64,000 nt of DNA, taken from Planctomycetota bacterium. Its GTDB lineage: Bacteria > Planctomycetota > Planctomycetia > Pirellulales > UBA7805. Both the position numbers and the translations under genes were made by a program. Each line of letters opens with the position of its first letter. Position 1 is the stretch's first letter. Positions 1 to 64,000 of the stretch are shown piece after piece. The DNA is taken from positions 12,026 through 76,025 of the forward strand of contig JAIOPX010000077.1 of the NCBI GenBank assembly GCA_021413705.1, read 5' to 3'. The notes beneath the pieces were generated by a model, which did not search any database, had not been told where the DNA came from, and saw only the letters and a list, made by a program, of their open reading frames with translations.

Positions 1-728
1 CGATAGTTGTCGAAATGGATGCCGTGCGTGTCGGCATAGCGGGCCGCGTCGAGCCAATAGCGCGCCCGATGCTCGCCCCATTGCTTCGAGGCCAACATCG
101 TATCGACCAGTTTTTCATAGGCGTTGTCTGACTTGTCTTGGACAAAAATTTCCACCAGCGCCGGCTCAGGGGGGAGGCCGGTCAGATCCAACGCCAACCG
201 GCGGGCCAGCGTGCGACGATCGGCCTCGGCGGCCGGCGCGAAGCCCGCCTGCTCCAGTCTCGCCAGCACAAAACGGTCGATCGGGTTGCGCACCCAGCCG
301 CCGTTCTTGACCGGGGGCAATTCTCCTCGCTTAGGCGCGATGAACGACCAGTGGGGCTGATACTCGGCACCCGCGGCGATCCATTGCTTCAAGGTGGCCA
401 GTTGTTGTGGTGTGACTTTTTTCTTGGTGGCTGGCGGCGGCATCTGCTCGTCCGCATCGTGCGAGGCGATGCGGCTCAGCAGTTCGCTTTCGTCCGGCTT
501 GCCAGGCACGATAGCTTTCATCTCCACGGCTGCCTCGCGCTTGTCGAGCCGCAGATCGGCCTTGCGAGCGGCGCTATCCGGGCCGTGACAGGCGAAACAG
601 TTGTCCGCCAGGATGGGGCGGATGTCGTGGTTGTATTGCGGTATCGGCTCGGCGGCGGTTGCAGAGGCCGAAACCAGCGGCAGTAGGGCCAATAGACTTG
701 TCTGCAACCAGCGGAGGGTGAAATTCAT
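1..728 (-). CDS. PSCyt1/DUF1549-type planctomycete cytochrome-c-domain protein, N-terminal part (gene continues past the left edge)
   Basis: My translation from ATG at 728..726: MNFTLRWLQTSLLALLPLVSASA (signal peptide), IRPILADNCFACHGPD (CxxCH), then WSF..P...NPIDRFV..LE..G and RYWLDAARYADTHG, typical of the PSCyt1+DUF1549 family. Absent from the ORF track because it is open at the edge. Confidence 0.75.
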   Translation of the reverse strand, partial: MNFTLRWLQTSLLALLPLVSASATAAEPIPQYNHDIRPILADNCFACHGPDSAARKADLRLDKREAAVEMKAIVPGKPDESELLSRIASHDADEQMPPPATKKKVTPQQLATLKQWIAAGAEYQPHWSFIAPKRGELPPVKNGGWVRNPIDRFVLARLEQAGFAPAAEADRRTLARRLALDLTGLPPEPALVEIFVQDKSDNAYEKLVDTMLASKQWGEHRARYWLDAARYADTHGIHFDNY

Positions 729-939
729 CAGACAGTAATCCTGGGTCAATATCCGTGACAACTTATGGTGGGCGTCTTTTGTCGGGAGGCCAGACTGGAA
801 TCCGGTGGCTACAATAACTCCAGCACTACCACTCATTTTACTGGAAATCGCCGCAAAAGTCTCATGTCGACTCCAAGGTTGGCTCAAACGCTCATCAGTA
901 GTAAGATGATATGTATAAGTACCTTACGTGAGGCATCCC

Positions 940-1203
940 ATGAGTAATCACCTTCCACCAACTCTGAAGAAATTTGCCCCAGCCAAGCAACGGCGCCTTG
1001 ATGCACTGCTGGAAAAAAATGCGGAGGGGAAGATTACCGCATCAGAAAAAACGCGGCTCGAAGCACTGGTTGCCGAAGCCGAGCGGTTGATGGTGAGCAA
1101 TGCTAGGCTGCTGGTCGAGTTTTCAAAGAGCCATCCCGTCAGCCCCCCCTCAGGTGCGGTTCCCGTTACGGTTTGGGTGAAACCCGAACACGCTGGCCCA
1201 TAA
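940..1203 (+). CDS. small hypothetical protein, upstream partner of the HNH endonuclease
   Basis: ORF 928..1203; the first ATG is at 940 (MSNHLPP). Its stop lies 3 nt before the HNH gene start, so the two look like one cassette. Confidence 0.45.
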   Translation: MSNHLPPTLKKFAPAKQRRLDALLEKNAEGKITASEKTRLEALVAEAERLMVSNARLLVEFSKSHPVSPPSGAVPVTVWVKPEHAGP

Positions 1204-1206
1204 GGC

Positions 1207-1629
1207 ATGACCAGTTCTGAAGCCTATCGACAACTCGTTGTCGCGCGTGCCGGAGGCGCCTGCGAATACTGTCGGTTGATTGAAGCAGCCACGGGGGTCA
1301 CGTTTCACGTCGAACACGTCCGACCCCAATCGCTGGGAGGGCAAACAAACCTAAGCAATTTGTCGCTTAGTTGTCCTGGTTGCAATCTGGCCAAGGGTGA
1401 TCGGACTACGGGCTTAGACGCACACGCAAATGTTCAGCCGCTGTTCCGTCCTCGAGACTTCGAGCCGTCAAGGTTGGGATGGCATTTACATTTCATTCTG
1501 GACCTTGCCTCTGGTATCATCGTCCCCCGTACAACGATCGCTGAGGCCACGGTGGCAACGCTCAAAATAAACAGCCAGAACCGTGTTTACGCACGAAAAC
1601 TGCAAATTCAATTCGGACTGATGGGATAA
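1207..1629 (+). CDS. HNH endonuclease
   Basis: CEYC...HVEHVRPQSLGG...NLSLSCPGCNLAKGD: an HNH motif with two Cys pairs. Confidence 0.8.
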   Translation: MTSSEAYRQLVVARAGGACEYCRLIEAATGVTFHVEHVRPQSLGGQTNLSNLSLSCPGCNLAKGDRTTGLDAHANVQPLFRPRDFEPSRLGWHLHFILDLASGIIVPRTTIAEATVATLKINSQNRVYARKLQIQFGLMG

Positions 1630-1675
1630 ACAGAACCTCAGCCGAGGTATTTTGAATGCGTGGCTTCTAGCACAA

Positions 1676-2185
1676 CTACTTCGGCGACAAGATGCACACG
1701 ATTCGCCGTCCTTGCTGGCTGGGCGGCGACTCGGGCTTGGAGATGTCGGCCAAACTCTGGACGAACTGCTCCAGCACTTTGCGACCTTCATCAATGTGAG
1801 CCAGTTCGCGGCCGCGGAAGATCACGGAGACGGTGACCTTATCACGATGCTGCAAAAACTCGCGGGCGTGCTTGATCTTGAAGTCGATGTCGTGCTGCCC
1901 TGTCTTGGGACGCACGCGAATCTCTTTCAACCGGCCGTGATGGGCGTGGGTCTTATGTTTGTGATCGCGCTTCTTCTGGCGATACTTGTGCTTGCCGAAG
2001 TCCATGATACGGCAGACCGGCGGACGTTCGGTGGGCGCAACTTCGACCAGGTCGAGTTCCGCCGCACGGGCGATGGCCATCGCCTCATCCGTCGTGATAA
2101 TGCCTAATTGATTGCCTTCGGCGTCGATGACCCGAATGGGAGAAATGCGGATCTGCTCATTGATCCTTTGGTTCTTGTTGTCGAT
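1676..2185 (-). CDS. infC: translation initiation factor IF-3, non-AUG start
   Basis: ORF 1676..2080 matches the IF-3 C-terminal domains. The frame stays open upstream and encodes IDNKNQRINEQIRISPIRVIDAEGNQLGIITTDEA (IF-3 N-domain). ATC at 2185..2183 lies 8 nt after GGAGGA (2200..2195); an alternative ATT is at 2215. Confidence 0.85.
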   Translation of the reverse strand: MDNKNQRINEQIRISPIRVIDAEGNQLGIITTDEAMAIARAAELDLVEVAPTERPPVCRIMDFGKHKYRQKKRDHKHKTHAHHGRLKEIRVRPKTGQHDIDFKIKHAREFLQHRDKVTVSVIFRGRELAHIDEGRKVLEQFVQSLADISKPESPPSQQGRRIVCILSPK

Positions 2186-2401
2186 CGCAGGGGTCCTCCA
2201 TCGAGTGTGTGAAATGCGAAACCCGGCCGAGTCGGATGCGTCCCCTTAACGAAAAGAGGGGAACGTCGCAGGCGCCAAAGTTCGCGTAAGTAGTAAAGTA
2301 TGGCCCACGAAAACGGGGGCCGTCAAGCGGTTTGGGGCGGAAAGTACCCTTCACGCTCCGCGTGAAGCCCTCATCACGCGGAGCGTGATGGATACTATGG
2401 C

Positions 2402-4411
2402 TCAATATTCATTCCCCTGGGCCAGCTCCCCCAAGCCAGACCCGCCGGAAGCCGCGGCCACCTGCCGTACCTGCCGGTTGGCATTTTCCGTCTTCAACCG
2501 GTCAATCATCTCGGCCAGGGTTAAAGTCACCTGGGCTCCGTCGATCCGGTCCCGGAGCGAAACGGTGCCAGCCGCCTCATCCTTCGGGCCGACGACCACG
2601 GTATACGGTATCTTTTCCATCTGCGAATCGCGGATTTTGGCCCCCAGCTTTTCCGCCCGATAGTCGCCAAAGACTCGGAACCCTGCGGCCCGGAGCATCT
2701 CCTCGATCTTGCGGCCATAGCTTTCCGACTTCTCGCTGACGGTGCATACCCTGACCTGCTCGGGGGACAGCCACAGCGGAAACGCCCCGGCAAAATGCTC
2801 GATCAGCACACCGATGAACCGCTCAAAGCTCCCCAGCGGCGCCCGGTGGATCATTACTGGCTGGTGGACCTGGTTGTCCGCCCCGACATATTGCAGGCCG
2901 AAACGGTCGGAACTGGGTAATACATAATCAAGCTGCACAGTCCCCAACTGCCACTCGCGACCGATGCAATCGGTCACCACGAAGTCTGCCTTCGGTCCAT
3001 AAAAGGCCGCCTCGCCCGGCTCGCCAACCGCGTCGATCCCCAGCCCCTTGCATACATCCACCAATTCCGACTGCGCCCGGTCCCAGCTTTTCGGATCGCC
3101 CACGTACTTGTCGCTCTTCGGGTCGCGAAACCCGAGCCGCACACGATAGTCGTTCATCCCCAGCGACTTCAGAATCTGCTGAGTCATCTCGATGCAGTTG
3201 CGGAACTCTTCCGCCACCTGGTCCTGGGTGCAGAAAATATGTGCATCGTCCTGGGTGAACCCGCGTACGCGGGTCATGCCGTTAAGCTGCCCCGACTTCT
3301 CGTAGCGATAGACTGACCCGAACTCCGCCAGCCGCACCGGCAGTTCGCGATAGCTCCGCGGCCGCGCCTGGAAGATCTTGATATGGTGCGGGCAGTTCAT
3401 TGGTTTCAACAGGTAGCGCTCGTCATCCTCCATGGTGATCGGCGCGAACTGGCTGTCGCTGTAGTACGGAAAATGCCCGGAGGTTTCATAGAGTTCCACG
3501 CGGCCGATATGAGGAGTGTAGACCGGCTGATAGCCGCGGCGGGACAGTTCGTCCTTGAGATAACCCTCCAACACGCCTCGAATGGTCGCTCCCTTGGGCA
3601 TCCACAGGATCAAACCCTGGCCGACCATCGGGTCGATGGTGAACAGATCGAGCTGTTTTCCCAGCAGCCGGTGATCGCGCCGCTTGGCCTCTTCTAAATG
3701 AGTGAGATAGGCCTCAAGTTCTTCCTTCGACCAGAACGCGGTGGCATAGACGCGCTGCAACTGCTGGCGCGAGCTGTCTCCCTTCCAGTAGGCTCCGGCC
3801 ACGGAGAGGAGCTTGAAGGCGTTTCCCACCACGCCGGCGCTGCGCACATGCGGCCCGCGGCAGAGGTCGATGAACTCACCCTGGCGGTAGAAGGAGAGGG
3901 ACGGATGCTCGGCCAATCCGTGCTCGATATGTTCTACCTTGAGCGGCTGGGCCAGATCGCGGCAGATGCCGATGGCGCTGTCGCGCGATTCCTCTAGCCG
4001 CTCGAATGCCTCGTCGGCCTTGACGATCTTCCGCATCTCTTCTTCGATGGCCGGAAAGTCTTCCTCGGTGATCGCCCGGGGGAGTTCAAAGTCGTAGTAG
4101 AAGCCATTGTCGATGGTCGGCCCGAATGCTAGCTGCACGTTGTCGTACAGCCGCATCACGGCCCGGGCCATGAGATGGGCCGCACTGTGCCGCATGACCC
4201 CCAGGGCGGCGGCGTCTTTCTTAGTCAGCAGCTTCAGCCCCACGGCCCCTTCGCGCGGCAGCAGGGTATCGAGCCCCACGACGCGCCCGTCGATCTCGGC
4301 CGCAATGGCCGCCTTGGCCAACCCTGGCCCAATATCGGCCGCGACCTGAAAGGGAGTAGCCTGATCCTTATATTGCCGCGAACTGCCGTCGGGAAGAGTG
4401 ATAGTGAGCAT
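2402..4411 (-). CDS. thrS: threonyl-tRNA synthetase
   Basis: ORF 2402..4696. The conserved TGS-domain start [10 protein letters not shown] corresponds to the ATG at 4411. Class II aaRS core and anticodon-binding regions are recognisable. Confidence 0.93.
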
Positions 4412-4794
4412 AGGATATCCGGGGGCTGTCCCAATTTTTGTCTCAGCACAGTGATGCTGGCTTGCAGGGCAAGAGTGGGACTGTCCCCTTGGCGTACAGG
4501 GAAAGTAATGTTTCTGGGAACGGTCGAGCGCCGGCAAGTATAGGGTTCGCGGCAAAAGTGACATAGCCCAGCCAAGGCCACCCGGCGAGCCGCCGAGCCT
4601 GAAATAAGGCCAGCCCGCGAAGCCGTCTCCCGCCCGCAATCCGCCACCATTTTCAAAGGACCGCCGAGCCACTAGAATGGTTCGCAGCCGGCACATTAAC
4701 TAGCCCGAAGCGCCAGCGAGGGGAGTATCCACTCCCCTTCGGGAGCGAGTAAGAAAGCAGCCGCCACGGCTCCACCGTGGTAAAAGCGACCCAA

Positions 4795-4868
4795 GGGCGA
4801 TTAGCTCAGTTGGTTAGAGCACTACCTCGACAAGGTAGGGGTCACAAGTTCGAGTCTTGTATCGCCCA
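4795..4868 (+). tRNA. tRNA-Val (anticodon GAC at 4829..4831)
   Basis: Cloverleaf by hand: acceptor GGGCGAT/ATCGCCC, D arm GCTC-AGTTGGTTA-GAGC, anticodon stem CTACC/GGTAG with loop TCGACAA, variable GGGTC, T arm ACAAG-TTCGAGT-CTTGT, discriminator A. No encoded CCA. Confidence 0.85.
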
Positions 4869-4992
4869 CTCAACATTAAGTTACGCCGATACCAGCACTT
4901 CTGTTACTTGCCGACGTTCGGCAATGCGGCGCGTTTTTCCTGAGCCCGGACGGTAATTACCGTCCACTGGCAATTTAGGAAAGGACCGCGTC

Positions 4993-6264
4993 ATGCCACG
5001 TTTCTCCGACCGTTATCGCGCGCGCACGCCGAGCTACCGCCGTCACAAAGCCAGTGGCCAGGCGGTCGTCACCATTGAGGGTAAGGATTTCTACTTGGGG
5101 CTGTACGGCAGCAAGATCAGTCACATTGAGTTTGACCGCATCGTTGGCGAATGGCTCGCCGCCGGTCGGCGGCTTCCGAACGACCCGTTCGACGTGACGA
5201 TCGACGAAGTCATGGCTGCCTTCTGGCAACACGCCGAGAAGTATTATCAGAAGCGGGGCAAACCGACGGGGGAACTCAACAATTTCCTCTATGCGTTGCG
5301 GCCTCTTCAGAAGCTGTATGGCCACACCCTGGCATGTGACTTCGGCCCGCTTTCCTTGAAGGCCGTCCGCCACAAAATGCTCAAAACCGGATTGAGCCGC
5401 GGCGTCATCAACTCACGGGTCCGCAAAATCAAACGGATGTTCGCCTGGGCCGTGGCCGAGGAAATGATCCCCGTCGAGGTGCATCAAGCGCTACTGAAAG
5501 TTGAGGCGTTTAAGAAGGGTCGGTCACCGGCCCGAGAAACCAAACGAATAAGACCGGCTCCTTATGCCCTGGTCGAAGCCGCCCTCGCGCACATGGCCCC
5601 CGTACCGGCTGACATGGTGAGGCTGCAAAGGTTGACAGGCATGAGACCGGGCGAGGTCCGTATCATGCGCTCCGGCGACATTGACCGATCGGAAGACGTT
5701 TGGGCGTACCGGCCCGACTGGCACAAGACTGAGCATTACGACAAAGAGCGAGTGATTTTTCTCGGACCGCGCGCTCAGCAGATTTTGGCACCATATCTCC
5801 TGCGCGATGCGGAGTCGTATTGCTTTGTCCCAAGCGACTCCGAGCGCCGACGTAGCAGAGCCCTACGCTCCAGGCGAAAGACGCGAGTTCAGCCGAGCCA
5901 ACAGGGCCGACGCGGCCGCACGTCACCACCCCGTTCCTATGCCGACTGTTACGAAAAGCAGGCTTACAATCGGGCCATCCGCCGAGCCTGTGCATTAGCT
6001 GCGGGGCTGAAGCGACCACGGCGTCCGGCCGACCCGACCGAAATGTCCCGTTACAAGGCCGACTTGGCAGAGTACAACTCGCAGCTCAAGCAGGTGCTTT
6101 GGACCCCCAACCAGTTGCGGCACACAGCAGCGACCGAGCTCCGCAAGCAGTTTGGGCTGGAGGAGGCACGGGTTGTCCTGGGTCACAGCAAGCCGAATAT
6201 GACCGAGACGTACGCAGAAAAAGATATGAGCAAGGCCGCGGCGATCATGCGGCAAGTCGGCTGA
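4993..6264 (+). CDS. tyrosine recombinase / phage-type integrase
   Basis: LTGMRPGEV (catalytic Arg region), NQLRHTAATEL (HxxR) and VLGHSKPNMTETYAE (C-terminal Tyr). Confidence 0.9.
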   Translation: MPRFSDRYRARTPSYRRHKASGQAVVTIEGKDFYLGLYGSKISHIEFDRIVGEWLAAGRRLPNDPFDVTIDEVMAAFWQHAEKYYQKRGKPTGELNNFLYALRPLQKLYGHTLACDFGPLSLKAVRHKMLKTGLSRGVINSRVRKIKRMFAWAVAEEMIPVEVHQALLKVEAFKKGRSPARETKRIRPAPYALVEAALAHMAPVPADMVRLQRLTGMRPGEVRIMRSGDIDRSEDVWAYRPDWHKTEHYDKERVIFLGPRAQQILAPYLLRDAESYCFVPSDSERRRSRALRSRRKTRVQPSQQGRRGRTSPPRSYADCYEKQAYNRAIRRACALAAGLKRPRRPADPTEMSRYKADLAEYNSQLKQVLWTPNQLRHTAATELRKQFGLEEARVVLGHSKPNMTETYAEKDMSKAAAIMRQVG

Positions 6265-6359
6265 TTGGGTGTGAAGCGTTTACACGGTACAATTTCAACA
6301 TACGGGCTAGCCGGCTGATCCCCGGCGTGTCCTGTTGCCAACACCGGTAGCACCTTGCC

Positions 6360-7349
6360 GTGTGTTGGCGACGGGCGGCCCGTGACCCCAAAGGTGCAAA
6401 CGTGTCCAGCCACTCTCAGTCAACCTCGCTTGGCAGACTTCCTGAAACTCGGGAGGTTGATCCAAAACCACGCGCCGCCGCAGAATTAGGATTTTACATT
6501 GGTTGCTGGGCAACCGATGTCCTGACAGATGCACTCACGACATTGTTCAGCGATATTCATCCCAACCTCTATACCGCGCTCGGCCAAGAACTTACACGCG
6601 TTGACTCGTATATCGTAGCGGAGCAGGCCAAGGTAAACGAAAGTCTCGTGCGGTGCGATGGTCCACCGCATCCCGCTCCGTATTATTGGATGACTACATC
6701 ATTTCGAAAGATGGCCGACGAGGCTATCAGGGGAAAGGCTTATTTTGCCTGGTATACATTGGGCGCCGCGGTGGGAGATCTTTACGCTCATAGCACGACG
6801 GCTCATAGCACGACGTGGGTAGTGGCTACTAATATAAACGATCGTCCAGTCCCTGCGCGCCGCCCCCGACGCAAAATCGTGCCGTTGGGTGTCGATGACG
6901 CCATTCGGTTGCTTCGAATCATCGACGACTTGCCACATGACGAATTGCAGCAGGTAGCCGTTTTGAAGGAATTAGTTTCTCTCGCCACGGAGCCGGTTGG
7001 GCTTGACGAGCTACTGGCCGCCATCCTGCCCAGTTCACCGCGGGACACCCCTCGCCTCTTGAAGGACTTCTTTAGGGCAATCGCAGATGACCTGGGAAAA
7101 ATATCGCGCCCCGTAATAACAAAAGCCAACCCGCAGGCGGAACGAAACAAATGGATTTATGATCAATGCTGTGGACCAAAGCACTACGAAGATATTATCC
7201 GCGAGCTGAAGACCCAGTGCACCCAAAAACCGGATTGGCGTCGCATTAAGACCACGCCGGGCTTGAAGAATGCTGCTGCCCAGTACGCACGAGACAACGA
7301 CCTGCCACGTCCTCCAGAACGTGAGCCAGGTCGGCCGCAGAAAAACTAA
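6360..7349 (+). CDS. hypothetical protein (element-borne)
   Basis: 329-aa ORF with a GTG start at 6360; the true start may be further downstream. It contains a perfect 15-bp tandem duplication at 6786..6815 (HSTTAHSTT). Confidence 0.45.
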   Translation: MCWRRAARDPKGANVSSHSQSTSLGRLPETREVDPKPRAAAELGFYIGCWATDVLTDALTTLFSDIHPNLYTALGQELTRVDSYIVAEQAKVNESLVRCDGPPHPAPYYWMTTSFRKMADEAIRGKAYFAWYTLGAAVGDLYAHSTTAHSTTWVVATNINDRPVPARRPRRKIVPLGVDDAIRLLRIIDDLPHDELQQVAVLKELVSLATEPVGLDELLAAILPSSPRDTPRLLKDFFRAIADDLGKISRPVITKANPQAERNKWIYDQCCGPKHYEDIIRELKTQCTQKPDWRRIKTTPGLKNAAAQYARDNDLPRPPEREPGRPQKN

Positions 7350-7442
7350 TCTAAAAACTAATCTCCGTCGCGGCGCCAATTTCATTCGATTTCATTTCGC
7401 ATAGAGTGTTTTCAGGTCCCAATACCTGGAGGCATCTTCGAA

Positions 7443-7805
7443 ATGAGTATCGACGTCGAACGTGAGCGTTTGCAGACGTTTAACGAGGCCGCGGAGGAGG
7501 TACTGCCCCACGGCTCGCGGCCCTCTTATGCCACCTGGTGGCGGTGGTGGCGACATGGAGTCCACGGCGTTCGTCTGGAGACGGTGCGTGTGGGGGGCCG
7601 TCGGCTAACATCCGCTGCGGCCGTCCGGCGATTTCTCGCCGACGTCACCGCTGCCGTACAGGGCGAAGCACCGCCCGTTCGCACACACCAGCGGCGCCAA
7701 CGAGATCGCCGACAAGCAAAGCAGGTGCTTGCCGACGCCAAGTTGATCGACGCGACCACGGACAACCCAGCGCCTGCCAATCGTGCTACCGACCGTATCG
7801 ACTGA
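7443..7805 (+). CDS. DUF1580-like DNA-binding protein (excisionase/AlpA-like candidate)
   Basis: TFNEAAEEV...SYATWWRWWRHGVHGVRLETVRVGGRRLTSAAAVRRFL resembles the planctomycete DUF1580 / winged-HTH excisionase pattern as I recall it. Confidence 0.55.
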   Translation: MSIDVERERLQTFNEAAEEVLPHGSRPSYATWWRWWRHGVHGVRLETVRVGGRRLTSAAAVRRFLADVTAAVQGEAPPVRTHQRRQRDRRQAKQVLADAKLIDATTDNPAPANRATDRID

Positions 7806-7885
7806 TCATTAACGGCGGCAGCGGCAATCAGGGCCTGGCCGAGCCGTCCGATTAACCCGCAGGCCCCAGAATAAGGAGTGATGTA

Positions 7886-8539
7886 ATGGATGTATCTGGT
7901 TTCCTCGGCGGCAGTGTCCTGACCCAACTGGATCTTCTCCAGCCGTGCCAAGTGTGGACCATTGGCCAAGTCAAGCAACAGCTGGTGGGGACGGACCCTA
8001 AGATCGCCGTGACGTTTGTTGAGTTCTCCAGTAAGCCACTTGCGCTCAACAAGATCAACCTGCGACGCCTGGCCCAGTTGTATGGCACCCATGCCGACAA
8101 CTGGGTGGGTAAGCCCCTGGTGGTTTATCGCAGCATGACTAGCTACCAAGGCCAAAGCATGCCCTGCGTACGCGTCTGCGGACCACAGCAGGTGCCGCCG
8201 GATCTGATTTGCGATCAGCGAGGTAACCCGGTTGTGTATCAGAACGCCGCTCCGCAGGTTGGGCAGGTGTCGGCCGCGGCCGCCGCTTCCGTTGCCGCTC
8301 CGCAGTTTGCTCAGCCCGTTACCGCGCCGCGGGTCAACCCTGTGGTGTATCAGCCGGTGCCGCCACAGCAGCCGCAAGTGGCTTGGTCACCGGCACCCGC
8401 GGCACCACCGCAGGAAGCAATCCCCCAGGCCGGCCAGCAGCCCGTTGCTGCACCTCACCAGCCGGCGGTACCTGCCCAGCCGCAGGCCACGGCCACGCCC
8501 TGGGAAAACAAAAACGGCAACAGCCCGCCCAGCGCGTAG
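7886..8539 (+). CDS. hypothetical protein with a P/Q/A-rich C-terminal tail
   Basis: 217-aa ORF with a globular N-terminal half and then a low-complexity PQ-rich tail. It is followed by a terminator hairpin. Confidence 0.45.
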   Translation: MDVSGFLGGSVLTQLDLLQPCQVWTIGQVKQQLVGTDPKIAVTFVEFSSKPLALNKINLRRLAQLYGTHADNWVGKPLVVYRSMTSYQGQSMPCVRVCGPQQVPPDLICDQRGNPVVYQNAAPQVGQVSAAAAASVAAPQFAQPVTAPRVNPVVYQPVPPQQPQVAWSPAPAAPPQEAIPQAGQQPVAAPHQPAVPAQPQATATPWENKNGNSPPSA

Positions 8540-8561
8540 CTGGTGAGCTGTTGCCAACCTA

Positions 8562-8611
8562 GCGGCCCGCCTCTAGCACATTGCAGGGCGGGGGGCGGGC
8601 CGCGCATTTTT
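8562..8611 (+). terminator. rho-independent terminator candidate
   Basis: GCGGCCCGCC (8562..8571) pairs perfectly with GGCGGGCCGC (8594..8603) and is followed by GCATTTTT. Confidence 0.5.
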
Positions 8612-8628
8612 AACCACCATCATTGTAC

Positions 8629-10698
8629 ATGAAACCCGACAAAAATGGAATCACACACACCCTGGCCGTGCTCTTCCAGCCTGGCGATACGATCGAATTG
8701 CGTTGCGTTGGCCATCGCCCGATAAATGGATACTACCGTGATCCGACAAAGCTGACGGAGCATGCCTGCCAGCTAAACGGCGAGGATTTCCACCCGCCGC
8801 AGAACGTCTACGTCTGTTTGAATCCCGTGCGGCCGGATCTGTACGCCCGGCGGGATGATCAATTTGGCCACGCGGCCAAAGGTGAGGGAGTTAAGGACCA
8901 GGACATCCTCCTCCGCCGTTGGCTGCTGATCGATATTGATCCCATCCGCCCGCAAGGCGTATCAGCAACGAACAATCAAAAGCAGGCCGCGATCGACCTG
9001 GCAGGGCGAGTCTACCCCTGGCTGCAGGAGCAGTTAGGCAGCAACTGCATCGTGTGCGCCGATTCCGGTAACGGCGTACACATGTTAATCCGTCTGGACG
9101 ACGTTCCGGCAGACGGACAAACGCGCTGGGTTTGCGAGAACTTCCTGAAGTTGCTCGATCAGCAATTCAGCACTAGCCAGGCCTATGTCGACAAGACGAC
9201 CTTCAACGCAGCCCGAATCTGCACCCTGTACGGCACGGTCAAGCGCAAGGGTAGCGATATCCCCGAGCAGCCGCACCGGCTGAGCAAGCTGGAACACGTA
9301 CCCGGTCAATTGCAGCCCGTGGACTGGCAGCGGCTGGCTGCATTGGTGCATCCGTATCCTGGCGATCAGGCAACGCAGCAGACCGCAACGCAACCGATTG
9401 CAGGCAGCCAGAGCTGGAACATCGAGCAGTTGCTGCAACAGCACGGGTGGGAATACCGGCGCGACGTGAACTACCACACCGAAAATGGCGAGGTGGCGAC
9501 GAGATGGGAACTGCCCGTCTGCCCCTGGAACCCCGAGCACAACGACAACGCAGCCTGGATCATCCAGTGGCCGAATGGCGCAGTTGCTGCCGGTTGTCAT
9601 CACAATGGTTGCACCGACAAGGGCTGGCAGGCGCTCAAGCAATTGTGGCAGCTGCCTGCCAGTAACGGCATCACCACGGCCGACATTATTCTGCCCCCGC
9701 CGCCGTCGCTAGAGTTGGTAATCGTTCGTTCCCAAGACGTACAGCCTGAGCCAATTGGCTGGCTGTGGCCAGACCACGTCGTTGTCGGCGGCATCAATCT
9801 GTTCTGTGGCCGCGGTGGTATTGGGAAGACGTTCTTCCTCTGCGATCTGGTGGCACGGATTACCAACCAGACGCTGTGTGCGCCGAACGGTGATCCGCTC
9901 CGACATGGGCGCGTGCTGTACACCACAGGCGAAGACCACATTGCGAAAGTACTCGAACCCCGCATGCAGCAGCACGCTGTGGACCGCACTCGGTTGGAGT
10001 ACATCAAAGGGCTGCCTGCGGGGGTGTACGTACAGTTGCTGGACGTGGTCAACCACTGCGATTTGCTGCGGGATACCCTGCGGCAGCGGCCAGACACCGT
10101 GGCGCTGGTACTCGACCCGATCTCGTCGTTTCAGGGGGGGGCAGACAGCAACAAGGTCTCCGCCGTGCGGCAGTTCACGGCCGTGCTGACGCAGCTGGCC
10201 GAAGAGTTCAACATCGCCGTGCTGGGCATCCATCATTTTAATAAGGGAAAGCGGGAGGTCGCGGGCGATTCGATCAGCGGCAGCCACGCCTACCGCGACG
10301 CTGCCCGCGCCGCTTGGTTATTCGCTTTGGATGCCGAGGATCCGACACGGCGGCTGATGGTGTGCGACAAGCACAACTGGTCCGAGCAATGGCCGCCAGG
10401 GCTGGCCTACCGTATCGAGAGCGGCCGGATCCAATACGAGGCCGAACCGCTGGACATGACTGCGGACGAGCTGCTCTCCCAGGCGACTCCAAAGCCGGTG
10501 GAGGTTGCCTGTGCGTGGCTGGCGGCACAATTGTCTTCTGGCCCACAGCCCGCGGCCAATCTGCAGATCGCCGCGACATTGGACCACGTTTCCAAACGCA
10601 CGTTGGACCGCGCCAAGGAACGCCTGAAGGTTAAGTCCGAAAAAGAAGGGGATCACTGGGTCTGGTCACTGCCGATGGCCACGGAGCCTCCAAAATGA
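8629..10698 (+). CDS. AEP-type primase-polymerase fused to a RecA-fold (RepA/AAA_25-like) ATPase/helicase
   Basis: LLIDIDP (DxD) and SGNGVHML (sGxGxH) are AEP motifs. CPWNPEH...GCHHNGC is a zinc-binding module. Walker A is GRGGIGKT and Walker B-like is VALVLDP. The first ATG is at 8629; the track start at 8623 is TTG. Confidence 0.8.
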   Translation: MKPDKNGITHTLAVLFQPGDTIELRCVGHRPINGYYRDPTKLTEHACQLNGEDFHPPQNVYVCLNPVRPDLYARRDDQFGHAAKGEGVKDQDILLRRWLLIDIDPIRPQGVSATNNQKQAAIDLAGRVYPWLQEQLGSNCIVCADSGNGVHMLIRLDDVPADGQTRWVCENFLKLLDQQFSTSQAYVDKTTFNAARICTLYGTVKRKGSDIPEQPHRLSKLEHVPGQLQPVDWQRLAALVHPYPGDQATQQTATQPIAGSQSWNIEQLLQQHGWEYRRDVNYHTENGEVATRWELPVCPWNPEHNDNAAWIIQWPNGAVAAGCHHNGCTDKGWQALKQLWQLPASNGITTADIILPPPPSLELVIVRSQDVQPEPIGWLWPDHVVVGGINLFCGRGGIGKTFFLCDLVARITNQTLCAPNGDPLRHGRVLYTTGEDHIAKVLEPRMQQHAVDRTRLEYIKGLPAGVYVQLLDVVNHCDLLRDTLRQRPDTVALVLDPISSFQGGADSNKVSAVRQFTAVLTQLAEEFNIAVLGIHHFNKGKREVAGDSISGSHAYRDAARAAWLFALDAEDPTRRLMVCDKHNWSEQWPPGLAYRIESGRIQYEAEPLDMTADELLSQATPKPVEVACAWLAAQLSSGPQPAANLQIAATLDHVSKRTLDRAKERLKVKSEKEGDHWVWSLPMATEPPK

Positions 10699-10700
10699 TC

Positions 10701-10921
10701 AAGATCGCCAACTGCGTCCGTATCTGCGACCGGCAAGGATGCCAACCTTCAGCACTTGGCATCCTTGCCGCGGTTCCCCTCGCAGGGAACAAGATTGCCA
10801 ACTTTCCCTATGTACGTGGTTGGCAACCTTGCCAACTTCCTTCCAGTGGCAACCTTGCCAACCTCAAATATCTGGCAACCTTGCCAACTACGTGTATAGG
10901 CGCGGCTGGCAATCTTGACGG
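10701..10921. repeat. iteron array (candidate replication origin of the element)
   Basis: Three perfect TGGCAACCTTGCCAAC copies at 10821, 10847 and 10873 (26-bp phasing). Degenerate copies occur at about 10701, 10731, 10756, 10787 and 10906. The unit is itself an inverted repeat (TTGGCAA/TTGCCAA). Confidence 0.7.
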
Positions 10922-10936
10922 AGCGGAGGATCTGAA

Positions 10937-13252
10937 ATGACAACCGTGTCAGCCCTCTCAAATGCGGATGCAGCCGGCTTGCATCAGAAAGAGCCAGCTT
11001 CGTACGGTCCACCAGCTACACAATTCCCCATACAGATCGAACTCGGCGGCCAGGCGTACACTGTCCCCGTCTGGAAGGGTGAGCAACTTCCTGATCAGTT
11101 GCTGGCCTACGACACCGAGACCCGGGCCATCGAGGCGAAGGAGATCCCGCAGATCGCGCTGGCCACCGTCTACGGCGACCAAGGCAGCGCATACTTCATC
11201 CACCCTGATCAGCTGTCCCAGTTCATCATACAACACAGCCAGGTGCACTGGTGCTGTCACAATGCGACGTTCGATTTCTGGGTGACGGCCTTGCACCTCC
11301 AGGATGATCCGGCGGCCGTAGCGGCCTGGTGGGATATGGTGGGAGACAGCCGGCTGCTATGCACCATGCTGCTTGACAATCTGATCGGTCTGGCACGCAC
11401 TGACGAAGAACCGATCAGCCGCGACTTAGCAACCGTTGCCGCGGAATACTGCCCAGGGCTGCACCTGGATAAGGATGATCCTTACCGGCTGCGATACGGG
11501 GAGCTGATCGGACTGCCGGTTGCCGCCTGGCCGGCCACCGAGCCGGGGTTCTGGCACTACGCGGCCCGCGATCCGGTTGCAACGTTACTGGTGGCACAGC
11601 GGCAGTTCCAGATCACCCAGCAATTGATCGCTCCCTACGGCACCGCTTTGCTGCCCGATGCCCTGCGTCGTTTCGGACCACTGACGGCCTGCCTTCAGGT
11701 GCAGGGCAGCATCGCCCTGGATTACGCCAGCCGCAGCGGCGTGCAGCTCGATCTAGAGCAGGCCAAGCAGTTGCAGGAGAGCATCACTATTCTGGTTGAA
11801 CAGCACGGGCGGGAGATGGAGACGATGCTCCCCGGCTGCTTCAAGCGCTACGGATCGCGAAGCCAACGGGCCGGCCAGATGCAACTTACAGATGCCGGTG
11901 TACCGAAGCGCAACGCCAAGCTGATAAAAGGTGAATTGCAGCGCATTGCCGAAGCTGGCGACCCCCCATTGCAGCCGCCCCGTAACAAAGACCAATTGGT
12001 TACAGATTCGGTCAAATACTGGGAGCAACATCGCGATCTCAATCCGTTTGTTGCTACCTTCGTGGGGTACAGCGAGCAGGCGAAGTTGGCGCAGTTTTTT
12101 AAGCAGCTCGATCAGCAGCGTATCTACCCCCGATACCGCCCGCTTGTTCGCACGGGCCGCACCAGCTGTAGCAATCCGAACCTACAGCAATTGCCGCGCG
12201 ATTCTCGCTTTCGGGAGATGATCATCGCCCCGCCTGGGTACTGGCTGTTGCAGGTCGACTACTCCGTGCTGGAGCTGCGTACGCTGGCCCAGATCTGCCT
12301 GGGCCGTTACGGGAGGAGCGTATTGGCTGACTTGTTCCACCAGGGCATTGATCCCCACAAGTACACTGCCACCCTGTTGCTGGGCACGACGCTGGAGCAG
12401 TTCCAGCAGCTGCCTGAAAAAGAACAGAAGCAGCATCGACAGCGGGCCAAGGCGGTCAATTTCGGCGTGCCCGGCGGGCTCGGGGCACTCAGCCTGGTCT
12501 CGTACGCCAAACACAGCTACGGCGTGCAGCTGACACTTGATGAAGCGAAGCAGTTCCGCCAGAAGCTGGTCAGAGAAGTTTACCCGGAGTTGCAGGCTTA
12601 CCTGACGGACAATCAGCACGCCGACATCTCGCGCAACTTGCAGGCGACTGAGGCCCAAGTCAAACAGGCCCTGTACAGTCGTGACCAGATCCTCACAGTC
12701 GAGCGAATTGTATCGGGCTGCAAGTCCACACTGTCCGGCGATGAGTACCACCCGGAGCTGGTACAAAATGTCTGGGCCTTATTACAGCAGCTAAATCGGA
12801 ATCCGGACCTCGTGTCGGATCTGGCTGCGCAGCAATCTGACAGCACACTGATGCGGCGGATCCTTTACGGCGATGCACTGACCATTAGCGGCCGGCTCCG
12901 TGGCCACGTGGGGTACACGCAACGCGCAAACACGCCATTTCAGGGGCTGGCCGCCGACGGCAATAAACTGGCCCTATTTCGCCTGCTGCGGGCCGGCTTT
13001 CAGGTCTGCGGTTTCATTCACGATGAGATGCTGGTGTTGATACCAGACGGCGTGGACTACGTAGCTGCGGTGCAGCACGTGCAGCAGATCCTGGCAGACG
13101 CGATGCAGGAGTTGACGCCGGACATCCCGATCTCAACCGAGTATCTGTTGGCCGACAGGTGGTACAAGGATGTCGATGACCAACCGATCGACGGCGCCGG
13201 GCGTATTGTGCCTTACAGGCAATCCAGGGCAGGACAGGAACTCACGTGTTGA
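10937..13252 (+). CDS. family A DNA polymerase with a 3'-5' exonuclease domain
   Basis: ExoI is LAYDTETRA, ExoII is HNATFDFWV and ExoIII is YAARDPV. Pol motif A is VDYSVLELRTLAQ, motif B is RQRAKAVNFGVPGG and motif C is GFIHDEMLV. Confidence 0.9.
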   Translation: MTTVSALSNADAAGLHQKEPASYGPPATQFPIQIELGGQAYTVPVWKGEQLPDQLLAYDTETRAIEAKEIPQIALATVYGDQGSAYFIHPDQLSQFIIQHSQVHWCCHNATFDFWVTALHLQDDPAAVAAWWDMVGDSRLLCTMLLDNLIGLARTDEEPISRDLATVAAEYCPGLHLDKDDPYRLRYGELIGLPVAAWPATEPGFWHYAARDPVATLLVAQRQFQITQQLIAPYGTALLPDALRRFGPLTACLQVQGSIALDYASRSGVQLDLEQAKQLQESITILVEQHGREMETMLPGCFKRYGSRSQRAGQMQLTDAGVPKRNAKLIKGELQRIAEAGDPPLQPPRNKDQLVTDSVKYWEQHRDLNPFVATFVGYSEQAKLAQFFKQLDQQRIYPRYRPLVRTGRTSCSNPNLQQLPRDSRFREMIIAPPGYWLLQVDYSVLELRTLAQICLGRYGRSVLADLFHQGIDPHKYTATLLLGTTLEQFQQLPEKEQKQHRQRAKAVNFGVPGGLGALSLVSYAKHSYGVQLTLDEAKQFRQKLVREVYPELQAYLTDNQHADISRNLQATEAQVKQALYSRDQILTVERIVSGCKSTLSGDEYHPELVQNVWALLQQLNRNPDLVSDLAAQQSDSTLMRRILYGDALTISGRLRGHVGYTQRANTPFQGLAADGNKLALFRLLRAGFQVCGFIHDEMLVLIPDGVDYVAAVQHVQQILADAMQELTPDIPISTEYLLADRWYKDVDDQPIDGAGRIVPYRQSRAGQELTC

Positions 13253-13259
13253 AACGAGC

Positions 13260-14330
13260 ATGAAGATCACCCCAAAAATGTTTCCGAATACCGGGCGAAT
13301 TTGCTACAATAAAAAGGTTCTCACGAACATGCCTTCCATGGATTTGGAACGCTGCTCAATGCACGGACGCTTAACGATGTTCACGTTGCCCAATCCGCCT
13401 GCGAACTCAGATCTCATCGCGTCTGTCGTTGGCACCGCGTTGGCATCCACCGCTGGTAATAACCTTGTTCCTGCCTCCCGCGGCCATGACTACTTCCGCG
13501 GAGTCGCTTCCTGGCCGGACATCGACTGTTTTTTTGAGGCTGTCGGCAAAGCCCTTCTGGCTTGCGATTTTCAGACCGGTTTGGCCGCGGGTGTTACCCT
13601 CTCTCCCGAGGGCAGATTGACATTCCGCGACCCGTCGCCAGCCGCGCATTCGATCCTCAGGTCCATCGCCGAGGCCGGAACTGGATTCCATTCGACCGAT
13701 GCGGAAGGAGTCCGGTGGGCGATGCAGATCAACGCACATCTTCCCGGCCGACCAGGGGCTTGGCTGGCGCATGGGCTCTCAATTGACCGCGACTGTAGGC
13801 TATTCGGTCCTGACTACCGAGAGGCGGTGCTGCAGCGACTAAAGACCCGCCTGGATGTGCTGCTCCGCCATCGCCATTGCCTTTCCGCCAATGGGTACCG
13901 ACGGCGGGCAAAACTGACCCGGCAGCACAGGCGAATCTCACTGATCGGCCAGGCACTCGACATCATGTCCTGGATCTTGACACAGATTGAGCACGGCACA
14001 GGGGGGCTGGATCTGAAGGCGAAATCCGCAGGGCTTGCAACCGTCTTGTGGGGCGTAGATTCATCCCTGTGGCCGCTCCATTGGCAAGCCGAATTGTTTG
14101 CCTCGGTGGCAATGTTAGGCAGGCTGCAGCAAATAGAAATCGAGTTCTCTAAAACAGGCTGGGGGCCTAGACCTACCGCCTCTGAGACCGCCTTGCAATC
14201 GGTTCGTCAGCAGGGTGAAGACCTGATTCTTTCCTTCTCGCCTGGGTTTTTACAGTCCTTGCGCCTGTTCGGTGACATAATGCCCAAACAATTGATCGAG
14301 AATAATGCGCCGCCCACGAACCAGACTTGA
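13260..14330 (+). CDS. hypothetical protein
   Basis: ORF 13170..14330. The first ATG after the PolA stop is at 13260 (MKITPK). No motif recognised. Confidence 0.45.
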   Translation: MKITPKMFPNTGRICYNKKVLTNMPSMDLERCSMHGRLTMFTLPNPPANSDLIASVVGTALASTAGNNLVPASRGHDYFRGVASWPDIDCFFEAVGKALLACDFQTGLAAGVTLSPEGRLTFRDPSPAAHSILRSIAEAGTGFHSTDAEGVRWAMQINAHLPGRPGAWLAHGLSIDRDCRLFGPDYREAVLQRLKTRLDVLLRHRHCLSANGYRRRAKLTRQHRRISLIGQALDIMSWILTQIEHGTGGLDLKAKSAGLATVLWGVDSSLWPLHWQAELFASVAMLGRLQQIEIEFSKTGWGPRPTASETALQSVRQQGEDLILSFSPGFLQSLRLFGDIMPKQLIENNAPPTNQT

Positions 14331-14362
14331 TGCCAACGCAGCCGCTGACCATGGAGTGAAAG

Positions 14363-15091
14363 ATGAGCCCTCAACCACCGCCGATTCCAGATGGCCTGAC
14401 TCCCGAGGAGGAGGAGACGTTTCTGCAACTCCACGGGTATGCGTTCAACCTAAAGGAAAAGACCGGTGCTGCTTATTTGTCCGCTACGGGGGGCGCCTCG
14501 TTGGGGGATAACGTCCCCGCTCAAGCATTTGATTTTTACATGCAAGGGCTCCTGAAAGAGGCAGGACAACCCACCGATCCCATCGAGCGTATGCTGGTCG
14601 AACAGATTGCGCTGGCGCACCACAATATCGGGCGCCTCTACCTCCTGGCTGCGGGTGCGGAGACTTTGGTTCAGGCCGCCACGTACAACGCAGCAGCCGT
14701 TCGACTTGTCGCCGAATTCAGGCGAACTGCTCTGTCGCTGAAGAAATACCGTGAGCCGCCCGCGGCAAAGCATTTCACGGTTGTGAAGCAACAAAATCTT
14801 GCCCAGAACCAGCAGGTCGCCCTTATTACCGCGGAGGAGGCTGATCAGCAAAGATTTTCAAAGCAGTGTGACAGCGAACTGACTAGTAACAAGGCGATTG
14901 AACATGTGCCCCAGCAAAATATCATCTCCCAACCCCAAACGCGTGGCAGCCGGGAAACGGAACCGGTCGAAGCGCAGAGGGCTAACGCCAGAAGGCCGGC
15001 AACGCCTGCGCGACGCGGCCCTGTCCGACCGCCCGTGGCGGTTCGCGACTGGTCCGAGGACTGCGAAGGGGAAGATGAGATCGGCAGCTAA
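14363..15091 (+). CDS. hypothetical protein
   Basis: 242-aa ORF. The C-terminal 60 aa or so look like an out-of-frame translation and overlap the next ORF. Confidence 0.4.
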   Translation: MSPQPPPIPDGLTPEEEETFLQLHGYAFNLKEKTGAAYLSATGGASLGDNVPAQAFDFYMQGLLKEAGQPTDPIERMLVEQIALAHHNIGRLYLLAAGAETLVQAATYNAAAVRLVAEFRRTALSLKKYREPPAAKHFTVVKQQNLAQNQQVALITAEEADQQRFSKQCDSELTSNKAIEHVPQQNIISQPQTRGSRETEPVEAQRANARRPATPARRGPVRPPVAVRDWSEDCEGEDEIGS

Positions 15092-15239
15092 CGGAAAGCT
15101 ACGACGGAAGGGGTCAGTTTCCATCCGAGAACTGAAGGCGAGCTTGTCCGAATTCCGGAGCTTGGCCAAGAGCCTAGCCGGAATTCAGAAGACTGTAGGA
15201 GTGTTGATTAGTGCCCGCGACGGTACATCCAACCCATAA
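14898..15239 (+). CDS. small basic hypothetical protein
   Basis: NPKRVAAGKRNRSKRRGLTPEGRQRLRDAAL..PWRFATGPRTAKGK looks protein-like and basic. It overlaps the 3' end of the previous ORF in another frame. Confidence 0.4.
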   Translation: MNMCPSKISSPNPKRVAAGKRNRSKRRGLTPEGRQRLRDAALSDRPWRFATGPRTAKGKMRSAANGKLRRKGSVSIRELKASLSEFRSLAKSLAGIQKTVGVLISARDGTSNP

Positions 15240-15253
15240 GGGAGATTAGATTC

Positions 15254-15877
15254 ATGTCGGCTATTGAAGATGGAGGAAATAGTGGTGCCATAACACTAGA
15301 AGCCCTTATCGACGGGTTGCGTGTTGCGAGGCCACCGTTGAACCAAAAATGCACCTTGGCAATCCGTGCTCTGGGTAACCGCGTAATTCCATGGCTCACT
15401 ATAGTTGCGGACGACAAAGGCATAGGACTAGGACATCGCCAGCGGTTACTGGCAATTATTGACCAGATAGAAGAGGCAGATGATGAAATCAGTGACGGCG
15501 TAGCCGGGTTAATTCTGGATGCGTTGCTCGCGGCGCTGCGCGTGTCTGATCCCGAGCTAAACCATAAGGCCACACGTGCGATTATATGTTCCGTACCCGA
15601 CAGCGTGGATTTGTTCAGCCGGGAAGCCCTCGCCCACGTCAAGCAAACGAACTATTGCCTCAATTTGTTGAGGGCCGCTGAACTGACAGGTCAAAGACCA
15701 GGCGTCGAGACCTTCTTCGATCTTTGGGCCTTCCTCCAACACAAGAATCCGGATATTCGTAACCAGGTCATGCGAATCTTCTTGTCATGGTCGCCACATT
15801 GTGGGCCACCCAAGGAGGATCAAGATGACAATTGTCGGCCTGGCTGGGCGACTGCAACCGTGGTAGCGAAACAATAA
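15254..15877 (+). CDS. hypothetical protein with HEAT/ARM-like repeats
   Basis: An internally repeated pattern: LIDGLRVARPPLNQKCTLAIRALG and LLAALRVSDPELNHKATRAIICSV. Confidence 0.45.
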   Translation: MSAIEDGGNSGAITLEALIDGLRVARPPLNQKCTLAIRALGNRVIPWLTIVADDKGIGLGHRQRLLAIIDQIEEADDEISDGVAGLILDALLAALRVSDPELNHKATRAIICSVPDSVDLFSREALAHVKQTNYCLNLLRAAELTGQRPGVETFFDLWAFLQHKNPDIRNQVMRIFLSWSPHCGPPKEDQDDNCRPGWATATVVAKQ

Positions 15878-16499
15878 AGGTTCTGACTCAGTCAATTGCC
15901 GATATGTTGCTTCCTCCCTCCGCACGGAGACTTTTTCACCCGAATCAGCCCTCATAGTGGTAGTGGCCTGTGACGCTTTATCAGACAAGCGTGGCCGACC
16001 TTCGGAACCAATCCACCATCGCCGTAAATCGACAACAGGACAGGATTCGAACAACTACGGAAAACAAGGCGATTCCTGGGGATGCTTCCCAAAGCGGCGC
16101 ATTTTCCGGCTCACTATCCGCAGATTTCAGCCCGGCAATGTCACCCGGTGATCCTGCCCTGGCGACCGTGATCGACGCATGGCCGACGCTGCCCCAGGCG
16201 ATTCGGGACGGCATCCTGGCAATGGTCAAGGCGGCTGGGGGGGGTAACTTCGTTTCGACGGGGCTAGCGCCAGATTTGACGCCCTTAAATAGACTATCGT
16301 TGCCCGGGTTGCCCTTCAGGTCGTCCTATTGCGATCGGCCATGCTAGGGACTCACCACGTTGGCTAAGCACGTGCTCGCCGACGACCTTGTCAGCTTTTG
16401 TATTGCCACCGGAGAGAGTGTGATCTTCCACAACTCCAGGCATCCCCGTCGTTCTATCTGTCCCTGGCTTTACTCCACGCCTCGGGGGAGCATGCGGTC

Positions 16500-17195
16500 T
16501 GCCTCCGGTTTCATGCAGTGCCACTGTGGATCGTCTCGACCACCGCAGGCAGGTTCTTCCCATGGTCACCCATCATCGGCATCAACGAGATAGTAGATTC
16601 TCCAAAGTACCAACGACTGCGAAGCATCTGCGCGGCGTATACATCCATCGCCGGACCAGATGACCCGGCTGCAGCACTAGCACCACACAGGCGCCACAGC
16701 TGATGGGAATGCTGGAAGTCTGCTCGGTCACCACGGCAGGGCCGCTGTCAGCCGCGGTTGACCCGGCCAACATCGCCACGGGTGATTGCTTTCGCCAGAG
16801 CTGCTCAATCACCCCGTGGCACAGACAATTGATGGTGGAAAGCAGTCGATTTACTGGGGTACGTTAGTCGTACTTCCTCAACAGATTCTTTGCGATCGCT
16901 TGTGCCGGCCCAAAGTGCGGGCCAGGTCCAAACGCTGCCGAATCCGCCAGCGCCGGCGTCTTTCGCCTTCTCCTTGCACCCGCAAAACGACCATATTTCA
17001 TCCAATTGAACCCGCGATGATGACAGGCCGCGAACGTACAGATTGTGATATTGCTCGCAAAATGTACCGGCATCGGCCAGCAGCCGGAGAACCGTGACCT
17101 TCGACGCCGCAGTAATTCGGCAGGTGGCGTTGATGCTGTTGCCGTCGCAAAAGGCCGAAAGGATTGCGGTTCTTTTCTGGGCTTAGCTTTCCCAT
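16500..17195 (-). pseudogene. decayed IS1-like DDE transposase
   Basis: Pieces lie in three minus-strand frames: DEIWSFCGCKEK...VWTWPAL (DE.WSFV / W.W.A. block) and RRCFAVVGTLENL (FSK..eNh-like). Multiple frameshifts and no intact ORF. Confidence 0.4.
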
Positions 17196-17212
17196 ATTAC
17201 TTTTCTCTGATA

Positions 17213-17253
17213 TGCTTGACAGCTTAGCATTCGGTATGCTAAGCTGTCAAGCA
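17213..17253. promoter_or_regulatory. perfect 18-bp inverted repeat carrying TTGACA on each arm (operator/promoter candidate)
   Basis: TGCTTGACAGCTTAGCAT (17213..17230), loop TCGGT, ATGCTAAGCTGTCAAGCA (17236..17253). It sits 50 bp upstream of the ATG at 17303. Confidence 0.6.
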
Positions 17254-17302
17254 AAGGCAGGCAATTTCGCCAAGATTTCCCAGATATTTTGAGAGGTGAT
17301 TT

Positions 17303-18406
17303 ATGGAAGAGTTCGGATCAAGCGAAGCGGGCAAGAAGGGTGGCGATGCTCGGTCCAAGAAGTTGTCCAAAGAACAACGGAGCGAAATCGCACGACTCGG
17401 AGCTCAAGCTCGGTGGGGAAGTGCGTCGATCACCGCTAACCCGTTGTCAGTAAATAAGTTGCCTGCCCAAACAGCCCGTTCGGCGATCACCGACAATGCC
17501 CAGCGCTCGCTATTCGTGGACAAGGAAAAGGAAATCGATGGCGTCGGAATGGGCGTGCTATCGGACGGTACGGCATTTCTGACGGGTCGCGGCCTCGCGC
17601 GGCTGTGTGACATATCAAATGCCCGCATTGTTGAGATGGGGCAGAATTGGGATGTGGCATCCAAGAATGCGATGGCTGAGGGCGTGAAGAGTATTCTTCG
17701 GGAAAAGGGCTTGATGCCAGAAGTTCCGTACATCGAAGTAACTCAGCGCAGCGGCGTCTTCTATGCGTATTCCGATGTGGTGTGCTTGGCCGTCTTGGAA
17801 TACTACGCCTTCGACCAACCTACGGAGCACGCGAAAAAGAACTTCAGACTGCTTGCCGGAAAGGCGCTTCATGATTTTATCTATGCGCAAGTCGGCTACG
17901 ATCCCACTAACCACGTCCCGGAGCAGTGGCGTCAATTCCATGACCGCGTATCGCTAACCTACAACTCCGTGCCCGCCGGATACTTTTCAGTGTTCAAGGA
18001 AATTGCAGATATGATCGTTCACCTTGGACAGATCGGCCTCACCATAGACAGCAGTTTCGTCCCGGATATTTCAGTTGGCATTCACTGGAGTAAGTATTGG
18101 GGCGAACAGGAACTTGCTCAGAAATATGGTGAACGAATTAAGTTTGAGCACAACTACCCAAGCTACTTTCCGCAATCAAAATCCAATCCGCAACTTCCGT
18201 GGTGCTATCCAGAAATGTCGCTCGGCGAGTTTAAGCGATGGATTCGCCAAACGTATATCAAAGAGGGTAAATTCAAGAAGTACCTGGAAAGCCAAGTAGA
18301 CAAAAAGGCCCTTCCGCCATCGTTTGCCCAGATTGCTGTTGCGGCATACGACGGATCAAACAGCCTCAAACAACTGCCCGCCCCGACTCCCAGCCTGCCT
18401 CAATAG
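17303..18406 (+). CDS. P63C-like domain protein (prophage-associated family)
   Basis: The N-terminal KKGGDARSKKLSKEQRSEIARLGAQARW motif is followed by a ...GVGMGVLSDGTAFLTGRGLARL block, the pattern I associate with P63C-domain proteins. Visibly more A/T-rich than its flanks. Confidence 0.5.
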   Translation: MEEFGSSEAGKKGGDARSKKLSKEQRSEIARLGAQARWGSASITANPLSVNKLPAQTARSAITDNAQRSLFVDKEKEIDGVGMGVLSDGTAFLTGRGLARLCDISNARIVEMGQNWDVASKNAMAEGVKSILREKGLMPEVPYIEVTQRSGVFYAYSDVVCLAVLEYYAFDQPTEHAKKNFRLLAGKALHDFIYAQVGYDPTNHVPEQWRQFHDRVSLTYNSVPAGYFSVFKEIADMIVHLGQIGLTIDSSFVPDISVGIHWSKYWGEQELAQKYGERIKFEHNYPSYFPQSKSNPQLPWCYPEMSLGEFKRWIRQTYIKEGKFKKYLESQVDKKALPPSFAQIAVAAYDGSNSLKQLPAPTPSLPQ

Positions 18407-18521
18407 CAGCCTTGAGCAACGTCATGCCGCGATCATCGACGTTCTGAATGTGGCTGGACCATTCGGCCCAGCCTCATTCGCAGCGACGGACAGGGCAGCA
18501 ACCGCCTGCTAGAATCGGGGT

Positions 18522-18791
18522 ATGGAAAAACCCCGCTCCCAGTTCACGATCCGTGACATTCTGTGGGCCACGTTTTGGGCGTCATTAACTGCACTGGCCT
18601 GGGCCGGTTTCGTCAGCATGTGTGCCCGCGGGCAGGCGGATACGCGGGCGGATATGTTATCGATGGTGTTTTCGGTTGCTGGTCCGTGCGTGACTATTGG
18701 CGCACTCTTTCGGCGGACTTGGATTGGAATTGGGGTGGGCCTCTTGATGGTCGTGCTGGCGATTCCAGTCGCCATGGTTTTGGGGTGCTAG
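18522..18791 (+). CDS. small membrane protein
   Basis: 89 aa with two hydrophobic helices (ILWATFWASLTALAWAGFV; IGIGVGLLMVVLAIPVAMVLG). Confidence 0.4.
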   Translation: MEKPRSQFTIRDILWATFWASLTALAWAGFVSMCARGQADTRADMLSMVFSVAGPCVTIGALFRRTWIGIGVGLLMVVLAIPVAMVLGC

Positions 18792-19081
18792 CCGAAGGGC
18801 TTCTTGTCTCATCAAGTCGGGGCAACAGGACACGGTTAGAACTTTTTCGGCCAGCTAGCGTGGTGTCTGCCGGTCGTCTGGGTAGTGCGTCAGCCTTATT
18901 CAAGGCGGCCATTATTCCACGGAATTGCTGTGCTAGCGGCCAAGATTTGGGAAAGGGCACAGCTCTGGGCCGGCTCCGCAAGGCGGCGAAATCGTTGCTC
19001 GCTGTGCTCGTCGCCCGGTACCCGGCATGTCTCTCGCTGCTGAATTGGCCGCGGCGAAGGCCGGTATTCTTCTGTAAGAAG

Positions 19082-19771
19082 TTAGTGACATCCGCACCGC
19101 TTGGGTATATCTTCGAGCCAATACCATCGATCGGCGACGAAACTGAGTTGGAATACGCCAGGAGATATTTCTCGGCGGCGAGTGGCCCACGTTTCAACTA
19201 TTAGACGCCTGCCGCCAATATCCATTTCCACACTTTGATTATTGGCAGCCGCTACGGCCAGGTTGGTGATCTTCTCAAGGACGATTTGGCGTTGCCTATC
19301 GATTTGCGTTTCGTACACCCATTGACCGCCTCCTGGCCCTGGTACATGACGGGCCACTTTCCGATCCACTATTTTTTCGACTTCGGCCCGGCGCCAGAAG
19401 CCGCGCAGGTCTCCACCAATTGTGGAAATCGGGGGGCGGCCTATTGCAATCGGATATTGTGGATTCCAACGGGCCGAGGTTCTTTGGATTTCCACGGTTC
19501 CTGTGAGTTGACGCGAGCGATCCTTACTCTCCCATGAAGCAGTGACAACCAAAAACTCGTTAGCGGGCAGGTCTCCTGCGTCATAAATCCCTTGGAGGCC
19601 GGCTTTTCCACCGTTTATTCGACCTCCTCCATCCTCCGGTCGATGAGACACCGTGACATCAGCTTCGACCAGCTCGATGTTATTTAAGTCGGTGATTTGA
19701 AACTTGGTGGCGAAAGCGCGGGGGCACGCTATCAATAGCAACAAGATGGCTACACAGGCTCGAAAAGTCAT
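19082..19771 (-). CDS. secreted hypothetical protein
   Basis: Signal peptide MTFRACVAILLLLIACPRAFA. No recognised domain. Confidence 0.5.
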   Translation of the reverse strand: MTFRACVAILLLLIACPRAFATKFQITDLNNIELVEADVTVSHRPEDGGGRINGGKAGLQGIYDAGDLPANEFLVVTASWESKDRSRQLTGTVEIQRTSARWNPQYPIAIGRPPISTIGGDLRGFWRRAEVEKIVDRKVARHVPGPGGGQWVYETQIDRQRQIVLEKITNLAVAAANNQSVEMDIGGRRLIVETWATRRREISPGVFQLSFVADRWYWLEDIPKRCGCH

Positions 19772-19780
19772 TGAAGTATC

Positions 19781-20536
19781 TCACGGTTGGAGCGCCGAAA
19801 TATCGATCCGCCCATCCGTGGCCTCAATCCTCTTCAACACAACACTCGCATTTGGCTGCGGCAGGTCAACGTGATAGCGAAGCCGCAAATAAATCATCCT
19901 TTTGTCGCCCACCTTGGGCCAGCTTATCCACTGCGTCGATCGATTGGACTTCGATTCATGAATTGACGGTGGCGGAAGGTCGGCTTTTCCTGAATTGACT
20001 TTCGAAACGCCGCTGGCATCCGCCAATGTCATCTGATTGGCCAGAATCGGTGGAAGTTGAACTTTAATCCACAAAGGGTCTGGGATCTGCCCACGGACGA
20101 AAAGATTTCGTGAAATCGGCACGAACAAGTCCACACCAGGATCTTTTTTCTTGATGGTCAAATCCTTGTAGGTGGAATCATTTTCGAATTCGTATGGGTG
20201 AGCCTCTCCCACTGGTAATCTGGCCGGCTCCACAGCTTGACCTGGAATCGCCTCAAAGAAAAAGGCAATAACCACTGCAATCAGCACCCCCAGATAGATT
20301 CGAAAAGATAGGATTGCCGACCGCCGAGTAACAGCATGGAATGAGGGAGTGTTAAACCTTAACATCCAGAAAAGAGAGGGAAGGGTGATCAATGCACACG
20401 CTGCCAGGATGTTCCATCGAAACGACTTTTCCTGCACGTAGGCTATCAGCGCAACGATTGTGGCCAGCAATATCGTTTGCAGCCCGATCAGTTCTTGTTC
20501 TGCGCGCGGCAATTCTGGAGGCGTTTCAGCATTCAT
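19781..20536 (-). CDS. membrane protein, hypothetical
   Basis: ORF 19781..20650. An internal start MNAETPPEL at 20536 avoids a zero-length divergent spacer with the next gene. Several TM helices. Confidence 0.45.
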   Translation of the reverse strand: MNAETPPELPRAEQELIGLQTILLATIVALIAYVQEKSFRWNILAACALITLPSLFWMLRFNTPSFHAVTRRSAILSFRIYLGVLIAVVIAFFFEAIPGQAVEPARLPVGEAHPYEFENDSTYKDLTIKKKDPGVDLFVPISRNLFVRGQIPDPLWIKVQLPPILANQMTLADASGVSKVNSGKADLPPPSIHESKSNRSTQWISWPKVGDKRMIYLRLRYHVDLPQPNASVVLKRIEATDGRIDISALQP

Positions 20537-20650
20537 GAGAGTAGGATAGTCCACCGGCCATGCTGTCGCAACGCGAGCTGAAAAGGGCGTGTCTGGCAAC
20601 AGATTTGAGACGCCTGTATACTGCTCCAAACCACCTCCGGAGCGTGACAA

Positions 20651-21568
20651 ATGGGGCAGAAGACAGCAGCGCTTGAATTGTTCGAAGAAATCATGGCCAG
20701 TCCGCTGGACGTCTTGTCGCGGATGGTGGCCACCAATCAGGCTGAGACGGAGTATCTGGAGTTTAAGGGGGGGGGCATTGCCAAGGCCATCGATCAGGCC
20801 AAAGGCCCTTTCAGCGAAGTCCTCTCAGCCTTCGCAAATACGTCGGGCGGAGTATTGGTATTCGGGATCGATGCCCGGCGGGATCCGAAAACCATAATCG
20901 ACGGCGCCAGCGCTCAGATCCTCGTTGCGAACGCGCTGGAGTTTCGCGAGCAGCTTTGGGCCCGCAGGCTGCAAGCGACGAGCGATCATATCGTCGGCCT
21001 TCGAGTGGAAGCCATTCGATCGCAGGGGGACGAAGGGTTTGTCGTCTGCTATGTACCCGAGGGACAGAACAAACCCTATCGAGCGGAGTTTGCCGAATCC
21101 AAGTATTTTCTTAGGATCGGTGATTCGAACGCCATCATGCCGCACGCAATACTGCGGACAATGTTCTACCCACAGGCCGTGGTGGCCTTTGATTGCCGGC
21201 TTTGGTATCGAAATCCCTCCGGTGGCGAACACCACTATGGAATCACTCTCACGAACACCGGCACGGCGAGCGCGGAGGATCTCTATATCAAACTGACGGT
21301 AACATCTCCAGACGTCCGATTCGACACCGAGCCGCCCTTGGTGCTGGGGGACAACTCATTGACAGCGGAGAGAAGCATTCACCCAGGTGAGCAACTGGTG
21401 CTGATTGGTGCGACTGGATCGACACTTAGCAGCCGTTGCCGGATAGAGTTTTTAATCTTCTGCAAAAATGCAGCCCCTCGCCGCTATCGATTGATCATTT
21501 ATTACTTTAGAGTTATTCAACACACAGAAGAATTGGACTTTGATGAGATTCCAGTCGATGCGGAGTAG
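20651..21568 (+). CDS. Schlafen/AlbA_2-like DNA-binding domain protein
   Basis: ETEYLEFKGGG and LSAFANTSGGVLVFGID match the hallmark E..lEFK / aNt.GG.l.iGv blocks of the AlbA_2 domain. The C-terminal half is unknown. Confidence 0.55.
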   Translation: MGQKTAALELFEEIMASPLDVLSRMVATNQAETEYLEFKGGGIAKAIDQAKGPFSEVLSAFANTSGGVLVFGIDARRDPKTIIDGASAQILVANALEFREQLWARRLQATSDHIVGLRVEAIRSQGDEGFVVCYVPEGQNKPYRAEFAESKYFLRIGDSNAIMPHAILRTMFYPQAVVAFDCRLWYRNPSGGEHHYGITLTNTGTASAEDLYIKLTVTSPDVRFDTEPPLVLGDNSLTAERSIHPGEQLVLIGATGSTLSSRCRIEFLIFCKNAAPRRYRLIIYYFRVIQHTEELDFDEIPVDAE

Positions 21569-21600
21569 TCTGATCGGCTTGCGATCGCAGTTGCTTCGTA

Positions 21601-22182
21601 ATGCCCGGCGGACAACACGAGGGGCAACCACTAACTCGACCAGAGTGCTACGTCTTGGAGGCAATCGTGACCGATCGCACAAAGTTGGCGTTCGATTTTT
21701 TCAAACACCTTTCCACCTTGAGTACGGCCTGCATTCTGGTGGTGGCGGCGCTCGTCGAGAAAGTCTGCAACCAACCGATCAACCAAAAGGATCTGTTGCA
21801 CGTGACTATTGCGTTCGGTATCGCCCTGACGGCCTCGTTGGTGGTGATGATCTGCCTGATGATGATCCCCGACAAATGGCAGGAGAACAACAAATTACAC
21901 GATATGCTAGCGGCCTTACTATTTATGGCCACGGCCCTTTCCGTAGTGAGCTTTCTGGTGGGACTCGATGGCGCCAGCAACCTCCTCTCTGCCCAGGGGG
22001 TGCAGAAACAAGCGGATCCTCCTCCCCCTGTGCCGACGCCCGTGGACACGCCACCGCCAGATCCACCGAACCTACCTAATCTGGAACCGGGAGGAGAGAC
22101 GAGTCCCTCGGGAGAGTCGAGCCCAACCCAGGCCCCCGATCGCGGCCGCCGACCGAGAGGCCGAGGTGCTGATGAACGATAG
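21601..22182 (+). CDS. membrane protein, paralog A
   Basis: DRTKLAFDFFKHLSTLSTACILVVAALVEKV followed by TM helices and a P-rich tail. Confidence 0.45.
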   Translation: MPGGQHEGQPLTRPECYVLEAIVTDRTKLAFDFFKHLSTLSTACILVVAALVEKVCNQPINQKDLLHVTIAFGIALTASLVVMICLMMIPDKWQENNKLHDMLAALLFMATALSVVSFLVGLDGASNLLSAQGVQKQADPPPPVPTPVDTPPPDPPNLPNLEPGGETSPSGESSPTQAPDRGRRPRGRGADER

Positions 22183-22543
22183 CGATCGACTGAAATTGGC
22201 GTTCGAGTTTTTCAAACACTTGTCGCTATTGAACACGGCAAGTATCGGCCTGATGGCGAGCTTGGCCGAGCGCGTCCTGACAAAAGTTCACCCCGACGAT
22301 TTGGCCGTCGTGTTCATTTGGTTCGGGTTGTCCCTCGTTGGCTCTCTATTTTCCATGGCAGTCATGGTACTGCCGCACGGTACAACGCCGGAACCCGCAC
22401 CGACCAACCCATGGAAGAAGCCGATCACGTATTTTCAACTCGCGATGCTGTTTTTGGCAGGAGCGACGTTCAGCCTGGGCATATTGACTGGAGCCTATGT
22501 CGTGATGGGAAATAGTCTACGGATTCGAGGATTGATCCCCTGA
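22172..22543 (+). CDS. membrane protein, paralog B
   Basis: ATG at 22172 (MNDSDRLKLAFEFFKHLSLLNTASIGLMASLAERV), paralogous to the previous gene and overlapping its end by 11 nt. Confidence 0.45.
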   Translation: MNDSDRLKLAFEFFKHLSLLNTASIGLMASLAERVLTKVHPDDLAVVFIWFGLSLVGSLFSMAVMVLPHGTTPEPAPTNPWKKPITYFQLAMLFLAGATFSLGILTGAYVVMGNSLRIRGLIP

Positions 22544-22561
22544 CCCCGGCACGGCGGAGCC

Positions 22562-22888
22562 CTAGACCAGCTTCCGACGGACAGCCCAGACGGCCGCCTG
22601 GGTTCGGTCGGCCACGCCGAGTTTACGCAAGACGTTTTGCACGTGCTCCTTCACTGTATCCATCCTAATCTTCAGCGCGAGGGCGATCTCCTTGTTGGAC
22701 AGGCCCATCGCAATATGCCGCAGCACCTGGCTCTCGCGGTTAGTCAGCGATACGTCTTCGTCGGCTACAGGACGTTTTGCCATGTCGGCCGCGACCCGAC
22801 GCAACTCGCTTCGGTGTGAGGGAATCTCATTGGCAGCCGCCGCCCGAATGGCCCCAATCAACTCTTTACGGCCCGTCACTTTGAGCAC
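22562..22888 (-). CDS. LuxR-type HTH protein, probably the remnant of a response regulator lacking its receiver domain
   Basis: LTNRESQVLRHIAMGLSNKEIALALKIRMDTVKEHVQNVLRKLGV is a LuxR/GerE HTH. Only about 40 aa precede it. Confidence 0.7.
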   Translation of the reverse strand: MLKVTGRKELIGAIRAAAANEIPSHRSELRRVAADMAKRPVADEDVSLTNRESQVLRHIAMGLSNKEIALALKIRMDTVKEHVQNVLRKLGVADRTQAAVWAVRRKLV

Positions 22889-22901
22889 GTAATTCTACCC
22901 C

Positions 22902-23288
22902 TCACGTTCGAGGGCCGGAATCAGCGTCGAGTTGATCCCCCGGCGGTAACAGAATCATGGCCTGCGTCGTCGCCTCGTTCTTCTCTGTGATGCGGGCACG
23001 CCCGAGGTCTACAGCAACGAGGGCATCTCCCTTGATCAACCAGGCCCCGCGACAGCCTTGGCCCTCGCCAATGAGCACGTCCACGATGTAAACCCGCGTG
23101 GTGACTAGGTGCGCCAGGCGTTCCAGGCGCTCGACGGTCGGCCCCTGCGAATGGACGACGGTCGGGACAGGCGTGGCATTGGGAAGGGGGCGAGGCAGAA
23201 TAAAGATCGCGGAAATGGCGGCGATCACCAAAATCACCAGCAGAGCAATTGCAGCTCGCATAACAGTTGGTTCTCCAAATCGAATCAC
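22902..23288 (-). CDS. membrane-anchored hypothetical protein
   Basis: N-terminal TM helix AAIALLVILVIAAISAIFIL. No confident family call. Confidence 0.35.
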   Translation of the reverse strand: MIRFGEPTVMRAAIALLVILVIAAISAIFILPRPLPNATPVPTVVHSQGPTVERLERLAHLVTTRVYIVDVLIGEGQGCRGAWLIKGDALVAVDLGRARITEKNEATTQAMILLPPGDQLDADSGPRT

Positions 23289-23691
23289 TTCTGGCCGGTG
23301 CCGGCGGCTTTGTCGGCGGGCCGTACCGAGGTTTTGTCTTCATAGCCCGTGAGCTGGCCTTTCCAGCGAATGACGTGGGGCTGCTCTGGGACGGACGGGT
23401 TTTTCGAGGAGCAGCCCACGCAGGCTGCCAAACACGATCCCAGCTTGAGTAACAATTCCACCGCCCGTGACAAAGAACATTTCATTTTCAACACTCCAGA
23501 AACAAGCAGACCGCCCTGCCCACGTGGCATGAGCAGGGCGGCCTTTGAGGTAAACAGGACCAAGTCCGGACACCGGCCACGTCACCGGGGGCCATGGTCC
23601 AGTAGTGGCACTTGCAGTGACAGAGCTGCCTGGTGATAATTGCCAATGTCGGGGACGGTTCGCCGTTCCTGGCCCGCCCTTCACTGGTACT

Positions 23692-23718
23692 GCCCCACCT
23701 GTGAGGGGCTCTTTTTTT
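23692..23718 (+). terminator. hairpin plus T7 tract
   Basis: GCCCCAC..GTGAGGGGC stem followed by CTTTTTTT (T run 23712..23718). No convincing plus-strand CDS lies upstream. Confidence 0.4.
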
Positions 23719-23989
23719 GCGCCGCTGTCGGATTGAATGAACAGCGAGCAATGAGCGTATCGGCGTGAGGTACCGAAGCACCTTGCAACCAGTGGGCTGC
23801 GCGCTCAGGACACGCCCACCTTACGCACTTCAGCCACTGTCCAATTCGCATCCGAGTGAGGCACGTGTGAAGCCACCGGAGCGTCGTGTCATGTGCGATC
23901 CAGGTTGCTGAATCTGAGAAAAGCATGGCCGCAGAACTGCCAGTTTGCCGACCCGCTATCGGGGGCCCCACGTTCCCAGGAACCCCGGC

Positions 23990-24380
<391 letters not shown>

Positions 24381-24896
24381 CGGAAGAGGTCGCCTTTGTT
24401 CTGATATTATCCACCCGATGCCGCAGAGTCCCAGAAAGACCAACTCGGCTCCAATCACCACGGCGACATGCTTTAGATTTGTCCTCTTCGTGAAATAATT
24501 GTGCGTAGAAGCACCCGTAAAAGTGAAAAGAATCAACGCCACACACAAATAGAACGGATTGTGCAATTCGATTCCTGTGAAACGGTCCTGACAGTTTATG
24601 GAAAAGGAAAATACCCCTAGCCCGCATCCGATTGGATACACGATGAGCCAACAGAACTTTAGATGTGCAAGCCCTCATTCTACCGAAGTTATGCGGAAGC
24701 CGGTAGAATCAAGCCAGTAGCCTCGCCATGCCAAAGAATCAGCGCAATTCGCCTCGCAAACCAGCGACGAAGTTCGCCCATCTTCGCAAGAAGATGCAGC
24801 AGCGGAAGATCGAGGCTGGTCTGGTCAGAAATGGAGCAAATGACTACAGGTTCGCCCCCGCCATCACCGTTTCAAAGCGATTCAAGGAGAAACCCA

Positions 24897-25088
24897 ATGA
24901 CATGTGTTCACTTACAGGAACTCTACCACCTGTGCCAGCAAAACGATTTGAAGCTGTCGAGTTCAGACCTCATTCACATCGTTTGCAAGCAATGCAACAA
25001 AGAGGAAGTGTGTCCGTCCACGTTGGCAGCAGAATACGATTCAAAACATGTCGCAGTCCATGAAGAACCCTCGGACGATGCAGGCTAG
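24897..25088 (+). CDS. small Cys-rich protein
   Basis: ATG at 24897 lies 7 nt after AGGAG. 63 aa: MTCVHLQELYHLCQQ...CKQCNKEEVC. Confidence 0.45.
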   Translation: MTCVHLQELYHLCQQNDLKLSSSDLIHIVCKQCNKEEVCPSTLAAEYDSKHVAVHEEPSDDAG

Positions 25089-25091
25089 TCC

Positions 25092-25406
25092 ATGACGAAC
25101 TACACGCACATCCTCGACCTGGCCAATGAAGCCGATCCGCCTGCGGATGGCATTTTAAGCCGAACGATATTCCAAGATGATCGGGTCAAGGCGGTCATCT
25201 TTGGCTTCGGCCAAGGCCAAGAGCTTTCGGAGCACACCGCCTCGAAACCGGCCATGCTGCACTTCGTCAAAGGCGAGGCTGCCGTGGGCCTCGGTGACGA
25301 CACAAAGGAAGCCCAGGCAGGAACCTGGGTCCACATGCCAGCGGGCCTCAAGCACTCGATCAAGGCGAAGACGCCGGTGGTCATGCTGCTGGTGTTACTG
25401 AAGTGA
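25092..25406 (+). CDS. cupin domain protein
   Basis: GQELSEHTASKPAMLHFVKGEA...WVHMPAGLKHSIKA is the two-motif cupin pattern. Confidence 0.7.
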   Translation: MTNYTHILDLANEADPPADGILSRTIFQDDRVKAVIFGFGQGQELSEHTASKPAMLHFVKGEAAVGLGDDTKEAQAGTWVHMPAGLKHSIKAKTPVVMLLVLLK

Positions 25407-27621
25407 CCTTCTTGAAAGAGTGTCCGGTCTTGAGCCCGGCGACGAACAGTACCAACGCCACGGCTCCTAGAAAGAAGATAGTATCGCCAGGAATTCGCAT
25501 CCAGCGCAGGTTTTGCATCAGCGGTGTTTGCATAAACTCGCTGCTACGTGCGTACCAGTAACCGTGCTCGACGGATGCCCAGGTTTGCATCAGTCCTACA
25601 GGCAGGAGGCTGAGGACGCACATCGCCATGAGTCCTCCGTTGAGCGCCCAAAACGAGAATCGCAGCAGACCATCCTTCCATTCTCGACCAGGGACCAGGA
25701 CTCGCAAACAGATCAGCATCAAGCCGATCCCCAGCATTCCATAGACGCCGAACAACGCAGCGTGACCATGCAAAGGCGTCGTGTTGAGGCCCTGCATGTA
25801 ATAGAGAGCAATCGGCGGGTTAATCATGAACCCAAACAGTCCGGCCCCGACCATATTCCAGAATGCCACGGACACGAAAAAGTAGATCGGCCACTTGTAG
25901 CGTTGCACCCACGGTGAAGTTCTCGACCGACGCAAGTCGTCCATCGCATCGAACCCGACGAGAACCAAAGGGACCACTTCCAAGGCACTGAAGACCGCTC
26001 CCCAGGCTAAGGCGACGGGTGGCGTGCCGGAAAAGTACAGATGATGGCACGTCCCGATGATGCCGCCCGCCAGGAAGATCGTGGCGGATAGCAAAGCCGC
26101 CGCAGCAGCGATCCCCGGTCGAATCAGATTCAACCGCATAAAGATGAAGGCGATGACCGTTGTGGCAAAGACCTCGAAGAAGCCCTCGACCCACAGATGA
26201 ACGACCCACCATCGCCAGTATTCAACTATCGACAAGTGCGTATGTTGTCCCCAGGTCAGCCCCGCCCCGTAGAAGAGGGCGATGGCACCCGTGGAGACGG
26301 CCAGCAATGCCACTAGCTGTTTCTGTTCCCCTTCTTTTCGCAGGGCCGGTCGCAAAACTCGAATCATCAAAAACAGCCAGAGCAGCAGGCCGACGAACAG
26401 TGCAATCTGCCACGCTCGCCCTAGGTCCACATACTCATAGCCCTGATGGCCGAAGTAGAAAGACACCGCATCCGTCATCTTGTTCTGAATGCTCAACCAT
26501 TCGCCGGTCAAGGAACCGACCACAACGAGCAGCAGAGCCAGAAACAGCACGTTGACGCCCAGGCGTTGTCCTTTCGGTTCCTTCTCGCTCACCAACGGGC
26601 CGATGAACAATCCGGCTGCCAACCATGCCGTGGCGATCCAGAAGAGGCCCAACTGAATGTGCCACGTCCGAGTTACGCTGTAGGGCAACCACTTCGAGAG
26701 GGGAAATCCATAGAAGGCGTCACCTTCAACGCCGTAGTGCGCTGTTATGACGCCCAAGAGCATCTGCAAGAGAATCAAAGCTGAAACAACCCAGAAGTAT
26801 TTGACCGTCGCTTTCTGGGAAGGAGTGGCTTGCCAACTGCCGAGGGGATCGGTTTCCGGCGCAACCCGCACTTCCTCGGCCTCTCGGCGAGACGCATACC
26901 ACCACCCCATCGCCGAGATTCCGGCCAGCAGCATGATAATGCTCACGCCCGTCCAGACGACCGCTTCGCCGGTAGCTCGATTAGCGACCAGCGGTTCGTA
27001 AGGCCAGTTGTTTGTGTAGCTGATGTGATCGTTGGGTCGATTGGTGGATGCCGCCCAAGCGGTCCAGAAATAGAAAGCTGAAAGCTGTCGCAAGCGGGCT
27101 GGATCAGTCACGGCTCCCGCAGGGATTGCGTACTCGGTTTTTCCATTCGAGAACACATCCGAATAGTGGGCCAAGTTCGACTCGAACGCATCGGCACGAA
27201 CGGGGGCGACCGTGACCGTCTGCGTTGTCGAATCGTAGGTATTGGTCCGCATGAGCGTTGCTAGGCGACCGCTCAGTTGTGCCTGTTGTTCCCCATTCAG
27301 CGCCTCATAGCGTTTGCCGAAATCGCTCGTCGCCCAGCGGTCGAGTATGAAAATGGCTTCTCGATGCAGCCAATCAGCGGTCCAGTCGGGTGCGACGTAG
27401 CTGCCGTGCCCCCATACCGAGCCGACTTCCATGCCGCCGAGCGTCTGCCAGACGTTCTGCCCTGCTTGAATCTCACCTGCGTCGATGACCACCTTGCCAT
27501 CGGTCGTGACCACCTTGTTCACAAGCGGTGGGGCTTCCTGGTAAATCCGAGTACCGATCCAACCGAGAATGGCAAAGGAGACGAGTAAAACGAGAGCGAA
27601 AGCAATCCATAGTTTCTTCAT
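25381..27621 (-). CDS. norZ: quinol-dependent nitric oxide reductase (qNOR)
   Basis: About 746 aa. The N-terminal extension with GQNVWQTLGGMEVGSVWGHGSYVAPDWTADWLH is followed by a 12-TM haem-copper-oxidase-like core. Start is MKKLWIA at 27621; an alternative is at 27642. Confidence 0.88.
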   Translation of the reverse strand: MKKLWIAFALVLLVSFAILGWIGTRIYQEAPPLVNKVVTTDGKVVIDAGEIQAGQNVWQTLGGMEVGSVWGHGSYVAPDWTADWLHREAIFILDRWATSDFGKRYEALNGEQQAQLSGRLATLMRTNTYDSTTQTVTVAPVRADAFESNLAHYSDVFSNGKTEYAIPAGAVTDPARLRQLSAFYFWTAWAASTNRPNDHISYTNNWPYEPLVANRATGEAVVWTGVSIIMLLAGISAMGWWYASRREAEEVRVAPETDPLGSWQATPSQKATVKYFWVVSALILLQMLLGVITAHYGVEGDAFYGFPLSKWLPYSVTRTWHIQLGLFWIATAWLAAGLFIGPLVSEKEPKGQRLGVNVLFLALLLVVVGSLTGEWLSIQNKMTDAVSFYFGHQGYEYVDLGRAWQIALFVGLLLWLFLMIRVLRPALRKEGEQKQLVALLAVSTGAIALFYGAGLTWGQHTHLSIVEYWRWWVVHLWVEGFFEVFATTVIAFIFMRLNLIRPGIAAAAALLSATIFLAGGIIGTCHHLYFSGTPPVALAWGAVFSALEVVPLVLVGFDAMDDLRRSRTSPWVQRYKWPIYFFVSVAFWNMVGAGLFGFMINPPIALYYMQGLNTTPLHGHAALFGVYGMLGIGLMLICLRVLVPGREWKDGLLRFSFWALNGGLMAMCVLSLLPVGLMQTWASVEHGYWYARSSEFMQTPLMQNLRWMRIPGDTIFFLGAVALVLFVAGLKTGHSFKKVTSVTPAA

Positions 27622-27685
27622 CAGACATTTCCCTTCGGCCAATCAGAATGCTGTGTCAGAGGAGCGAACAAGTTTAGCGACACCG

Positions 27686-28282
27686 CTATGATACTGCCGC
27701 AGGAACGATGGCTTGTTGATAATGGCGGTTGATGAGGTCGTTTTGTAGCCAGAGTAGTTTGTTGAAGGCACGCAACGTCTGCACTTCCAACGCTCGCTCC
27801 AATCCGAGGCCCAAGATCGTGTTCGTTAGGGCATCCGCTACAAAGCCGAGCAAGGCATTCATTTGTACCAGTGGTACGTTGAGTTCTTTGGACCCGGCCT
27901 TCGGAGTGTGCATCTTGCCGACCCCATCGAGATAGGTAACCATCTTGGCGTCGTAGGGTTTGGTGACGAGTGCCGCTAGGTAGCGAGCCAGATGAGCTTT
28001 GCGAAAACGGATCATCTCATGGTCGGGCGTGACTTCTTCGAGACTCGTCGGCACAACCCCCTCGTACCCGAACTGCCTGGGCAGGAAGTGCCTCCAGGTT
28101 GCGTCGTAGCGGTGAAGTTTGTCGTACACGGCATCCACTAATGTCGGAACGAGTGGGGCAATAACGGGTGCAGCACCGTGAATCGCCGCCACGTCCTCCT
28201 CCCCAAATCCCATGAATTCGACGAGGTATTCAAAGCGATAGCCGAGGTCGGATTCCAGGCGTTGTTCGTTAATTTGGATCAT
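27686..28282 (-). CDS. stand-alone protoglobin-family protein
   Basis: The ATG at 28282 is preceded by GGAG. LGYRFEYLVEFMGFGEEDVAAIHGAAPVI...LWLQNDLINRHY resembles the protoglobin / globin-coupled-sensor globin domain. No output domain. Confidence 0.65.
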   Translation of the reverse strand: MIQINEQRLESDLGYRFEYLVEFMGFGEEDVAAIHGAAPVIAPLVPTLVDAVYDKLHRYDATWRHFLPRQFGYEGVVPTSLEEVTPDHEMIRFRKAHLARYLAALVTKPYDAKMVTYLDGVGKMHTPKAGSKELNVPLVQMNALLGFVADALTNTILGLGLERALEVQTLRAFNKLLWLQNDLINRHYQQAIVPAAVS

Positions 28283-28377
28283 TTGTGGCTCCTGGCAGGC
28301 AGGTTGACGCTGGGCGCACTTGAGCAGATAATCGGACATCAATATCCATTTTGAAGTCAAGATATATTCGCCCATAA

Positions 28378-28393
28378 TGGATGTCAAGGTCCA
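28378..28393 (-). promoter_or_regulatory. Rrf2/NsrR-type operator candidate overlapping the -35 box of the protoglobin-qNOR promoter
   Basis: The minus strand reads TGGACCTTGACATCCA. TTGACA, a 17-nt spacer and TATCTT follow in the direction of the ATG at 28282. It is near-identical to the site at 45064..45079. Confidence 0.5.
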
Positions 28394-28419
28394 CGTTTAG
28401 GGCTTGGGGGGACAGTCGT

Positions 28420-28863
28420 ATGTTTTCGCAGACCGTCGAGTACGCCTTGCGAACCGTCGTCCATTTGGCCGACCAGTCGCCCTCGCCTCGGACCACCGAC
28501 CAGATTGCGACGGCCACCCTAGTTCCCAAGGCTTACTTGTCGAAGGTGATTCAGGGATTATGCCGTGCCAACATCTTGCAGTCGAAGCGTGGCATCGGCG
28601 GTGGAATTGCACTGGTGAAATCACCGTCCAAATTGACCATTCTCGAAGTCGTTAATGCCGTGGAACCGATTGCCCGCATTCGAGAATGCCCGCTCGGCTT
28701 AAAGACCCACGGAGTACGTCTTTGCCCCCTCCACAAGCGTATGGACAACGCCTTGGCGATGGTCGAAGCGGTGTTTCGGGAAACTACGCTGGCCGAGGTC
28801 TTGGCTGAGCCGACCCACAGTCATCCGTTGTGCGAGTTGCCTACGAGAAAGAAATCCCGTTGA
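28420..28863 (+). CDS. Rrf2-family transcriptional regulator (NsrR-like)
   Basis: MFSQTVEYALRTVVHLA...SKRGIGGGIALV plus the three-Cys cluster motif C..GLKTHGVRLCPLHKR. Divergent from the qNOR operon. Confidence 0.85.
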   Translation: MFSQTVEYALRTVVHLADQSPSPRTTDQIATATLVPKAYLSKVIQGLCRANILQSKRGIGGGIALVKSPSKLTILEVVNAVEPIARIRECPLGLKTHGVRLCPLHKRMDNALAMVEAVFRETTLAEVLAEPTHSHPLCELPTRKKSR

Positions 28864-28925
28864 TGAATCGTGAATCGGAAGGAGTGGCGACCTTGAAACT
28901 GCTCTTTGTCGGTGTGCTCGGTACG

Positions 28926-29135
28926 TCAAGCTCTAATGGGGTCCGTGATCGTGACGCTACTCGCTCGCTTGATTTGCGGATACATTAAGGGGACATTCAC
29001 TACCGCTCGGCCATTTCGCAGTGCGTGGCAAACGGTCCAGGCGGGCACAAGCAGCGCAAGAAACGCCGCGAAAACTGCCAGTATCAGGATACGAACAACA
29101 TCACTTTGCCTTGAGACATGGGTGGTGGCGAACAT
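28926..29135 (-). CDS. small membrane protein (candidate)
   Basis: The ATG at 29135 lies 6 nt after a strong AGGAGG. 69 aa with one TM helix (ILILAVFAAFLALLVPAW). Confidence 0.35.
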   Translation of the reverse strand: MFATTHVSRQSDVVRILILAVFAAFLALLVPAWTVCHALRNGRAVVNVPLMYPQIKRASSVTITDPIRA

Positions 29136-29553
29136 GACACACCTCCTTGGGCGTTTGACCCGTTCTCGTCCATTGGAAGAAAGGGGCAAAGCCCATGCCG
29201 TCGCTGCCGAACTCGGAAAAGTATGCCCCTGCAGGGGTATTCGGAGGACGTCTAGCCTGATCGCGCAAACCTTTCCGAAGTCGCTAGCATGGCCCTGCCA
29301 AATGACGGTGTGTCTGAACAGCGCACATGAGCGGCCACAGGCCGCGCGCTCCGCACATAGTTCATGAGGCGGCGCATTCACCGCACAGTGTCTCCGCTCA
29401 ACTCCGACCAGAATGCACCATGGAAGCGCCGCCTTCGTCACGCTCCAAGGTCCCTCTATTCACTAAGTGTGCCAAGCTGCACGCGTGCGGTAAAATGAGG
29501 GCCCCAGACCGGTCAGTTTGATCAAGGTTCCTCGGTGTAACGCGAGGTGCAAT

Positions 29554-29802
29554 ATGAAGTTCATGGTTCAATTCCGACTTAATCCTGGCAGCAAGAAAAA
29601 AGCGGTGGAGAGCTTTGAGCGAATGGGACCGAATCGCAATCCCGGCGTGGCCTTTCGCGGAGCGTGGATCGCAGTGCGATCCGACGTGGTCTTTGTTTTG
29701 ACGGAGAGCGACGACGAGGCACTCGTGGCAAAGGTCTCCGAAATATGGAGCGAATACGGGGACTGCCAGATTCACCCAGTGATCGACGTCGAAAACTTCT
29801 GA
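29554..29802 (+). CDS. DUF3303-like small protein
   Basis: MKFMVQFRLNPG...GVAFRGAWIAV..DVVFVLTESDDEALV...WSEYGDCQIHPVIDV fits the DUF3303 pattern as I recall it. Confidence 0.55.
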   Translation: MKFMVQFRLNPGSKKKAVESFERMGPNRNPGVAFRGAWIAVRSDVVFVLTESDDEALVAKVSEIWSEYGDCQIHPVIDVENF

Positions 29803-30076
29803 AGACCAGACCGCTTACCGGACGAGATGGCACAAGGGGAATGGCATTTCAGTCTTGGGGACGAGTTCTTGGGACTCATGCTGCTCCAGCCGAGGGACCT
29901 CTGCGGTCATCAATGGGTCGTTAGTTGACCGATGTCGGCAAACGTATGGGCACCGAGACGATGGGGTGCCCATTGGAGGGGCTGCGGAAACGAGGTGTCC
30001 TGCATCGATATGATCGACCGGTGCAAGACGATGGGGACTGTTTTGGGATGATATTTGCCGTGCTGCACATCCACTA

Positions 30077-31639
30077 TCAGAAGTTCATCTGGTACTGGAC
30101 GTACGCAAAATCCGCATCTCCGGTAAATGGAGGAGGCGTGGGATTCGTGCTATACCAGGAGCCCGTGAAGTAGTGAGAGTAACCGAACAGCCAACTGGTA
30201 TGCGGCGTCATGTTCCAGGTCGCCAGGAAATCCAGTTCCTGACCTAGATACCGGCTGCCCCCCGGTGTGGTGACAAACGGCGTGCCGTTGATTCGGTACG
30301 GCACATCATTGCCATTTTGCAGGTGAAAGATGTGCCACCACAGCAGCAGTTTCCAGTCCTTCCGCGGCTGCATCTCCAATTGAAAATTCAGATCCTCGAT
30401 ATTCGTCCGGGCGTAGAAATCCATGAAGCCCAGATACTTGTGACCGAGCGGAAAGTTTTGATTAAATCCGTTCCCAATGGTGTCATCGCCGGAGGCCCAA
30501 TCGTAGTAGGCCCACAACGTCGGCTTCCAGCAGTCTTCCCGCAGTTGACGGCCGCAGCCAAGCGTGAAGAAACCGGCTGAATGCGACATGTCGCCAAACG
30601 CGCCAAATTGATAGCCCCCTTCCACCTCCCCCAGCCAGCCGCAGTATGCGCCCTTCCATCGGCCGCCGACGGTCTCGAAAGCAAACGTGCGTCCTGCCTG
30701 GAACGGCGAGTCGTAGTCGTGATAACCGATCCAGTAGAGGTCGTAGACGTGTCCCTCGTGCCCCTTGTAGGTTCCCCACAGCGCATAGAACTCTTGGGTT
30801 CCATCGGGGGAATTGAGGCTTTCCGGTTCGCCGAAGATGGGGCGCACCCAGAAGCCATCGACGTTCCAGTCACTGCCGCGATAGAAGAGCTTGGCGCCGT
30901 CAAACGTGCGGCGCGTGTTGGCCCAGTCCAGCGGAGAGATCAATCGCTGCGAACCATAGAGCAGCTCCTGGCGACCGACACGTCCCCAGATGTCGCCATC
31001 GCAGGTGTCCCATACCCGCGCATCAACGAACAGATTTTGTATCTCGTGCGGGTCGTGTTCGATGGCCCGCGGCGGAAAATCGTCGAAGTCGCTGTTGGCC
31101 GACAAATATTCGGCGTAGCAGCGCAGCCAATCATTGACGTGCCAATCGGCGTACAGCCGCATGCGACGCAAAAGAAAATCGTCTGATAAGCCGGTCAGGC
31201 CCAGCCCCCGCATATTTTGTTCGTCCTGGAAGCGGAGGCGATATTGTCCGCCGATGTCGAGCACACCGGAATCCTCGCAGGCGCGGAGCTGTTTGAGCCT
31301 CTCTCCTAAATGCCAACCGTCGTAGCACGGGTCGTTCAGATACTTAAAATCGTTGTCGTAGAACGGATCCTTGTAGGCCGCGGCCGCAGCCGCCTTGAGG
31401 GCAGCCAGTTTTTTCGGCGGACAAGGTACGACGCTTCCATCGTCGGCCCCTGACTCACTTTCCAGCGCCTCACTTACAAGCTGAAAGGGTGCATTTTCTG
31501 CCATGGATCCGGAAATCTGTTCCGGCTCCGGGGGTCCGCCACCAAGAGACTGCTCTGCGCGAACAACAGGAGCCCTGCTGACCTGACAGGCCAGGACCAG
31601 GGCGATCACCCAACCGAAGGGGCGCAACGACGGGCGCAT
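30077..31639 (-). CDS. outer-membrane beta-barrel, alginate-export-like family
   Basis: Signal peptide MRPSLRPFGWVIALVLACQVSRA (start 31639). DIGGQYRLRFQDE and alternating aromatic-rich strands ending in ...YVQYQMNF. Confidence 0.55.
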   Translation of the reverse strand: MRPSLRPFGWVIALVLACQVSRAPVVRAEQSLGGGPPEPEQISGSMAENAPFQLVSEALESESGADDGSVVPCPPKKLAALKAAAAAAYKDPFYDNDFKYLNDPCYDGWHLGERLKQLRACEDSGVLDIGGQYRLRFQDEQNMRGLGLTGLSDDFLLRRMRLYADWHVNDWLRCYAEYLSANSDFDDFPPRAIEHDPHEIQNLFVDARVWDTCDGDIWGRVGRQELLYGSQRLISPLDWANTRRTFDGAKLFYRGSDWNVDGFWVRPIFGEPESLNSPDGTQEFYALWGTYKGHEGHVYDLYWIGYHDYDSPFQAGRTFAFETVGGRWKGAYCGWLGEVEGGYQFGAFGDMSHSAGFFTLGCGRQLREDCWKPTLWAYYDWASGDDTIGNGFNQNFPLGHKYLGFMDFYARTNIEDLNFQLEMQPRKDWKLLLWWHIFHLQNGNDVPYRINGTPFVTTPGGSRYLGQELDFLATWNMTPHTSWLFGYSHYFTGSWYSTNPTPPPFTGDADFAYVQYQMNF

Positions 31640-32115
31640 GCTGGGACAAGTCCTTTTGTCCGATGTGGGGGATCTGCAATACCAGGAGTTAATTCGACCG
31701 TGAACAGGCGGTTTTCCAGGCAAGAATTTCCAAAGCGGCAAAGTCAGCGTAAAAGGTACATGAATGACGCCGAAGGGGCCGTGAGTTTGACGCCTAAGGG
31801 CGACTTGGCACAGCAGCAGGCACCGTCTGAGCGAAATCGCTCATACGGGAGTTGAGGGCCGCTGCCATGGAAGCGGCCGCGGGTGAAAATGCACGGAGGG
31901 ATTGTCGTCGTATGCGGCAACCTACTATACTCTCCGCGGCACATGTGGCAGACGATAATTTTGCCAATGATGCTGCGGTCTTGTCTCGTTACGTGTCCGT
32001 TTTTCTTTCAGGCTGTAGTGGTTGCGGTGGGTCGGACGGAATAGGCTCCAAGGCTGGCTTTCGCAACGCGACCGACCTGATAAACATCCCGTGCAACCGC
32101 CGGGACGGTTTGCAA

Positions 32116-32637
32116 ATGTCGGAATCGCCATCATCTCATCCTGACGATTCGCGCGGGAACTCCCGTCGTCGATTCTTGTTTCTGATTCTCCCCTGGGGGA
32201 TCGTCGCTGCTGCGTACGGCACGTTGGCCGCGTTGGCGGTGCGGTTTCTCTTTCCGAGCCAGCGCCGTCGCCAGGACTGGCAATTCGTGACCACCACGGC
32301 TGAGTTGAAGACGGGACAATCGCTCACGTTTACGTCACCTGACGGGTCGAAGATCGTGTTGGCCCGGCAGCGGGATGGCGACGAACAAGATTCGTTTATT
32401 GCGCTGTCGAGCGTTTGCCCCCACCTGGGTTGTGCAGTGCATTGGGAACCGCACAACAACCGTTTCTTCTGTCCCTGTCATAACGGGGCTTTCGATGCGG
32501 CCGGCGCGCCCACGAGCGGCCCGCCCGCCAAGGCGGGTCAGCCTCTGACTCGTTTTCCCCTGCGCGTGGACCGTGGGCGGTTGTTCATTCGCGTGCCGCT
32601 GGAACGTGTGACGGAGTCTCGTGAGAGGACGGTCTAG
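32116..32637 (+). CDS. Rieske [2Fe-2S] subunit of a cytochrome bc-type complex (Tat signal)
   Basis: SRRRFLF twin-arginine motif. CPHLGCAV...CPCHNGAF Rieske boxes. Start at the ATG at 32116. Confidence 0.85.
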   Translation: MSESPSSHPDDSRGNSRRRFLFLILPWGIVAAAYGTLAALAVRFLFPSQRRRQDWQFVTTTAELKTGQSLTFTSPDGSKIVLARQRDGDEQDSFIALSSVCPHLGCAVHWEPHNNRFFCPCHNGAFDAAGAPTSGPPAKAGQPLTRFPLRVDRGRLFIRVPLERVTESRERTV

Positions 32638-32707
32638 GCCACGCACAGTAAATCCTGGAATGCAAAAATCAGGCAATAGCCCGCACATTTCGTGAGGTTC
32701 ACGGCTT

Positions 32708-33757
32708 ATGGCAGGACTGGCACAATGGTGGGCGCAGCGCGTGCCCATCTCCGGCGAGCAGCTTCGAGAGCTGACAAACGAGCCGGTTCCCAACCACCTG
32801 AAGCGGTGGTGGTTCTGCCTGGGTGGGACGCCGGCCTATCTATTCGTGGTACAGATTGTCACGGGCATCCTACTGGCTTTTTACTATCAGGCCTCTCCGC
32901 AATCGGCCTACGAATCGGTGCGGTACATCACGGAAGAGGCCAGCTACGGTTGGTTTTTTCGCAGCCTGCATCGGTGGTCGGCCACGCTGATGATCGCGGC
33001 GGTGATTCTGCACCAGATGCGGGTCTACTTCACCGGCGCCTACCGCAAACCGCGGGAATTGAATTGGGTGATCGGGATGTGCCTGCTGATGTGCGTGCTG
33101 CTGACCGGCTTCACGGGCTACAGTCTCGTGTTTGAGCAGCTCAGTTACTGGGGGGCCAATGTGGCCGCGAACATCTCGAATTCCGTTCCCCTGTTCGGCA
33201 CCGCCCTGAAGCAATTGCTGCTGGGAGGCGAAGCCTACAATGCGCATACCCTGTCCCGATTCTACGTGCTCCACGCGGCCGTTCTGCCGGGGACGATGAT
33301 TCTCCTGCTTTTCGTGCATGTCACGCTGATTCGGCTGCACGGAGTGAGCGATCTTAAGTTTGCCGATGAAGCACCTGACCAACCTCAACACTTCAATTTC
33401 TTTCCAGACCATCTCCTCACGGAGATCATGGTGGGGCTGGTCCTGATGCTGATCCTCTGCGCGCTGGCCACGCTCGTGCCGGCGCATCTGGGGCAGAGGG
33501 CCGATCCGCTGACGACGCCGGAAGTGATCAAGCCCGAATGGTATTTCTACGTGACGTTTCGGTGGCTCAAGCTGTTTTCACTGAGCTTCGCGGTGCTGAG
33601 TATGGGGCTGATCGTCGCTGCGATGTTCATTTGGCCGTGGATTGACATGCTGTTGCGGCGGATCACGGGTCGTGAAGAGGCGAGCGTTTATATCGGCATT
33701 GTGGCTACTTTGTTGTTGATCGGTTTCACAGTCTGGGAAGCGGTCGTCGCGCATTAA
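32708..33757 (+). CDS. cytochrome b (b6 + subunit IV-like fusion)
   Basis: FYYQASP..AYESV..I......GWFFRSLHRWSA and the PEWYF motif (KPEWYFY), with multiple TM helices. Confidence 0.9.
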   Translation: MAGLAQWWAQRVPISGEQLRELTNEPVPNHLKRWWFCLGGTPAYLFVVQIVTGILLAFYYQASPQSAYESVRYITEEASYGWFFRSLHRWSATLMIAAVILHQMRVYFTGAYRKPRELNWVIGMCLLMCVLLTGFTGYSLVFEQLSYWGANVAANISNSVPLFGTALKQLLLGGEAYNAHTLSRFYVLHAAVLPGTMILLLFVHVTLIRLHGVSDLKFADEAPDQPQHFNFFPDHLLTEIMVGLVLMLILCALATLVPAHLGQRADPLTTPEVIKPEWYFYVTFRWLKLFSLSFAVLSMGLIVAAMFIWPWIDMLLRRITGREEASVYIGIVATLLLIGFTVWEAVVAH

Positions 33758-33805
33758 CGGTCCGTTATTTTTCTCCTTGTCCTTTGTCTTTGAAAGTATC
33801 GACCC

Positions 33806-34237
33806 ATGTCGCTTCGCACCAAACAATGGATTATCGCGGTTCTGGGTTCCGCCTTCCTGGTGTCACTGCTTTTTGTCCAGTGGCGTGAGGTCGCGCGCGT
33901 CCGCGAGGAGGCCGGTTTGGTGCCTCCCCATATCGCCGTCCCGGCCAGTTCGGAGTCGTGCGTGAAGTGCCATGGCGAATCCTCTCCAGGCATCATCGAC
34001 CATTGGAAGGGAAGCACGCACGCTGTGAAGGGAGTGGGCTGTGTCGAATGTCATCAGGCAGACGCCAAGGACGCCGACGCCTTTGAGCATTATGGGGCGA
34101 CGATCGCCACCGTCGTGACGCCACGCGATTGTGCCCGTTGCCACGTGAATGAGGCGAACGAATTTGCCCACAGTCACCATGCCCGGGGAGGAAACATTCT
34201 GGCCTCGCTGGACAATACCCTGGCAGAGGTGGTGTAA
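33806..34237 (+). CDS. HAO-family octahaem cytochrome c, N-terminal fragment (haems 1-3)
   Basis: TM anchor followed by CVKCH...W.GSTHA, VGCVECH and CARCH. These align by eye with haems 1-3 of Nitrosomonas HAO (CVECH..W..STHA, VGCIDCH, CGTCH). It ends at TAA 34235..34237. Confidence 0.75.
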   Translation: MSLRTKQWIIAVLGSAFLVSLLFVQWREVARVREEAGLVPPHIAVPASSESCVKCHGESSPGIIDHWKGSTHAVKGVGCVECHQADAKDADAFEHYGATIATVVTPRDCARCHVNEANEFAHSHHARGGNILASLDNTLAEVV

Positions 34238-34246
34238 GGGGCTAAA

Positions 34247-35431
34247 GTGCCGTTCAATCCGCACTCCCCCACGCCAGGCATGACAGTCGATAAGGTCAAC
34301 GGCATGGCCAGCGTAAACACGGGGTGCAAACAATGCCACGGAGGCAAGGTGGGCCTGCAGAAGTCGGACGGCGGTATGCTTACCGTGGACGATTTGAAGC
34401 CTGGCGCGGATGGCAAACCCACGCAGGAAGATCTGCTGGCGTTGGTGGCCCGGGACAAACAGGGGCGTCCACTGCTGCATCCTGATACTTGGCCGAACAC
34501 AGGCATAGGTCGGATGAATCTCGATGGCTCGCTGGGTTCGTGTTCCGCCTGCCATTCGAGACACGATTTTTCACCGCGGCGGGCTCGGCAGCCGGAAAAC
34601 TGCGCCAAGTGCCACCTCGGTCCGGATCATCCGCAGAAAGAGATCTATGAAGAGTCGAAACATGGGGTGGCTTTTCGAGACTTGAAGGACAAGATGAACC
34701 TGGATGCACACCGCTGGGTGCTGGGCAAGGACTACAGTCAGGCGCCCACTTGTGCTACGTGTCACATGTCGGCCAACAAGCTCAACGGCGAGAAAGTTAC
34801 GCATAATCCCGGCCAGCGCATCTCCTGGACCAATCGACCGGAGGTGAGCCTGGTCATGGATACGGACGCCAAGGGCGAGGTCATCAAGGAAACGGATCCC
34901 GCCAAGCGTCGTGACCTGGTGAAAGACACCTGGCAGGACAAGCGGATGCGAATGACCCAGGTCTGCATTCATTGCCACACGCCGGACTATGTCAGTGCGT
35001 TCTACAAGCAATACGACGATTTCGTGATCAACTACAATGAGAAGTTTGCCAAGCCGGGACAGAAGATCATGGCCGCCTTGCGGCAAGACGGCCTGCTGAC
35101 GCCCAAGCAGTTCGATGAAAAAATCGAATGGACATGGTTCTATCTGTGGCACCACGAAGGTCGCCGCGCGCGGCACGGCGCTTCGATGATGGCGCCGGAC
35201 TATGCCCACTGGCACGGCATGTTCGAGGTCGCGGAGAGATTCTATAAGGAATTGATCCCCGAGGCCCGTGAACTGGCCGAAAAGGCCGAACACAACGGCG
35301 GCAAGGCGGAACATACACGGGCCGCAATCCGCGACATACTGGCCCGCCCCGAACATCAATGGTTCGAAGCCGCGAAGGCCGACGGACTGAAGCCGGCAAC
35401 GCCTCCACCGCCGAAGTCTGAAGAAAAGTGA
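34247..35431 (+). CDS. HAO-family octahaem cytochrome c, C-terminal fragment (haems 4-8)
   Basis: Same reading frame as the previous ORF. GCKQCH, CSACHSRHDFS....PENCAKCH..PDH....Y..SKHG, APTCATCHM and CIHCH parallel HAO haems 4-8. The track start is a GTG 3 codons after the TAA. Confidence 0.75.
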   Translation: MPFNPHSPTPGMTVDKVNGMASVNTGCKQCHGGKVGLQKSDGGMLTVDDLKPGADGKPTQEDLLALVARDKQGRPLLHPDTWPNTGIGRMNLDGSLGSCSACHSRHDFSPRRARQPENCAKCHLGPDHPQKEIYEESKHGVAFRDLKDKMNLDAHRWVLGKDYSQAPTCATCHMSANKLNGEKVTHNPGQRISWTNRPEVSLVMDTDAKGEVIKETDPAKRRDLVKDTWQDKRMRMTQVCIHCHTPDYVSAFYKQYDDFVINYNEKFAKPGQKIMAALRQDGLLTPKQFDEKIEWTWFYLWHHEGRRARHGASMMAPDYAHWHGMFEVAERFYKELIPEARELAEKAEHNGGKAEHTRAAIRDILARPEHQWFEAAKADGLKPATPPPPKSEEK

Positions 35432-35473
35432 GCTACCTGGGGGGAGCAACTCGGAGGCAAGGTCCGAGCTTGG

Positions 35474-35953
35474 CTACAACTCAACGGTGGCCAGGACGCG
35501 CACCGACATTCCGGGGGACAGCATACCGACCCGGACAACGGCGGCCATGTATCCAAATCTGCCAACGACCACTTCCTTCAAACGTGGATCGATGGCGTCA
35601 AGTACGTAACAGGGCTTGCGCGGTTGGGTGAGCTGCAAGACCACGTCGCCGATTTTCAGCAGTGTTCCCGGCTCCAGGTGCTGAACGTCGAGTCCCTCCA
35701 CCGTCAGGTTCTCACCCGCGGCGCCCGGCGAGAGCGCGAATCCTTCTCCGATCAATTGTCGCATGATTTCAATATCCCACAGGCAGACCGCTCGATCGGG
35801 TCGGCAGTGCTTGGCGTGCGCGTGCGCATCGCCATCAAGGCCGGTTTCGGTTACCCGGGCCAAGGGTTGAGGTCGCTTGGGGATGCCGCCGGGTGAGCGA
35901 CAGACAGCGATGACCGCGGGAGCATCTTCAAGTCTCTGGTGCATAACCGTCAC
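35474..35953 (-). CDS. MOSC domain protein (YiiM-like)
   Basis: GENLTVEGLD......GT.L.IGDVVLQLTQPRKPCYVLD is the MOSC signature with the conserved Cys. Confidence 0.75.
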   Translation of the reverse strand: MTVMHQRLEDAPAVIAVCRSPGGIPKRPQPLARVTETGLDGDAHAHAKHCRPDRAVCLWDIEIMRQLIGEGFALSPGAAGENLTVEGLDVQHLEPGTLLKIGDVVLQLTQPRKPCYVLDAIDPRLKEVVVGRFGYMAAVVRVGMLSPGMSVRVLATVEL

Positions 35954-36020
35954 TCGAATCCGTTACGTCTGGCGTTGGTTGTGTCGTATCCGTAGCCGAC
36001 TCCCAGGGCGTGCGACATGA

Positions 36021-36824
36021 CTACTGCGGGCCAAGCTGGCAGCCTTCACACTCCTCAGGCCGTTCGACCGAACTGGGGGCAGCGCCCACTCTGGGATGTT
36101 CAATGCCGCACAAGCTCCGTTCGGCCGCTATCAAGGCGCCGAGCAAGACGCCGACTGCTTCATAGTATCCACCAGGATTTTCGCGCCCTAACAAGCGGCC
36201 GAACGCCGGGGCCCACCAGGCCAGATGCTCGTGGAGAAACCGTCGGGCGGCATCGCGACAGATGGCGGCGCGTTGGGCACCGCCCTGATCGCCGCATTCC
36301 GCTGCCCGACGTTCCAGTCCCAGCAGGAATGCCATGAACTCCAATTCCAGGACGATATGGTCGTGCTGCTCACGGCGCTGCGGGGACGGTTCCAGGCCGA
36401 ACGCCTGATAAAACCCGCTCACGTCAGCCAAAGCGTGCGATCTCTGAAAGGTGAACTTGCTGTTGATGTAGTCCGTTTCATGTGGCGGACAGGTGCTGCT
36501 GGCCAAGAGTCCGAAAGTGGATTCAAACAGCTCATTCAGTGCGTGACGCGACGCAGGGAGACGGGCGACGACCGGGGCCGGATTCAGCTCCTCTAAGGGC
36601 TGCTCCCCGAGGGCCAACTCCGCTGACGCGGCAGCCGCTTCGTTGCGCAGTAAGTCGGCCGCGTCGTTCAGGAGCGAATTGTTTGGTAGCGACGTCAGCT
36701 CGAGCCAAGCGCCGGCCCGTGGATCCGCCAGCGCCATGGCGATGAATCGATATAGGATCTGCCGTGCCTGGCTGACGGCAGGATCCCAGGCCACCTCAAC
36801 CCGTGCATTGTCGATCGTGGTCAT
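36021..36824 (-). CDS. TorD/NarJ-family redox-enzyme maturation chaperone (delta subunit)
   Basis: It lies at the distal end of the molybdoenzyme operon. The helical protein carries a YR.IA.AL..P pattern and EFMAFL block typical of NarJ/TorD/EbdD-like chaperones. Confidence 0.6.
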   Translation of the reverse strand: MTTIDNARVEVAWDPAVSQARQILYRFIAMALADPRAGAWLELTSLPNNSLLNDAADLLRNEAAAASAELALGEQPLEELNPAPVVARLPASRHALNELFESTFGLLASSTCPPHETDYINSKFTFQRSHALADVSGFYQAFGLEPSPQRREQHDHIVLELEFMAFLLGLERRAAECGDQGGAQRAAICRDAARRFLHEHLAWWAPAFGRLLGRENPGGYYEAVGVLLGALIAAERSLCGIEHPRVGAAPSSVERPEECEGCQLGPQ

Positions 36825-36845
36825 AGCTGTTGCTTTCGTTGGAAT

Positions 36846-38141
36846 TCAGATCGAGTTGACGTGCTCTGCCGCTGGCCGCTCGAAGGTCGGCTCCTCGACC
36901 GTCACACGGACTACTTCTTCGCCAAGTTTGTTGTAGCCGATGACCGTATCATTGAAGATTTCCTGGGTCTTGCTGCTGCCATCAGGCATGGTCACCTGCA
37001 CCTCAGCGACCTTGGGCCCCTGTTTGATTTCAAAACGAAAAACGATCTGTTGGCTCGCGCGGAACAACTGCAATACGGCGAGCAGTTCACGGTCGGGACA
37101 GCTGTATTGCTCGATGGCGTGTTCCACGCCGGGACCGAACATCTGGACCAGGTAGCCGCGAGGCACCCAGCGGGGCGGGATATAGAAGCCGTTCGGCTCC
37201 GTGCCGAATTGCGGGTAGAGTGGCAGAGCAATCTTCCGCTCTCGGATCAAATAGTACAGCGGGTTCTGGGGATCCTTGGCCCACGTGCCGTCCTCGGCGA
37301 TTTTCACCAGTCCTTGCAGCCGGATCTTGCCGACGCAGGCCGCCATACAGCGCGTCTCGGCGGGAGCACCGGTGGGACTGATGGTGGGATCCTTCCCTTC
37401 GATCCGGGGGTAGCAGCCAACGCATTTTTCGCTGGTCCCGGTCGTCGGCCGATACATCGCCTTCTTATAGGGGCAGCCTTCCACGCACTTGCGATAGCCG
37501 CGGCAACGGCTCTGATCGATCAGCACGATACCGTCCTCGGGGCGCTTGTAGATGGCGTTGCGAGGACAGGATCCCAGGCATCCCGGATAGGTGCAATGGT
37601 TGCAGATTCGGGCCAGATGAAAAAACCAAACTTTATGCTCGGGGAGTTGCGTGGAGGCACCAAATTGTTCCGCACGCTGGAATGTGCCCCCGGTGGCCGT
37701 GTCTTCGTGGATGTTGGGACTCCGCCACTCATCGTCGGTCGGCAGGTAGCCCAGCGCCTGTTGCGGGCCGTCGGGGCCGGGCTTCTTCTGCGCCGCCTCG
37801 AAGATCGTCAGACCCTCGAACGTGCCATAGGGCTTGCGATCCGGTTCGGCTGTAGACTTATTCCAGACCTGCTGGCCGGGGTTGGCCTCTTCAAGCATCG
37901 CGAGCAGCTTCGCGTCCCAATGTTGAGGATAACCGCCGTAGGGTTTGGTTTCGACATTATTCCACCACATTAATTCCTGACCCTTGGAGAACGTCCAAGT
38001 GCTCTTGCATGCCATGGTGCAGGTTTGGCAGCCGATGCAGCGATTCGGATTGAAGACGAAGGCAAACTGCCATTTCGGGTGCCGTTCTTCATGCGGATAA
38101 CCCATTTCCCGCCCGAGCTGCCAGTTATAGACGTTGGCCAT
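36846..38141 (-). CDS. Fe-S beta subunit of a type II DMSO-reductase-family enzyme (NxrB/NarH-like)
   Basis: CIGCQTCTMACK, CNHCTYPGCLGSCP, CRGYRKCVEGCP and CVGCYPRIEG. MWWNNVETKPYGGYP block. 431 aa. Confidence 0.88.
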   Translation of the reverse strand: MANVYNWQLGREMGYPHEERHPKWQFAFVFNPNRCIGCQTCTMACKSTWTFSKGQELMWWNNVETKPYGGYPQHWDAKLLAMLEEANPGQQVWNKSTAEPDRKPYGTFEGLTIFEAAQKKPGPDGPQQALGYLPTDDEWRSPNIHEDTATGGTFQRAEQFGASTQLPEHKVWFFHLARICNHCTYPGCLGSCPRNAIYKRPEDGIVLIDQSRCRGYRKCVEGCPYKKAMYRPTTGTSEKCVGCYPRIEGKDPTISPTGAPAETRCMAACVGKIRLQGLVKIAEDGTWAKDPQNPLYYLIRERKIALPLYPQFGTEPNGFYIPPRWVPRGYLVQMFGPGVEHAIEQYSCPDRELLAVLQLFRASQQIVFRFEIKQGPKVAEVQVTMPDGSSKTQEIFNDTVIGYNKLGEEVVRVTVEEPTFERPAAEHVNSI

Positions 38142-38153
38142 GGTCGCCTTTCC

Positions 38154-38525
38154 TTACGCGTTAGGCGGCAGTGTAATCTGCACCAGCCGCTCGGAGAGCG
38201 GTTGACTGTGCGTGGTGGTCACTCTCACAACTCCGCAGCGCGCCAGGATCGCCCTGATCCGCTCTTTCAGCGGCTCCTCCCCCAAGAGCCTCCACAAACC
38301 GTGGAACCCCGTATAAAAAGGGTCGCGGGACAGTGTCATGAGCGCGTCGAGCCCATTTCCCATCCGGGCATATTCCTCGACCAGCAGGCGCAGCATCAGT
38401 TCCGGGTCACCATCGACCTCGACACCGCTGAGTTCCAGAGGATCCTCCGGCAGCATCTCGCGCGAAACAGGATGCACCTTGGGCCCAATGTTGTTCAGAT
38501 CATCTAGCATGACACTGCTCCCCAT
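38154..38525 (-). CDS. small hypothetical protein between the alpha and beta subunit genes
   Basis: 123-aa ORF, tightly packed (20 nt after the alpha stop, 12 nt before the beta start). No signal peptide or motif recognised. Confidence 0.5.
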   Translation of the reverse strand: MGSSVMLDDLNNIGPKVHPVSREMLPEDPLELSGVEVDGDPELMLRLLVEEYARMGNGLDALMTLSRDPFYTGFHGLWRLLGEEPLKERIRAILARCGVVRVTTTHSQPLSERLVQITLPPNA

Positions 38526-38545
38526 GCGATTTCGTCACGTTCGGG

Positions 38546-41500
38546 TTATTCTTTGATCTTGATCAGCGCGCCGGTCAAATACGCTTCACTCTCGGGCGTC
38601 TTTTCACCTGGACTATAGCCGCTCTGCCCCGGCTTCCAGACGCCCACCCCGTCCAGGCCGCCACTTTCCGCCTTGGTGATTCGGACGAGCGTTTCTTTCG
38701 GCACCGTGTTGATGGCGTGGTTGTCGATATCCGCACCAAAGGTGAACGCCATACTGCCGGTCTTCTTGTGAAACAGGCTATCCGTCTGGTGCATGGGCAT
38801 CATCCAGTTGCGGGTGATGCTTTGATGCGAGCCATAGCGGTAGCTGGCCTGGTAACCGGTTTCCGCAGACAGGGCACGGCCGTCGGCGCGGGTTTCATGG
38901 GCGCGCACGGTTCGTTCCGTGGCAATCCAGCCCGTGTGCTTCATGATCGTGAACGTGTAGGGGAGCCCCGGATTGAGCTTCACGCGGACCATGCAGCGGA
39001 AGGCTTTATGGCGCGGACCTTTGTCGTCTTTCCAGCCGATGTAGGGGCGATCCAGTTCATTGGCGTCGACGTAGACATAGTCCCCTTCATGCAGTCCCAG
39101 GTCGGCGGCCGCCTGGGGGTTCATCTGAATCTGTCGATCCGCCACGCCTGGCGCCCGCTTGTCGGTGCGGTGCGGATCGCCAAAGTTATCGCTCCACAGC
39201 CAGTGCCAATCGACGGTGGACCAGGATGAGTGGGTCGAATGGCGGCTCTTGGGTGTGCTGCAGAAGAATTGATATCCCTGCTTCCAAAGCGGGTTGACGG
39301 TTTGCTTGACCTCCGCCCAGGGCAGCTTGACGTTGCGCACTTGGCGCAAGTCAGGATCAGCCGTGTCGGCCGGAATACCAAAGTCAGCGGGTCGCACAAA
39401 TGGGCTGGTAGAAACGATGACGTTCGGCAGATAGGGAGTCGCCTCGACTCCTTCGCGGTGGACGATCAGGTTTTCGCCATACTCGATAGCCTCGGGCAGA
39501 TCGCAATAGCTGGCCAGCCGCCCGCAATCCGTGTAGAACGGGATGGAATCGTGTACTTGCTCCCAGAACGGTACGCGCGGGTAGGTGCGAAACAGCATCA
39601 GTGCCGCGCCGGGCTCGCCTCCATATTCTCCGGCAATCATCTTGTCGACCTGATAAGGACCGTCCTTGCCGCGCGTCGTCGTGGAATTGTCAAAGACACG
39701 TTGCAGATAGACTTTGGCCTTTTTCTCCGTAACAAATTTGAAATAATCGGCGAACCGGCGATCGCCGGTCTTCTTCGCCAGGGCACGGGCGACGCCGGCG
39801 AACACTTCAGCGTCGTCCACCGAATCGTGAACCGGCTTGATGCCTCCCTTCCAGACCTGGATGAAGGGATTCGAGCAGGAGCCGCCGCATTCGTAGTCCT
39901 CCTGCTCGACCCAGGAATTGACCGGCAGCACCACGTCGGCGTATTCGGCGCTGCCGGTCCATTCGATCTGTTGGTCGACGATCATGTCAACTTTAGGCAG
40001 CACGTTGACAATGATATTGTAGATCCACTTAGACTGGTTCAAGAAGTTGGCGTTGTTGTACCAGATCACCTTGGTGGGGGTTGGCAGGTGCGTCTTGCCA
40101 GTGAAGTTGCGACGGCCGCCTTTGGGCAAATCGACCGTCGTCGTCCTCTCTCCACAGGCCCAGTAAGACGGATCCTCGCCATCGCTCAGGTGTCGCAGAT
40201 GTTCGTGCGTGATTCGCGTTGCTTCGTCGAGGACGGGATGGAAAGGATCTTCATGCGTGTAACTGCCGACTCCCGGCCCGCTCCAAGGGGAGGCCTGCAT
40301 CAGCGCTCCCTTGTAGTTGCCGGCCCAGGTGAAGCAGCCGGCACCATGCCGGCCGATGTTTCCGGTGAGCATCACGGGCAGGTAAGCGGCTCGATTGTGG
40401 AGGGTGGCATGGAAATAGTGGTTGACACCTTCACCGATGTGGATCGCTACGGGATGGCCTGCCTCGGTCGTTTTCCAGATGTCCTCGGCCAAGCGACGGA
40501 CCAGATGTGCGGGCGCGCCGGAGATCTCCTCGACCGTTTTTTCGTCGTAGTCCCGCAAATGCCGCTTATACATTTCCAGGATCGGCATCACTTCAACCTG
40601 GCGACCGTCGGCGAGTTGGACCTGGTAGGTTCCTTCCAAGGCGGCCGCCACATTCAAATTCTTGCCTACCTCATCACGGCTGATGAAGACCACTCGCTTG
40701 CCAGCGGTGTCCCACACACAAAAGTCGCCGATGCGCCGCCGCTGTGAATCCGTCAGCCCCTGGATTTTGTAGGAGGGACCGGCCGAGATGTCCTTGGGGC
40801 GATAGCCGGCCATCACGTCCTCGGGCCGCAGCCTGCGAAGCGTATCGGTTCGCACGAGCAGCGGGAAATCCGTGAACTGGCGGCAGAAATCTGGTTTGTA
40901 CCAGTGGTTGTCGAGCATGATTTTCGTCACGCCCAAGAGTACCGAGGTATCGCTTAGCCCCGGCCGTACGCCGATCCAGTAATCACTCTTGGTGGCCGGG
41001 CAGTTGTATTCCGGGGCGATGTCCACCAGTCGGCCGCCGCGCTCCATAACTTCATTGAGCCAATGCGACTCGGGCATCTTGTTTTCGATCAGGTTCTTGC
41101 CGATTTGGATCACCAGCTTGGAAAACCGCAGGTCATTGAAATCCATGTCGGCGGTCTGCAAGCCATGCACAAACGGCTGCCCGGGCGCCTGGTCGCCGCG
41201 CCAGGTGTACTCGTTCCAGTCGCGCGCGCCGTGCGCTTTTTCTGCCGGCACGCCGCGGACATGATGATCCAAGAGTCCCAGCAGGTTGGCGAAACGATAG
41301 ATGCCGAACTTCCCCACGATGCCGTGGATTGGCAAGTTGGAGCCCATCTTGATCACGCGTGTGCCGGCCCCTTCCACCTTGTCGATCATCACCTGCTCGT
41401 AGCCGTCGCGCTTCAGTCGCTCGACACCATCAGCGCCGCTGTACGTGCGGGACACCGCTTCCAGACCGGCCGCCACATAGTCGGATATCTCCCCCCAACT

Positions 41501-42016
41501 GAGCCGCACATAGCCATCGTTGCCCCGGTCATCGAATTTGTACTTGCTCCGGAGTTCAGGGTTCTCCGAAAGCGAGGGGAACCCGGCGTCGGCCCAATCC
41601 TTCCATCCTTTGCGCAATACCGGGCCCTTCAGCCGGTACGGGCCATAGACCCGCCGTTGCATGGTAAATCCCTTGGGGCAGCCACGAGGATTCCAGGCCT
41701 TGGTGGCCTTGTTGCCATACAGATCGCCGTAGCGGTCATGATCGTAATTTTGCTCGCTGCGAATCATCACGCCGTTGCGGACATACGCTCGCAGCCGGCA
41801 CATGTGCGTATCGTTCGGAGCGCAGACCCAAGTAAAGGTCCGGTCATAGCGGTACTGATCAAGATAAATCTTCTCCCAATCGCGGCTGGGATAGGCGCCC
41901 AGTGGGCTTTCACCGCTGACAGGAGCGAACGCCCAGCCCTGCGCTCCCTGAGCCAGCAACACGCTACCGCCGGTAGCCGCGCAAGATTTCAGGAAGTGAC
42001 GTCTTGAGATGGTCAT
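38546..42016 (-). CDS. molybdopterin alpha subunit, Tat-exported (NxrA / periplasmic NarG-like)
   Basis: MTISRRHFLKSCAATGG..AQGAQGWA is a Tat signal (start 42016). VCAPNDTHMCRLRAYVRNGVM is the N-terminal Fe-S region. About 1156 aa, larger than Pcr/Ser/Ebd alpha subunits. Confidence 0.88.
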   Translation of the reverse strand: MTISRRHFLKSCAATGGSVLLAQGAQGWAFAPVSGESPLGAYPSRDWEKIYLDQYRYDRTFTWVCAPNDTHMCRLRAYVRNGVMIRSEQNYDHDRYGDLYGNKATKAWNPRGCPKGFTMQRRVYGPYRLKGPVLRKGWKDWADAGFPSLSENPELRSKYKFDDRGNDGYVRLSWGEISDYVAAGLEAVSRTYSGADGVERLKRDGYEQVMIDKVEGAGTRVIKMGSNLPIHGIVGKFGIYRFANLLGLLDHHVRGVPAEKAHGARDWNEYTWRGDQAPGQPFVHGLQTADMDFNDLRFSKLVIQIGKNLIENKMPESHWLNEVMERGGRLVDIAPEYNCPATKSDYWIGVRPGLSDTSVLLGVTKIMLDNHWYKPDFCRQFTDFPLLVRTDTLRRLRPEDVMAGYRPKDISAGPSYKIQGLTDSQRRRIGDFCVWDTAGKRVVFISRDEVGKNLNVAAALEGTYQVQLADGRQVEVMPILEMYKRHLRDYDEKTVEEISGAPAHLVRRLAEDIWKTTEAGHPVAIHIGEGVNHYFHATLHNRAAYLPVMLTGNIGRHGAGCFTWAGNYKGALMQASPWSGPGVGSYTHEDPFHPVLDEATRITHEHLRHLSDGEDPSYWACGERTTTVDLPKGGRRNFTGKTHLPTPTKVIWYNNANFLNQSKWIYNIIVNVLPKVDMIVDQQIEWTGSAEYADVVLPVNSWVEQEDYECGGSCSNPFIQVWKGGIKPVHDSVDDAEVFAGVARALAKKTGDRRFADYFKFVTEKKAKVYLQRVFDNSTTTRGKDGPYQVDKMIAGEYGGEPGAALMLFRTYPRVPFWEQVHDSIPFYTDCGRLASYCDLPEAIEYGENLIVHREGVEATPYLPNVIVSTSPFVRPADFGIPADTADPDLRQVRNVKLPWAEVKQTVNPLWKQGYQFFCSTPKSRHSTHSSWSTVDWHWLWSDNFGDPHRTDKRAPGVADRQIQMNPQAAADLGLHEGDYVYVDANELDRPYIGWKDDKGPRHKAFRCMVRVKLNPGLPYTFTIMKHTGWIATERTVRAHETRADGRALSAETGYQASYRYGSHQSITRNWMMPMHQTDSLFHKKTGSMAFTFGADIDNHAINTVPKETLVRITKAESGGLDGVGVWKPGQSGYSPGEKTPESEAYLTGALIKIKE

Positions 42017-42064
42017 GTCAGTTGTTCCTTGAACCATCCTGCCTGACGGCCGTATTGCGGCTCC

Positions 42065-43792
42065 TCAGTGGGGTGGCTTCTCCAAAAGCAAATCCTGCCA
42101 GATGCTGATCAACTTCTGTCCGTTGCGGTCGCGATGATCCCCATCCCAGACTGCCAGCGCAATCGAGGCCCGCTCACCCGGCACCAACGACACGCCGGAT
42201 GCTCCCTCAACGACGAGCGGGCGCGTCATCACGACGGTCCAACGACCCTCCCGCCATTGCCCGCGGGCGGTCACCAGGCGACTCTTCGGCAACCGGAACG
42301 CCACGCTTCCCGGCCCGCTGGCCGTGAGCGACGAACTGCCGGATGCACCGGCGGCCGGCACAACAGGGTTGCCGCTGGCCTTGGCCGGCAGCGAAATATC
42401 GGGTTGTTCCTTCCGCTGCGTGCCAGGCCGCTGATATTCGGCGGTGGAAACGGTTTTTTCGCTCAACGGATATTGATCCACCACGGTGCGAGGATAGATC
42501 TGCTCGACATCGGGCGGGCCGGTCGGCGGTTCCGCCTGCCAAAACCACACGTCAACCGGCGCGTCGGTCGAGCCCATCCCCAGAAATGGCTCGACTGTGC
42601 CACGGTACAACTCGACTGCGATCGCATCGCGGAACGCCTGGGTGCGGGCCGCGTCGCTGTTGGATGTCGCATCCTGCCAGCGGAGCCGGATGGCAATGTC
42701 GCGTCCGTCGTGGACCGCTTGCACAGTCAGCCCGGGATCAGCGTCATCGCGCCACCACAGCGGTGTCATTCGTAGCCGCACCGCAGGACTCATCTCCCAT
42801 TGCGACGAGGCCTGATCTCCGGGCAGTTTAGCAACATACTTGGCCACAATTTGCTCACGCTTCAATAGCGACGCTTCGCGCTGTGCATCGGTGGAGAGCG
42901 ACCGCAGAAAATTCACGAGATCGGTTATCTCTTCCGGTTTAAGGTTGGCACTGGCGGGCATGGGAGTACCGGGCATCCCTAGAGCGATCCGACGATAGAA
43001 GGAGGTTGGGTCCGGGCTCCCCTTGTAAATGCCACGGGTCAAATCGCGGGGGCGTGTCGGCAATCCCTCCGCGTCAACCATCTTCTGCTGCCCATCTCCG
43101 CGCCCTTCGTTGCCATGGCACGAATGACAACTCTGCTTGACATACAGCTCCTTGCCGCGAGCGATACTCTTGGCATCCGGGGGGCCGATGGCCGGCACGG
43201 CGAATACCGCGGCGGGCAGGGTGCGGTTCTCGACGAATTGTTTGACTTCTTGCTCGTCAATTTGCTCTTCCCCCTGCTCCTTCAGGGTACGGATGATTTC
43301 TTCACGCGCGCCCTCGCGACGAAATCGCAACACTTCATCCACCAGCAGCGATCGATCCCGCGGGCTCAGATGGGCCCAGGAAGGCATAGCCGATCCGGGC
43401 ATTCCTCGCACCAACATCGCCTCGATATCCTCCCGAGATGGCACGCCGTTGACCGTGCTGACAAGCCGGTAAGGACTTGCACGGAGGTTGCGTGGCTTGG
43501 GGTAGATAAATCTGGCGGCCAGACCCTGCCCGTCTCCTTGATCGCCGTGGCACGCCGCACAGTGCCGGGTGTAGAGTTCGGTAGCGGTGAGAGGTTTGGT
43601 GGCCACAGCTACAGGGACCGCAGTTTCTCCCGAAGTTCGCTGTCCGCCGACCCCAGCATCACCCCTCGTCGTGTCCTGACGTGGGGTCGGTGGGGGAGCG
43701 GATGGTTGACAGCCGACAGCCATCCACGCCAGGAATGCGCAGATCATGAACTCAATTCTGTCGCGTTTGAGTCCTTCCGCCATCATTCCCAT
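42065..43792 (-). CDS. gamma subunit: lipoprotein with two cytochrome c domains fused to an EB_dh/DOMON-like haem-b domain
   Basis: The lipobox-like WMAVGC is followed by CAACHGDQGDG and CHSCHGNEGRG. The C-terminal ...IALAVWDGDHRDRNGQKLISIW is typical of ethylbenzene-dehydrogenase gamma-like domains. Confidence 0.75.
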   Translation of the reverse strand: MGMMAEGLKRDRIEFMICAFLAWMAVGCQPSAPPPTPRQDTTRGDAGVGGQRTSGETAVPVAVATKPLTATELYTRHCAACHGDQGDGQGLAARFIYPKPRNLRASPYRLVSTVNGVPSREDIEAMLVRGMPGSAMPSWAHLSPRDRSLLVDEVLRFRREGAREEIIRTLKEQGEEQIDEQEVKQFVENRTLPAAVFAVPAIGPPDAKSIARGKELYVKQSCHSCHGNEGRGDGQQKMVDAEGLPTRPRDLTRGIYKGSPDPTSFYRRIALGMPGTPMPASANLKPEEITDLVNFLRSLSTDAQREASLLKREQIVAKYVAKLPGDQASSQWEMSPAVRLRMTPLWWRDDADPGLTVQAVHDGRDIAIRLRWQDATSNSDAARTQAFRDAIAVELYRGTVEPFLGMGSTDAPVDVWFWQAEPPTGPPDVEQIYPRTVVDQYPLSEKTVSTAEYQRPGTQRKEQPDISLPAKASGNPVVPAAGASGSSSLTASGPGSVAFRLPKSRLVTARGQWREGRWTVVMTRPLVVEGASGVSLVPGERASIALAVWDGDHRDRNGQKLISIWQDLLLEKPPH

Positions 43793-44080
43793 GACCCGCT
43801 CCGTCTAGTTGGCGTCAGTCCTTTCGACTGGCAATCGTTCTGTCATTGTCACCGCTTCGTGAGGAGTCAGCAGATGTCATGCCGAAGGCAGACTGCGTAT
43901 GCCGCTCCATGCAAGTGGGTGGATTTGCTTAACCGTCCTCAGTTCAAGGGTGCATAAGGTGTATTCGTTCGGCACGCACAGTGCGGCCTCGCACACTCTC
44001 TGGCCTGGTGAGCGAAGTTAGCAATTCCTTCGCAGTCGCCGATTACATTCGTAGCCAAAATCTGCAGGTAACCGGCAGGA

Positions 44081-44530
44081 TTACTCCGAATCGCCAAGAT
44101 CTCGCTCATAAGCTTCCTGAACTAACCCGTTCTCCATACGTTCGTGTTCCAGAAACTCTCCTAGGAAGTAGTAAAAGAGCTGCTCCAGTGCCTGCCAGCA
44201 GCGAGGCGATCCGCGGTGAACGCGACTGAGGGCACGGAATTGGTCCAGGGTGGTGCGAAACTCGGCATGTTGTTGCCGCAAAATGTCGATTTTTTGCTGG
44301 AGGCGCGGAGCCTCAGCGAGCACTTCAGAAAAATAACCTCCCTCCTCCTCTTCGTGGCCAAAGTGGGACTCGATCAGATTCGCCAAGCCTGTCATACGAA
44401 TCGTCAATTCGTGGCGATCCGCGTTTCTGGCCGCCAACAGCCTCTGAAACTGCTGTAACAGGCGGCGGAGTTCGTCATGCTCGTCGGCGATCTCATGGTC
44501 GGTGCCGCGATTGAGGTCTATTTTTGTCAT
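44081..44530 (-). CDS. hemerythrin-like (HHE cation-binding) domain protein
   Basis: Start is MTKIDL at 44530. DEHDEL..., H..HFGHEEEEGGYF and EFLEHERMEN are di-iron His/Glu motifs. Confidence 0.7.
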   Translation of the reverse strand: MTKIDLNRGTDHEIADEHDELRRLLQQFQRLLAARNADRHELTIRMTGLANLIESHFGHEEEEGGYFSEVLAEAPRLQQKIDILRQQHAEFRTTLDQFRALSRVHRGSPRCWQALEQLFYYFLGEFLEHERMENGLVQEAYERDLGDSE

Positions 44531-44555
44531 GACAACGTCTCCAGGAGGAATCGCC

Positions 44556-45035
44556 CTACCATGCCGCACAGTCCAAAACGCCCGGCGATGGCAGCGGCCC
44601 AGACAAACAGGGAAATCGGCAGCCCAGTTTACGAGGCTGCGCGGTCAGCAGCTCGTCGATCGTGGTTGACTGGAAAGACTCTTCGACCAGCGCAACCGCG
44701 TTGTCGAGTCGCCGGTGCAGCGGGCAAAGCTGCTCCGCGTGTGCTTCCAGATCCAGCGGACACGTCCGGATTCGCTGCAAAGGATCCACTGTATTGACGA
44801 CGTCGAGTACGGTGAGTTCGGTTGCGGCCTTGACGAGCATAAAGCCCCCGTGCAGGCCGCGCTGCGATCGGACCATACCGGATCGGCACAGACTTTGCAT
44901 GACTTTGGAAAGGTACCCGCAGGGGACACGCGTCGCACTGGCAATTTCGGCTGTCGTGGCCGGTTCGTCGTGTCGCGCAAGGAAAACGATCGCTCGCAGG
45001 GCGTATTCGGCGGTTTGGGAAATCATGGTTGGCAT
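44556..45035 (-). CDS. Rrf2-family transcriptional regulator (second NsrR-like copy)
   Basis: MISQTAEYALRAIVFLA...SQRGLHGGFMLV and CPLDLEAHAEQLCPLHRR (three Cys). An alternative start is at 45026. Confidence 0.85.
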   Translation of the reverse strand: MPTMISQTAEYALRAIVFLARHDEPATTAEIASATRVPCGYLSKVMQSLCRSGMVRSQRGLHGGFMLVKAATELTVLDVVNTVDPLQRIRTCPLDLEAHAEQLCPLHRRLDNAVALVEESFQSTTIDELLTAQPRKLGCRFPCLSGPLPSPGVLDCAAW

Positions 45036-45063
45036 TTCGTAAAATCGACCTTAATTGGATATC

Positions 45064-45079
45064 TGGATCTTGACATCCA
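45064..45079 (+). promoter_or_regulatory. Rrf2/NsrR-type operator candidate overlapping the -35 box of the ytfE promoter
   Basis: TGGATCTTGACATCCA. TTGACA (45070..45075), a 16-nt spacer and TAGAAT (45092..45097), upstream of the ATG at 45196. Confidence 0.5.
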
Positions 45080-45195
45080 TAATACACCCGTTAGAATGTC
45101 CTTGTCAAGCGGGAACTTCCCCCGTGGCAGGTTGACGCGCGGATGGGAGTCGGACGGCTTACTTAAAAACGGACATTCCCGAGAGGAGAATTTCC

Positions 45196-45972
45196 ATGAG
45201 CAATACGGCACTGCTCCCTACTCCGCTGCCCCAGCAGCGGGTGGGAGATCTGGTTCGCGAGCGTCCGCTACTCGGAAGAGTCTTTGACGGCCTGGGCATC
45301 GACTACTGTTGCGGAGGCAACCGCACTCTGGCCGGCGCCTGTGCAGCGGCTGACGTGCCACTCGTGACAGCAATTGGGCTACTTAGCCAGTCCGATGGCG
45401 AATCATTGACTGCGTCTGAGGCAGACTGGTCTACGGCGTATCTCTCTGCGTTGATCGACCATGTCGTCGACAAGCACCATCGCTATTTGCGGGAGGAATT
45501 GCCGCGGCTAGCGGCCTTGCTTCCTCGCGTGATCAAAGCTCATGGCCAACAGCATCCCGAACTTCGCGAATTGGAGCAGGTTTTCGGAAAACTGGTCGAC
45601 GAACTGACGACCCATCTGCTCAAGGAGGAGCAGGTGTTGTTTCCCGCAGTGAAGCAATTGGAGGAGCGTCGACCTCATGAATCGACAAGGCAAGTCAGCC
45701 CCAGTCTCAGTATCCACCTGCCGATCGGCAGGATGGAAGACGAACATCGCTTCGTGGGGGGAGCCTTGCGGCGAATCCGCTGGTTGACTGGCGACTATCG
45801 GCCACCCCAGGACGCTTGCAGCACCTATCGGGTCTTGCTCGCTGGTTTGCACGACTTGGAGGCGGACCTGCATTTGCACATCCACAAGGAGAACAACATC
45901 CTGTTTCCTCGAGCAAAGCAGCTTTGGATAGAAATCGATACCGGCAGCATTCCAATCGAGGCGGATCGATGA
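45196..45972 (+). CDS. ytfE: iron-sulfur cluster repair di-iron protein (RIC, YtfE/ScdA family)
   Basis: N-terminal ScdA_N motif GIDYCCGGNRTL followed by hemerythrin-like H/E motifs (HHRYLREELP, HLLKEEQVLFP, HIHKENNILFP). Confidence 0.85.
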   Translation: MSNTALLPTPLPQQRVGDLVRERPLLGRVFDGLGIDYCCGGNRTLAGACAAADVPLVTAIGLLSQSDGESLTASEADWSTAYLSALIDHVVDKHHRYLREELPRLAALLPRVIKAHGQQHPELRELEQVFGKLVDELTTHLLKEEQVLFPAVKQLEERRPHESTRQVSPSLSIHLPIGRMEDEHRFVGGALRRIRWLTGDYRPPQDACSTYRVLLAGLHDLEADLHLHIHKENNILFPRAKQLWIEIDTGSIPIEADR

Positions 45973-46031
45973 TGCAGGGTTGGCCCGACTATCGGAAACT
46001 GCCCCCGTCCCGCACTTAGAGGAGATCAGCA

Positions 46032-46802
46032 ATGTCGCTCCGAATTTGGCTCTGTGGTGTAATTGTGATGACCTTTTCGTTGATCGGAACCTGCGGCGCA
46101 GCCCAGGATCAGGCGATCATCAAGGGGCGATTTGTTTATGACGGTACGCCGCCCGTTCCGGAGAAACTTGCCCCAGATAAAGATAGGGAAGTTTGCGGCA
46201 AACACACGTTGGTGCGCGAACAAGTGACCGTGGGCAAAGATGGTGGGCTGGCCAATGTGGCCGTGTGGCTTTCCAGTAAAGGAATTTCTCCCGCCGCAGA
46301 CACGCCTGTGCCAGGAGCAGCGGTGATTGACAACAAGGACTGTCGTTTCGAGCCGCACGTCATCGTTCTCCGCACTGGCCAGCCGCTCGAACTCAAGAAC
46401 TCCGACCCTGTTGGCCACAATACGATGGCCAGTCCCCAAAGCAACCCAACCTTCAACGTCCTCATCCCTGCCAACGGCTCGCAGACGGTCAAGAGTTTGA
46501 CGCGATCCGAACGCATGCCATTCGAGGTCAAATGCAGTATCCATCCGTGGATGAATGCTTGGGTAGTGCTGCAGGACCATCCCTTTACGGCCGTGAGTGG
46601 CCCCGACGGCAGCTTTGAAATCAAGGGGCTCCCGGCAGGCAAGAAGCTGGAATTCCAGGTGTGGCAGGAAAAGGCTCGCTATTTGAAAAATGTCGACGTG
46701 GGAAGCACTAAGACTTCTGCCTTTGGCAGGTTTTCATTGACTCTCAAGCCGGGAGAGAACGATCTGGGTGCGATTAAGGTTTCGGCCAGCGCCTTCAAGT
46801 AG
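46032..46802 (+). CDS. secreted cupredoxin-like (type 1 copper-site-like) protein with a C-terminal beta-sandwich domain
   Basis: Signal peptide. DPVGHN...CSIHPWM supplies a His...Cys-x2-His-x2-Met ligand pattern. The C-terminal SGPDGSFEIKGLPAGK is carboxypeptidase-regulatory-like. Confidence 0.5.
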   Translation: MSLRIWLCGVIVMTFSLIGTCGAAQDQAIIKGRFVYDGTPPVPEKLAPDKDREVCGKHTLVREQVTVGKDGGLANVAVWLSSKGISPAADTPVPGAAVIDNKDCRFEPHVIVLRTGQPLELKNSDPVGHNTMASPQSNPTFNVLIPANGSQTVKSLTRSERMPFEVKCSIHPWMNAWVVLQDHPFTAVSGPDGSFEIKGLPAGKKLEFQVWQEKARYLKNVDVGSTKTSAFGRFSLTLKPGENDLGAIKVSASAFK

Positions 46803-47404
46803 CAATGGATCGCTGGTAGCTCCGACACGTTCGGAAGAAATCGCCGCGCCACGATATCCAAGATCTCCGAGAATTTCACGCCAACAATCTGACACACTAT
46901 TGGACCTATTGGACCCATGTGAATGCCATGGATGATGACACGCGAAGCCAACGCATCATCCGCGAAAGTGCTTGCCCGACAGCGGCTTGCCCACCCAAGT
47001 GTCCTCCAAGACCAACACTACTGACATGACAAACGGGTCGCCTTAAAATCCTGTGCGGTTCCATCCTCGTCCTGGAGTACGTTCAGTTGAACGGACCAAT
47101 GTTACCTGTAATGGTACCCACTATCTTTCTTGCGGGATCAGTGGCTCGGTGAGGGTCCGCGACGGGCGTGGCGTTTGAAAAGCGAGCCGCCACATCCGGG
47201 CTCTATTACGTTCCGTCACATTGACGTCACATCGGCCGAATGCAACTGGCCAACTGCGTAAGGACGAACCGACATTGGACACTTCCCGTCAAGTTGCAAC
47301 CCGCTTCGGCCACATCGCCACCGAACCCCCGCTATTTTCAACTCATCGGTTGCTGCGGGGGGCATGGACAAAAAACGCTTCATCTCCAAATCCACAAATA
47401 ATCA

Positions 47405-47440
47405 GGCCGCCCTGCCCGGGGTGGTGCGAACAGGGCGGCC
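47405..47440 (-). terminator. terminator hairpin downstream of the sigma-like gene
   Basis: GGCCGCCCTG (47405..47414) pairs perfectly with CAGGGCGGCC (47431..47440). A T-rich tract follows on the minus strand. Confidence 0.4.
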
Positions 47441-47462
47441 TTCGAAGGTAAGCAGTACAACG

Positions 47463-48095
47463 CTACGCCGCCTCGGGTGTGGGGTTATCGCCGACAAACC
47501 CTTCCCAGGCTTCCTTCAGTTCAGTGCGTAGCTGCGAAACGCGGCCAGGGCTCAGATGGAACTTCCGTGCGGTCTTCTGGGTGGTTTCCCCCGTGGCCAG
47601 AGTCGTGGCAACCTTTCGCTTCTGGCCTGACAAGCTGCGGAGCCAGGATGCAAAGTCGATTCTGCTCGCGGCCGTCTCCGCCGGCCCGGCAGTGCGATCC
47701 TCGATCAGCACTTCTGTCCAAGCCATTTCTTCGTCATCAAAGTAATCCAACCGATCTATGTGGACTCCCTTGTTCAACTGGCAGTGGACGGAAGTCACGT
47801 CACGAACATTGAGAGAACCTCCCAGGCGCCGACCGGCACGGACCTGTGCCACACCATAGCGAGCTAACGCCGAGGGGTAGGCTACTTGTTCCTTCTTCAA
47901 CTCCACCAGCCGGCGATAAGCGGCCATGGCATTGCAAATCACCTCCTGCACGGCCTCCGCGCGGGCTTCCGGGTCAAGCTGGCGAAATGAAACCGCGGCG
48001 TGACGGCGGATCAGCGGCAGCATGGCCAGAAATTTCTTGTGCCAGCGAGGAACGGAACGCTTCGACGACCGAATGGGCTTCGCAACCGCAATCAT
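47463..48095 (-). CDS. sigma-70 region-4-like / ECF-sigma-like DNA-binding protein
   Basis: ORF 47463..48170, likely start MIAVAKP at 48095. The C-terminal LSGQKRKVATTLATGETTQKTARKFHLSPGRVSQLRTEL resembles a sigma region 4 HTH. Confidence 0.45.
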   Translation of the reverse strand: MIAVAKPIRSSKRSVPRWHKKFLAMLPLIRRHAAVSFRQLDPEARAEAVQEVICNAMAAYRRLVELKKEQVAYPSALARYGVAQVRAGRRLGGSLNVRDVTSVHCQLNKGVHIDRLDYFDDEEMAWTEVLIEDRTAGPAETAASRIDFASWLRSLSGQKRKVATTLATGETTQKTARKFHLSPGRVSQLRTELKEAWEGFVGDNPTPEAA

Positions 48096-48494
48096 AGGGA
48101 CGATCTCCTGTGGGTAGAGACCGCCCCGGACGGGGGCGGTCATGTTTGGGAAAACACAACCGCCCCGCACAGCACGAGGCGAACGACGACAACAATCAAT
48201 GATGAGTCAGCGTGCGATCGGGCGTCGGGTGGATTCGCAGCACCTCGGGTCCACAGACATCTCCCCCATGAGCCGACCACAATCGGCAATCTCAGGACCG
48301 GCAGAGGCTACGATGGCCGGAAAACCGCAGTCGGAATGGACTATCGAAAGATTCGTCGTGTCCCTTCCGGCCGCAGTGGGAGATAAAATAAAGGGATGGG
48401 CCGAGTTCGGCCGGCTTGCGTATAGCAAACCGAAGGTCACCAAGCGGGATTTTCCCCAAAGCTGGGCGGTCTGCAAGCAACAAGGGTTGGTGGA

Positions 48495-49646
48495 ATGACG
48501 AGAGAACAAGAAGTTGATGCAATGATGCAAGAATTAGTTGCTAGCCGGCGGGTGCTTATCAACCCGGTTGGTATCCGGCCAGCGAGTGAAATGACAAGAG
48601 AACAAGAAGTTGATGCGTTTTTGAAAGACCTCTACGAGCGTCGGCGGATACTTCCTAATCCGCCTATGTTGTTCGACCAAGACAAATCCGAGAAGGCGTT
48701 CTGTCCCACGGGTCCTGGGGGTCGGGTGGATAACTCCTGTCCGCCAAAGGAGGCTAAAATGAACATGCGATTATCCTACGACGATCCCCTAACGGCAGTT
48801 TTTCTACGAACGCTGGCATGGGAACTGTACGTGGCTGACCGTAAACTACTCGTCAAGGAAATCGCTGAGAAGTTAGTGCAGACCGCCAGAGGAGATTTGG
48901 GCCTTCTGAAAAACAAGGGAGGTGCCCCCCACGCCTTTATTCAATCCCTACAAAAACCGGGGAAACAGGGGAAACAACTGCTGTCACGCGCCCCAATAAG
49001 ACCCTTGGAAAGGGGATGGCAAGACGCGTGGAGACTCCTGTATCTGCCAAGCCATCGATTCGTCAGGATGTTGTCGGACAACCCTGTCTGGACGCACCTG
49101 TCAGACAAAACAAAAAAAGCCGAGCCACTCCAGTTGTCGCTTTCACTTCGTACACCTGCTGCGCCAAAATTACTGGTCACGGTCGGAAGTGGCCCTCCAA
49201 CAAAATCCTTGCTGGATAAAGCACCATGCGGTCTCTACTTCTTACGCGAAACTGAAGGTCTTTACGTCGGGCAAAGCGATGAATTTGACGTGCGTTGGCG
49301 CCAGCACACAAAAAAGAATTTGAAGTGGTGGGTCTTTATTGCCCCCGAAGAGGAAAACACTCATTTCTACCGTGATGCATTGTATGCTGCTGAAGGGTTA
49401 TTGATATCCTTCTGGACCGAAATTTGCACCACAACGAACTGGAAGCGCAGCAAAGATAAGAAGCCCGCTTTCACTTTCCTTCAGCCTGCGATACTGCTCG
49501 TTGAGGCGGCTTCCGCTGCGATGATTTGGCTGATTCGGGAGAGAAGGGATCTTGGACTCAAACCATGGGAGCTGCCATTCAAGAGCTGTCGTGCCGACCA
49601 TTGGCCGAGCTGTTATTTAAGGCCGTTCAACGAGATGGTTGATTAA
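48495..49646 (+). CDS. GIY-YIG nuclease-domain protein with a duplicated N-terminus
   Basis: GLYFLRETEGLYVGQSDEFDVRWRQH...E is a GIY-YIG core. The N-terminal MTREQEVDA module occurs twice, at 48495 and 48591. Confidence 0.6.
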   Translation: MTREQEVDAMMQELVASRRVLINPVGIRPASEMTREQEVDAFLKDLYERRRILPNPPMLFDQDKSEKAFCPTGPGGRVDNSCPPKEAKMNMRLSYDDPLTAVFLRTLAWELYVADRKLLVKEIAEKLVQTARGDLGLLKNKGGAPHAFIQSLQKPGKQGKQLLSRAPIRPLERGWQDAWRLLYLPSHRFVRMLSDNPVWTHLSDKTKKAEPLQLSLSLRTPAAPKLLVTVGSGPPTKSLLDKAPCGLYFLRETEGLYVGQSDEFDVRWRQHTKKNLKWWVFIAPEEENTHFYRDALYAAEGLLISFWTEICTTTNWKRSKDKKPAFTFLQPAILLVEAASAAMIWLIRERRDLGLKPWELPFKSCRADHWPSCYLRPFNEMVD

Positions 49647-50348
49647 GACAACAGCAGGGACCCATGATGACCGCTGTTGAAGCCGGTGACCGACGAATTG
49701 TTCTTCAACTCGGACCAGGGGTACTCTTGCAGTAACCGGCCCAATCGGACCAGACCCGTTCCTGATGGGCCGATTGGGCCCATTTGCGTACACGGTGGAT
49801 GCTGTCCCCGGAAATCCTTGCTTGTACGCCCGCGGCCAATAGCAACGATGCCGAAGTTTGCCGCAGGTCGTGGAAGCGGATTCCCAAATGCTCGTTTAAC
49901 AGGGCTGCCAACCCAGAGATTCTCTGGCGCTCCACAGAACGAGTGCCGTGTGATGCGGTCGGCAACAAGACCGCGGAGGCGAGAATCAAGCCGCACCAGA
50001 CACCGAAATTGTCGGTCGGCAAAGCTAGGCGGCCGTACCAGGTGGTTATGCCGCAGTTGGCAGGAATCTTTAGGTCAACCTGTCACCGCCAGATTTTCAG
50101 CACGTCGCCAGTAATCGGGTGTGTACGTCACTTCGGACGATTATTAAGATGCTCGAACTGGCCATGAAGCACCTCGGGCTGATCGTGGCCGACCCGAAGC
50201 TGGCAAACCAGTACAATCTGAGTCTCGACGCCACGACCTCGGATAACTTCTTGGCCACCTTGCTGAAGCAAGTCGAGGAGACGCGCTCCAGGAACGTAAT
50301 CGATTCACGGACGATAGAAAGCCGGACCAATGGAACACTATGAGCCAT
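49643..50348 (-). pseudogene. frameshifted tyrosine recombinase
   Basis: IRFHDLRQTSASLLLAAGV (HxLR box) lies in frame 49705..50022. An N-terminal core-binding-like piece is in 50097..50348 and the C-terminal piece is in a third frame. At least two frameshifts. Confidence 0.55.
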
Positions 50349-52647
50349 CGCTTTCCGACCCGGTGAGCTTCTGGCCCTCTGCTATCCGGCCTTCAGCCTT
50401 ACCACTCTTTGCACCGTGTTCTTGCAGAATGCGTACAAGATTCTTGGGGGGATACGGAAATTGCTCCACCAGATCGAGCGGAGTTCGTCCCGTTCTGTCC
50501 CTCGCATTGACATCAGCACCGGTTGTTAGGAGATACTGTATGACCTCATCCCGTAGCCGGGGCCAAGCAGCTTTGTGCAAAGGAGTCTGTCCCCTGTTGT
50601 CTTTCACTTCAATATCCGCACCGTGGTCTACGAGCAGACGTGCGGTTTCTATCTGACCCCCTCCGGCCGCCCAATGCAAAGGCGTGCTACCACCCTTTTC
50701 GGCACGTAAGAGTCGCGGGTCCGACTTCAAATACTCTCGCACCGCTTCGCACATGCCTGATCCGGCGGCAATGTGAATATCGAGTGTGGCCCCTTGCGCA
50801 AGCAGAACATCAGCCGTATTCCGATTGCCTATTCTTGCCGCGACTTCTATCGGCGTTGCACTGTTAATATCTCTCTTTGCATTCACGTCCGCACCATATT
50901 TCAGCAGTAGTGCTACTATCGCTGCGACATTTGAACATCGCGCCGCTGCGTGAAGTGGAGTTTCACCATCGCTATCTTCCGCGTTGACGTCTGCTCCATG
51001 GGCGAGTAACTGTTCGATTACGCCTTTTTTTCCGACTTCCTTTTCAAAGGCAAGCGCCGCCGCCGCTTCGTGAAGCGGTGTTTTACCATCGCCATCCGCC
51101 GCTTTGACATCGGCTCCGTGGGTCAGCAATAGTTCAACCACGTCCTCTTTTGAGCCATTCGCCGCTTTGTGAAGTGGAGTTTCACCATCGCTATCTTCCG
51201 CGTTGACTTCGGCTCCATGGGCCAGCAACAGTTCGATCACGTCCTTTCTTGTCGCAAGATGCAGTGGCATAAAACCGTCGCAATCTTGAGCGTTAACCTC
51301 AACTCCATCGTTTAGCAGTTTTTGCACGAGGTCGGTTTGGTCGTGCTCAGCGGCAAAATGAAGTACTGTCTTTTCTTGGTCATCGATTGCGTGCGGATCT
51401 GCCCCCTTTGCGAGCAGCGTCCGAGCTGTTGCGTACGCGAATTGGGATAATGCGTGGTGGAGTGGAGTTCGACCAGTGGAGTCGCGTTTATCAACGTCTG
51501 CACCGTGGGCGATAAGAAGTTCCGCTATCTCGCTTAATTCGGTCTCGCCAATTGTGTCAGCAACATGCAGTGGAGTTCGACCGCTATTGTCGGTGCCATG
51601 TATATCGGCCCCGTGTGAAATTAAGAGATCGACAACGCCGGTCCTCCCGTTGGTAGCTGCCACATGCAGGAGAGTGCTACCGTCAGGAATTCGTGCGTTT
51701 GCCGTGCTGCCTTTGCTTAGATACTCCCTAACGATTTTGACGACGCCACCTTTAACTGCGGCGTGCAATAGCGTCGTTCCGTCGTCTGCCGTGATATGAA
51801 TGTCTGCTGCATTGGCGATCAGGAAGTCCATGACGTCTTCATGGCCATTAGCTGCCGCCGCCAGAAGAGGCGTCCATCCGAGGAGCGAGCGAGGTGGCTT
51901 GCCAAGATTATGTCGCCCATTCACTGAAGCGCCATGAGATAGCAGAATCTTGACGACCTCAATATGACCGCTAGAACATGCGAAGTATAAAGGTGAATAT
52001 CCATAGGTCGTTAATACATCCGGCCTCGCACCATGTTCAAGCAAAAACTTTACCACTTCTGCATGTCCGTGTTCCGACGCTTGGTGCAACGGCGATCGTT
52101 TCACATCGCGACGGCATGCGTTCACATCAACACCTGCTGCGAACGCCCTCTTCGCCAAATCCAGAAGTCCGCCCGTTGCTGCGCCGTAGAGGATTGTTTC
52201 TTGCGGTTGTGTTACGGCGGTCAGATTAGCCCCTTGTGCAACCAGGATGTCTACAACCTCTGCGTGTCCACACCATGCCGCCTCAAAGAGGGGAGTTTTC
52301 CCCGCAATGTTTGTAGGATCAACCGCAGCTCCATATTCCAGGAGTACTTGTGCGACGTTCGCATGGCCATGTTCCGCTGCAAAATGGAGAGGCACTTTTT
52401 CGTAACGTGCTTCTGCATGGACCTGGTTAGGGTTTGCGGCCAGAATTGCTCGAACGGAGTTAACGTCTCCCGCGCTGGCCGCCTCGTGGATGTCTCGTAT
52501 CAGCGCAGCCAAGCCGGTATTGGCCAATTTTTCCAAACGCGCCAGATCGGCAAGACCTCTCGATACGAGCGTAGCCGAACGCAGTGCGATTTCAGTTTTT
52601 GTCACAGGCACTATTGCGCGTCCATCGTTCGACCGGGATTCACTCAT
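50338..52647 (-). CDS. ankyrin-repeat protein (about 20 ANK repeats)
   Basis: Repeated G.TPLH.AA..GH...V..LL..GA.VN units throughout. The ATG at 52647 lies 6 nt after AGGAGG and overlaps the J-domain gene stop (ATGAGTGA). Confidence 0.9.
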   Translation of the reverse strand: MSESRSNDGRAIVPVTKTEIALRSATLVSRGLADLARLEKLANTGLAALIRDIHEAASAGDVNSVRAILAANPNQVHAEARYEKVPLHFAAEHGHANVAQVLLEYGAAVDPTNIAGKTPLFEAAWCGHAEVVDILVAQGANLTAVTQPQETILYGAATGGLLDLAKRAFAAGVDVNACRRDVKRSPLHQASEHGHAEVVKFLLEHGARPDVLTTYGYSPLYFACSSGHIEVVKILLSHGASVNGRHNLGKPPRSLLGWTPLLAAAANGHEDVMDFLIANAADIHITADDGTTLLHAAVKGGVVKIVREYLSKGSTANARIPDGSTLLHVAATNGRTGVVDLLISHGADIHGTDNSGRTPLHVADTIGETELSEIAELLIAHGADVDKRDSTGRTPLHHALSQFAYATARTLLAKGADPHAIDDQEKTVLHFAAEHDQTDLVQKLLNDGVEVNAQDCDGFMPLHLATRKDVIELLLAHGAEVNAEDSDGETPLHKAANGSKEDVVELLLTHGADVKAADGDGKTPLHEAAAALAFEKEVGKKGVIEQLLAHGADVNAEDSDGETPLHAAARCSNVAAIVALLLKYGADVNAKRDINSATPIEVAARIGNRNTADVLLAQGATLDIHIAAGSGMCEAVREYLKSDPRLLRAEKGGSTPLHWAAGGGQIETARLLVDHGADIEVKDNRGQTPLHKAAWPRLRDEVIQYLLTTGADVNARDRTGRTPLDLVEQFPYPPKNLVRILQEHGAKSGKAEGRIAEGQKLTGSESDGS

Positions 52648-53425
52648 GTCGCGCCTCCTTTTCGATCGCATTTAGATTATGTTTCGCAGTCTGTATGTCA
52701 CGGTCTAAGGTCGCAATCATTTCAGCCAATAGATCACGCCCTTGTTTCTGGGCTTCTTCCACTCGCGTTTTTAGTTGAAATAGCTCGCTGCTCCCGACCT
52801 CTGCAATTTCTGAGGTGATCTTTTCGATTCGCTTTCTGGCCTGGGAAATCCTACGAATCGTACGAACGAGTTCCGCCCCCACGTCGTCACCATCCACCTG
52901 ATCAGGACTCGACTGCCATTCACGCAGAATCTCAGCTACAGCGGCCTCATCACAATCCTCGAATGCCTGGTTGAGCCGCTGCATGGCCCTTTCCCGAAGA
53001 CGTCTGCCGGCCTCGTCGGTCGCTAGATCGGGATGGATACCCTTAGCGGCATCGCGATAGAGCTTCTTTAGCCGTTCAGTTGGTGTAAAGGCGTGATCAG
53101 CCGCGCTCGCGTCCATGCCACGAGTGGCTGCCTCAGCGTCGTCCGCAGCCCGCCGAGCTTCAAACGCTGCGTCCTGGGCAGCACGGTCGCCGGGGTGCCG
53201 GCGTGCGTGAACAGCGGCGATTAAGGCATTCAGATTATCTAGTTCGGCATACCGACGACCCACCGTAGCGTAATATCGCTGCCCAAACGAATGCACCTCA
53301 GCATTGAGAGTTGCAATCTCAAGTTCACGTCGGCAAAGTTCTTCTTGCAGCTTTGACAGCTCATCTCGCTTACATGCCAGTTCCTCTTCTTCGGGTGCCG
53401 GGGCTGGACGTAGTGAAGATGTCAT
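52640..53425 (-). CDS. J-domain (DnaJ-like) coiled-coil protein
   Basis: LKKLYRDAAKGIHPDLATDEAGRRLRERAMQRLNQAFEDCD contains the HPD tripeptide. Coiled-coil-like regions flank it. Confidence 0.8.
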   Translation of the reverse strand: MTSSLRPAPAPEEEELACKRDELSKLQEELCRRELEIATLNAEVHSFGQRYYATVGRRYAELDNLNALIAAVHARRHPGDRAAQDAAFEARRAADDAEAATRGMDASAADHAFTPTERLKKLYRDAAKGIHPDLATDEAGRRLRERAMQRLNQAFEDCDEAAVAEILREWQSSPDQVDGDDVGAELVRTIRRISQARKRIEKITSEIAEVGSSELFQLKTRVEEAQKQGRDLLAEMIATLDRDIQTAKHNLNAIEKEARHE

Positions 53426-53531
53426 TTTAGTCCTCTCAAACCAAGCTGGACGAACCGGTTCCTACATCACGTGTTGACAGTCCGCACGGCTGCCTCCGCT
53501 GTCCCGCGAAGACGGGACCCACTCAACAACC

Positions 53532-56657
<3,126 letters not shown>

Positions 56658-56666
56658 ACTTTGCCC

Positions 56667-57677
56667 CTAATTCAAGGCAGCTTCGGAAGGTATTGCGGTC
56701 AACGTCTTGACACGCTTCGCAAATACGGCCGTAAACTTCTCCAAATTCTTCAAAAGCCACTCGTGGTACGCGGGCCACTCGGCACGGTCGTCGAAGTTCG
56801 CGGATCTCTTCACGTAGATTTTGCTTTGCTTCTTGTTTGGCGTTTCTGCCCAAATGAGAGGCCCGTCGAAGTTTGCTTCAATCACTGCTTTTGAAACCTC
56901 TAATTGCCCAAAGTAGTTTTTCGCGAACTCATCCGATAGGACGAGTTCAACGCGCAACTGGTGGCTATCAGGAGTCGCAGATTCGGTATCCTGTGTTGCC
57001 GCAATTGCCACGAGGGCGAACCCGCTTCTGCCGATGGAAACGGTCATCCACGCTTGCGGCAATGGCTTGGTCGGCTTGACGACCGAGCCACGGTCCAACA
57101 CAAACTCTCTAAAACTCGTCCAAAACTCAAACTGTAACTGTTTAGCGCCAGTAAGTTCTCCCTGTTCAACATTCTTCTTGACTTGCGTTACCGTCTGCGT
57201 CCAGTTGTTGGGGGCGCAGGCGAGGTTGAACTTGGGTGCTGCGGCCGACTCTCCAATCTTCCAAACCTCAACTTCCAGTCCGAAGAAATTAAAGTCCCCA
57301 GTCGTGATCTCGTTGAGCCAATCCACGGCTGCTCGATGTTCGTCTGTAAAACGGCTGGCAATCCAAATGATCGTGACGGCCTTCAATCCTGCGGCGTAAG
57401 TAATAAGCTGCCCAAGATGGCAGTGATCCGTTCGTTCGAGTTGATTCTCGACTAGTACCCAGTTTCCGGTGATGGTGTCCTTGCAAAGAATGTCCGCGCG
57501 AAACGGCCCCACATCTTTCTCCTGGGCCTCCACCTCCAGTTCCAAGCCAATAGTGTCTCCTAGTAGTTGGATGTTGGCTTCCTCGGCAAGCCAAGGCGTA
57601 AAGTCATTGGCCTCATTCGTCCACACCCCGCGTATATCGACTTTTTCGAGTTGGCTCAGCGAGATAGAGGTTGGCAT
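56667..57677 (-). CDS. PD-(D/E)xK-like nuclease / DUF4268-like protein
   Basis: Start is MPTSISL at 57677. GPFRADILCKD...WVLVENQLERTDHCHLGQLITYAAG is a D...E.Q restriction-endonuclease-fold core. It ends 9 nt before hsdR. Confidence 0.55.
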   Translation of the reverse strand: MPTSISLSQLEKVDIRGVWTNEANDFTPWLAEEANIQLLGDTIGLELEVEAQEKDVGPFRADILCKDTITGNWVLVENQLERTDHCHLGQLITYAAGLKAVTIIWIASRFTDEHRAAVDWLNEITTGDFNFFGLEVEVWKIGESAAAPKFNLACAPNNWTQTVTQVKKNVEQGELTGAKQLQFEFWTSFREFVLDRGSVVKPTKPLPQAWMTVSIGRSGFALVAIAATQDTESATPDSHQLRVELVLSDEFAKNYFGQLEVSKAVIEANFDGPLIWAETPNKKQSKIYVKRSANFDDRAEWPAYHEWLLKNLEKFTAVFAKRVKTLTAIPSEAALN

Positions 57678-57808
57678 AATCACTAGACCCTTTGCAAAAG
57701 TAATCGATAGGCGATGCAGTGAGAAAGTTCTGCGCTCGGCAGCTTCGGCCACCGTGCGTTCTCTAGGGTGGGAAGTGTGGGATACAGGTCAGATTCTCTT
57801 GACTGTTG

Positions 57809-58321
57809 TCATGGTTTGCTAATTTTGCTCCATCGAGAAATGACGGCCTCGCGCCATCCCCGGATCATCCGGACGAACTCCTCAGTAAGTTGCTCATCCA
57901 TCTCTTCCTGTTTTACGTCGAAGTCGGTCATGATTGGCAGCGTGAAGCGATCTGCCCATTCGAGGTAAGATTCAATCAATCCTCGGGCGTGTGACTCGTC
58001 TTCCTCCCCACCATCGAACACAACCCACTGAAATCCCTCCGGCCAACTAGACTGCATTGCGCTGAATTGGGCATCGCCCAGCGATTCCAGCTCCGATTGG
58101 CATGGCAGGCAGTGATAGAGCTGCCCGTCTATCCAATTGGATTGAATATCACCGCTCACATCCTCATTCGCGCTAGGTTGAAGATCAGAATCTAGCGGGC
58201 GACTGAGTAAAAGGCGGCATCCCACGACGGGCAACAACGCACAACGCGCAGACTTGTCCGCCAGCCCGCACAAACGGACCAGCAATTCAGCACCTGTGGA
58301 ATCTGCCGTGGGTTCAAGCAT
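57809..58321 (-). CDS. hypothetical protein with an acidic C-terminal half
   Basis: ORF 57809..58354, likely start MLEPT at 58321, which overlaps the stop of the hsdS remnant (ATGCTTGA). The C-terminal region is D/E-rich. Confidence 0.45.
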   Translation of the reverse strand: MLEPTADSTGAELLVRLCGLADKSARCALLPVVGCRLLLSRPLDSDLQPSANEDVSGDIQSNWIDGQLYHCLPCQSELESLGDAQFSAMQSSWPEGFQWVVFDGGEEDESHARGLIESYLEWADRFTLPIMTDFDVKQEEMDEQLTEEFVRMIRGWREAVISRWSKISKP

Positions 58322-58424
58322 GGTTCTTGGCGGCCTCTGTCTCACGCAACTCACCGCTCAGCAGCTTCGGCAGCAGCGAGTCAGGTAGGGCGGGGTCTTC
58401 GACGAATGATTGGTTGAGCATCAT
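58314..58424 (-). pseudogene. remnant of an hsdS 3' end (36 codons)
   Basis: It encodes [36 protein letters not shown]. Bases 58347..58378 match the intact hsdS tail 58858..58889 at 31 of 32 positions. Confidence 0.55.
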
Positions 58425-58435
58425 GGAAATGTGCT

Positions 58436-58819
58436 TTATCCTGAAACGCCAAGCATGAATCGGATCAGGCTTTGGGCCAGTTGTTCATCGACGCAATTGT
58501 CAAAACGCCCGTTGGCGGGGTCAGCGCCGAATTCCGCCAACACTTTCTGAGGAACGTCTGTGATTTTGGGAAGCACCAACTCCACTTTCACCTGAAATGG
58601 AAACTTGCCACCCCAAATCTTGGGCACAAGGTTTCGCCCCCCATCGGAGGTCGCCTTCCATAACCCCAGCAGGCCCCCGATCTCGTAGTGGTGCAGCAGG
58701 CAGTAGTCACCTTGTTTGATCTCCAGCGGCCAAGGCTTGTTGGAGCCGAATAGCTTTTTCTCGACACAGTCGAGGTAGGTTCCGCTACTGCATTCAAAGA
58801 TGTAGGTCTTCAAAGTCAT
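58436..58819 (-). CDS. DCD/EVE-like (PUA-fold) domain protein
   Basis: YIFECSSGTYLDCVEKKLFG...GDYCLLHHY..GGLLGLWKATSDGGRNLVP..WGGKFPFQVKV matches the DCD domain blocks (IF.C...T..eC....FG; G.f.A.SdG..n; fP.QV) as I recall them. Confidence 0.5.
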   Translation of the reverse strand: MTLKTYIFECSSGTYLDCVEKKLFGSNKPWPLEIKQGDYCLLHHYEIGGLLGLWKATSDGGRNLVPKIWGGKFPFQVKVELVLPKITDVPQKVLAEFGADPANGRFDNCVDEQLAQSLIRFMLGVSG

Positions 58820-60201
58820 GCGCCTATCAAGGCTCGCTTTTTGGTCTCGGCTACACTCAACTCTCCGCTCAGCAGCTTCGGCAGCAGCGTGTCACGCAGG
58901 GTGGCGAGGGTATGGGCTTGTTTCTGGCTGTTCTTCATCTGTGTGAACAGAGGCTTTACTGTTCTTTCAAATGCTTCGGCGATTGATTTGTGCGGGATAA
59001 GAACGCGAATACCGCGAACCATGTCTGAGTTGATGGCGGTGGCAATTGATGAAGTGCTGCCAAGTTGGTCGTAGCTGAATCCTTTGAGGTAGCAGTAGAG
59101 GTAGGAAGTGCCAAAAGGAGTTTTCGGGTTCAGGCGGAAGTGGGCGATGGCCTCGTTCGACAGCATTTCGCCGTCGGTAATCGCGACTCGCCCCATCGTC
59201 AGTTTGAAGCTCAAGACAACTGTGTCGTTAGGAATCCGTCGCACACGGAACTTTTCGACTGCTTCGGCGGTGAGGAACTCGGAAGTGTGTGAGATGAAAA
59301 CACCTGCATCGCCGAGGTCGCGAATGGACATCCACGGCATGTCCGACGGGTTGTCCGAAAACCATTGATGCTCCTTGCGTGGTGGCGTCTTTCCAATGCC
59401 GACTGTCGAGACTTCATCAGCGGTCTTCACCTCCCACCCCTGTGGAATGGGGCCGAGGGGAGAATCTTGAAAGTGAACGGGAAAGAGGTCGGCGGTGGCA
59501 GCGTCGAGGCCGGCGGGTTTGCGGCCGTCGAGTTTGGCGCGGACGGGGTCGAAATCCACGAACCAGTTTTGGAACAGTGCCCGCGCCATCGCCTCCAGCG
59601 TCACGTTCATCCGCCGGTTCAACTCGATTTTGTCGTCCAGCGACCCGAGGATTTGAGCAATAGCCTTTTGTTCGGGGAGGGAGGGGAGCGGAATCTCGAA
59701 CGACTCAATGTGTCCCTTCGTTATAGCCCTTCGACTGCCGCCCGAGTTGAACGACTCAATGTAGCCTTTCGTAGCAGGATGGGTTAGCACCGACAGAAGA
59801 TAGCCAGGGTCGCATGCGCGATGGTCAGGCCGAATGATAGAGACGTGCTGGTTGACGCATGCGGGAAGGATTCGGTCAGGCACTATACATGAACGTCCAA
59901 AGGTCACACCGTCCCCCGTAATGTTGAGCAGAATGTCGCCTGATTGGACCTCGGCATTCCGAAGCTCTCTGGCGTGTAGGTCTGAGATGAAAGCCAAGCC
60001 TGACACATCGAATCGCCGGTCAAATACGTGTTGGCTACGCACAAGCGCGTGGCTGACCCGCGAATTGAGGTAGACTTCACTGCCGCCGCGCGGGGTCGCA
60101 CCCGTTCCAATCTTGGTGCAGAACGAACCAAGCCTTTTCACCTGCCACCCGGCTGGTAGCTCTTCGACAGTCGGGCACATTCCCACCGGCTCACCCGCCA
60201 T
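58816..60201 (-). CDS. hsdS: Type I R-M specificity subunit
   Basis: Two target-recognition domains separated by the [21 protein letters not shown] conserved spacer. C-terminal [14 protein letters not shown]. Confidence 0.9.
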
Positions 60202-61756
60202 AACCCAGCCCCCTCAAGTTCGCCTTGATTGCCTTTTCCAGCTTTGATGACTCGGCGAATTGGCCGTGCAGTTCGGCCACGAGACGGGTCATCTTTTCCT
60301 CGAACGGCTCGCCATCATCCTCGACTTCCTCGGCACCAACATAGCGACCAGGTGTGAGGACATGGCCGTGGGTGGCGATTTCGGCGGTGGTCGCGGACTT
60401 GCAGAAGCCGGCGATGTCTTCATACTGGCCCGCGCCTTTTTCACCGCGCCATGCGTGGTACGTGGAGACGACCCTGGTGATGTCGGCGTCGGTCAGCTCG
60501 CGGTGGACGCGGTCGATGAGGGTGCCGAGCTTGCGGGCGTCGATGAATAGGGTCTGCTGCCGGCGGTCGCGGCGTTTCTTGTCGTTTTTGTTCTTCGTGA
60601 GGAACCAGAGGCAGACGGGAATCTGCGTCGAGTAGAAGAGCTGGCCGGGCATGGCGACCATGCAGTCCACGAGATCGGCGTCGATGATCGCCTTGCGGAT
60701 GTCCCCTTCGCCCGACTGGTTGGATGACATGCTGCCATTTGCCAGGACGAAGCCGGCATAGCCATCAGGCGCAAGGTGGTGGATGAAGTGCTGCACCCAG
60801 GCAAAGTTGGCGTTCCCCTTCGGCGGGACGCCGTAGGCCCAACGCACATCGTCGTCGGCGCGGTGCCAGTCCGAATCATTGAATGGCGGATTGGCCAGGA
60901 CGAACTGGGCTTTGAGGTCTTTGTGCAGGTCGCGGCGGAACGTGTCGGCCTGCTCGGGTCCGAAGTCGGCCTCGATGCCCCGAATGGCGAGGTTCATGAT
61001 CGCCAGCCGGCGGGTCGTGGCGTTACTCTCCTGGCCGTAGATGGCGAGGTCGCCGATCCGGCCCCCGTGTTCCAGCACGAACTTCTCCGACTGCACGAAC
61101 ATCCCGGCCGAGCCGCAGCACGGATCGTAGACCCGGCCCTTGTAGGGAGCGAGCATGCCCACCAGCAGGCGGACGACGCAGTTCGGCGTGTAGAACTGGC
61201 CGCCGTTCTTTCCTTCGGCACTAGCGAACTGGGTGAGGAAGTATTCGTACACGCGGCCCAAAATGTCCTTGGAGCGGTTGGCGGCATCCCCCAGGCCGAT
61301 GGTGCCGATCAGGTCGATCAGTTCGCCCAGGCGGTGCTTGTCGAGCGAGGGGCGGGCGTAGTCTTTGGGCAATACGCCCTTGAGCCGAGGGTTGTCCCGT
61401 TCGAGCGCGACCATGGCGTCGTCCACGACTTTGCCGATGGCGGGCTGCTTGGCGCTGGCCTGGAGGTGGGACCACCGGGCTTCCTTCGGAACCCAGAAGA
61501 CATTCTCGGCGCGGTATTCGTCGGGGTCCTCCGGGTCGGAGCCTTTATAGTCCCCTTTGCCGGCGATGAGCTTGGCCCGCATTTCCTCGAAGGCGTCGGA
61601 AATGTACTTGAGGAAGATCAGGCCCAGCACGACGTGCTTGTATTCCGCCGCGTCCATGTTGTTGCGCAACTTGTCGGCGGCCAGCCAGAGCTTGGCCTCG
61701 AAGCCGAGGTTGGCGGCGGAATCGTTCGAGTTCTTCTTGGATTTGGTGCGGGCCAT
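60191..61756 (-). CDS. hsdM: Type I R-M N6-adenine DNA methyltransferase subunit
   Basis: HsdM N-terminal helical domain (FLKYISD), the SAM-binding [11 protein letters not shown] and the catalytic LANPPFN. Confidence 0.95.
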
Positions 61757-61780
61757 GGTGCTGTTATCTTCTGTTGGTTG

Positions 61781-61996
61781 CTATCTCGGCTTTTTGACCC
61801 GCACAAGCCGTTCTGGCCGAGCGGCCCGGCTGAGGAACTTCTCCAGGTCGTCCCGGCGGAACAGCCGATAACCGTTGGCCGGATTGCGGGACACGCGCAG
61901 CTTCCCGGCGGCAGCCCAGGTGCGGATGGTGTTGATCGAGACGCCGAGGATTTCAGCAGCCTCGGACGTTTGTACGTATTCACAGAGCCTGGTCAC
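61781..61996 (-). CDS. excisionase/MerR-family HTH DNA-binding protein
   Basis: TSEAAEILGVSINTIRTWAAAGKL......GYRLFRRDDLEKFL. It lies directly upstream of hsdM. Confidence 0.7.
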   Translation of the reverse strand: MTRLCEYVQTSEAAEILGVSINTIRTWAAAGKLRVSRNPANGYRLFRRDDLEKFLSRAARPERLVRVKKPR

Positions 61997-62405
61997 GGCA
62001 GAAACCCCTACGATGAGAAGTGCCCCATAGAAGTGCGGCCCCCATAGCCTACCAAACCATCCGGACGTGCGAAAGCATCGGGGGCAAGCCCACGAATTAT
62101 CTAATGGTGGCCGTGTCGGCCCCGGCGACGACCTTGACGACTAACTCGACTGCAGAGAATTGGCCGGACGGCAGCAGGAGGACGACAGCCATCAGGGAGC
62201 GGGAAACACCCCGGCCATTATCGGCCAGGGCGCCTGGAGCAATCCCGACATGATGATCCGCAGCGGCAGCCGCACCACGCAGTTATTGTTGCTGCCTACA
62301 AAGACAGTCTACAAGCTCTATGACACCCACAAGGTTGAGTTAAAATGGCGATCATTCCATCGCTAGATCGTTTTCAGCTTGGGATAGCTCATTCGAGGTC
62401 GAGAC

Positions 62406-63896
62406 ATGCCAACTAAGCGACATGGAACTTTGAAGGACTTTCACATACTGCGACGAGAACTAAAAAAATGGCATCGGCTTCACGGAACTCCTGGTGTGAT
62501 GCCCACGGCTCGCGCCCTGCGACACACCGGTCGCCATGATCTAGTCAACGCAATTTGTTTACCGGTCCACGGTGGTTTCTATAAAGTCGCAGACAATATG
62601 GAAATGGGCTGGAAAGTAAAGTACAAGCCGGTTGGTCATTGGGACGACCCCGACAAGTTAAAACACGCGATCTTCGAGGCCATCGAGCAACATGGGGAAC
62701 CGGGCGTCATGCCCACTCACGGGCAACTGATCGCCTGGAAAATGAGTGGATTAAGCGCCGCGATAAGTGACCACGGCGGATTTCCGGCCGTTGCAAAGCG
62801 TCTGGGACTCAAGCTGAATCGGAAGGAAAACGGTTACTGGACCGACCTTCGAATTGAACTTGATGTCCGCCAGTTGGCGGAACGTCTCGGCACTCCGGGA
62901 GTTATCCCCACGGGCAAACAAATGCGATTGGAAAACCGGAGCGATCTGGATAACGCGATCTGGCGTTCGAGTGGAAAGCTGCGCGGACTGGCAAAACGAA
63001 TGGGTTGGGAGACACATGCCAGTAAACCTAACGACTTTTGGCCGAACCCGCTGAATATCGATGCAGAGATTCGGCAGTTCATGGATTGCAGCGGCCTTGC
63101 TGAATACATCCCGACACAAGACGAGTGCTTTGCTGCTGGACGGCTCGACATTGTAAATGCGCTTTTCCGGTACGGCGGAGGAACCCACGCGACGGCAGAG
63201 CGTCTTGGCTTGAAGGTTCGCGAAAAGCCGAAGGGATATTGGCTAAAGCTCGCGAATGTGGCCCGTGAGATAGCCACCTTCAATGTCAGAAGAAATGTCA
63301 CGCGCGTGATGCCCACTGCCGATGAGTTGTCCACCGCTGAGGAATGGGGCCTCATGCGAGCCATTGAGAATCATGGCGGCTATCCGTCCGTGCGTCGAAG
63401 ACTGGGATTAAAATGGTCTTCTCCCATCCTGAGGCCATACTCGCGGGATCAGATTTATCTAGCGTATGAATTAGGAGGTTTTTTCAATCCTGAATTGGAG
63501 GTAGAAGTCAGTCATCGCTGCCGCGCGGTGGATATTGTGCTGAGAGAGCAATTTCTAATTATTGAATACGATGGATCACACTTCCACGCTGGGAATGAAG
63601 AGAAAGACGAACGCAAGACCGACCATTTAACTCAAGAAGGTTGGCACGTAATCAGAGTGAGGGAGAAGCCTCTTAGAGCCTTGTCATCGAACGACGTGAC
63701 TGCACGGCCAAACCGCTACAAGGAGACGGCGAATCGGGTGTTGCAAAAGATCGAGCAAATGCTCGGCACTTCCATCAAGGGTCTATCTGAATACTTGGCC
63801 CTCGACGGTTTAGTGAGAGCACGTGGGGCACAGGAATTTATTGACGCAATCTTGCGAGATAAAGTGGGTCCTGTTTCCGAGACAAAGAGACACTAA
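62406..63896 (+). CDS. repeat-containing protein with a C-terminal DUF559/Vsr-like endonuclease domain
   Basis: About five ~65-aa repeats (HG.PGVMPT...L.....DL.NAI...GG....A.RLGLK). The C-terminal VDIVLREQFLIIEYDGSHFH....KDERKTDHLTQEGWHVIRVRE is a Vsr/DUF559 core. Confidence 0.6.
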   Translation: MPTKRHGTLKDFHILRRELKKWHRLHGTPGVMPTARALRHTGRHDLVNAICLPVHGGFYKVADNMEMGWKVKYKPVGHWDDPDKLKHAIFEAIEQHGEPGVMPTHGQLIAWKMSGLSAAISDHGGFPAVAKRLGLKLNRKENGYWTDLRIELDVRQLAERLGTPGVIPTGKQMRLENRSDLDNAIWRSSGKLRGLAKRMGWETHASKPNDFWPNPLNIDAEIRQFMDCSGLAEYIPTQDECFAAGRLDIVNALFRYGGGTHATAERLGLKVREKPKGYWLKLANVAREIATFNVRRNVTRVMPTADELSTAEEWGLMRAIENHGGYPSVRRRLGLKWSSPILRPYSRDQIYLAYELGGFFNPELEVEVSHRCRAVDIVLREQFLIIEYDGSHFHAGNEEKDERKTDHLTQEGWHVIRVREKPLRALSSNDVTARPNRYKETANRVLQKIEQMLGTSIKGLSEYLALDGLVRARGAQEFIDAILRDKVGPVSETKRH

Positions 63897-64000
63897 CCCG
63901 CCGGCTCAACACATTCCGGCCCCTGATTGCTCGCCTTGCTGACGTAGGAAGTGACCGGGATAGCGGTCCAGTCACCATCGGGCAACGGCGCAAGCAACTG

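Follow-up and report, generated by a model that had tools for sequence, protein, structure and literature searches.

A probable compact, self-replicating mobile element, plasmid-like or satellite-like, integrated beside a tRNA-Val gene in a Pirellulaceae chromosome

P4 and P4-like elements (11.6 kb) carry a tyrosine integrase that adjoins a tRNA gene (tRNA-Leu), a multifunctional primase-helicase (alpha) and iterons at ori/crr, have no capsid gene of their own and can be integrated or exist as a plasmid. Pipolins, which are integrative, often at tRNA genes, and also exist in plasmid form, bring their own DNA polymerase, have defence genes as associated cargo and contain no virion genes (PMC5695915, PMC11551731). 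Marine virion-encapsidated elements and PICI-type satellites are small and combine an integrase, an AlpA/excisionase-type regulator and a primase-helicase; the major capsid gene is absent from them, and a DNA polymerase is present in some modules (PMC9618062). Among plasmids, pAL20118a of Cyanobacterium aponinum (12.2 kb, typed non-mobilizable) has a tyrosine recombinase and a large helicase gene immediately followed by a gene for a bifunctional exonuclease/polymerase, and the IncQ plasmid RSF1010 has an iteron-type origin, separate RepB' and RepA proteins and a required RepC initiator, with DNA synthesis carried out by the host Pol III. No description of the Planctomycetota element family reported here was found in the literature.

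The analysis of a 64-kb stretch of DNA (the window) from a freshwater Pirellulaceae has revealed that a span of about 11.5 kb, from at least 4870 to about 16350, probably represents, in integrated form, a compact and self-replicating mobile element whose family is widespread in Planctomycetota. The insertion adjoins a tRNA-Val gene and contains an integrase, a primase-helicase, a proofreading DNA polymerase and a candidate replication origin in the form of an iteron array; all genes described below lie on the + strand. An earlier note on this DNA had proposed a tRNA-Val-anchored integrative element with a full replication module, and every feature that it listed (tRNA, integrase, DUF1580 protein, primase-helicase, iterons and PolA) was found in place. 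Its reading as an integrative plasmid or satellite-like replicon was supported, since neither hidden structural genes nor an att-less syntenic region in relatives was found, and the element is considered either plasmid-like or satellite-like.

The element resembles P4 in size, in the tyrosine integrase next to a tRNA gene, in the absence of a capsid gene and in its single primase-helicase, which by analogy probably also binds the origin repeats; for the window copy, the integrated form alone was observed. However, alpha combines another primase fold with an SF3 helicase, a DNA polymerase is missing from P4, and the genes with which P4 manipulates its helper (sid, psu, delta and epsilon) were not found in the element; no sequence homology with P4 was detected. 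Pipolins have another host range and encode a family B polymerase (piPolB), whereas the element has a family A polymerase and a separate AEP primase-helicase. The marine and PICI-type elements are defined by their presence inside virions, whereas this element is known from its genes alone, and many of them have TerS or motor-like ATPases, absent from the window copy. Plasmid pAL20118a is similar in size and gene arrangement but it is a free circle with a DnaB-like helicase instead of AEP and AAA_25 domains, and its polymerase shares only about 26% identity across one third of the query. The two halves of the 689-aa primase-helicase find their best structural (N-half, RepB') and sequence (C-half, RepA) matches in RSF1010, and both replicons have an iteron-type origin, a candidate one in the element; in contrast to RSF1010, primase and helicase are fused, no RepC-like protein was found and the polymerase is the element's own.

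The integration target is tRNA-Val(GAC), located at 4795..4869 (ARAGORN; Rfam tRNA, 68.2 bits), with its 3' end pointing toward the element. Sequence reading of the left-end spacer on the attL side (4870..4992) revealed two hairpins, TTGCCGACGTTCGGCAA and GGACGGTAATTACCGTCC, and a similar post-tRNA layout was found in four related elements (L098, L126, L127 and L131), in which TCAnCnTAA is followed by a hairpin and then by TGCGGC/TGCAGC. The tyrosine integrase (4993..6264, 423 aa, cluster C5; PF00589 Phage_integrase, E=1.5e-11; phrog_1, E=2.4e-26) starts 123 nt downstream of the tRNA and is the sole integrase in the window. Its homologues (35-43% identity) lie directly 3' of tRNA-Gly, -Ala, -Ala and -Val in L098, L126, L127 and L131, respectively.

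Between the integrase and the replication genes, a variable slot contains o329 (6360..7349), probably cargo, which had no match in Pfam, PHROGs, NCBIfam or PADLOC and no counterpart at related loci. It is followed by a DUF1580 protein (7443..7805; PF07618, E=3e-14), identified in agreement with the earlier reading and a candidate excisionase or regulator. Relatives have HTH_17 excisionase-like proteins at this place, and a profile-profile comparison aligned the full HTH core, although weakly (E=0.0046, probability 7.6%). The conserved small protein o217 (7886..8539; cluster C7 in 6 loci, plus tblastn matches; phrog_11517, E=2e-4) is invariably encoded upstream of the primase-helicase. It could be SSB-like, judging from its layout, in which a P/Q-rich linker joins the N-terminal domain (about 100 aa) to a short tip at the C-terminus.

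The primase-helicase (8629..10698, 689 aa) consists of a putative AEP primase with a Cys/His zinc cluster (aa 1 to ~345), a RepA/AAA_25 ATPase (aa ~363-545; AAA_25, E=1.6e-27) and, at the C-terminus, a possibly DNA-binding domain of about 100 aa. Its N-terminal 348 aa gave no sequence match in Pfam, NCBIfam or PDB. The AlphaFold model of this domain (pLDDT 89.1) confidently predicts an AEP fold: the top 50 Foldseek matches all belonged to the AEP superfamily, the best being the RepB' primase (E=9e-6). The best PDB sequence match of the C-terminal half was the RSF1010 RepA helicase, a weak one (E=0.046). The proposed fusion of an AEP primase with a RecA-fold ATPase is sustained by the model for the first part and by the RepA/AAA_25-type ATPase for the second. 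DxD, SGNGxH, D188 and the zinc cluster are invariant in the AEP domain, which in relatives is fused to other helicase types.

The candidate origin (10700..10917) lies between the helicase and polymerase genes. The 16-nt dyad iteron TGGCAACCTTGCCAAC occurs in it three times without mismatch, at 10821, 10847 and 10873, in a 26-bp phase, and is accompanied by at least 4 further (A/T)TGCCAAC half-sites and flanking inverted arms. The number of repeats observed was reached in 0 of 100 shuffles, and arrays of lineage-specific sequence occupy the same intergenic position in L002, L090, L007, L100 and L123. The family A DNA polymerase PolA (10937..13252; PF00476, E=6e-33; phrog_17, E=3e-65) has the 3'-5' proofreading exonuclease and lacks the 5' nuclease domain, its nearest solved structures being of the PolI, Taq and Prex types. 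The ExoI-III and Pol A-C motifs, previously described as intact, have residues that are invariant in a family alignment of 30 sequences (A1).

Downstream of PolA, the ORFan accessory protein o323 (13359..14330) had no family matches and only one homologue (L002, 59% identity) among 5.8 billion proteins. It is followed by o242 (14363..15091), the most conserved accessory protein, with 54 homologue clusters, none of them annotated, and also located downstream of PolA in L002, L114, L117, L126 and L131. Its model is a four-helix bundle with a disordered basic tail (pLDDT 75.7 overall, >90 in the bundle), and the fold search found no significant match in BFVD or PDB and no viral analogue. The gene of its conserved partner, the small and very basic o113 (14898..15239; cluster C11 in L114, L116, L117 and L131; 81% identity in L002), overlaps that of o242 in a different frame. 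The protein o207 (15254..15877), with a helical-repeat look by eye, had no family matches in profile searches and a homologue only in L002 (46%). Searches of the window ORFs against Pfam, PHROGs, NCBIfam and PADLOC revealed no virion or transfer genes, and the previous claim that the remaining ORFs include no capsid, terminase, tail, relaxase or T4SS gene therefore held; o329, o217, o323 and o207 were examined through sequence profiles only, and the fold search on o242 gave the same negative outcome. Neither a particle nor a mating apparatus is encoded, so cell-to-cell spread needs outside help.

More than 180 PolA homologues were found, for the most part in Planctomycetota, and 79 genome loci of the family were collected. 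The compact module is present in dozens of Planctomycetota genomes next to differing tRNA genes, with the conserved order HTH/xis-like, o217-like, primase-helicase and PolA. It is paired with three recombinase types (two tyrosine integrase clades or a large serine recombinase), and this swapping indicates a mobile module and not a host locus. Depending on the genome, the integrases adjoin tRNA-Gly, -Ala, -Val, -Met, -Arg or -Glu. The ends of L108, 10.4 kb apart, are marked by 24 nt of the 3' end of tRNA-Arg in direct repetition, and those of L093 by an 18-nt repeat. No virion or transfer domain was found in 98 non-core ORFs from 17 related elements, which gave only regulators, methylases, IS transposases, a Sak4-like ATPase and a nuclease. 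The closest copy, L002, has the same circular gene order opened at a different point and no recognisable integrase; none of the fetched relatives was a circular contig.

The right-hand coordinate of 16350 given in the earlier note could not be confirmed. A direct repeat of the tRNA 3' end (attR), which the note suggested looking for in 15-25 kb, is absent from the whole window, and no such repeat was found for four other elements of the same integrase clade. Homology with L002 stops at 15832, except for the block 16150-16233, which matches L002 4645-4728 at the opposite end of that copy; positions 16209-16245 are also present in two other contigs of the same sample. This final segment, common to related elements, includes a small ORF (16138..16347, 69 aa, or 125 aa from 15970; a gene called in L001) with the conserved motif WPTLPxAIRxGILAxV. 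It is followed by about 950 nt without a convincing ORF according to ORF and GC3 analysis (16348..17302), where the right junction most likely lies; neither a tRNA-like fragment nor a repeat of the tRNA end was found there. Just past this proposed end, after a perfect 18-bp palindrome (17213-17253), lies a BstA abortive-infection defence gene (17303..18406; PADLOC BstA, E=7.7e-114), missing from all related loci and either distal-end cargo or an independent neighbour.

The region is non-syntenic in relatives: Pirellulaceae MAGs with the thrS / tRNA-Val pair match nothing of the window past the tRNA. The search for an empty tRNA-Val site gave none; only a single sample contains the strain, and its ThrRS is just 60% identical to that of the nearest genomes. 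The elevated coverage and circular junction suggested earlier as signs of excision did not appear in that sample, in which the element is covered at the same depth (13.9) as its flanks (13.3-14.2), corresponding to one copy per chromosome, and no circular junction contig was present. Because neither attR nor an empty site was found, nor any form of the element that is excised or amplified, its right end can be placed no more precisely than between 16233 and about 25 kb.

This bracket leaves room for a larger unit of about 17-20 kb, from 4870 to about 22-25 kb, in which the replication and integration core would be followed by distal defence and accessory cargo (BstA, a Schlafen/AlbA_2 protein, membrane proteins and a LuxR regulator), a two-part design exactly like that of pipolins (PMC11551731). 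The low GC content (0.53-0.56) that extends from 14 kb, within the certain part of the element, to 22 kb, before rising to 0.59-0.60, is consistent with such a unit, as are the typically prophage-borne nature of BstA, the MITE-like repeat and group II intron remnant of the zone, signs of a mobile-DNA hotspot, and the location of the first host respiratory genes only at 25.4 kb. Nevertheless, no related element has any gene of the 16.4-25 kb stretch as a neighbour, L002 shares nothing beyond the limits given above, and no att repeat was found at any candidate end, with a nonamer at 21818 lying within a coding ORF. This extension is considered unlikely. Much more improbable is a decayed prophage, of which the integration and replication modules alone would persist, immobile. 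The phage-type replication module, the single-copy depth, the failure to find attR or an excised form and the non-coding stretch after the last conserved ORF could be read in that way, but the core genes are all intact, their catalytic residues are invariant and fragments of structural genes are absent in 17 elements. Moreover, the same compact set recurs in dozens of genomes with varied tRNAs and recombinases, once with the clean repeats of L108, a recurrence that independent decay does not explain.

A strict phage satellite is a narrower version of the favoured mobile element rather than a true alternative: it would remain silent until infection by a helper phage or induction of one, and would then excise, over-replicate with its own replisome and be packaged, possibly as concatemers, in helper capsids. 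This version can be proposed only tentatively. The integrase, excisionase-like protein, primase-helicase and iterons form the toolkit of P4, PICIs and marine virion-encapsidated elements, the helicase and PolA genes are adjacent in about 20 phage-sized IMG/VR contigs, the sister of the window's clade is a 67-kb viral contig, a BstA gene adjoins the element and three family members gave TerS (phrog_57) matches. These matches are weak (E >= 1e-4), however, and may reflect a shared HTH alone, no packaging-redirection gene (TerS, Sid/Cpm-like or capsid) was found in the window copy, and neither a helper phage nor virion-fraction evidence was identified. Besides, known satellites rarely need a polymerase of their own.

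For the compact mobile element, a mechanism can be proposed in which the integrase would excise it as a circle, with the DUF1580 protein helping as directionality factor. The primase-helicase would recognise the iterons, probably through its C-terminal domain by analogy with P4 alpha, and would then melt the origin, unwind the DNA and lay primers to be extended with proofreading by the element's own polymerase. With o217 as a possible single-strand-binding partner, these proteins would make up a minimal replisome of the T7 or IncQ kind, and the circle would afterwards persist as a plasmid or re-integrate. Intercellular spread would most plausibly take place through packaging by a helper phage, as in satellites, an idea that fits the relatives of the polymerase-helicase module found in phage genomes.

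The only tRNA gene of the window, a tRNA-Val(GAC) matched by Rfam (4795-4869, forward strand), is followed by the gene of a 423-aa tyrosine integrase (4993-6264, forward strand; Pfam Phage_integrase, E=1.5e-11; phrog_1, E=2.4e-26), which starts 123 nt after the tRNA 3' end. The proposed element (4870 to about 16350) therefore has the organization of tRNA-targeting elements, with a tyrosine recombinase at one end adjoining a tRNA 3' end. The same arrangement was found in four relatives with integrases of the same clade, located directly 3' of tRNA-Gly, tRNA-Ala, tRNA-Ala and tRNA-Val (loci L098, L126, L127 and L131). The left flank encodes threonyl-tRNA synthetase and InfC, and the best relatives of both genes belong to Pirellulaceae metagenome-assembled genomes (MAGs) at about 60% identity. 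The thrS/tRNA-Val pair is kept in Pirellulaceae MAGs with downstream DNA unlike that of the window, and at this distance (60% ThrRS identity) no junction could be defined. A second sample with the same strain was not found by exact-protein look-up.

All genes after the integrase, through 16347, are encoded on the forward strand. They begin with an ORF of unknown function (o329, 6360-7349), a DUF1580 protein (7443-7805, E=3e-14) and o217 (7886-8539), which are followed by the primase-helicase and polymerase genes and by ORFs of 323, 242, 113, 207 and 69-125 aa that extend to 16347, the 113-aa ORF overlapping the 242-aa ORF. Profile comparison of the DUF1580 protein with HTH_17 proteins that occupy the same position in related elements aligned the whole HTH core, weakly. 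In the o217 protein, a small domain is connected by a P/Q-rich linker to a short C-terminal tip, an architecture that resembles that of SSB, and by this analogy it could perhaps act as a single-strand-binding partner.

The 689-aa primase-helicase (8629-10698, forward strand) has a C-terminal AAA_25 ATPase domain (E=1.6e-27), the nearest relative of which is the RSF1010 RepA helicase. The N-terminal 348 aa (8629-9672) gave no sequence match in Pfam, NCBIfam or PDB, even with profiles built from 4 and 15 sequences, and only the fold search was successful. A confident AlphaFold2 model of this domain, obtained from the 15-sequence alignment (pLDDT 89.1), was compared with the PDB by Foldseek, and all of the top 50 matches belonged to the AEP superfamily, the best being the RSF1010 RepB' primase (E=9e-6), followed by phage S-2L PrimPol, LigD polymerase domains, CAPP and PriS. 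The predicted structure thus points to an AEP catalytic fold carrying the DxD, sGxGxH and third acidic motifs. In the family, no or almost no variation is seen at D102-x-D104, S146-G-N-G-x-H151 and D188, and the primase domain has further invariant residues in R196, G202-T203, K207 and a Cys/His cluster. An exhaustive search yielded 7,992 cluster representatives of the N-terminal domain at E<=1e-3, 2,211 of them at E<=1e-30. Other proteins carry the domain joined to a DUF3987, DUF927, DUF5906/D5_N or VapE NTPase, types with which mobile-element primases are usually associated, and at least five helicase/NTPase types were found in all.

The 238-nt gap between the primase-helicase and polymerase genes contains three perfect copies of the dyad TGGCAACCTTGCCAAC, a 16-mer, at 10821, 10847 and 10873 in a 26-bp phase, together with at least four extra (A/T)TGCCAAC half-sites and flanking inverted arms (10700-10917). 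None of 100 dinucleotide-preserving shuffles reached the observed iteron match count. Repeat arrays between the helicase and polymerase genes are also present in many lineages of related elements, with sequences that differ between lineages, which is the pattern expected of origins co-evolving with their initiator. The array is regarded as a putative iteron-type origin, to which the initiator would bind. The gene that follows encodes a 771-aa family A DNA polymerase, PolA (10937-13252, forward strand; PF00476, E=6e-33; phrog_17, E=3e-65). In a 30-sequence family alignment, the exonuclease residues ExoI D59/E61, ExoII D113 and ExoIII Y208/D212 and the polymerase residues of motif A (D441/E446), motif B (R501/K505) and motif C (H695-D696-E697) are all invariant. 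These results agree with the earlier note, which had described from the sequence alone a tyrosine integrase right after tRNA-Val, an AEP primase fused to a RecA-fold ATPase, an iteron array and a polymerase with intact ExoI-III and Pol A-C motifs.

For the ORFs located after PolA, a single homologue of o323 was found among 5.8 billion proteins, and the o242 family consists of 54 clusters, none of them annotated. The predicted fold of o242 is a four-helix bundle with a disordered tail, for which no significant structural match was found in BFVD or PDB. The o242 and o113 genes share about 190 nt (14898-15091) in different frames, both of which are conserved in the closest relative (locus L002); they may be genuinely overlapping genes or the product of a programmed frameshift.

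More than 180 PolA homologues were found, nearly all in Planctomycetota and several in complete chromosomes, and 79 genome loci were fetched and their ORFs clustered. Cultured or closed genomes with relatives of the element include Gemmataceae CJuql4 (L131), Novipirellula artificiosorum and Tautonia plasticadhaerens. A module recurs in these loci with the order small HTH_17/excisionase-like protein, o217-like protein, primase-helicase and PolA, in which the primase-helicase is either of the AAA_25 type with one of two AEP domains or of the DUF3987/DUF3854 type. Three arrangements complete the module. One is a tyrosine integrase of a second clade whose 3' end abuts a tRNA gene (Met, Arg, Glu, Arg), and another is a large serine recombinase; the third, which is that of the window, is the o242/o113 pair, the integrase being located at the opposite end. 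Two elements with integrases of a type other than that of the window are bounded by repeats: 24-nt direct repeats of the tRNA-Arg 3' end located 10.4 kb apart (L108) and an 18-nt repeat of tRNA-Met (L093). In the latter locus, a window-type integrase (3929-5086) lies just outside the 18-nt repeat, which suggests two elements in tandem at one site. In a Pirellulaceae MAG (CAVOND010000011.1, locus L113), an array of 26 tRNA genes (130-3901) precedes by a few kb a related PolA element whose end is at tRNA-Arg.

The right end of the window copy was narrowed down to the interval from 16233 to about 25 kb. The direct repeat of the tRNA 3' end that would mark attR, for which the earlier note had recommended a search, was not found anywhere in the window: repeats of at least 13 nt were absent by exact k-mers and blastn-short, and a sensitive Smith-Waterman search remained within the shuffled null in the window and in L098, L126, L127 and L131. 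No tRNA- or tmRNA-like fragment was detected at the right end in the window. As these four elements with the same type of integrase also have no long repeat, its absence looks like a property of the integrase clade and not like decay of the window copy. Several candidate att sites were discarded: the nonamer GTATCGCCC at 21818 is inside a coding ORF; a 17/20 match between 16033 and 18823 is no better than chance would give in a region of such size; and the assembly contig ends at 4841 and 18820 are explained by tRNA sequence common to other organisms and by the multi-copy repeat at 18.8-19.0 kb, respectively.

The lower limit of this interval derives from L002, whose PolA is 83% identical to that of the window and whose homology covers 7814-15832. 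An additional 84-nt block (16150-16233) also matches L002, at the opposite end of the element there, beside a tmRNA-like fragment, and its position indicates that the right end of the window copy is located beyond 16233. This fragment (4484-4559, reverse strand; Rfam tmRNA, E=2e-6, matching both model ends only) constitutes the left edge of the L002 element. A full tmRNA gene or an integrase was not found within 22 kb in L002, and a 427-aa protein considered as an integrase candidate was identified by Pfam as DUF3102. The comparison gives modest support to the same circular gene order in both elements, opened at different points, the support being modest because L002 has no recognizable integrase. 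The most likely location of attR is the non-coding zone at 16.35-17.3 kb, and a larger unit taking in BstA is possible.

The segment from 16.35 to 25.4 kb begins with about 950 nt in which no ORF is convincing, followed, in this order, by a BstA gene, a MITE-like repeat, a Schlafen/AlbA_2 gene, membrane paralogues, a LuxR regulator and a group II intron remnant. The BstA abortive-infection gene (17303-18406, forward strand) matches PADLOC profile PDLC02356 over practically its full length (positions 6-287 of 292, E=7.7e-114). A perfect 18-bp palindrome, TGCTTGACAGCTTAGCAT/ATGCTAAGCTGTCAAGCA, is located upstream of BstA (17213-17253) and has the appearance of an operator that overlaps a TTGACA box. 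The MITE-like multi-copy repeat (18791-19007) has a word depth of about 1,780 versus about 13.5 in its flanks, in the only run containing the genome; its core (18816-18846) is common to at least 15 contigs in different contexts, and one contig (depth 11) omits 18500-18814, thus removing a small membrane ORF. The Schlafen/AlbA_2 protein (20651-21568) and the two overlapping tandem paralogues of a small membrane protein that follow it (21601-22182 and 21968-22543) may represent another defence or accessory cassette. The 3' remnant of a group II intron (23647-24704, reverse strand) includes domains V/VI (Rfam Intron_gpII, 23996-24145) and a maturase fragment ORF (24156-24641, GIIM, E=2e-4), and it occurs in multiple copies in the sample (depth 70-690). 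Host respiratory genes start at 25.4 kb and encode qNOR, protoglobin, Rieske/cytochrome b and an NXR/NAR-like enzyme. This cluster (25381-43792) is unusual for Pirellulaceae and combines a quinol-type NO reductase and protoglobin with Rieske/cytochrome b and multihaem cytochromes; its NXR/NAR-like molybdoenzyme (1163 aa) has a TAT signal and is accompanied by Fe-S, NarJ-like and ethylbenzene-dehydrogenase/cytochrome c subunits.

The sequence is present in a single public run (SRR15633504), a freshwater metagenome kept as assembled contigs. In this run, window positions 4841-18820 are covered by an identical contig of 13,980 nt, the depth of which (13.9) equals the values for the next contig (13.3) and the left flank (14.2), which indicates that the element was single-copy and integrated at sampling. 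Neither the raised coverage nor the excised circular junction that the earlier note had suggested looking for was seen, in contigs from which rare forms would be missing, and no contig of this run joins both element ends. An apparent joint, in which 16236 is connected through 37 nt to 5251, was spurious, as the integrase gene has no alignment of at least 85% identity with any second contig. Circular contigs, or contigs with a terminal overlap, were not found among the related elements, and three contigs of 10-11 kb (L004, L006 and L007) considered as complete episomes were rejected because they contain host genes.

An ordinary prophage differs from the element in having virion genes. The hypothetical ORFs of the window gave no significant match in Pfam, PHROGs, NCBIfam or PADLOC. 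Among 98 non-core ORFs of 17 related elements, the 25 Pfam families found included no capsid, portal, terminase, tail, relaxase, T4SS or FtsK-type domain, and PHROGs revealed excisionases, repressors, DNA-binding proteins and three weak TerS matches (phrog_57), with no TerS or capsid match in the window copy. Major capsid, portal and large terminase genes were found neither in the window ORFs nor in the 17 relatives, and a conserved unit of 10-12 kb leaves no room for them. ICEs and IMEs differ in their transfer functions, given that no relaxase, T4SS/coupling protein or FtsK-like Tra domain was detected in the window ORFs or in the family-wide Pfam scan. The reading by eye in the earlier note, that none of the remaining ORFs resembles a capsid, terminase, tail, relaxase or T4SS protein, was supported by these profile searches and extended to the relatives. 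Cultured phage polymerases are at most 25% identical to PolA and those of plasmids at most 34% over part of the protein; a 67-kb viral contig of IMG/VR encodes a polymerase 50% identical, in a typical phage DNA-metabolism block, and in about 20 phage-sized IMG/VR contigs the polymerase gene is immediately preceded by that of an AAA_25 helicase. A rough NJ tree shows the polymerases of genome elements and viruses interleaved, with the window clade as sister to the 67-kb contig.

The element behaves like a satellite of the P4 or PICI/VEIME type, or like an integrative plasmid. It combines an integrase with an autonomous primase-helicase replicon and shares with these satellites the integrase, the primase-helicase and the iterons, but not the packaging-hijack genes that define most of them. 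On the plasmid side, pAL20118a of Cyanobacterium aponinum, which is circular, non-mobilizable and 12.2 kb in size, encodes a tyrosine recombinase and has a helicase gene immediately before its PolA gene. Pipolins also bring their own polymerase, which is of family B (piPolB) whereas that of the element is of family A. Direct observation covers the gene set together with its intactness, its recurrence and the link to recombinases and tRNA genes. We infer a mechanism in which the integrase would excise the element with DUF1580 as directionality factor, the primase-helicase would recognize the iterons, open the origin and prime, and the proofreading polymerase of the element would elongate, perhaps with o217 as SSB partner. 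Spread between cells would rely on functions that the element does not encode, helper-phage capsids being the most plausible route.

The main weakness is that there is no direct sign of mobility for the window copy, and the most useful results are the family-level picture and the unrecognized AEP family, which comprises about 8,000 clusters at 50% identity missed by current domain libraries. Almost nothing is known, to our knowledge, about the mobile DNA of Planctomycetota, and full-text literature searches found no paper in which DUF1580 is named and none on such elements in this phylum. We tentatively propose, as a reading somewhat short of even likelihood, that a phylum-wide, undescribed group of small integrative replicons exists in Planctomycetota and in some other PVC bacteria, with a full private replisome composed of a primase-helicase, a proofreading family A polymerase, an SSB-like partner and lineage-specific iterons. 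These replicons would swap recombinases freely, exchange their module with temperate phages and spread as helper-dependent satellites carrying defence genes such as BstA. Under the same tentative proposal, the family could be the family A counterpart of pipolins in bringing a private replisome. Genetic tools for Planctomycetota are scarce, and a compact 10-12-kb unit with origin, primase-helicase, polymerase and integrase would be a natural start for shuttle or integrative vectors. The integrative elements using their own polymerase have so far been pipolins, casposons and polintons, to which this family adds a family A example. The family also illustrates the movement of a single replication module between phages and small elements.

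Follow-up and report, generated by a model that had tools for sequence, protein, structure and literature searches.

The octahaem gene beside a Rieske and cytochrome b pair

What enzyme is encoded when a Rieske gene and a cytochrome b gene are followed by an HAO-like octahaem gene, in place of a gene for cytochrome c1 or f? This question was raised by a locus within the window, the whole stretch of 64,000 nucleotides of Planctomycetota DNA that was analysed. The original prediction had read the gene order as Tat-Rieske, fused cytochrome b6/subunit IV and membrane-anchored HAO-like octahaem cytochrome, with short intergenic gaps and without a monohaem c1/f gene. Open reading frames, translations and Pfam matches agree with this order (Table 1). 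The gaps are 70 nt (Rieske to cytochrome b) and 48 nt (cytochrome b to HAO). No monohaem c1 or f gene was found by ORFs and Pfam within or beside the cluster; the third redox gene is the octahaem HAO-family gene. We consider it probable that the cluster codes for a b6f-like complex that oxidises quinol, with an octahaem HAO-family enzyme standing in for cytochrome f/c1. Judged from their sequences, the Rieske, cytochrome b and octahaem proteins would assemble physically into one complex.

Table 1. Coordinates of the cluster and of its neighbours in the window.
Feature	Position	Strand	Evidence
qNOR	25381-27642	-	Pfam
Protoglobin	27686-28387	-	Pfam
Rrf2-family regulator	28381-28863	+	Pfam
AlgE-type (Alginate_exp) outer-membrane porin, divergent from Rieske gene	30077..31741	-	PF13372 4e-67
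Tat-exported Rieske [2Fe-2S] subunit gene, 173 aa	32116..32637	+	PF00355 1.8e-12, twin-arginine and cluster motifs
Fused cytochrome b6/subunit IV gene, 349 aa	32708..33757	+	PF00033 1e-53 and PF00032 7e-9
HAO-family gene, whole	33806..35431	+	PF13447, eight CXXCH, N-terminal hydrophobic helix
HAO-family gene, N-terminal part: signal-anchor helix and haems 1-3	33806..34234	+	CVKCH, CVECH, CARCH
In-frame TAA in place of conserved Glu codon	34235..34237	+	Translation, alignment
HAO-family gene, C-terminal part: haems 4-8, GPDHPQ Asp-His pair, PDYAHWHG	34238..35431	+	PF13447 1e-25; translation: CKQCH, CSACH, CAKCH, CATCH, CIHCH (haems 4-8)
MOSC-domain protein, convergent with HAO gene	35474..35953	-	PF03473 5e-15; also matched in L046
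Periplasmic NXR-type operon	36021..43792	-	Pfam: NarJ-like, NxrB, 123-aa ORF, Tat-NxrA, NxrC-like

Rieske and cytochrome b subunits

In translation, the Rieske subunit has SRRRFLF as its twin-arginine motif and CPHLGC...CPCHNGAF as its cluster motifs. The CxH...CxxH ligands and both extra disulfide Cys residues are present in CPHLGC/CPCHNG, and the motifs are kept in the homologues. The closest solved relatives are b6f PetC proteins, and the subunit is 80% identical to the product of a 173-aa gene at the equivalent position in locus L001. High-potential Rieske clusters have Ser/Tyr residues that are not found in CPCHNGAF; the window Rieske is therefore predicted to be of the low-potential, menaquinol type.

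PF00033 and PF00032 are both matched in one protein, and the cytochrome b is therefore a fused b6/subunit IV. Cyanobacterial b6 (3e-52) and subunit IV (4e-8) are its closest solved relatives, and the four His ligands of haems bL/bH are in place (H88-x13-H102 and H189-x14-H204). The Qo motif is PEWY in the window; among 64 homologues PEWF occurs in 49 and PEWY in 7. At the haem ci motif (CxGG), WWFCLGG aligns with YCLGG of b6. With this Cys present haem ci is predicted, and the window cytochrome b would attach it covalently. The same position is Cys in 43/64 homologues and Ala in 18/64, so that haem ci is not a general feature.

The cluster thus resembles b6f and 'green-clade' complexes in its b6-like cytochrome b, with H-x14-H in helix D, CxGG and a subunit IV part with PEWY, and in its PetC-like Rieske. 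It differs from them in that b6 and subunit IV are fused in one 349-aa protein, and in that an octahaem enzyme takes the place of cytochrome f.

An N-terminally anchored octahaem protein of the HAO family

The HAO-family gene scored 90.8 bits with PF13447, against a cut-off of 21.9. Among PDB sequences its protein matched IhOCC (8e-41), Kustc0458 (1e-25), NeHAO (5e-21), HDH (3e-16) and HOX (6e-14). Eight CXXCH motifs are found in the joined frame and in 66/66 homologues, and all eight columns are invariant in a 54-sequence alignment (A3). The fold was taken from the AF2 model of an intact homologue, P0001, which is 93% identical to the window protein (pLDDT 91.8, pTM 0.85). With this model the top 11 Foldseek matches were all HAO-family structures, and ONR and NrfA appeared only at E > 0.03. 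Pfam, matches to solved structures and the fold of the 93%-identical homologue therefore agree in placing the protein in the HAO octahaem family, as had been claimed.

In the P0001 model the N-terminal helix spans residues 3-35. It is followed by charged residues, and a signal-peptidase motif was not seen by eye. Residues I10, L13, F17, S20, L21 and F23-W26 of the anchor are invariant in a 10-sequence alignment. An uncleaved anchor helix was found in the Rieske/cytochrome b-linked proteins examined (P0001, P0284 and P0285), and signal-peptide-like N-termini in an NrfH-linked Desulfobacterales protein and in Nautilia epsilon-Hao. The octahaem protein is predicted, from sequence and model, to be held in the membrane by this uncleaved helix.

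By alignment only, GPDHPQ corresponds to GVDHNN of NeHAO, in which Asp267-His268 lies on the distal side of the catalytic haem. CHLGPDHP is kept in 66/66 homologues and SWTNRP in 61/66. The position of NeHAO Tyr334 is taken by Arg344, and the pocket therefore differs from that of every characterised enzyme. The Asp-His pair, the eight CXXCH motifs and a dN/dS of ~0.02-0.03 argue that the protein is probably catalytic and not vestigial. IhOCC of Ignicoccus hospitalis (PDB 4QO5) is the best solved match both by sequence (profile 1e-107) and by fold (E 3e-21, TM 0.65 with the P0001 model). It is, however, archaeal, 27% identical and in a separate clade, with Asp-Val rather than Asp-His after haem 6 and Trp/Thr at motif positions.

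An in-frame stop codon in the window copy

The original prediction had only hinted, by calling the HAO sequence 'joined', at a break in the octahaem gene. The eight haem motifs are those of the joined frame; the copy itself is broken by a TAA after haem 3. Because the TAA leaves pieces of 143 aa (an anchored trihaem fragment) and 394 aa (an ORF without an export signal), the window as written holds no intact octahaem protein. The TAA would arise by a single G->T change, without an indel. Downstream of the stop dN/dS is 0.023, versus 0.028 upstream; a value of ~0.02 past the stop means that the stop is either recent or a sequence error. The window copy is inactive or very recently inactivated, unless the TAA is such an error.

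If the TAA is real, the gene is dead or dying in this organism, and its product is limited to an anchored trihaem stub. The site is a Glu in all nine aligned homologues (GAA/GAG in L001-L003), every homologue listed is uninterrupted (525-590 aa), and the C-terminal ORF, having no export signal, could not receive haem. We nevertheless regard a dead gene as possible rather than probable, since dN/dS is the same on both sides of the stop, the HAO gene has no further defects, and the adjoining long genes are intact (NxrA, 1163 aa; qNOR, 753 aa). The single substitution could also stem from an error in assembly or consensus, or represent a minority variant. The dead-gene reading covers the window copy alone and is compatible with the explanation that we prefer for the family.

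The position of the cross-link Tyr points to a reductive type

In the oxidative P460 enzymes (HAO, HOX and HDH) a Tyr forms a cross-link with the catalytic haem of the adjacent subunit, and the enzyme is a covalently linked homotrimer with 460-475 nm absorbance. The Tyr of MMAPDYAHWHG had been put forward as a possible counterpart, which the alignments contradict. NeHAO Tyr467 falls on window His468 (MAFFT, HMM profile) or Trp469 (another alignment), and window Tyr466 aligns with NeHAO Trp465, never with Tyr467; the profile alignment took in NeHAO, Kustc0458 and IhOCC. The same PDYAHWHG motif is carried by Nautilia epsilon-Hao (SPDYAHWHG), which was published as lacking the critical Tyr (PMC2628731). 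The absence of the cross-link Tyr points to a protein of reductive type, predicted to be epsilon-Hao-like.

The window protein and Nautilia epsilon-Hao fall within one radiation of 69 sequences (bootstrap 100), to which NeHAO, HOX and Kustc0458 do not belong. The two fall in different subclades of this tree, which is neighbour-joining only and weakly supported at its deep nodes. Epsilon-HAOs reduce nitrite and hydroxylamine (PMC8042395). The Nautilia profundicola protein (ACM93230.1) is 33% identical to that of the window (3e-73) and shares its eight haems, PDYAHWHG and the GPDHP Asp-His pair. It has, in contrast, a signal-peptide-like N-terminus, and a NapC/NrfH/cM552-type quinol dehydrogenase was proposed as its donor (PMC2628731), whereas in the window the protein has an anchor and its gene goes with those for Rieske and cytochrome b. 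A soluble periplasmic epsilon-Hao with a NapC/NrfH partner was rejected for the window on these two differences.

Distribution of the module and comparison with named systems

The original prediction linked such a module mainly to anammox bacteria. It is not rare: close relatives are encoded in at least 346 GTDB species, and the same synteny is found in many phyla, including Planctomycetota, Acidobacteriota, Gemmatimonadota, Calditrichota and Bacteroidota. The suggested synteny screen bore out the gene order. Cytochrome b is directly upstream of the HAO gene in 81/81 closest loci, mostly from Planctomycetota, with the Rieske gene upstream too wherever the contig extends that far; given this recurrence, the arrangement is not due to chance. 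Of 74 more distant loci, which represent about ten other phyla, 51 show the order as well, and so do the 52% and 67% clades.

The parallel with anammox bacteria stands as a Rieske/cytochrome b pair with an HAO-family subunit, but as analogy and not orthology. The R/b-3 operon (Kuste4569-4574) likewise ends in an HAO-family octahaem gene without the cross-link Tyr and has a b6-type cytochrome b with CxGG; nitrite reduction was proposed for its complex (PMC12954380, PMC12485887). As an orthologue of Kuste4574 the window HAO was rejected: P0001 is 24% identical (E 1e-18) to P0355, the Kuste4574 orthologue of locus L169, and the two are in separate clades. P0355, with its anchor helix at the C-terminus, clusters with Kustc0458 (100% support). 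The operon of L169 differs as well: its six genes include one for a 586-aa NAD(P) oxidoreductase, separate genes for b6 and SUIV, and one for a hexahaem cytochrome. Neither the window nor L001, L082 or L084 has such an oxidoreductase, a b6/SUIV split or a further multihaem cytochrome. The L169 cytochrome b is 36% identical to that of the window, over the b6 part only.

The only published precedent found for the module is a genomic note on Caldithrix abyssi (PMC5317091). There, a nap-Rieske/cytochrome b-epsilon-Hao cluster (Cabys_2564-2556) was proposed to reduce nitrite by the route quinol to R/b to epsilon-Hao. As in the window, Rieske, cytochrome b and epsilon-Hao-type octahaem genes are adjacent and a monohaem c1 is absent; nap is linked to them there. 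The Caldithrix cluster is, however, known as a genome annotation only, with its epsilon-Hao taken as periplasmic and possibly served via NapM (PMC5317091), whereas the window protein has an uncleaved N-terminal anchor and NXR, not Nap, as neighbour. In L172, from an uncultured Calditrichaceae, the HAO gene is immediately preceded by cytochrome b, and NapA is nearby. The Rieske/cytochrome b/octahaem module is a known but uncharacterised kind.

Proposed function and its rivals

Nitrogen-oxide genes surround the cluster in the window (qNOR, NXR, Rrf2 and RIC). NxrA aligns along its entire length with Kuenenia NXR-A 7B04 (1499 bits), and the NxrC-like protein has two cytochrome c domains and an EB_dh domain (Pfam). 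As predicted, no Pfam-annotated ORF of the window resembles a hydrazine synthase; several ORFs have no Pfam match. A non-anammox context also agrees with the ThrRS of this planctomycete, which is closest to those of Pirellulaceae MAGs, at only ~60%. Together with qNOR, protoglobin, Rrf2, NXR and RIC, the linkage to nap in relatives makes a respiratory role in N-oxide metabolism the likelier one. NapA, followed by NapB, is directly downstream of the HAO gene on the same strand in 15/52 loci, and the Vicinamibacterales cluster reads COX2-COX1-Rieske-cytb-HAO-NapA-NapB-porin-NapD. As a precedent, Qcr-dependent periplasmic nitrate respiration in bacteria was reportedly described by Garg et al. in 2018 (cited in the reference list of PMC6896113).

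The best explanation, with a probability of about 0.6, is that the reductive, N-terminally anchored epsilon-Hao-like octahaem protein and Rieske/cytochrome b form a proton-motive nitrite reductase complex. Its most likely function is that of an electrogenic menaquinol:nitrite (hydroxylamine/NO) reductase, which might in addition supply electrons to Nap or NXR. Its substrates and products, and proton translocation by it, are predicted from sequence. Menaquinol would be oxidised at the Qo site (PEWY). The first electron would pass from the Rieske cluster through the octahaem haem chain to five-coordinate haem 4, where nitrite, and probably also NO and hydroxylamine, would be reduced. The second electron would return via haems bL/bH (and ci) to the Qi site, which would make nitrite reduction proton-motive; NrfH/NapC-type coupling in more distant relatives is unlike this. 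The haem chain probably supplies electrons to nitrate reductases of the periplasm as well, which would be NapAB in many relatives and the adjoining NXR-type enzyme in the window.

The product of nitrite reduction would most likely be ammonium, possibly NO; the sequence does not decide between them. Epsilon-Hao and IhOCC, the closest characterised relatives, make ammonium, but Kustc0458 makes NO, and genes for NO reductase lie near the cluster in the window and perhaps also in L084. At slightly less than even odds, we propose that the module is a distinct class of energy-conserving quinol:nitrite oxidoreductase, forming ammonium or NO and spread over many phyla. If so, it would escape any survey of nitrate ammonification based on nrfA and onr alone. 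HAO-family enzymes form trimers, Rieske/cytochrome b complexes form dimers, and the module would have to accommodate both. AF3 failed to dock the anammox analogue of Rieske/cytochrome b-HAO (PMC12954380).

Alternatively, the octahaem protein could be an electron wire that replaces c1/f and connects Rieske to NapAB, NXR or cytochrome oxidases, its active site having no physiological substrate. The 15/52 loci with NapA/NapB directly downstream agree with this. Haem-copper oxidase genes are directly upstream in L084. A NapC/NrfH homologue was not detected in the wider locus set (tblastn, one NrfH query); the distant Desulfobacterales clade alone showed such a gene. Other 'green-clade' complexes also have a multihaem cytochrome in place of c1, e.g. 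the hexahaem protein of L169. A wire is nevertheless unlikely: it has no need of the fully conserved Asp-His pocket pair, 37/52 loci have no downstream nap gene, and the characterised relatives of the radiation are enzymes (PMC8042395).

Nitrosative-stress defence, with NO or hydroxylamine scavenged under an NsrR-type Rrf2 regulator and no energy-conserving respiration, is less likely still. A RIC/ScdA gene is also present in the window, along with Rrf2, protoglobin and qNOR. Other loci, too, have Rrf2 (at least 9 of them) and protoglobin genes close to the cluster, and hemerythrin and ScdA are near it in L001. A Q-cycle complex would, however, be an elaborate electron donor for detoxification, the frequent NapAB operon link points to respiration, and an operator site was looked for and none identified. 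That the protein oxidises hydroxylamine or hydrazine and delivers the electrons to the quinone pool, like the dehydrogenases of nitrifiers and anammox bacteria, is very improbable despite HAO-family membership and the source annotation 'hydroxylamine dehydrogenase': the cross-link position has no Tyr, the protein belongs to the reductive radiation, well apart from NeHAO, HOX and HDH, the Rieske/cytochrome b complex would need to run backwards, and amo or hzs genes were not seen. Equally improbable is porin-cytochrome extracellular electron transfer through the AlgE-type porin, whose gene has the same divergent position in L001, occurs in the flanks of 10/81 loci and is also found in L084, since the octahaem protein has its anchor in the inner membrane, the adjacent genes include none for a multihaem partner in the periplasm or outer membrane, and most loci have no porin in the flanks fetched.

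Gene Organization of the Rieske-Cytochrome b Cluster

ORF translation and Pfam searches bear out the gene order described in the original prediction: Rieske, cytochrome b and octahaem genes, with no cytochrome c1/f gene at the cluster. All three are in tandem on the plus strand, separated by 70 and 48 nt. The nearest solved relatives of the Rieske protein are b6f PetC proteins, and those of the cytochrome b are cyanobacterial b6 proteins (3e-52), its tail being related to subunit IV (4e-8). The cytochrome b carries the His pairs H88-x13-H102 and H189-x14-H204, and its FCLGG segment aligns with the haem-ci Cys of b6. At the Qo motif the window protein has PEWY, with PEWF commoner among the cytochrome b homologues. 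In the loci of the closest relatives (L001-L081, L001 being the nearest) the CxGG Cys that ligates haem ci is present in 43/64 homologues and replaced by Ala in 18/64; therefore, covalent haem ci is not fixed in this cytochrome b clade.

Scanning of 31500-35800 for promoters, terminators and inverted repeats gave nothing above the shuffled expectation, and no operator was recognizable there. Antisense ORFs within the cluster (e.g., 34571-35449, minus strand) were taken to be spurious, given strong purifying selection on the plus-strand frames. Among the Pfam-annotated ORFs of the window no resemblance to hydrazine synthase was found; several ORFs have no Pfam match.

Table. Annotated features of the window and their coordinates
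Feature	Position	Strand	Details
tRNA-Val	4795-4869		
Phage-type integrase	4993-6264		
AAA_25 protein	8623-10698		
Family A DNA polymerase	10937-13252		
Schlafen/AlbA_2 protein	20651-21568		
qNOR, protoglobin, Rrf2-family (NsrR-like) regulator	25381-28863		Flank the cluster
DUF3303 gene	29518-29802	+	Between Rrf2 regulator and porin
AlgE-type (Alginate_exp) outer-membrane barrel	30077-31741	-	Divergent from Rieske; kin at L001:6342-7865 and L084:10603-12147
Rieske protein	32116-32637	+	173 aa; PF00355; twin-arginine SRRRFLF; cluster motifs CPHLGC and CPCHNG
Cytochrome b	32708-33757	+	349 aa; PF00033 (b/b6 N-terminal family, 1e-53) and PF00032 (C-terminal/subunit IV family)
HAO-family gene	33806-35431	+	PF13447, 90.8 bits; eight CXXCH; hydrophobic N-terminal helix
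MOSC-domain gene	35474-35953	-	Small; next after HAO gene, convergent with it
NXR-type periplasmic operon	36021-43792	-	NarJ-like, NxrB, 123-aa ORF without Pfam match, Tat-NxrA, NxrC-like
RIC/ScdA iron-centre repair protein	45196-45972		Beyond NXR operon
Ankyrin-repeat protein	50338-52671	-	777 aa, nearly all repeats; 14-15 repeat matches
Type I restriction-modification system	53532-61756	-	HsdR 53532-56657; DUF4268 protein; HsdS 58816-60201; HsdM 60191-61756
DUF559/REase-like protein	62406-63896		After type I system

The Octahaem Protein Resembles Reductive Members of the HAO Family

Ranked by sequence, the solved relatives of the octahaem protein are IhOCC of Ignicoccus (4QO5, 8e-41), Kustc0458 (6H5L, 1e-25), the oxidative hydroxylamine oxidoreductase NeHAO (5e-21), and then HDH and HOX. 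A confident AlphaFold2 model (pLDDT 91.8, pTM 0.85) was made from a 54-sequence alignment for P0001, an intact homologue 93% identical to the window protein. With this model the top 11 Foldseek matches were all HAO-family proteins, 4QO5 first (E 3e-21, TM 0.65), followed by 6H5L, NeHAO, HOX and HDH; ONR and NrfA were listed at E > 0.03 only.

In the catalytic pocket, the Asp267-His268 pair of NeHAO (after haem 6; numbering checked against the 4FAS sequence) corresponds to GPDHPQ in the window protein and is kept in 66/66 homologues. When RWANYP and SWTNRP were compared by eye, NeHAO Tyr334 fell at Arg344, and SWTNRP was found in 61 of the 66 homologues. Residues 3-35 of the P0001 model form a helix. 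In the Rieske/cytochrome b (R/b)-linked proteins examined, the anchor helix is uncleaved and several of its residues are invariant among 10 aligned sequences, whereas the N-termini of an NrfH-linked Desulfobacterales protein and of the Nautilia epsilon-Hao are signal-peptide-like.

The original prediction had also raised the possibility that the Tyr in MMAPDYAHWHG (Tyr466) is the cross-link Tyr of oxidative enzymes; the alignments argue against it. NeHAO Tyr467, within GGWTYTEGW, was placed opposite window His468 in two MAFFT alignments of ∼70 family members and in a comparison of the family HMM profile with the PDB, and opposite Trp469 in a third MAFFT run. The column thus shifts by one residue between alignments, but in none does Tyr467 face Tyr466, which pairs with NeHAO Trp465, a Trp of IhOCC and a Val of Kustc0458. 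When the C-terminal 150 aa were searched pairwise against the PDB, the matches stopped short of the Tyr region in NeHAO, HOX and HDH. As an outside control, the 50%-identity cluster P0184 includes Nautilia profundicola ACM93230.1, with eight haems and the motif SPDYAHWHG, and the genome paper reports this Hao to be without the critical tyrosine (PMC2628731). Four epsilon-HAOs without the critical Tyr act as reductases of nitrite and hydroxylamine and show hardly any hydroxylamine oxidation, as summarized by Ferousi et al. (PMC8042395). Because the alignments miss Tyr466 and the Nautilia enzyme shares the motif, the motif Tyr is, as judged from sequence, a conserved residue of reductive enzymes and not the cross-link residue.

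A Premature Stop Codon Interrupts the Window Copy

The HAO frame contains an in-frame TAA at 34235-34237, downstream of the haem 3 codons. The position is Glu in 9/9 aligned homologues, and the codon in L001-L003 is GAG or GAA, so that the window differs by a single G→T change with no indel. The 120 homologues listed are all uninterrupted (525-590 aa), save one 441-aa partial match. Since dN/dS relative to L001, whose protein is 93% identical, is equally low on either side of the stop (0.028 before and 0.023 after, with 0.031 for cytochrome b; dS is saturated), the change is very recent or a sequence error. Programmed recoding was ruled out, the TAA standing at a Glu codon and every listed homologue being intact, and so was a functional split gene: the downstream 394-aa ORF lacks an export signal, so no haem attachment would be possible. 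For the same reason, if the stop is real the predicted product would only be an anchored trihaem stub. The premature stop limits the value of this particular window.

Distribution and Synteny of the Module

Scanning one genome per species, close relatives were found to be encoded in 346 GTDB species, and MAGs of Planctomycetota (Pirellulales, Planctomycetales) make up nearly all of the best 80 of the 346. The HAO gene directly follows cytochrome b in 81/81 loci, and Rieske is upstream of cytochrome b wherever the contig extends that far. Several MAGs carrying the planctomycete-type gene at 70-73% identity (L015, L017 and others) bear the names Kuenenia, Polyangiaceae, Chitinophaga, Methylibium, Chlamydiae or Krumholzibacteriota; these are probably not the true hosts but the outcome of mis-binning or mislabelling. 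The gene order is unchanged in a clade at 52% identity (L082/L083). When this clade was used to seed a second scan, more than 596 relatives were found; of 74 loci, 51 have cytochrome b immediately before the HAO gene, and hosts include Calditrichaceae, Bacteroidales, Chlorobiota, Acidobacteriota, Gemmatimonadota, Binatia and Phycisphaerae. Among more distant clades, one has no quinol module nearby, and a Desulfobacterales clade has a NapC/NrfH-type tetrahaem gene just before the HAO gene.

In the planctomycete set a NapA-like gene is the most frequent neighbour: in 15 of the 52 loci with enough flank it comes next after the HAO gene, in the same orientation, and NapB stands behind it in 11 loci of the set. 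Other genes found repeatedly near the cluster encode Rrf2 regulators, protoglobins, AlgE-type porins and NXR-like proteins. In a Vicinamibacterales MAG (L084) the order is COX2-COX1-Rieske-cyt b-HAO-NapA-NapB-porin-NapD; its haem-copper oxidase genes (L084:2203-4295; COX2-like, 158 aa; COX1, 539 aa) are directly upstream on the same strand. The AlgE-type barrel, near the cluster in 10/81 loci and after NapB in L084, may be a candidate nitrate/nitrite anion channel.

In the window the cluster is placed between qNOR-protoglobin-Rrf2-porin on one side and the MOSC gene and NXR operon on the other. NxrA matches Kuenenia NXR-A (7B04) over its full length (1499 bits), and the NxrC-like protein has two cytochrome c domains fused to an EB_dh haem b domain. 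The operon is complete, in a non-anammox planctomycete. Together with NXR, the qNOR, protoglobin, Rrf2 and RIC/ScdA genes form a nitrogen-oxide island of ∼20 kb.

Comparison With the Anammox R/b-3 Complex

The R/b-3 complex of anammox bacteria is documented (PMC12954380, PMC12485887). In a Brocadiaceae genome (L169) the R/b-3 operon opens with Rieske; next come an NAD(P) oxidoreductase-like protein of 586 aa, b6 (256 aa), a subunit IV-like protein of 240 aa and a hexahaem cytochrome, and the Kuste4574 orthologue P0355 (581 aa) is last. P0001 shares 24% identity with P0355 (E 1e-18) and 33% with the Nautilia epsilon-Hao (3e-73). P0355 has a C-terminal anchor and a signal-peptide-like N-terminus, in contrast to the N-terminal helix of the window protein. 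Between the window cytochrome b and the anammox b6 the identity is 36%, and no match to the anammox subunit IV was seen. Trees were neighbour-joining with 100 bootstraps, and deep nodes inside the reductive radiation lack resolution; P0355 and Kustc0458 group together at 100% bootstrap, and the window protein falls, together with epsilon-Hao and IhOCC, in a radiation of 69 sequences (100% support). A DUF3303 gene (L169:16378-16800) lies a few kb from the R/b-3 operon and another occurs in the window, perhaps by coincidence.

By identity, clade and operon make-up, the two systems are analogous and not orthologous; the anammox parallel drawn in the original prediction is one of analogy. The interpretation is partly supported: HAO-family membership stands (Pfam, solved-structure matches and fold), and orthology to the anammox complex and the cross-link Tyr do not. 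The observation itself is confirmed, with the weight of this locus lowered by the stop codon.

Proposed Function and Significance

The simplest reading is that the cluster encodes a b6f-like complex with a reductive HAO-family enzyme as third subunit, whose physical assembly, substrates and proton pumping we infer. Quinol would be oxidised at Qo, and one electron would pass via the Rieske cluster and the haem chain to the catalytic haem, which would reduce nitrite and probably also NO and hydroxylamine. The second electron would be recycled through the b haems, making the reaction proton-motive. The nap linkage, and the NXR linkage in the window, suggest that the haem chain may also supply nitrate reductases. 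That NrfH-type and R/b-type neighbours alternate across the family supports Rieske/cytochrome b as the quinol dehydrogenase module. The product may be ammonium, which epsilon-Hao and IhOCC make, or NO, the product of Kustc0458; the latter option is kept because NO reductase genes lie nearby.

For Caldithrix abyssi, a nap-Rieske-cyt b-epsilon-Hao cluster has been described and the R/b complex proposed as electron donor to epsilon-Hao (PMC5317091); no other R/b pairing with epsilon-Hao was found in the literature searched. C. abyssi is a nitrate ammonifier. One study (PMC10732223) reported Planctomycetota MAGs that carry nxr-like genes along with norB and hao; three loci of the present set derive from it, and no mention of the Rieske/cytochrome b linkage was found there. 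This kind of module is thus already known, although biochemically uncharacterised, and its breadth and anchor feature appear under-described.

If this reading is true, (i) HAO-type nitrite reduction would be tied to a Q-cycle and energy-conserving, unlike NrfH-dependent NrfA; and (ii) it would bear on which organisms of soils, sediments and waters ammonify nitrate or form NO. Several hundred species at least, from many phyla, carry the gene trio, and some global ammonifier surveys screen nrfA and onr alone (PMC10716430). The three-gene module also offers a simpler system than the anammox R/b-3 complex (PMC12954380) for work on the docking of an HAO-family protein onto an R/b core.

Other Features of the Window

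Many ORFs between the tRNA-Val gene and ∼22000 have no Pfam match. A repeat of the tRNA-Val 3′ end, sought as an att site to delimit an element, was not found; the region from 4795 to ∼22000 looks like an integrated mobile element. A relative of the MOSC-domain gene is also present in L046, another locus of the close-relative set. MOSC/mARC enzymes reduce N-hydroxylated compounds, and a putative link of the MOSC protein to hydroxylamine handling is conceivable.

Follow-up and report, generated by a model that had tools for sequence, protein, structure and literature searches.

The window, by which the whole analysed stretch of 64 kb of planctomycete DNA is meant, carries a gene for an octahaem cytochrome of the hydroxylamine oxidoreductase (HAO) family that is interrupted by a single in-frame TAA between the third and the fourth haem motif. 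This locus raises the question of whether the stop is a genuine nonsense mutation, an error in the sequence, a codon that is read through or the seam of an enzyme composed of two polypeptides, and, beyond the split itself, what kind of protein its intact relatives represent.

Anatomy and family of the interrupted gene

Two open reading frames (ORFs), an upstream one at 33806..34237 with 143 aa and a downstream one at 34247..35431 with 394 aa and a GTG start, were found in the ORF list and by translation to lie in one reading frame, and nothing separates them except the TAA and the codons GGG GCT AAA, after which the GTG at 34247 follows. The parts of the gene (33806..35431) are as follows:

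33806..34234, forward strand: N-terminal piece of the octahaem cytochrome (piece 1), residues 1-143, ATG start, with anchor or signal and haem motifs 1-3
34235..34237, forward strand: premature TAA, codon 144, Glu (GAA/GAG) in orthologues
34238..35431, forward strand: C-terminal piece of the octahaem cytochrome (piece 2), residues 145-541, with haem motifs 4-8 and C-terminal helices
33959..33973, forward strand: haem motif 1, CVKCH, piece 1
34040..34054, forward strand: haem motif 2, CVECH, piece 1
34130..34144, forward strand: haem motif 3, CARCH, piece 1
34325..34339, forward strand: haem motif 4, CKQCH, piece 2
34541..34555, forward strand: haem motif 5, CSACH, piece 2
34601..34615, forward strand: haem motif 6, CAKCH, piece 2
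34751..34765, forward strand: haem motif 7, CATCH, piece 2
34964..34978, forward strand: haem motif 8, CIHCH, piece 2

A sequence-only reading of the same DNA had described exactly this, two same-frame ORFs with three and five CxxCH motifs split by a TAA, and sequence, ORF list and translation agree with it. The motifs keep the order and spacing of the family, and all eight Cys/Cys/His triplets sit in columns that are invariant or at least 90% conserved in the family alignments. A second multihaem ORF was not found in the 64-kb window, where the remaining ORFs with CxxCH carry one or two motifs, and the eight-haem arrangement of the joined sequence goes well beyond what chance would give.

The joined sequence matched Pfam PF13447 with an E-value of 1e-25 (90.8 bits at a cut-off of 21.9), and none of the NCBIfam equivalog models scored above its own cut-off for the octahaem protein. 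Homologues with end-to-end alignment were present in more than 7,900 database clusters; the best 120 of these were inspected and comprise 441-628 aa, each encoded in one ORF, with a C-terminally cut entry of 441 aa as the single exception to full length. Among solved structures the best match was IhOCC (4QO5), with E-values of 8e-41 for the single sequence and 8.5e-100 for the family profile, followed in the sequence ranking by Kuenenia Kustc0458 (6H5L), Nitrosomonas HAO and Kuenenia HOX and HDH. An AF2 structure model was made for the nearest intact relative (P0001, 93% identical and of equal length) with a 48-sequence alignment as input, and reached a mean pLDDT of 92.6 and a pTM of 0.86. 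An HAO-type fold with C-terminal helices is predicted in this model, and all 11 significant Foldseek matches obtained with it were HAO-family structures (TM 0.45-0.63 normalised to the query), headed by 4qo5 (TM 0.63/0.66), while HAO, HOX and HDH reached about 0.5.

Pfam, the PDB sequence search and the fold thus back the earlier assignment to the HAO-family octahaem cytochromes. The likeness to HAO that had been seen there is to be refined in one point, the closest characterised relative being the reductive IhOCC and not the oxidative HAO. Judged by its sequence, the intact protein is a full-length, membrane-anchored octahaem cytochrome of the HAO/IhOCC clade. The window copy does not encode one continuous exported chain with all eight haems, and with a TAA at codon 144 and a downstream piece without signal it is regarded as a disrupted member of this clade.

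The stop codon, its age and its explanation

Position 144 is Glu in 14 of 14 aligned top database matches and in 81 of 81 genome loci, each of which was covered by a single tblastn segment across the site and none of which showed an internal stop. Codon 144 is GAA in 45 and GAG in 36 of these loci, the latter also in the nearest relative locus (L001), whose DNA identity to the window gene is only 80%. Since Glu occupies this position in all relatives examined, a single G>T from GAA is sufficient to give the TAA. The comparison with orthologues that the sequence-only reading had proposed thus found the relatives uninterrupted, with a split in 0 of 81 loci and 0 of 14 aligned matches, and its claim that the stop interrupts a region unbroken in relatives, after haem 3 and before haem 4, was confirmed by the alignments, the 81 loci and the model.

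Codon differences to L001 are overwhelmingly synonymous, at 63 against 11 non-synonymous in piece 1 and 172 against 31 in piece 2, and by these counts purifying selection is apparent on both. In comparison with 77 full-length orthologues, 184 columns were invariant and the window departs from them at codon 144 only, the other 183 being kept; two further departures in columns conserved to at least 97%, K147 and E346, are common to the nearest relatives. The approximately 183 invariant residues correspond by arithmetic to about 412 non-synonymous target sites, and as the window hits none of them, neutral divergence after the break would be less than about 0.7%. With no other invariant residue lost and the operon partners intact, the break is either very young or an artefact.

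The probable explanation is a nonsense mutation of recent date with loss of function. GAA at codon 144 would have been turned into TAA by one G>T, and the event would be very recent, because no decay is visible elsewhere in the gene or the operon. Translation would then stop after the anchor and haems 1-3. The hydropathy of piece 1 has its maximum of 2.65 at residues 9-23 (anchor or signal), and a long N-terminal helix is predicted for residues 3-35 in the model of P0001. On piece 2 neither a hydrophobic nor a twin-arginine export signal was found, and hydropathy never rises above 0.46 across the piece, in agreement with the earlier claim that the second piece lacks an export signal. In c-type cytochromes haem is attached only after export; a product restarted from the GTG at 34247 would hence be a haem-free cytoplasmic apoprotein, and the enzyme would be knocked out as encoded. 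A sense codon in the orthologues and no means for a working downstream product are what a recent pseudogene presents.

Unlikely, yet deserving of serious attention, is an error of base-calling or assembly, in which case codon 144 would be GAA in the organism, its 541-aa protein would be intact, and the T at 34235 would be mistaken. Apart from this codon the gene is flawless, retaining 183 of the 183 remaining invariant residues, the lack of secondary decay is equally expected of an artefact, one base restores the universal Glu, the product of 143 aa is documented on a single contig of 136,698 bp with no independent replicate, and other assemblies also hold broken copies of the octahaem family. 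However, those broken copies are frameshifts, the usual assembly error, whereas here a substitution is concerned, which is rare in consensus sequences, and the checked neighbouring genes show neither frameshift nor truncation, as a clean assembly would. A genome generally contains more genuine pseudogenes than stops introduced by consensus substitutions. With substitutions uncommon as consensus errors and the neighbours undamaged, a real mutation is favoured over a base error.

A second copy or a same-species assembly was not found with exact-product look-ups (both pieces and cytochrome b), and in the genome collection the best match reached only 78%, so that no assembly of the same species was recognised there. 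Two metagenome pattern scans, one of them degenerate at third codon positions, likewise yielded no second copy, from a collection that evidently lacks some JGI samples, the second pattern having missed L001 as well. With piece 1 by itself as the query, the 143-aa product of the window was recovered on one contig, plus many short fragments. One database protein that also ends at residue 143 (P0272) was considered as a shared split and rejected: it is a contig-less partial at protein level, and its end is read as chance, since similar fragments end at 143, 145, 146, 146, 149, 150 and so on. Same-frame adjacent ORF pairs were discarded as a gauge of assembly quality, because high G+C produces many such pairs by chance. 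Eight N-terminal octahaem fragments on long contigs of other assemblies (P0284, P0289, P0300, P0301, P0305, P0309, P0318, P0321) enter out-of-frame tails between residues ~145 and 230; the breaks in this set are of the frameshift type and are either assembly errors or independent pseudogenes.

It is very improbable that a genuine two-polypeptide enzyme is present, in which an anchored trihaem piece would be complemented by a pentahaem NrfA-like piece restarted at the GTG at 34247. The cut is placed exactly where pentahaem NrfA-type modules start (Soares et al. 2022, PMC9250108), the GTG follows 9 nt past the stop with a purine-rich stretch before it, and both halves are undamaged. Against this, piece 2 without a signal would have no route to the site of haem attachment, orthologues are not split in any of the loci and matches aligned above, and residue 144 is predicted to lie inside the fold. 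In the model of P0001 it is the last residue of a helix (135-144), no low-confidence chain break occurs there, and the strongly conserved GxxVPFNPHSPTPG lies downstream; as the residue ends a helix and the chain continues confidently into this conserved stretch, codon 144 does not appear to be an obvious domain boundary. Support for the GTG restart from a Shine-Dalgarno sequence was considered and rejected: a weak purine-rich AAGGGG, starting 11 nt upstream of the GTG, leaves a spacing of 5 nt to it, but intact relatives have this stretch too, AAGGGG corresponds to Glu-Gly codons, and most genes here are without a clear Shine-Dalgarno sequence.

The pentahaem NrfA has been derived from octahaem ancestors in a pruning model (Soares et al. 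2022, PMC9250108), and in this NrfA/ONR pruning haems 1-3 are parted from haems 4-8, as in the window copy. NrfA, however, is made with a signal peptide of its own, and its active haem is ligated by Lys, whereas piece 2 of the window lacks a signal, and in contrast to pruning the cut in the window is a lone nonsense codon that is not shared by relatives. Because of the missing signal on piece 2 and the absence of the cut from relatives, its position between haem 3 and haem 4 at the NrfA boundary was treated as coincidence. The chances are similarly slim that the TAA is real and tolerated and that the pieces are of some use, be it the trihaem stub or both pieces together. In a modest version the stub of residues 1-143 would serve as a c-type outlet of the Rieske/cytochrome b pair, feeding other acceptors; the boldest version, if true, would amount to a living snapshot of pruning from an octahaem ancestor to a pentahaem NrfA-type protein.

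Programmed read-through or recoding of the TAA to give the full-length protein is the least credible of all, for, despite the open and conserved frame beyond the stop, TAA serves as a regular terminator that ends 8 of 31 likely window genes, including that of cytochrome b, whose end matches its orthologue, the stop is conserved in 0 of 81 relatives, and a suppressor tRNA is absent from the window, the sole tRNA there being Val-GAC. Both release factors recognise TAA, and selenocysteine and pyrrolysine are encoded by other codons. Of the four options that had been left open earlier, nonsense mutation and base error have therefore stood, whereas read-through and a two-polypeptide enzyme are argued against by the split in 0 of 81 orthologue loci. 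In all likelihood the split reflects a knock-out of very recent origin or a miscalled base rather than a novel type of split enzyme.

The Rieske/cytochrome b/octahaem trio and its surroundings

The octahaem gene closes a trio of co-oriented genes, whose order is the same in the window and in L001. Its partners in the window are:

32116..32637, forward strand: Rieske [2Fe-2S] protein, first gene of the trio (Pfam PF00355)
32708..33757, forward strand: cytochrome b, b6-like, 349 aa, second gene of the trio (Pfam PF00033, PF13631, PF00032)

The mechanical ORF of the Rieske protein opens at 31852, and the version of 173 aa from 32116 fits the orthologue end to end, with 80% identity to that of L001 over 173/173 aa. 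Cytochrome b is intact, ends with a TAA terminator and is 92% identical to its counterpart in L001 over 349/349 aa. Both operon partners are full length, as is the porin listed below.

Synteny was counted in 70 related loci with enough upstream DNA. In 63 of the 70 the octahaem gene is immediately preceded by that of cytochrome b, and in 68 a Rieske gene lies on the same strand less than 2 kb upstream. Named carriers are overwhelmingly Planctomycetota (Pirellulales, Planctomycetales, Gemmatales), in keeping with a planctomycete origin of the window, and an intact trio is present in the cultured Bythopirellula polymerisocia Pla144 (L057). By this gene order, Rieske protein, cytochrome b and octahaem cytochrome constitute a fixed operon across non-anammox Planctomycetota, and by analogy the octahaem protein may be regarded as the c-type subunit of a Rieske/cytochrome b module that is known here from gene adjacency. 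Two homologues with 71-72% identity are filed under Candidatus Kuenenia MAGs (L032, L069), on contigs of 56-61% G+C. Kuenenia itself has a G+C content of about 41%, far from these values, and both are hence probably mis-binned planctomycete contigs.

Around the trio the following features were recognised by domain search:

25381..27642, reverse strand: quinol NO reductase, NorB with fused cytochrome-c-like domain
27686..28387, reverse strand: protoglobin
30077..31741, reverse strand: alginate-export-type porin
35474..35953, reverse strand: MOSC protein
36021..43792, reverse strand: Nar/NXR-like type II DMSO-reductase-family cluster
45196..45972, forward strand: ScdA, di-iron repair type

In the neighbourhood of L001, genes for ScdA, hemerythrin and Rrf2 are close by. 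A role of the trio in nitrogen-oxide metabolism fits the nitrogen-oxide genes around it in the window and these genes in L001. The Nar/NXR-like cluster encodes alpha (1163 aa), beta (431 aa) and gamma (575 aa) subunits and a NarJ-like chaperone; the N-terminus of the alpha subunit is twin-arginine-like (RRHFLK), and the gamma subunit is a fusion of a cytochrome c domain with the EB_dh haem-b domain. No NCBIfam model reached its cut-off on the cluster, for which nitrite oxidoreductase and periplasmic nitrate reductase are both conceivable identities.

Further features of the window are:

4795..4869: tRNA-Val (tRNA search)
4993..6264: tyrosine integrase (domain search)
23996..24145, reverse strand: group II intron match RF00029, 45.2 bits (Rfam)
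53532..61756, reverse strand: type I restriction-modification system with HsdR (1041 aa), a DUF4268 protein and HsdS

Following the integrase, the region 4795..21568 contains an AAA_25 ATPase, a family-A DNA polymerase, a Schlafen/AlbA_2 protein and many Pfam-negative ORFs, and it is probably an integrated mobile element that adjoins the nitrogen-oxide genes. An ORF at 24156..24641 on the reverse strand, adjoining the RF00029 match, has no Pfam match; on visual inspection its C-terminus looks like that of an intron-encoded protein. The site looks like an intron remnant, as no full-length reverse-transcriptase gene was recognised near it. A 521-aa ORF adjoining the type I system is probably HsdM (putative).

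Likely reaction and meaning

In the profile alignment the catalytic Asp-His pair of Nitrosomonas europaea HAO that follows haem 6 (D267/H268) aligns with D274/H275 of the window sequence, Tyr334 stands opposite Arg344, and the cross-linking Tyr467 stands opposite His468, although the register is ambiguous around His468/Tyr466, Tyr466 being only two residues off, and another register would pair Tyr with Tyr. In 48 diverse relatives this column holds Y in 30, W in 4, F and D in 3 each, and H and V in 2 each; IhOCC has Trp. On these alignments a P460 cross-link in the planctomycete octahaem protein is unproven and seems somewhat unlikely.

IhOCC (Igni_0955 of Ignicoccus hospitalis, 4QO5) was described as an octahaem nitrite reductase without a P460 cross-link (PMC9250108). 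It shares with the planctomycete protein the eight haems in the same order and the C-terminal helices, but it is archaeal and only ~24% identical, and the planctomycete protein differs in its N-terminal membrane helix, in its conserved operon and, in the window copy, in being interrupted. Two HAO-family octahaem proteins of Kuenenia stuttgartiensis, for which a reductive function is predicted or shown, are comparable as well: HAOr (Kustc0458, 6H5L), which has no Tyr cross-link and converts nitrite to NO (PMC8042395), and Kuste4574, the HAO-like component in the R/b-3 complex of anammox bacteria and a candidate nitrite reductase (PMC12485887). As in the trio, an HAO-like octahaem protein stands beside Rieske protein and cytochrome b in R/b-3, and 6h5l was the second-best structural match. 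On the other hand, 6H5L is distant (~18% identity in the structural alignment), and the R/b-3 cluster comprises six genes (kuste4569-4574) in contrast to the three of the planctomycete trio. HAO of Nitrosomonas europaea (1FGJ, 4FAS) agrees in Pfam family, eight-haem order, the Asp-His after haem 6 and a fold at TM ~0.5, but it is soluble, oxidative and cross-linked at Tyr467.

By analogy with these systems we infer that the planctomycete octahaem protein more probably acts as a reductase, like IhOCC and HAOr. In the intact enzyme, quinol-derived electrons from the Rieske/cytochrome b pair would be passed to the catalytic haem 4, at which a nitrogen oxyanion or oxide, e.g. nitrite, NO or hydroxylamine, would be reduced; both direction and substrate are presumed, IhOCC, anammox HAOr and Kuste4574 being the closest analogues for this function.

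Taken by itself the split matters little, as it concerns a single broken gene to be flagged as a pseudogene or a possible error. One activity for the reduction of nitrogen oxides may have been lost from the strain only recently, and if the mutation is real, the strain would offer a ready-made natural knock-out for comparison. The better target of study is the intact Rieske/cytochrome b/octahaem module: its octahaem family is very large and strongly conserved and appears biochemically uncharacterised, and the planctomycete trio represents a simple counterpart of the enigmatic R/b-3 complex of anammox bacteria.

Follow-up and report, generated by a model that had tools for sequence, protein, structure and literature searches.

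Gene content and subunit assignments

The window, a 64,000-nt stretch of DNA from a freshwater planctomycete, carries on its minus strand the genes for gamma, alpha, a small ORF, beta and a chaperone, in that order, and all five ORFs were found where the initial annotation had placed them (Table 1). Judged by sequence, they represent the complete set for an NXR-type nitrite/nitrate oxidoreductase (the Nitrospira/Nitrospina/anammox kind), a type II DMSO-reductase family enzyme predicted to face the periplasm. The core gene order is kept in 32-35 of 35-36 close loci, and the ORFs are not due to chance, since alpha has 2126 homologues (E<=1e-20) and gamma 1048. Intergenic gaps from gamma to the MOSC gene measure 12-67 nt, and the transcription unit is probably wider than positions 36021-43792 on both sides, extending from the Rrf2 regulator and hemerythrin genes (5') to the MOSC gene (3'), a span that is new in this analysis. 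Twelve of 85 loci, and L086 too, have MOSC after the chaperone. A terminator-like hairpin lies beyond it; such matches are no more numerous in the region than in shuffles. One RNA run from the sample gave 0 reads on the operon locus.

Table 1. Positions of the genes, domains and candidate sites within the window
Feature	Position	Strand	Remarks
qNOR	25381-27642		8 kb away
Second Rrf2 regulator	28381-28863		superfamily model only, not NsrR model
Rieske/cytochrome b/HAO-like octahaem (bc-HAO) cluster	31852..35431	+	convergent with operon; candidate quinol-side partner
Rieske	31852-32637	+	member of bc-HAO cluster
Cytochrome b	32708-33757	+	member of bc-HAO cluster
HAO-like multihaem (octahaem) gene	33806-35431	+	split by in-frame TAA at 34235-34237
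Terminator-like hairpin	35430..35452	-	consensus match only; directly 3' of MOSC
MOSC-domain protein	35474..35953	-	PF03473; probable last gene of unit
Delta, NarJ/TorD-type assembly chaperone (267 aa)	36021..36824	-	PF02613, 70.5 bits
Beta (NxrB-type, 431 aa)	36846..38141	-	Fer4_11; four Fe-S clusters; no signal peptide
Small ORF (118 aa)	38154..38510	-	conserved, between alpha and beta; cytoplasmic
Alpha (NxrA-type, 1156 aa)	38546..42016	-	Tat signal, FS0, Mo-bisPGD site; PF00384
Gamma (575 aa)	42065-43792	-	CAACH aa 78-82, CHSCH aa 222-226, EB_dh
Gamma aa 314-575, NxrC/EbdC-type haem-b domain	42065..42853	-	PF09459, 84 bits; stop codon 42065-42067
Gamma aa 70-300, dihaem cytochrome c module	42893..43585	-	PF00034 and PF13442
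Gamma aa 29-69, flexible linker	43586..43708	-	Pro/Thr/Ala-rich (composition)
Gamma aa 1-28, signal or anchor helix	43709..43792	-	ends in lipobox-like MAVGC (Cys28)
Hemerythrin-domain protein	44081..44569	-	PF01814; 14-nt overlap with Rrf2 gene
Rrf2-family regulator	44556..45035	-	PF02082, 95 bits; first gene of probable unit
Palindrome TGGATATC-N8-GACATCCA	45056-79	-	block 45056..45108; once in window at 0 mismatches
Promoter-like site facing RIC gene	45070-45097	+	-35 inside palindrome/promoter block; 11/12 matches
Promoter-like site TTGACA-18-TATTAT	45108-45079	-	overlaps palindrome; scan 11/12 matches
RIC/YtfE-type di-iron Fe-S cluster repair protein	45196..45972	+	divergent from operon
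Secreted cupredoxin-like protein	46032..46802	+	candidate electron carrier; His, then Cys-x2-His-x2-Met; C-terminal beta-sandwich domain

The alpha ORF is open from 42037 (38546-42037; 1163 aa); translation probably begins at the second ATG (42016), which is preferred because of an AAGGAA box upstream and homologues of 1155-1156 aa. The resulting length agrees with the initial annotation, as does the Tat signal (SRRHFLK; TIGR01409 score 19.3, cut-off 16.7). The best 120 of the 2126 homologues are 79-96% identical. Against solved structures, alpha scores 1499 bits with NxrA of Kuenenia stuttgartiensis (7b04_B; 55% identity over residues 1-1154), while PcrA-type (176 bits), EbdA (131) and NarG (115) proteins fall about ten-fold lower, which supports the earlier placement with the NXR kind rather than with Pcr/Ser/Ebd. 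Matches to NCBIfam type II DMSO-reductase models are partial and all far below cut-offs. Equivalents of Kuenenia C67, N70, D71, C75, C115 and D275 are retained (6/6 NXR signature residues): the FS0 ligands are three Cys and one Asp, as in NXR, and the substrate Asn and Mo-ligand Asp are kept. In a neighbour-joining tree, in which isolates of Nitrospira and Nitrospina are not represented, alpha forms a clade with Kuenenia NxrA (bootstrap 100) and not with a non-nitrogen clade; SAR202, Gaiellaceae and haloarchaeal (pNar-type) sequences fall outside.

Beta matches Kuenenia NxrB (7b04_A) with 567 bits over residues 2-431, and the four Fe-S motifs and MWWNNVETKPYGG block recognised earlier all align to it. 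The chaperone, found in 35 of 35 close loci, scores 70 bits with TIGR03482, below cut-off. The conserved ORF between alpha and beta is a new observation of this analysis. It is open from 38525 (38154-38525; 123 aa), with 38510 as its likely start, and has 141 homologues with 20 invariant residues, including a VEEYAR block; 32 of 35 close loci have it, and it also lies beside P0361. No Pfam or NCBIfam family matched it, and neither fold nor profile comparison with the PDB gave a match; its AF2 model (pLDDT 79) has a four-helix core.

The three-haem gamma subunit

Gamma is predicted to be a three-haem, membrane-tethered protein in which a dihaem cytochrome c module is joined to an NxrC haem-b domain. 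The two cytochrome c domains and EB_dh domain described in the initial annotation were recovered as PF00034, PF13442 and PF09459 matches. Its lipoprotein nature is putative: the lipobox-like MAVGC is present at Cys28, and the call itself is that of an in-house heuristic, which among 120 homologue N-termini returned a lipobox-like motif in 55 and a hydrophobic anchor only in 49. The AF2 model places a helix at aa 3-27, followed by a linker (pLDDT <50 for aa 28-64) whose sequence is not conserved.

The ligands of the c haems are CAACH with Met131 and CHSCH with Met273, and the Cys, His and Met of both sites are invariant in 52 homologues. Profile comparison matches both domains, over nearly the whole chain, to Kustc0457 (6h5l_B; E 1.6e-31, 31% identity), and Foldseek reports the same structure (E 3.5e-16, TM 0.82, rmsd 3.0 A). 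Kustc0457 is a free subunit, whereas its counterpart here is covalently joined to the NxrC domain; like Kustc0457 with Kustc0458, however, the gamma module has a Kustc0458-like octahaem gene next door. The haem-b domain matches Kuenenia NxrC (7b04_C; E 1.7e-19, 73 bits; Foldseek E 2.6e-16), and Met406 and Lys560, both invariant in homologues, align to its M155 and K305.

The initial annotation had called this fusion unusual. This holds only against the characterised Kuenenia enzyme; within its lineage the fusion is the norm, with more than 1000 homologues and a presence in 34 of 36 related planctomycete loci. Homology to Kuenenia NXR-ABC (PDB 7B04; Chicano et al. 2021, PMC8387239) extends over the full length of each of the three subunits, and the Met/Lys haem-b ligands, the 3 Cys + 1 Asp FS0 and a Tat-bearing alpha are shared. 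Kuenenia NxrC, however, has a single haem b, lacks c haems and is a soluble protein within the anammoxosome, whereas gamma adds the membrane tether, linker and dihaem module; the gene order also differs, with gamma first here. Related by description are the alternative NxrC proteins of Nitrospina gracilis, which combine 1-3 c-type haem sites with a DMSO-reductase-type haem-b domain (Lucker et al. 2013, PMC3578206) and are proposed to hand nitrite electrons to the respiratory chain (PMC3578206). These are extra copies beside a canonical NxrC, encoded away from nxrAB, whereas in the present operon gamma exists in the fused form alone and its gene comes first.

The outward-facing Nar of Methanoperedens and haloarchaea likewise has a Tat-exported alpha and an EbdC/Orf7-like haem-b subunit without NarI (PMC4683180), but lacks the fused c haems; the representative haloarchaeal alpha shares 33% identity and carries Cys at the NXR FS0 Asp position. 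As a fixed two-domain cytochrome c, the gamma module may also be compared with QcrC, which replaces a soluble carrier in actinobacterial bcc-aa3 supercomplexes (7qhm_C; Foldseek E 1e-4, sequence identity 14-15%), although QcrC belongs to complex III and not to a molybdoenzyme.

Regulatory region, neighbours and lineage

Between the Rrf2 and RIC genes, the palindrome and the promoter-like sites form a block that is nearly invariant in L079, L078, L073 and L076, where the flanks diverge, and the exact palindrome core recurs in L012. The palindrome is newly proposed as a candidate operator common to the operon and the divergent RIC gene. The RIC protein scores above cut-off (TIGR03652, 232 bits, cut-off 204.7) and matches Pfam ScdA_N and Hemerythrin; 15 of 85 loci have a homologue close to the operon, and in L003, L004, L008, L026, L039 and L084 it sits inside the operon, between alpha and the small ORF. 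Rrf2 and hemerythrin keep their position and gene order in L078 and L079, and in L083 a hemerythrin gene lies downstream of MOSC.

The nitrogen-oxide context proposed initially is supported, with corrections. The bc-HAO cluster, qNOR and two Rrf2 regulators are present and N-oxide-related genes recur near homologues, but the name NsrR is not established, as the second regulator matches the Rrf2 superfamily model only and the first scores 52 bits against the NsrR equivalog (cut-off 182), with E10, C92, H100, C105 and H108 conserved in 20 homologues; furthermore, the HAO-like gene is interrupted. The HAO-like protein best matches an Ignicoccus-type octahaem protein and, second, Kustc0458. The same trio occurs on the same strand downstream of the operon in L001 and directly upstream in L082, and Rieske/cytochrome b linkage is seen in only a few of 85 loci. 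Protoglobin recurs alongside qNOR, RIC and hemerythrin, neighbours typical of denitrification clusters. The cupredoxin-like protein scores below threshold with Pfam cupredoxin models and aligns with amicyanin (2gb2_A) over the whole fold, ligands included (E 0.014); conservation of these ligands reaches 90% or more across 15 homologues, and 14 of 85 loci have the gene next to the operon. [quoted passage not shown]

The operon belongs to a lineage widespread in non-anammox Planctomycetota, which was already reported in 2023 from MAGs of the Oslofjord tunnel (FEMS Microbiol Lett, PMC10732223). Several contigs of these OFTM MAGs (L011, L018, L020, L030 and L053) carry the same operon, with alpha 79-83% identical to that of the window. 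In the passages of that report available to us, coverage is of alpha phylogeny and gene inventories; a figure legend names an iron-dependent regulator, 'FeTF', among nearby genes, whereas NxrC has no occurrence in the main text and these passages do not discuss the gamma fusion, the small ORF or the operator.

Working direction and electron path

Sequence cannot decide between nitrate reduction and nitrite oxidation, a point on which we agree with the initial annotation. Nitrate respiration fed by a bc-type complex is favoured over nitrite oxidation, with about an even chance of being correct, because linkage of Rieske/cytochrome b/octahaem genes with the operon takes three different forms (the window, L001 and L082) and denitrification-type neighbours (qNOR, RIC, hemerythrin, protoglobin) recur. 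By analogy, Methanoperedens and haloarchaeal Nar are thought to be supplied with electrons by a Rieske/cytochrome b complex and its multihaem cytochromes, in an antimycin-sensitive manner (PMC4683180), and in Thermogutta, a nitrate-respiring planctomycete, bc1 genes adjoin the nar genes (PMC5673643), which counts in the same direction. A heterotroph passing nitrite electrons to oxygen would need no dedicated bc complex. The scarcity of the Rieske/cytochrome b linkage and the interrupted octahaem gene of the window count against nitrate reduction. So does physiology, since the physiologically characterised members of the nearest clade, to our knowledge, all oxidise nitrite in vivo, with reversible enzymes.

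Less likely, the enzyme acts as a nitrite oxidase and the planctomycete is heterotrophic in other respects. Oxidation of nitrite would take place in the periplasm, and a terminal oxidase would receive the electrons through the gamma c haems, perhaps also via the cupredoxin, which would provide additional energy or serve nitrite/NO detoxification, with Rrf2 switching on the operon together with RIC; co-regulation of the Fe-S repair gene would fit such a stress regulon. The NxrA-clade position of alpha, with identical active-site and FS0 residues, is consistent with this, as are the resemblance of the gamma c domains to the CcoP haem domain of cbb3 oxidases and the recurrent cupredoxin gene, which recalls the NXR clusters found in nitrite oxidisers and in anammox bacteria. 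All three gamma haems have high-potential ligand sets, and the Met/Lys haem b, His/Met c haems and blue-copper partner are equally suited to this direction. The Oslofjord study also favoured nitrite oxidation, listing oxygen reductases in related MAGs, a Nar-type reductase in 6 of 19 and Nap in many, so that a third nitrate reductase would be less needed (PMC10732223). On the other hand, the window and the annotated flanks contain no oxidase gene, the lineages concerned have no record as nitrite oxidisers, and the quinol-oxidising Rieske/cytochrome b linkage is left unexplained.

It is improbable that the operon forms an anammox-like front end, in which the gamma module would dock on the neighbouring octahaem protein and nitrite oxidation by NXR would drive reduction of nitrite to NO (nitrite dismutation), to be removed by the qNOR 8 kb away. 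The best solved match of the gamma module and the second-best of the HAO-like protein do belong to one crystal complex (PDB 6H5L), whose activity is the reduction of nitrite to NO (PMC8042395). In the window, L001 and L082 the HAO-like gene has no dihaem partner gene of its own beside it, and for anammox bacteria it has been proposed that nitrite reduction draws on electrons from NXR. Yet the HAO-like gene adjoins the operon in only 3 of ~86 loci, whereas all members of the lineage have the fusion, the gene is stop-split in the window, its product prefers the Ignicoccus-type protein, and the reaction, slightly uphill at standard conditions as calculated from quoted potentials, conserves no obvious energy. 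Finally, chlorate, perchlorate, selenate or an organic substrate (cf. Pcr, Clr, Ser, Ebd, Ddh) is very unlikely, since the shared general architecture (Tat-exported alpha, four-cluster beta, soluble haem-b gamma) and the partial NCBIfam matches are outweighed by the low scores of those models and of the PcrA-type and EbdA structures, the conserved substrate-coordinating Asn (Ile in EbdA) and the N-oxide gene neighbours.

The unit is probably transcribed from an Rrf2-controlled promoter that also serves the divergent Fe-S repair gene. From family knowledge, alpha (Mo-bisPGD and FS0) and beta (four Fe-S clusters) would be assembled in the cytoplasm with the aid of the NarJ-type chaperone, and probably also of the 118-aa ORF, MOSC and RIC proteins, and exported as a folded pair by the alpha Tat signal. 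Gamma would be exported separately and held by its N-terminal membrane tether on a ~40-residue linker. The electron path would comprise Mo, FS0-FS4, the Met/Lys haem b and the two His/Met c haems; given the gamma part of this path, the enzyme would plug directly into the periplasmic cytochrome c, cupredoxin or bc-complex level. Under nitrate respiration, electrons would run from quinol through the Rieske/cytochrome b complex and octahaem protein to the gamma c haems, and nitrate would be reduced to nitrite, in a low-oxygen respiration whose N-oxide stress qNOR, RIC and hemerythrin may deal with.

Identity of the enzyme and its relatives

The operon described in the initial annotation, together with its motifs, was borne out: five minus-strand ORFs, encoding gamma, alpha, a small ORF product, beta and a chaperone, lie as placed, and the quoted motifs are found in them. 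With the likely start codons, the gaps between the ORFs are, in order, 48, 35, 12 and 21 nt. Judged from its sequence, the enzyme belongs to the NXR branch of the type II DMSO reductase family, of the periplasmic type of Nitrospira, Nitrospina and anammox bacteria, on account of its scores against NxrA, its conserved residues, the alpha tree and the sub-cut-off scores of the Ebd/Ser/Clr/Ddh models.

The alpha subunit carries PF00384 and the Tat signal SRRHFLK, with TIGR01409 above its cut-off (Pfam, NCBIfam). In a search of solved structures, it matched NxrA of Kuenenia stuttgartiensis (7b04_B) over its full length with 1499 bits, while the runners-up were a PcrA-type enzyme (176 bits), EbdA (131 bits) and NarG (115 bits, confined to two short stretches); the computed identity to Kuenenia NxrA is 55%. 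When read against the residue list published for the Kuenenia enzyme (Chicano et al., PMC8387239), FS0 has C, D, C and C at positions 67, 71, 75 and 115, that is three Cys and one Asp, the substrate-coordinating Asn (N70) is kept, and an Asp occupies the position of the molybdenum ligand D275, as in a Mo-bisPGD domain. The FS0 ligands C67, D71, C75 and C115, as well as N70 and D275, are retained in the window and in nearly all relatives. The beta subunit, a 4Fe-4S dicluster (Fer4_11) protein, aligns to NxrB of 7b04 from residue 2, without a signal, at 567 bits and with every cluster Cys of the four Fe-S motifs in register. The chaperone is of the NarJ/TorD type (PF02613, 70.5 bits against a cut-off of 22.2).

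The alpha tree was a distance-based, neighbour-joining tree of 64 sequences with 100 bootstraps, its named references being Kuenenia NxrA (rebuilt from PDB alignments) and one Nitrospiraceae MAG, with isolate Nitrospira and Nitrospina sequences absent. The window's alpha falls in a tight clade of 29 sequences (75-85% identity, bootstrap 100), nearly all from Planctomycetota (Pirellulales, Planctomycetales, Gemmataceae, Isosphaeraceae), with one MAG labelled Verrucomicrobiota. Its sister group comprises Latescibacterota, Binatia, Ignavibacteria and Acidobacteriota (bootstrap 100), and both are nested in a 51-sequence clade with Kuenenia NxrA and the Nitrospiraceae MAG (bootstrap 100), outside of which lie SAR202, Gaiellaceae and haloarchaeal sequences. 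The proposed Nxr affinity thus held against the type II relatives, alpha grouping with NxrA (bootstrap 100) and not with NarG, PcrA or EbdA. A representative search collapsed the whole clade into a single 50% cluster, P0361, whose genomic context holds alpha, the small ORF, beta, the chaperone and a MOSC-domain gene, as in the window.

A cytoplasm-facing enzyme of the NarGHI or Nitrobacter type was ruled out, as alpha has a Tat signal and the operon contains no NarI-like gene. Haloarchaeal-type pNar was also rejected: alpha is 33% identical to the Halorussus representative, which has a Cys at the FS0 Asp position, and the sole shared trait is a link to Rieske/cytochrome b genes.

The alphas of three Phycisphaerae loci (L042, L046, L047), one Dehalococcoidia locus (L063) and one Actinomycetes locus (L045) are 61-63% identical to Kuenenia NxrA. 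They are nearer to it than the window's clade (56%) and at least match the ~60% published for nitrite oxidisers, and so bear on the origin of the anammox NXR.

The operon belongs to a known, uncharacterised NXR lineage, because MAGs described from the Oslofjord tunnel in 2023 carry the same lineage. In that report, 19 Planctomycetota genomes are credited with poorly annotated molybdopterin oxidoreductases scoring >1000 bits to Kuenenia NxrA (PMC10732223). Several of these contigs were among the loci compared here, and their alphas are 79-83% identical to that of the window. A 2025 study of the origins of anammox enzymes found only two distant planctomycete homologues, since isolate genomes were sampled. 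Among cultured nitrate reducers, Limisphaera and an isolate of Ignavibacteria said to have 'distant NarGHI homologues' were considered and set aside, as no link from their sequences to this family could be drawn.

Architecture of the gamma subunit and the small ORF

Two cytochrome c domains and an EB_dh domain were assigned to gamma (Pfam, NCBIfam). The protein begins with a hydrophobic helix ending in MAVGC, which by our own heuristic, not a dedicated predictor, fits a lipobox, and continues through a Pro/Thr/Ala-rich linker, disordered at residues 28-64 of the AlphaFold model. Two class I cytochrome c domains make up residues 70-300, and their CxxCH motifs and distal Met residues are invariant in 52 homologues. 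The top solved match of this dihaem module is chain B of 6h5l (sequence E 1.6e-31; fold TM 0.82 on the target, rmsd 3.0 Å), which is Kustc0457 (PMC8388095; entry title, Kustc0457/Kustc0458 complex), the dihaem partner of an HAO-like enzyme reducing nitrite to NO (PMC8042395). With two domains, the CxxCH and Met ligands and the 6h5l_B fold, the module has the features of a Kustc0457-type dihaem cytochrome c; the dihaem QcrC subunits, which are fixed electron wires in actinobacterial supercomplexes, gave a weaker fold match. Residues 314-575 constitute an NxrC/EbdC haem-b domain, the C-terminal half of gamma matching NxrC, and the invariant Met406 and Lys560 are in register with the Kuenenia haem-b ligands M155 and K305.

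The proposal that gamma wires the enzyme to the cytochrome c level is well supported as to anatomy, from which we infer the electron path itself. The fusion had also been called unusual, which it is not within its own lineage: there are 1048 gamma homologues, the best 120 of which all share the fused architecture. Of the close loci, 34 of 36 have a full-length fused gamma immediately upstream of alpha, as do seven of 11 intermediate loci and six of the 14 that are more distant, and an unfused gamma, located elsewhere, occurs in Acidimicrobiia, Dehalococcoidia and Nitrospiraceae relatives. A comparable combination of c-haem sites with a haem-b domain is present in the 'alternative NxrC' proteins of Nitrospina gracilis (PMC3578206).

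The small ORF is found with alpha in 32 of 35 close loci and in more distant relatives as well. Its 141 homologues share 20 invariant residues, and a confident four-helix core is predicted for its product, for which family (Pfam, NCBIfam), fold and profile searches returned no match. We regard it as an assembly factor solely because of its position.

Regulation and neighbouring genes

Among the neighbours named initially, the qNOR, the Rieske/cytochrome b/multihaem cluster and two Rrf2 regulators are present; the NsrR identity of the regulators could not be established. The three-Cys motif of NsrR and IscR, CX5CX5C in NsrR, is absent from the operon-side Rrf2 protein, which scores 52 bits against an NsrR equivalog cut-off of 182. 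The candidate ligands in it, E10, C92, H100, C105 and H108, are conserved, and both regulators belong to a subfamily with CPL-x4-5-H-x3-4-LCPLH and an N-terminal Glu. The second lies beside a protoglobin gene, their ends overlapping by 7 nt, and the qNOR gene, on the strand opposite to both.

Upstream of gamma, a hemerythrin gene and the Rrf2 gene overlap each other by 14 nt, and the order Rrf2, hemerythrin, gamma recurs in loci L078 and L079. The Rrf2 gene is divergent from a gene for a RIC/YtfE-type Fe-S repair protein, which scores above its equivalog cut-off. The 160 nt between them contain two overlapping near-consensus promoter-like sites, one per strand, and a palindrome, TGGATATC-N8-GACATCCA, that is nearly invariant in L079, L078, L073 and L076 while its flanks diverge. 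Since it covers the -10 region of the promoter on the operon side and the -35 of the one facing RIC, this putative operator is positioned as would be expected of a repressor site. It is single in the window, with no further copy upstream of gamma, qNOR or the second Rrf2 gene; an inverted-repeat scan of the regulatory region with default seeds found nothing, and the palindrome was detected only through cross-locus alignment. The operon is probably part of an Rrf2-controlled unit shared with Fe-S repair. Six other loci (L003, L004, L008, L026, L039, L084) have the RIC/YtfE-type gene within the NXR operon itself, where it separates alpha from the small ORF, an arrangement suggesting that RIC helps to build or repair the enzyme's five Fe-S clusters.

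On the other side, the MOSC-domain gene begins 67 nt past the chaperone gene and is followed by a terminator-like hairpin; its product may handle the molybdenum cofactor. A stand-alone MOSC gene comes after that of the chaperone in 12 of 85 loci, as it does in the 59%-identical P0361 representative (MOSC gene at 6320-6868 of L086). An Rfam search of positions 35000-46500 gave no riboswitch or other RNA, only one sub-threshold SECIS match.

Within 10 kb, the 85 loci include 29 with an Rrf2 gene (at any identity), 15 with RIC and eight with qNOR; at >=35% identity, the 30 close loci with enough upstream sequence yield nine, 10 and seven, respectively. Globin or protoglobin sensors occur near some loci.

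Features of the window discussed in the text
Feature	Coordinates	Strand	Remark
tRNA-Val	4795-4869		
Tyrosine integrase	4993-6264		
Probable integrated mobile element	4795-25000		
qNOR	25381-27642		
Protoglobin	27686-28387		
Second Rrf2 regulator	28381-28863		
HAO-like octahaem gene	33806-35431		3 + 5 CxxCH; in-frame TAA at 34235-34237
MOSC-domain gene	35474-35953		
Five-ORF operon (gamma, alpha, small ORF, beta, chaperone)	36021-43792	minus	tightly spaced
Operon-side Rrf2 regulator	44556-45035		
Palindrome (putative operator) and promoter-like sites	45056-45108		between Rrf2 and RIC genes, overlapping two divergent promoter-like sites
Secreted cupredoxin-like protein	46032-46802		256 aa; amicyanin alignment over whole fold, weak
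Ankyrin-repeat protein	50338-52671		777 aa
Type I restriction R subunit	53532-56657		
Type I restriction S subunit	58816-60201		
ORF next to S subunit	60191-61756		

The source is a freshwater metagenome in which the locus has a depth of 13-15x. The HAO-like gene is interrupted by an in-frame stop, through which its homologue in L001 reads (..LAETVEGSREPFNPH..). Over this TAA, the source run has two strain variants on fragmented contigs, and the reads neither confirm nor refute the stop. At 34255-34555, run X1 has two contig variants (~14x and ~30x) with 15 differing positions between them, from which it follows that the source sample contains a second, related strain.

Elsewhere in the window, the tRNA-Val and integrase genes are followed by genes for an AAA_25 protein, a family A DNA polymerase and many ORFs without a family, and the region is probably an integrated mobile element; a search for attR found no repeat of the tRNA-Val 3' end in the window. 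Further along (50338-61756), a protein composed almost throughout of ankyrin repeats adjoins a type I restriction-modification system that also includes a DUF4268 protein, with another ORF next to the S subunit.

Direction of the reaction and its implications

The active site of alpha holds nothing that separates nitrate reduction from nitrite oxidation, and the Kuenenia NXR runs in both directions. We rank nitrate reduction first, with the balance of probability about even, on the basis of the bc-type linkage, the occurrence of the same design elsewhere and the denitrification-like neighbours. In favour of nitrate reduction we count the linkage of the operon to a quinol-oxidising complex of the bc type, which occurs in three independent arrangements: the Rieske/cytochrome b/octahaem genes are convergent with the operon in the window, and in L001 and L082 they share its strand, lying downstream in the former and directly upstream in the latter. 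The same bc-type-fed design has been proposed for the outward-facing Nar of Methanoperedens and haloarchaea (PMC4683180), and bc-type genes adjoin nar genes in the nitrate-respiring planctomycete Thermogutta (PMC5673643). The resemblance of the neighbours to denitrification clusters is counted in the same sense.

Nitrite oxidation is a tentative alternative, which we consider possible though rather unlikely. Oxidation of nitrite is the reaction of all the nearest characterised enzymes, the carriers without exception have high-potential ligands, and many related MAGs already possess Nar or Nap, as well as oxygen reductases, according to the Oslofjord report (PMC10732223). Furthermore, a cupredoxin is recurrent beside the operon, its gene adjoining in 14 of 85 loci. 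In the window, this protein has all four type 1 copper ligands (His, Cys-x2-His-x2-Met) in register with amicyanin, conserved in 15 homologues, and a C-terminal CarboxypepD_reg-like domain. In nitrite oxidisers and anammox bacteria, the NXR clusters likewise have conserved cupredoxin-like genes (PMC3578206). The only RNA run of the source sample, a small one, gave no contigs on the locus.

A direct coupling of NXR to HAO, as in anammox, appears improbable, and we attach similarly little weight to its specific form, in which the gamma fusion would hard-wire NXR to a Kustc0458-type octahaem nitrite reductase on the Rieske/cytochrome b complex. The gamma dihaem module and the octahaem protein share a gene neighbourhood in three loci and would form a candidate complex; the octahaem protein has its best match in the Ignicoccus-type octahaem cytochrome and its second in Kustc0458. 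A non-nitrogen substrate is very improbable indeed, and all four subunits score below the curated cut-offs of the Ebd/Ser/Clr/Ddh models (NCBIfam TIGR03477-03479, TIGR03482; alpha 302 against 985, beta 242 against 481, gamma 112 against 170, chaperone 70 against 152).

The operon reported initially is real and was correctly read, and the window offers a well-preserved case of a lineage of NXR already noted in the literature and common among heterotrophic Planctomycetota. To this lineage the present analysis adds anatomy: a three-haem tethered gamma that joins a Kustc0457-like module to NxrC, a unit shared with Fe-S repair and probably controlled by Rrf2, a conserved but uncharacterised ORF, and recurrent cupredoxin and bc/HAO-like partners. 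The window presents regulator, operator, enzyme, candidate carriers and a candidate quinol-side partner as one compact unit. The lineage is abundant: its sequences number in the thousands and come from freshwater, sludge, groundwater, soil and marine samples, and it is hosted by heterotrophic Planctomycetota and several other phyla. In metagenomes, NXR-type enzymes are taken to mark nitrite oxidation: estimates made with this marker would be inflated if the enzymes of this lineage reduce nitrate, and if they oxidise nitrite, a large hidden guild would contribute to nitrification.

The likeness of the operon's parts to anammox components also bears on the origin of the anammox pathway. If the hard-wired octahaem arrangement were true, the front end of anammox that handles nitrite would operate in Planctomycetota outside the anammox group, with nitrite oxidation paying for the reduction of nitrite to NO, a nitrite dismutation. 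Anammox bacteria would then owe their NXR, the HAO-like reductase and its dihaem partner, and the bc complex that bears HAO to inheritance within the phylum, which, rather than the nitrite oxidisers, would be the source of these parts.
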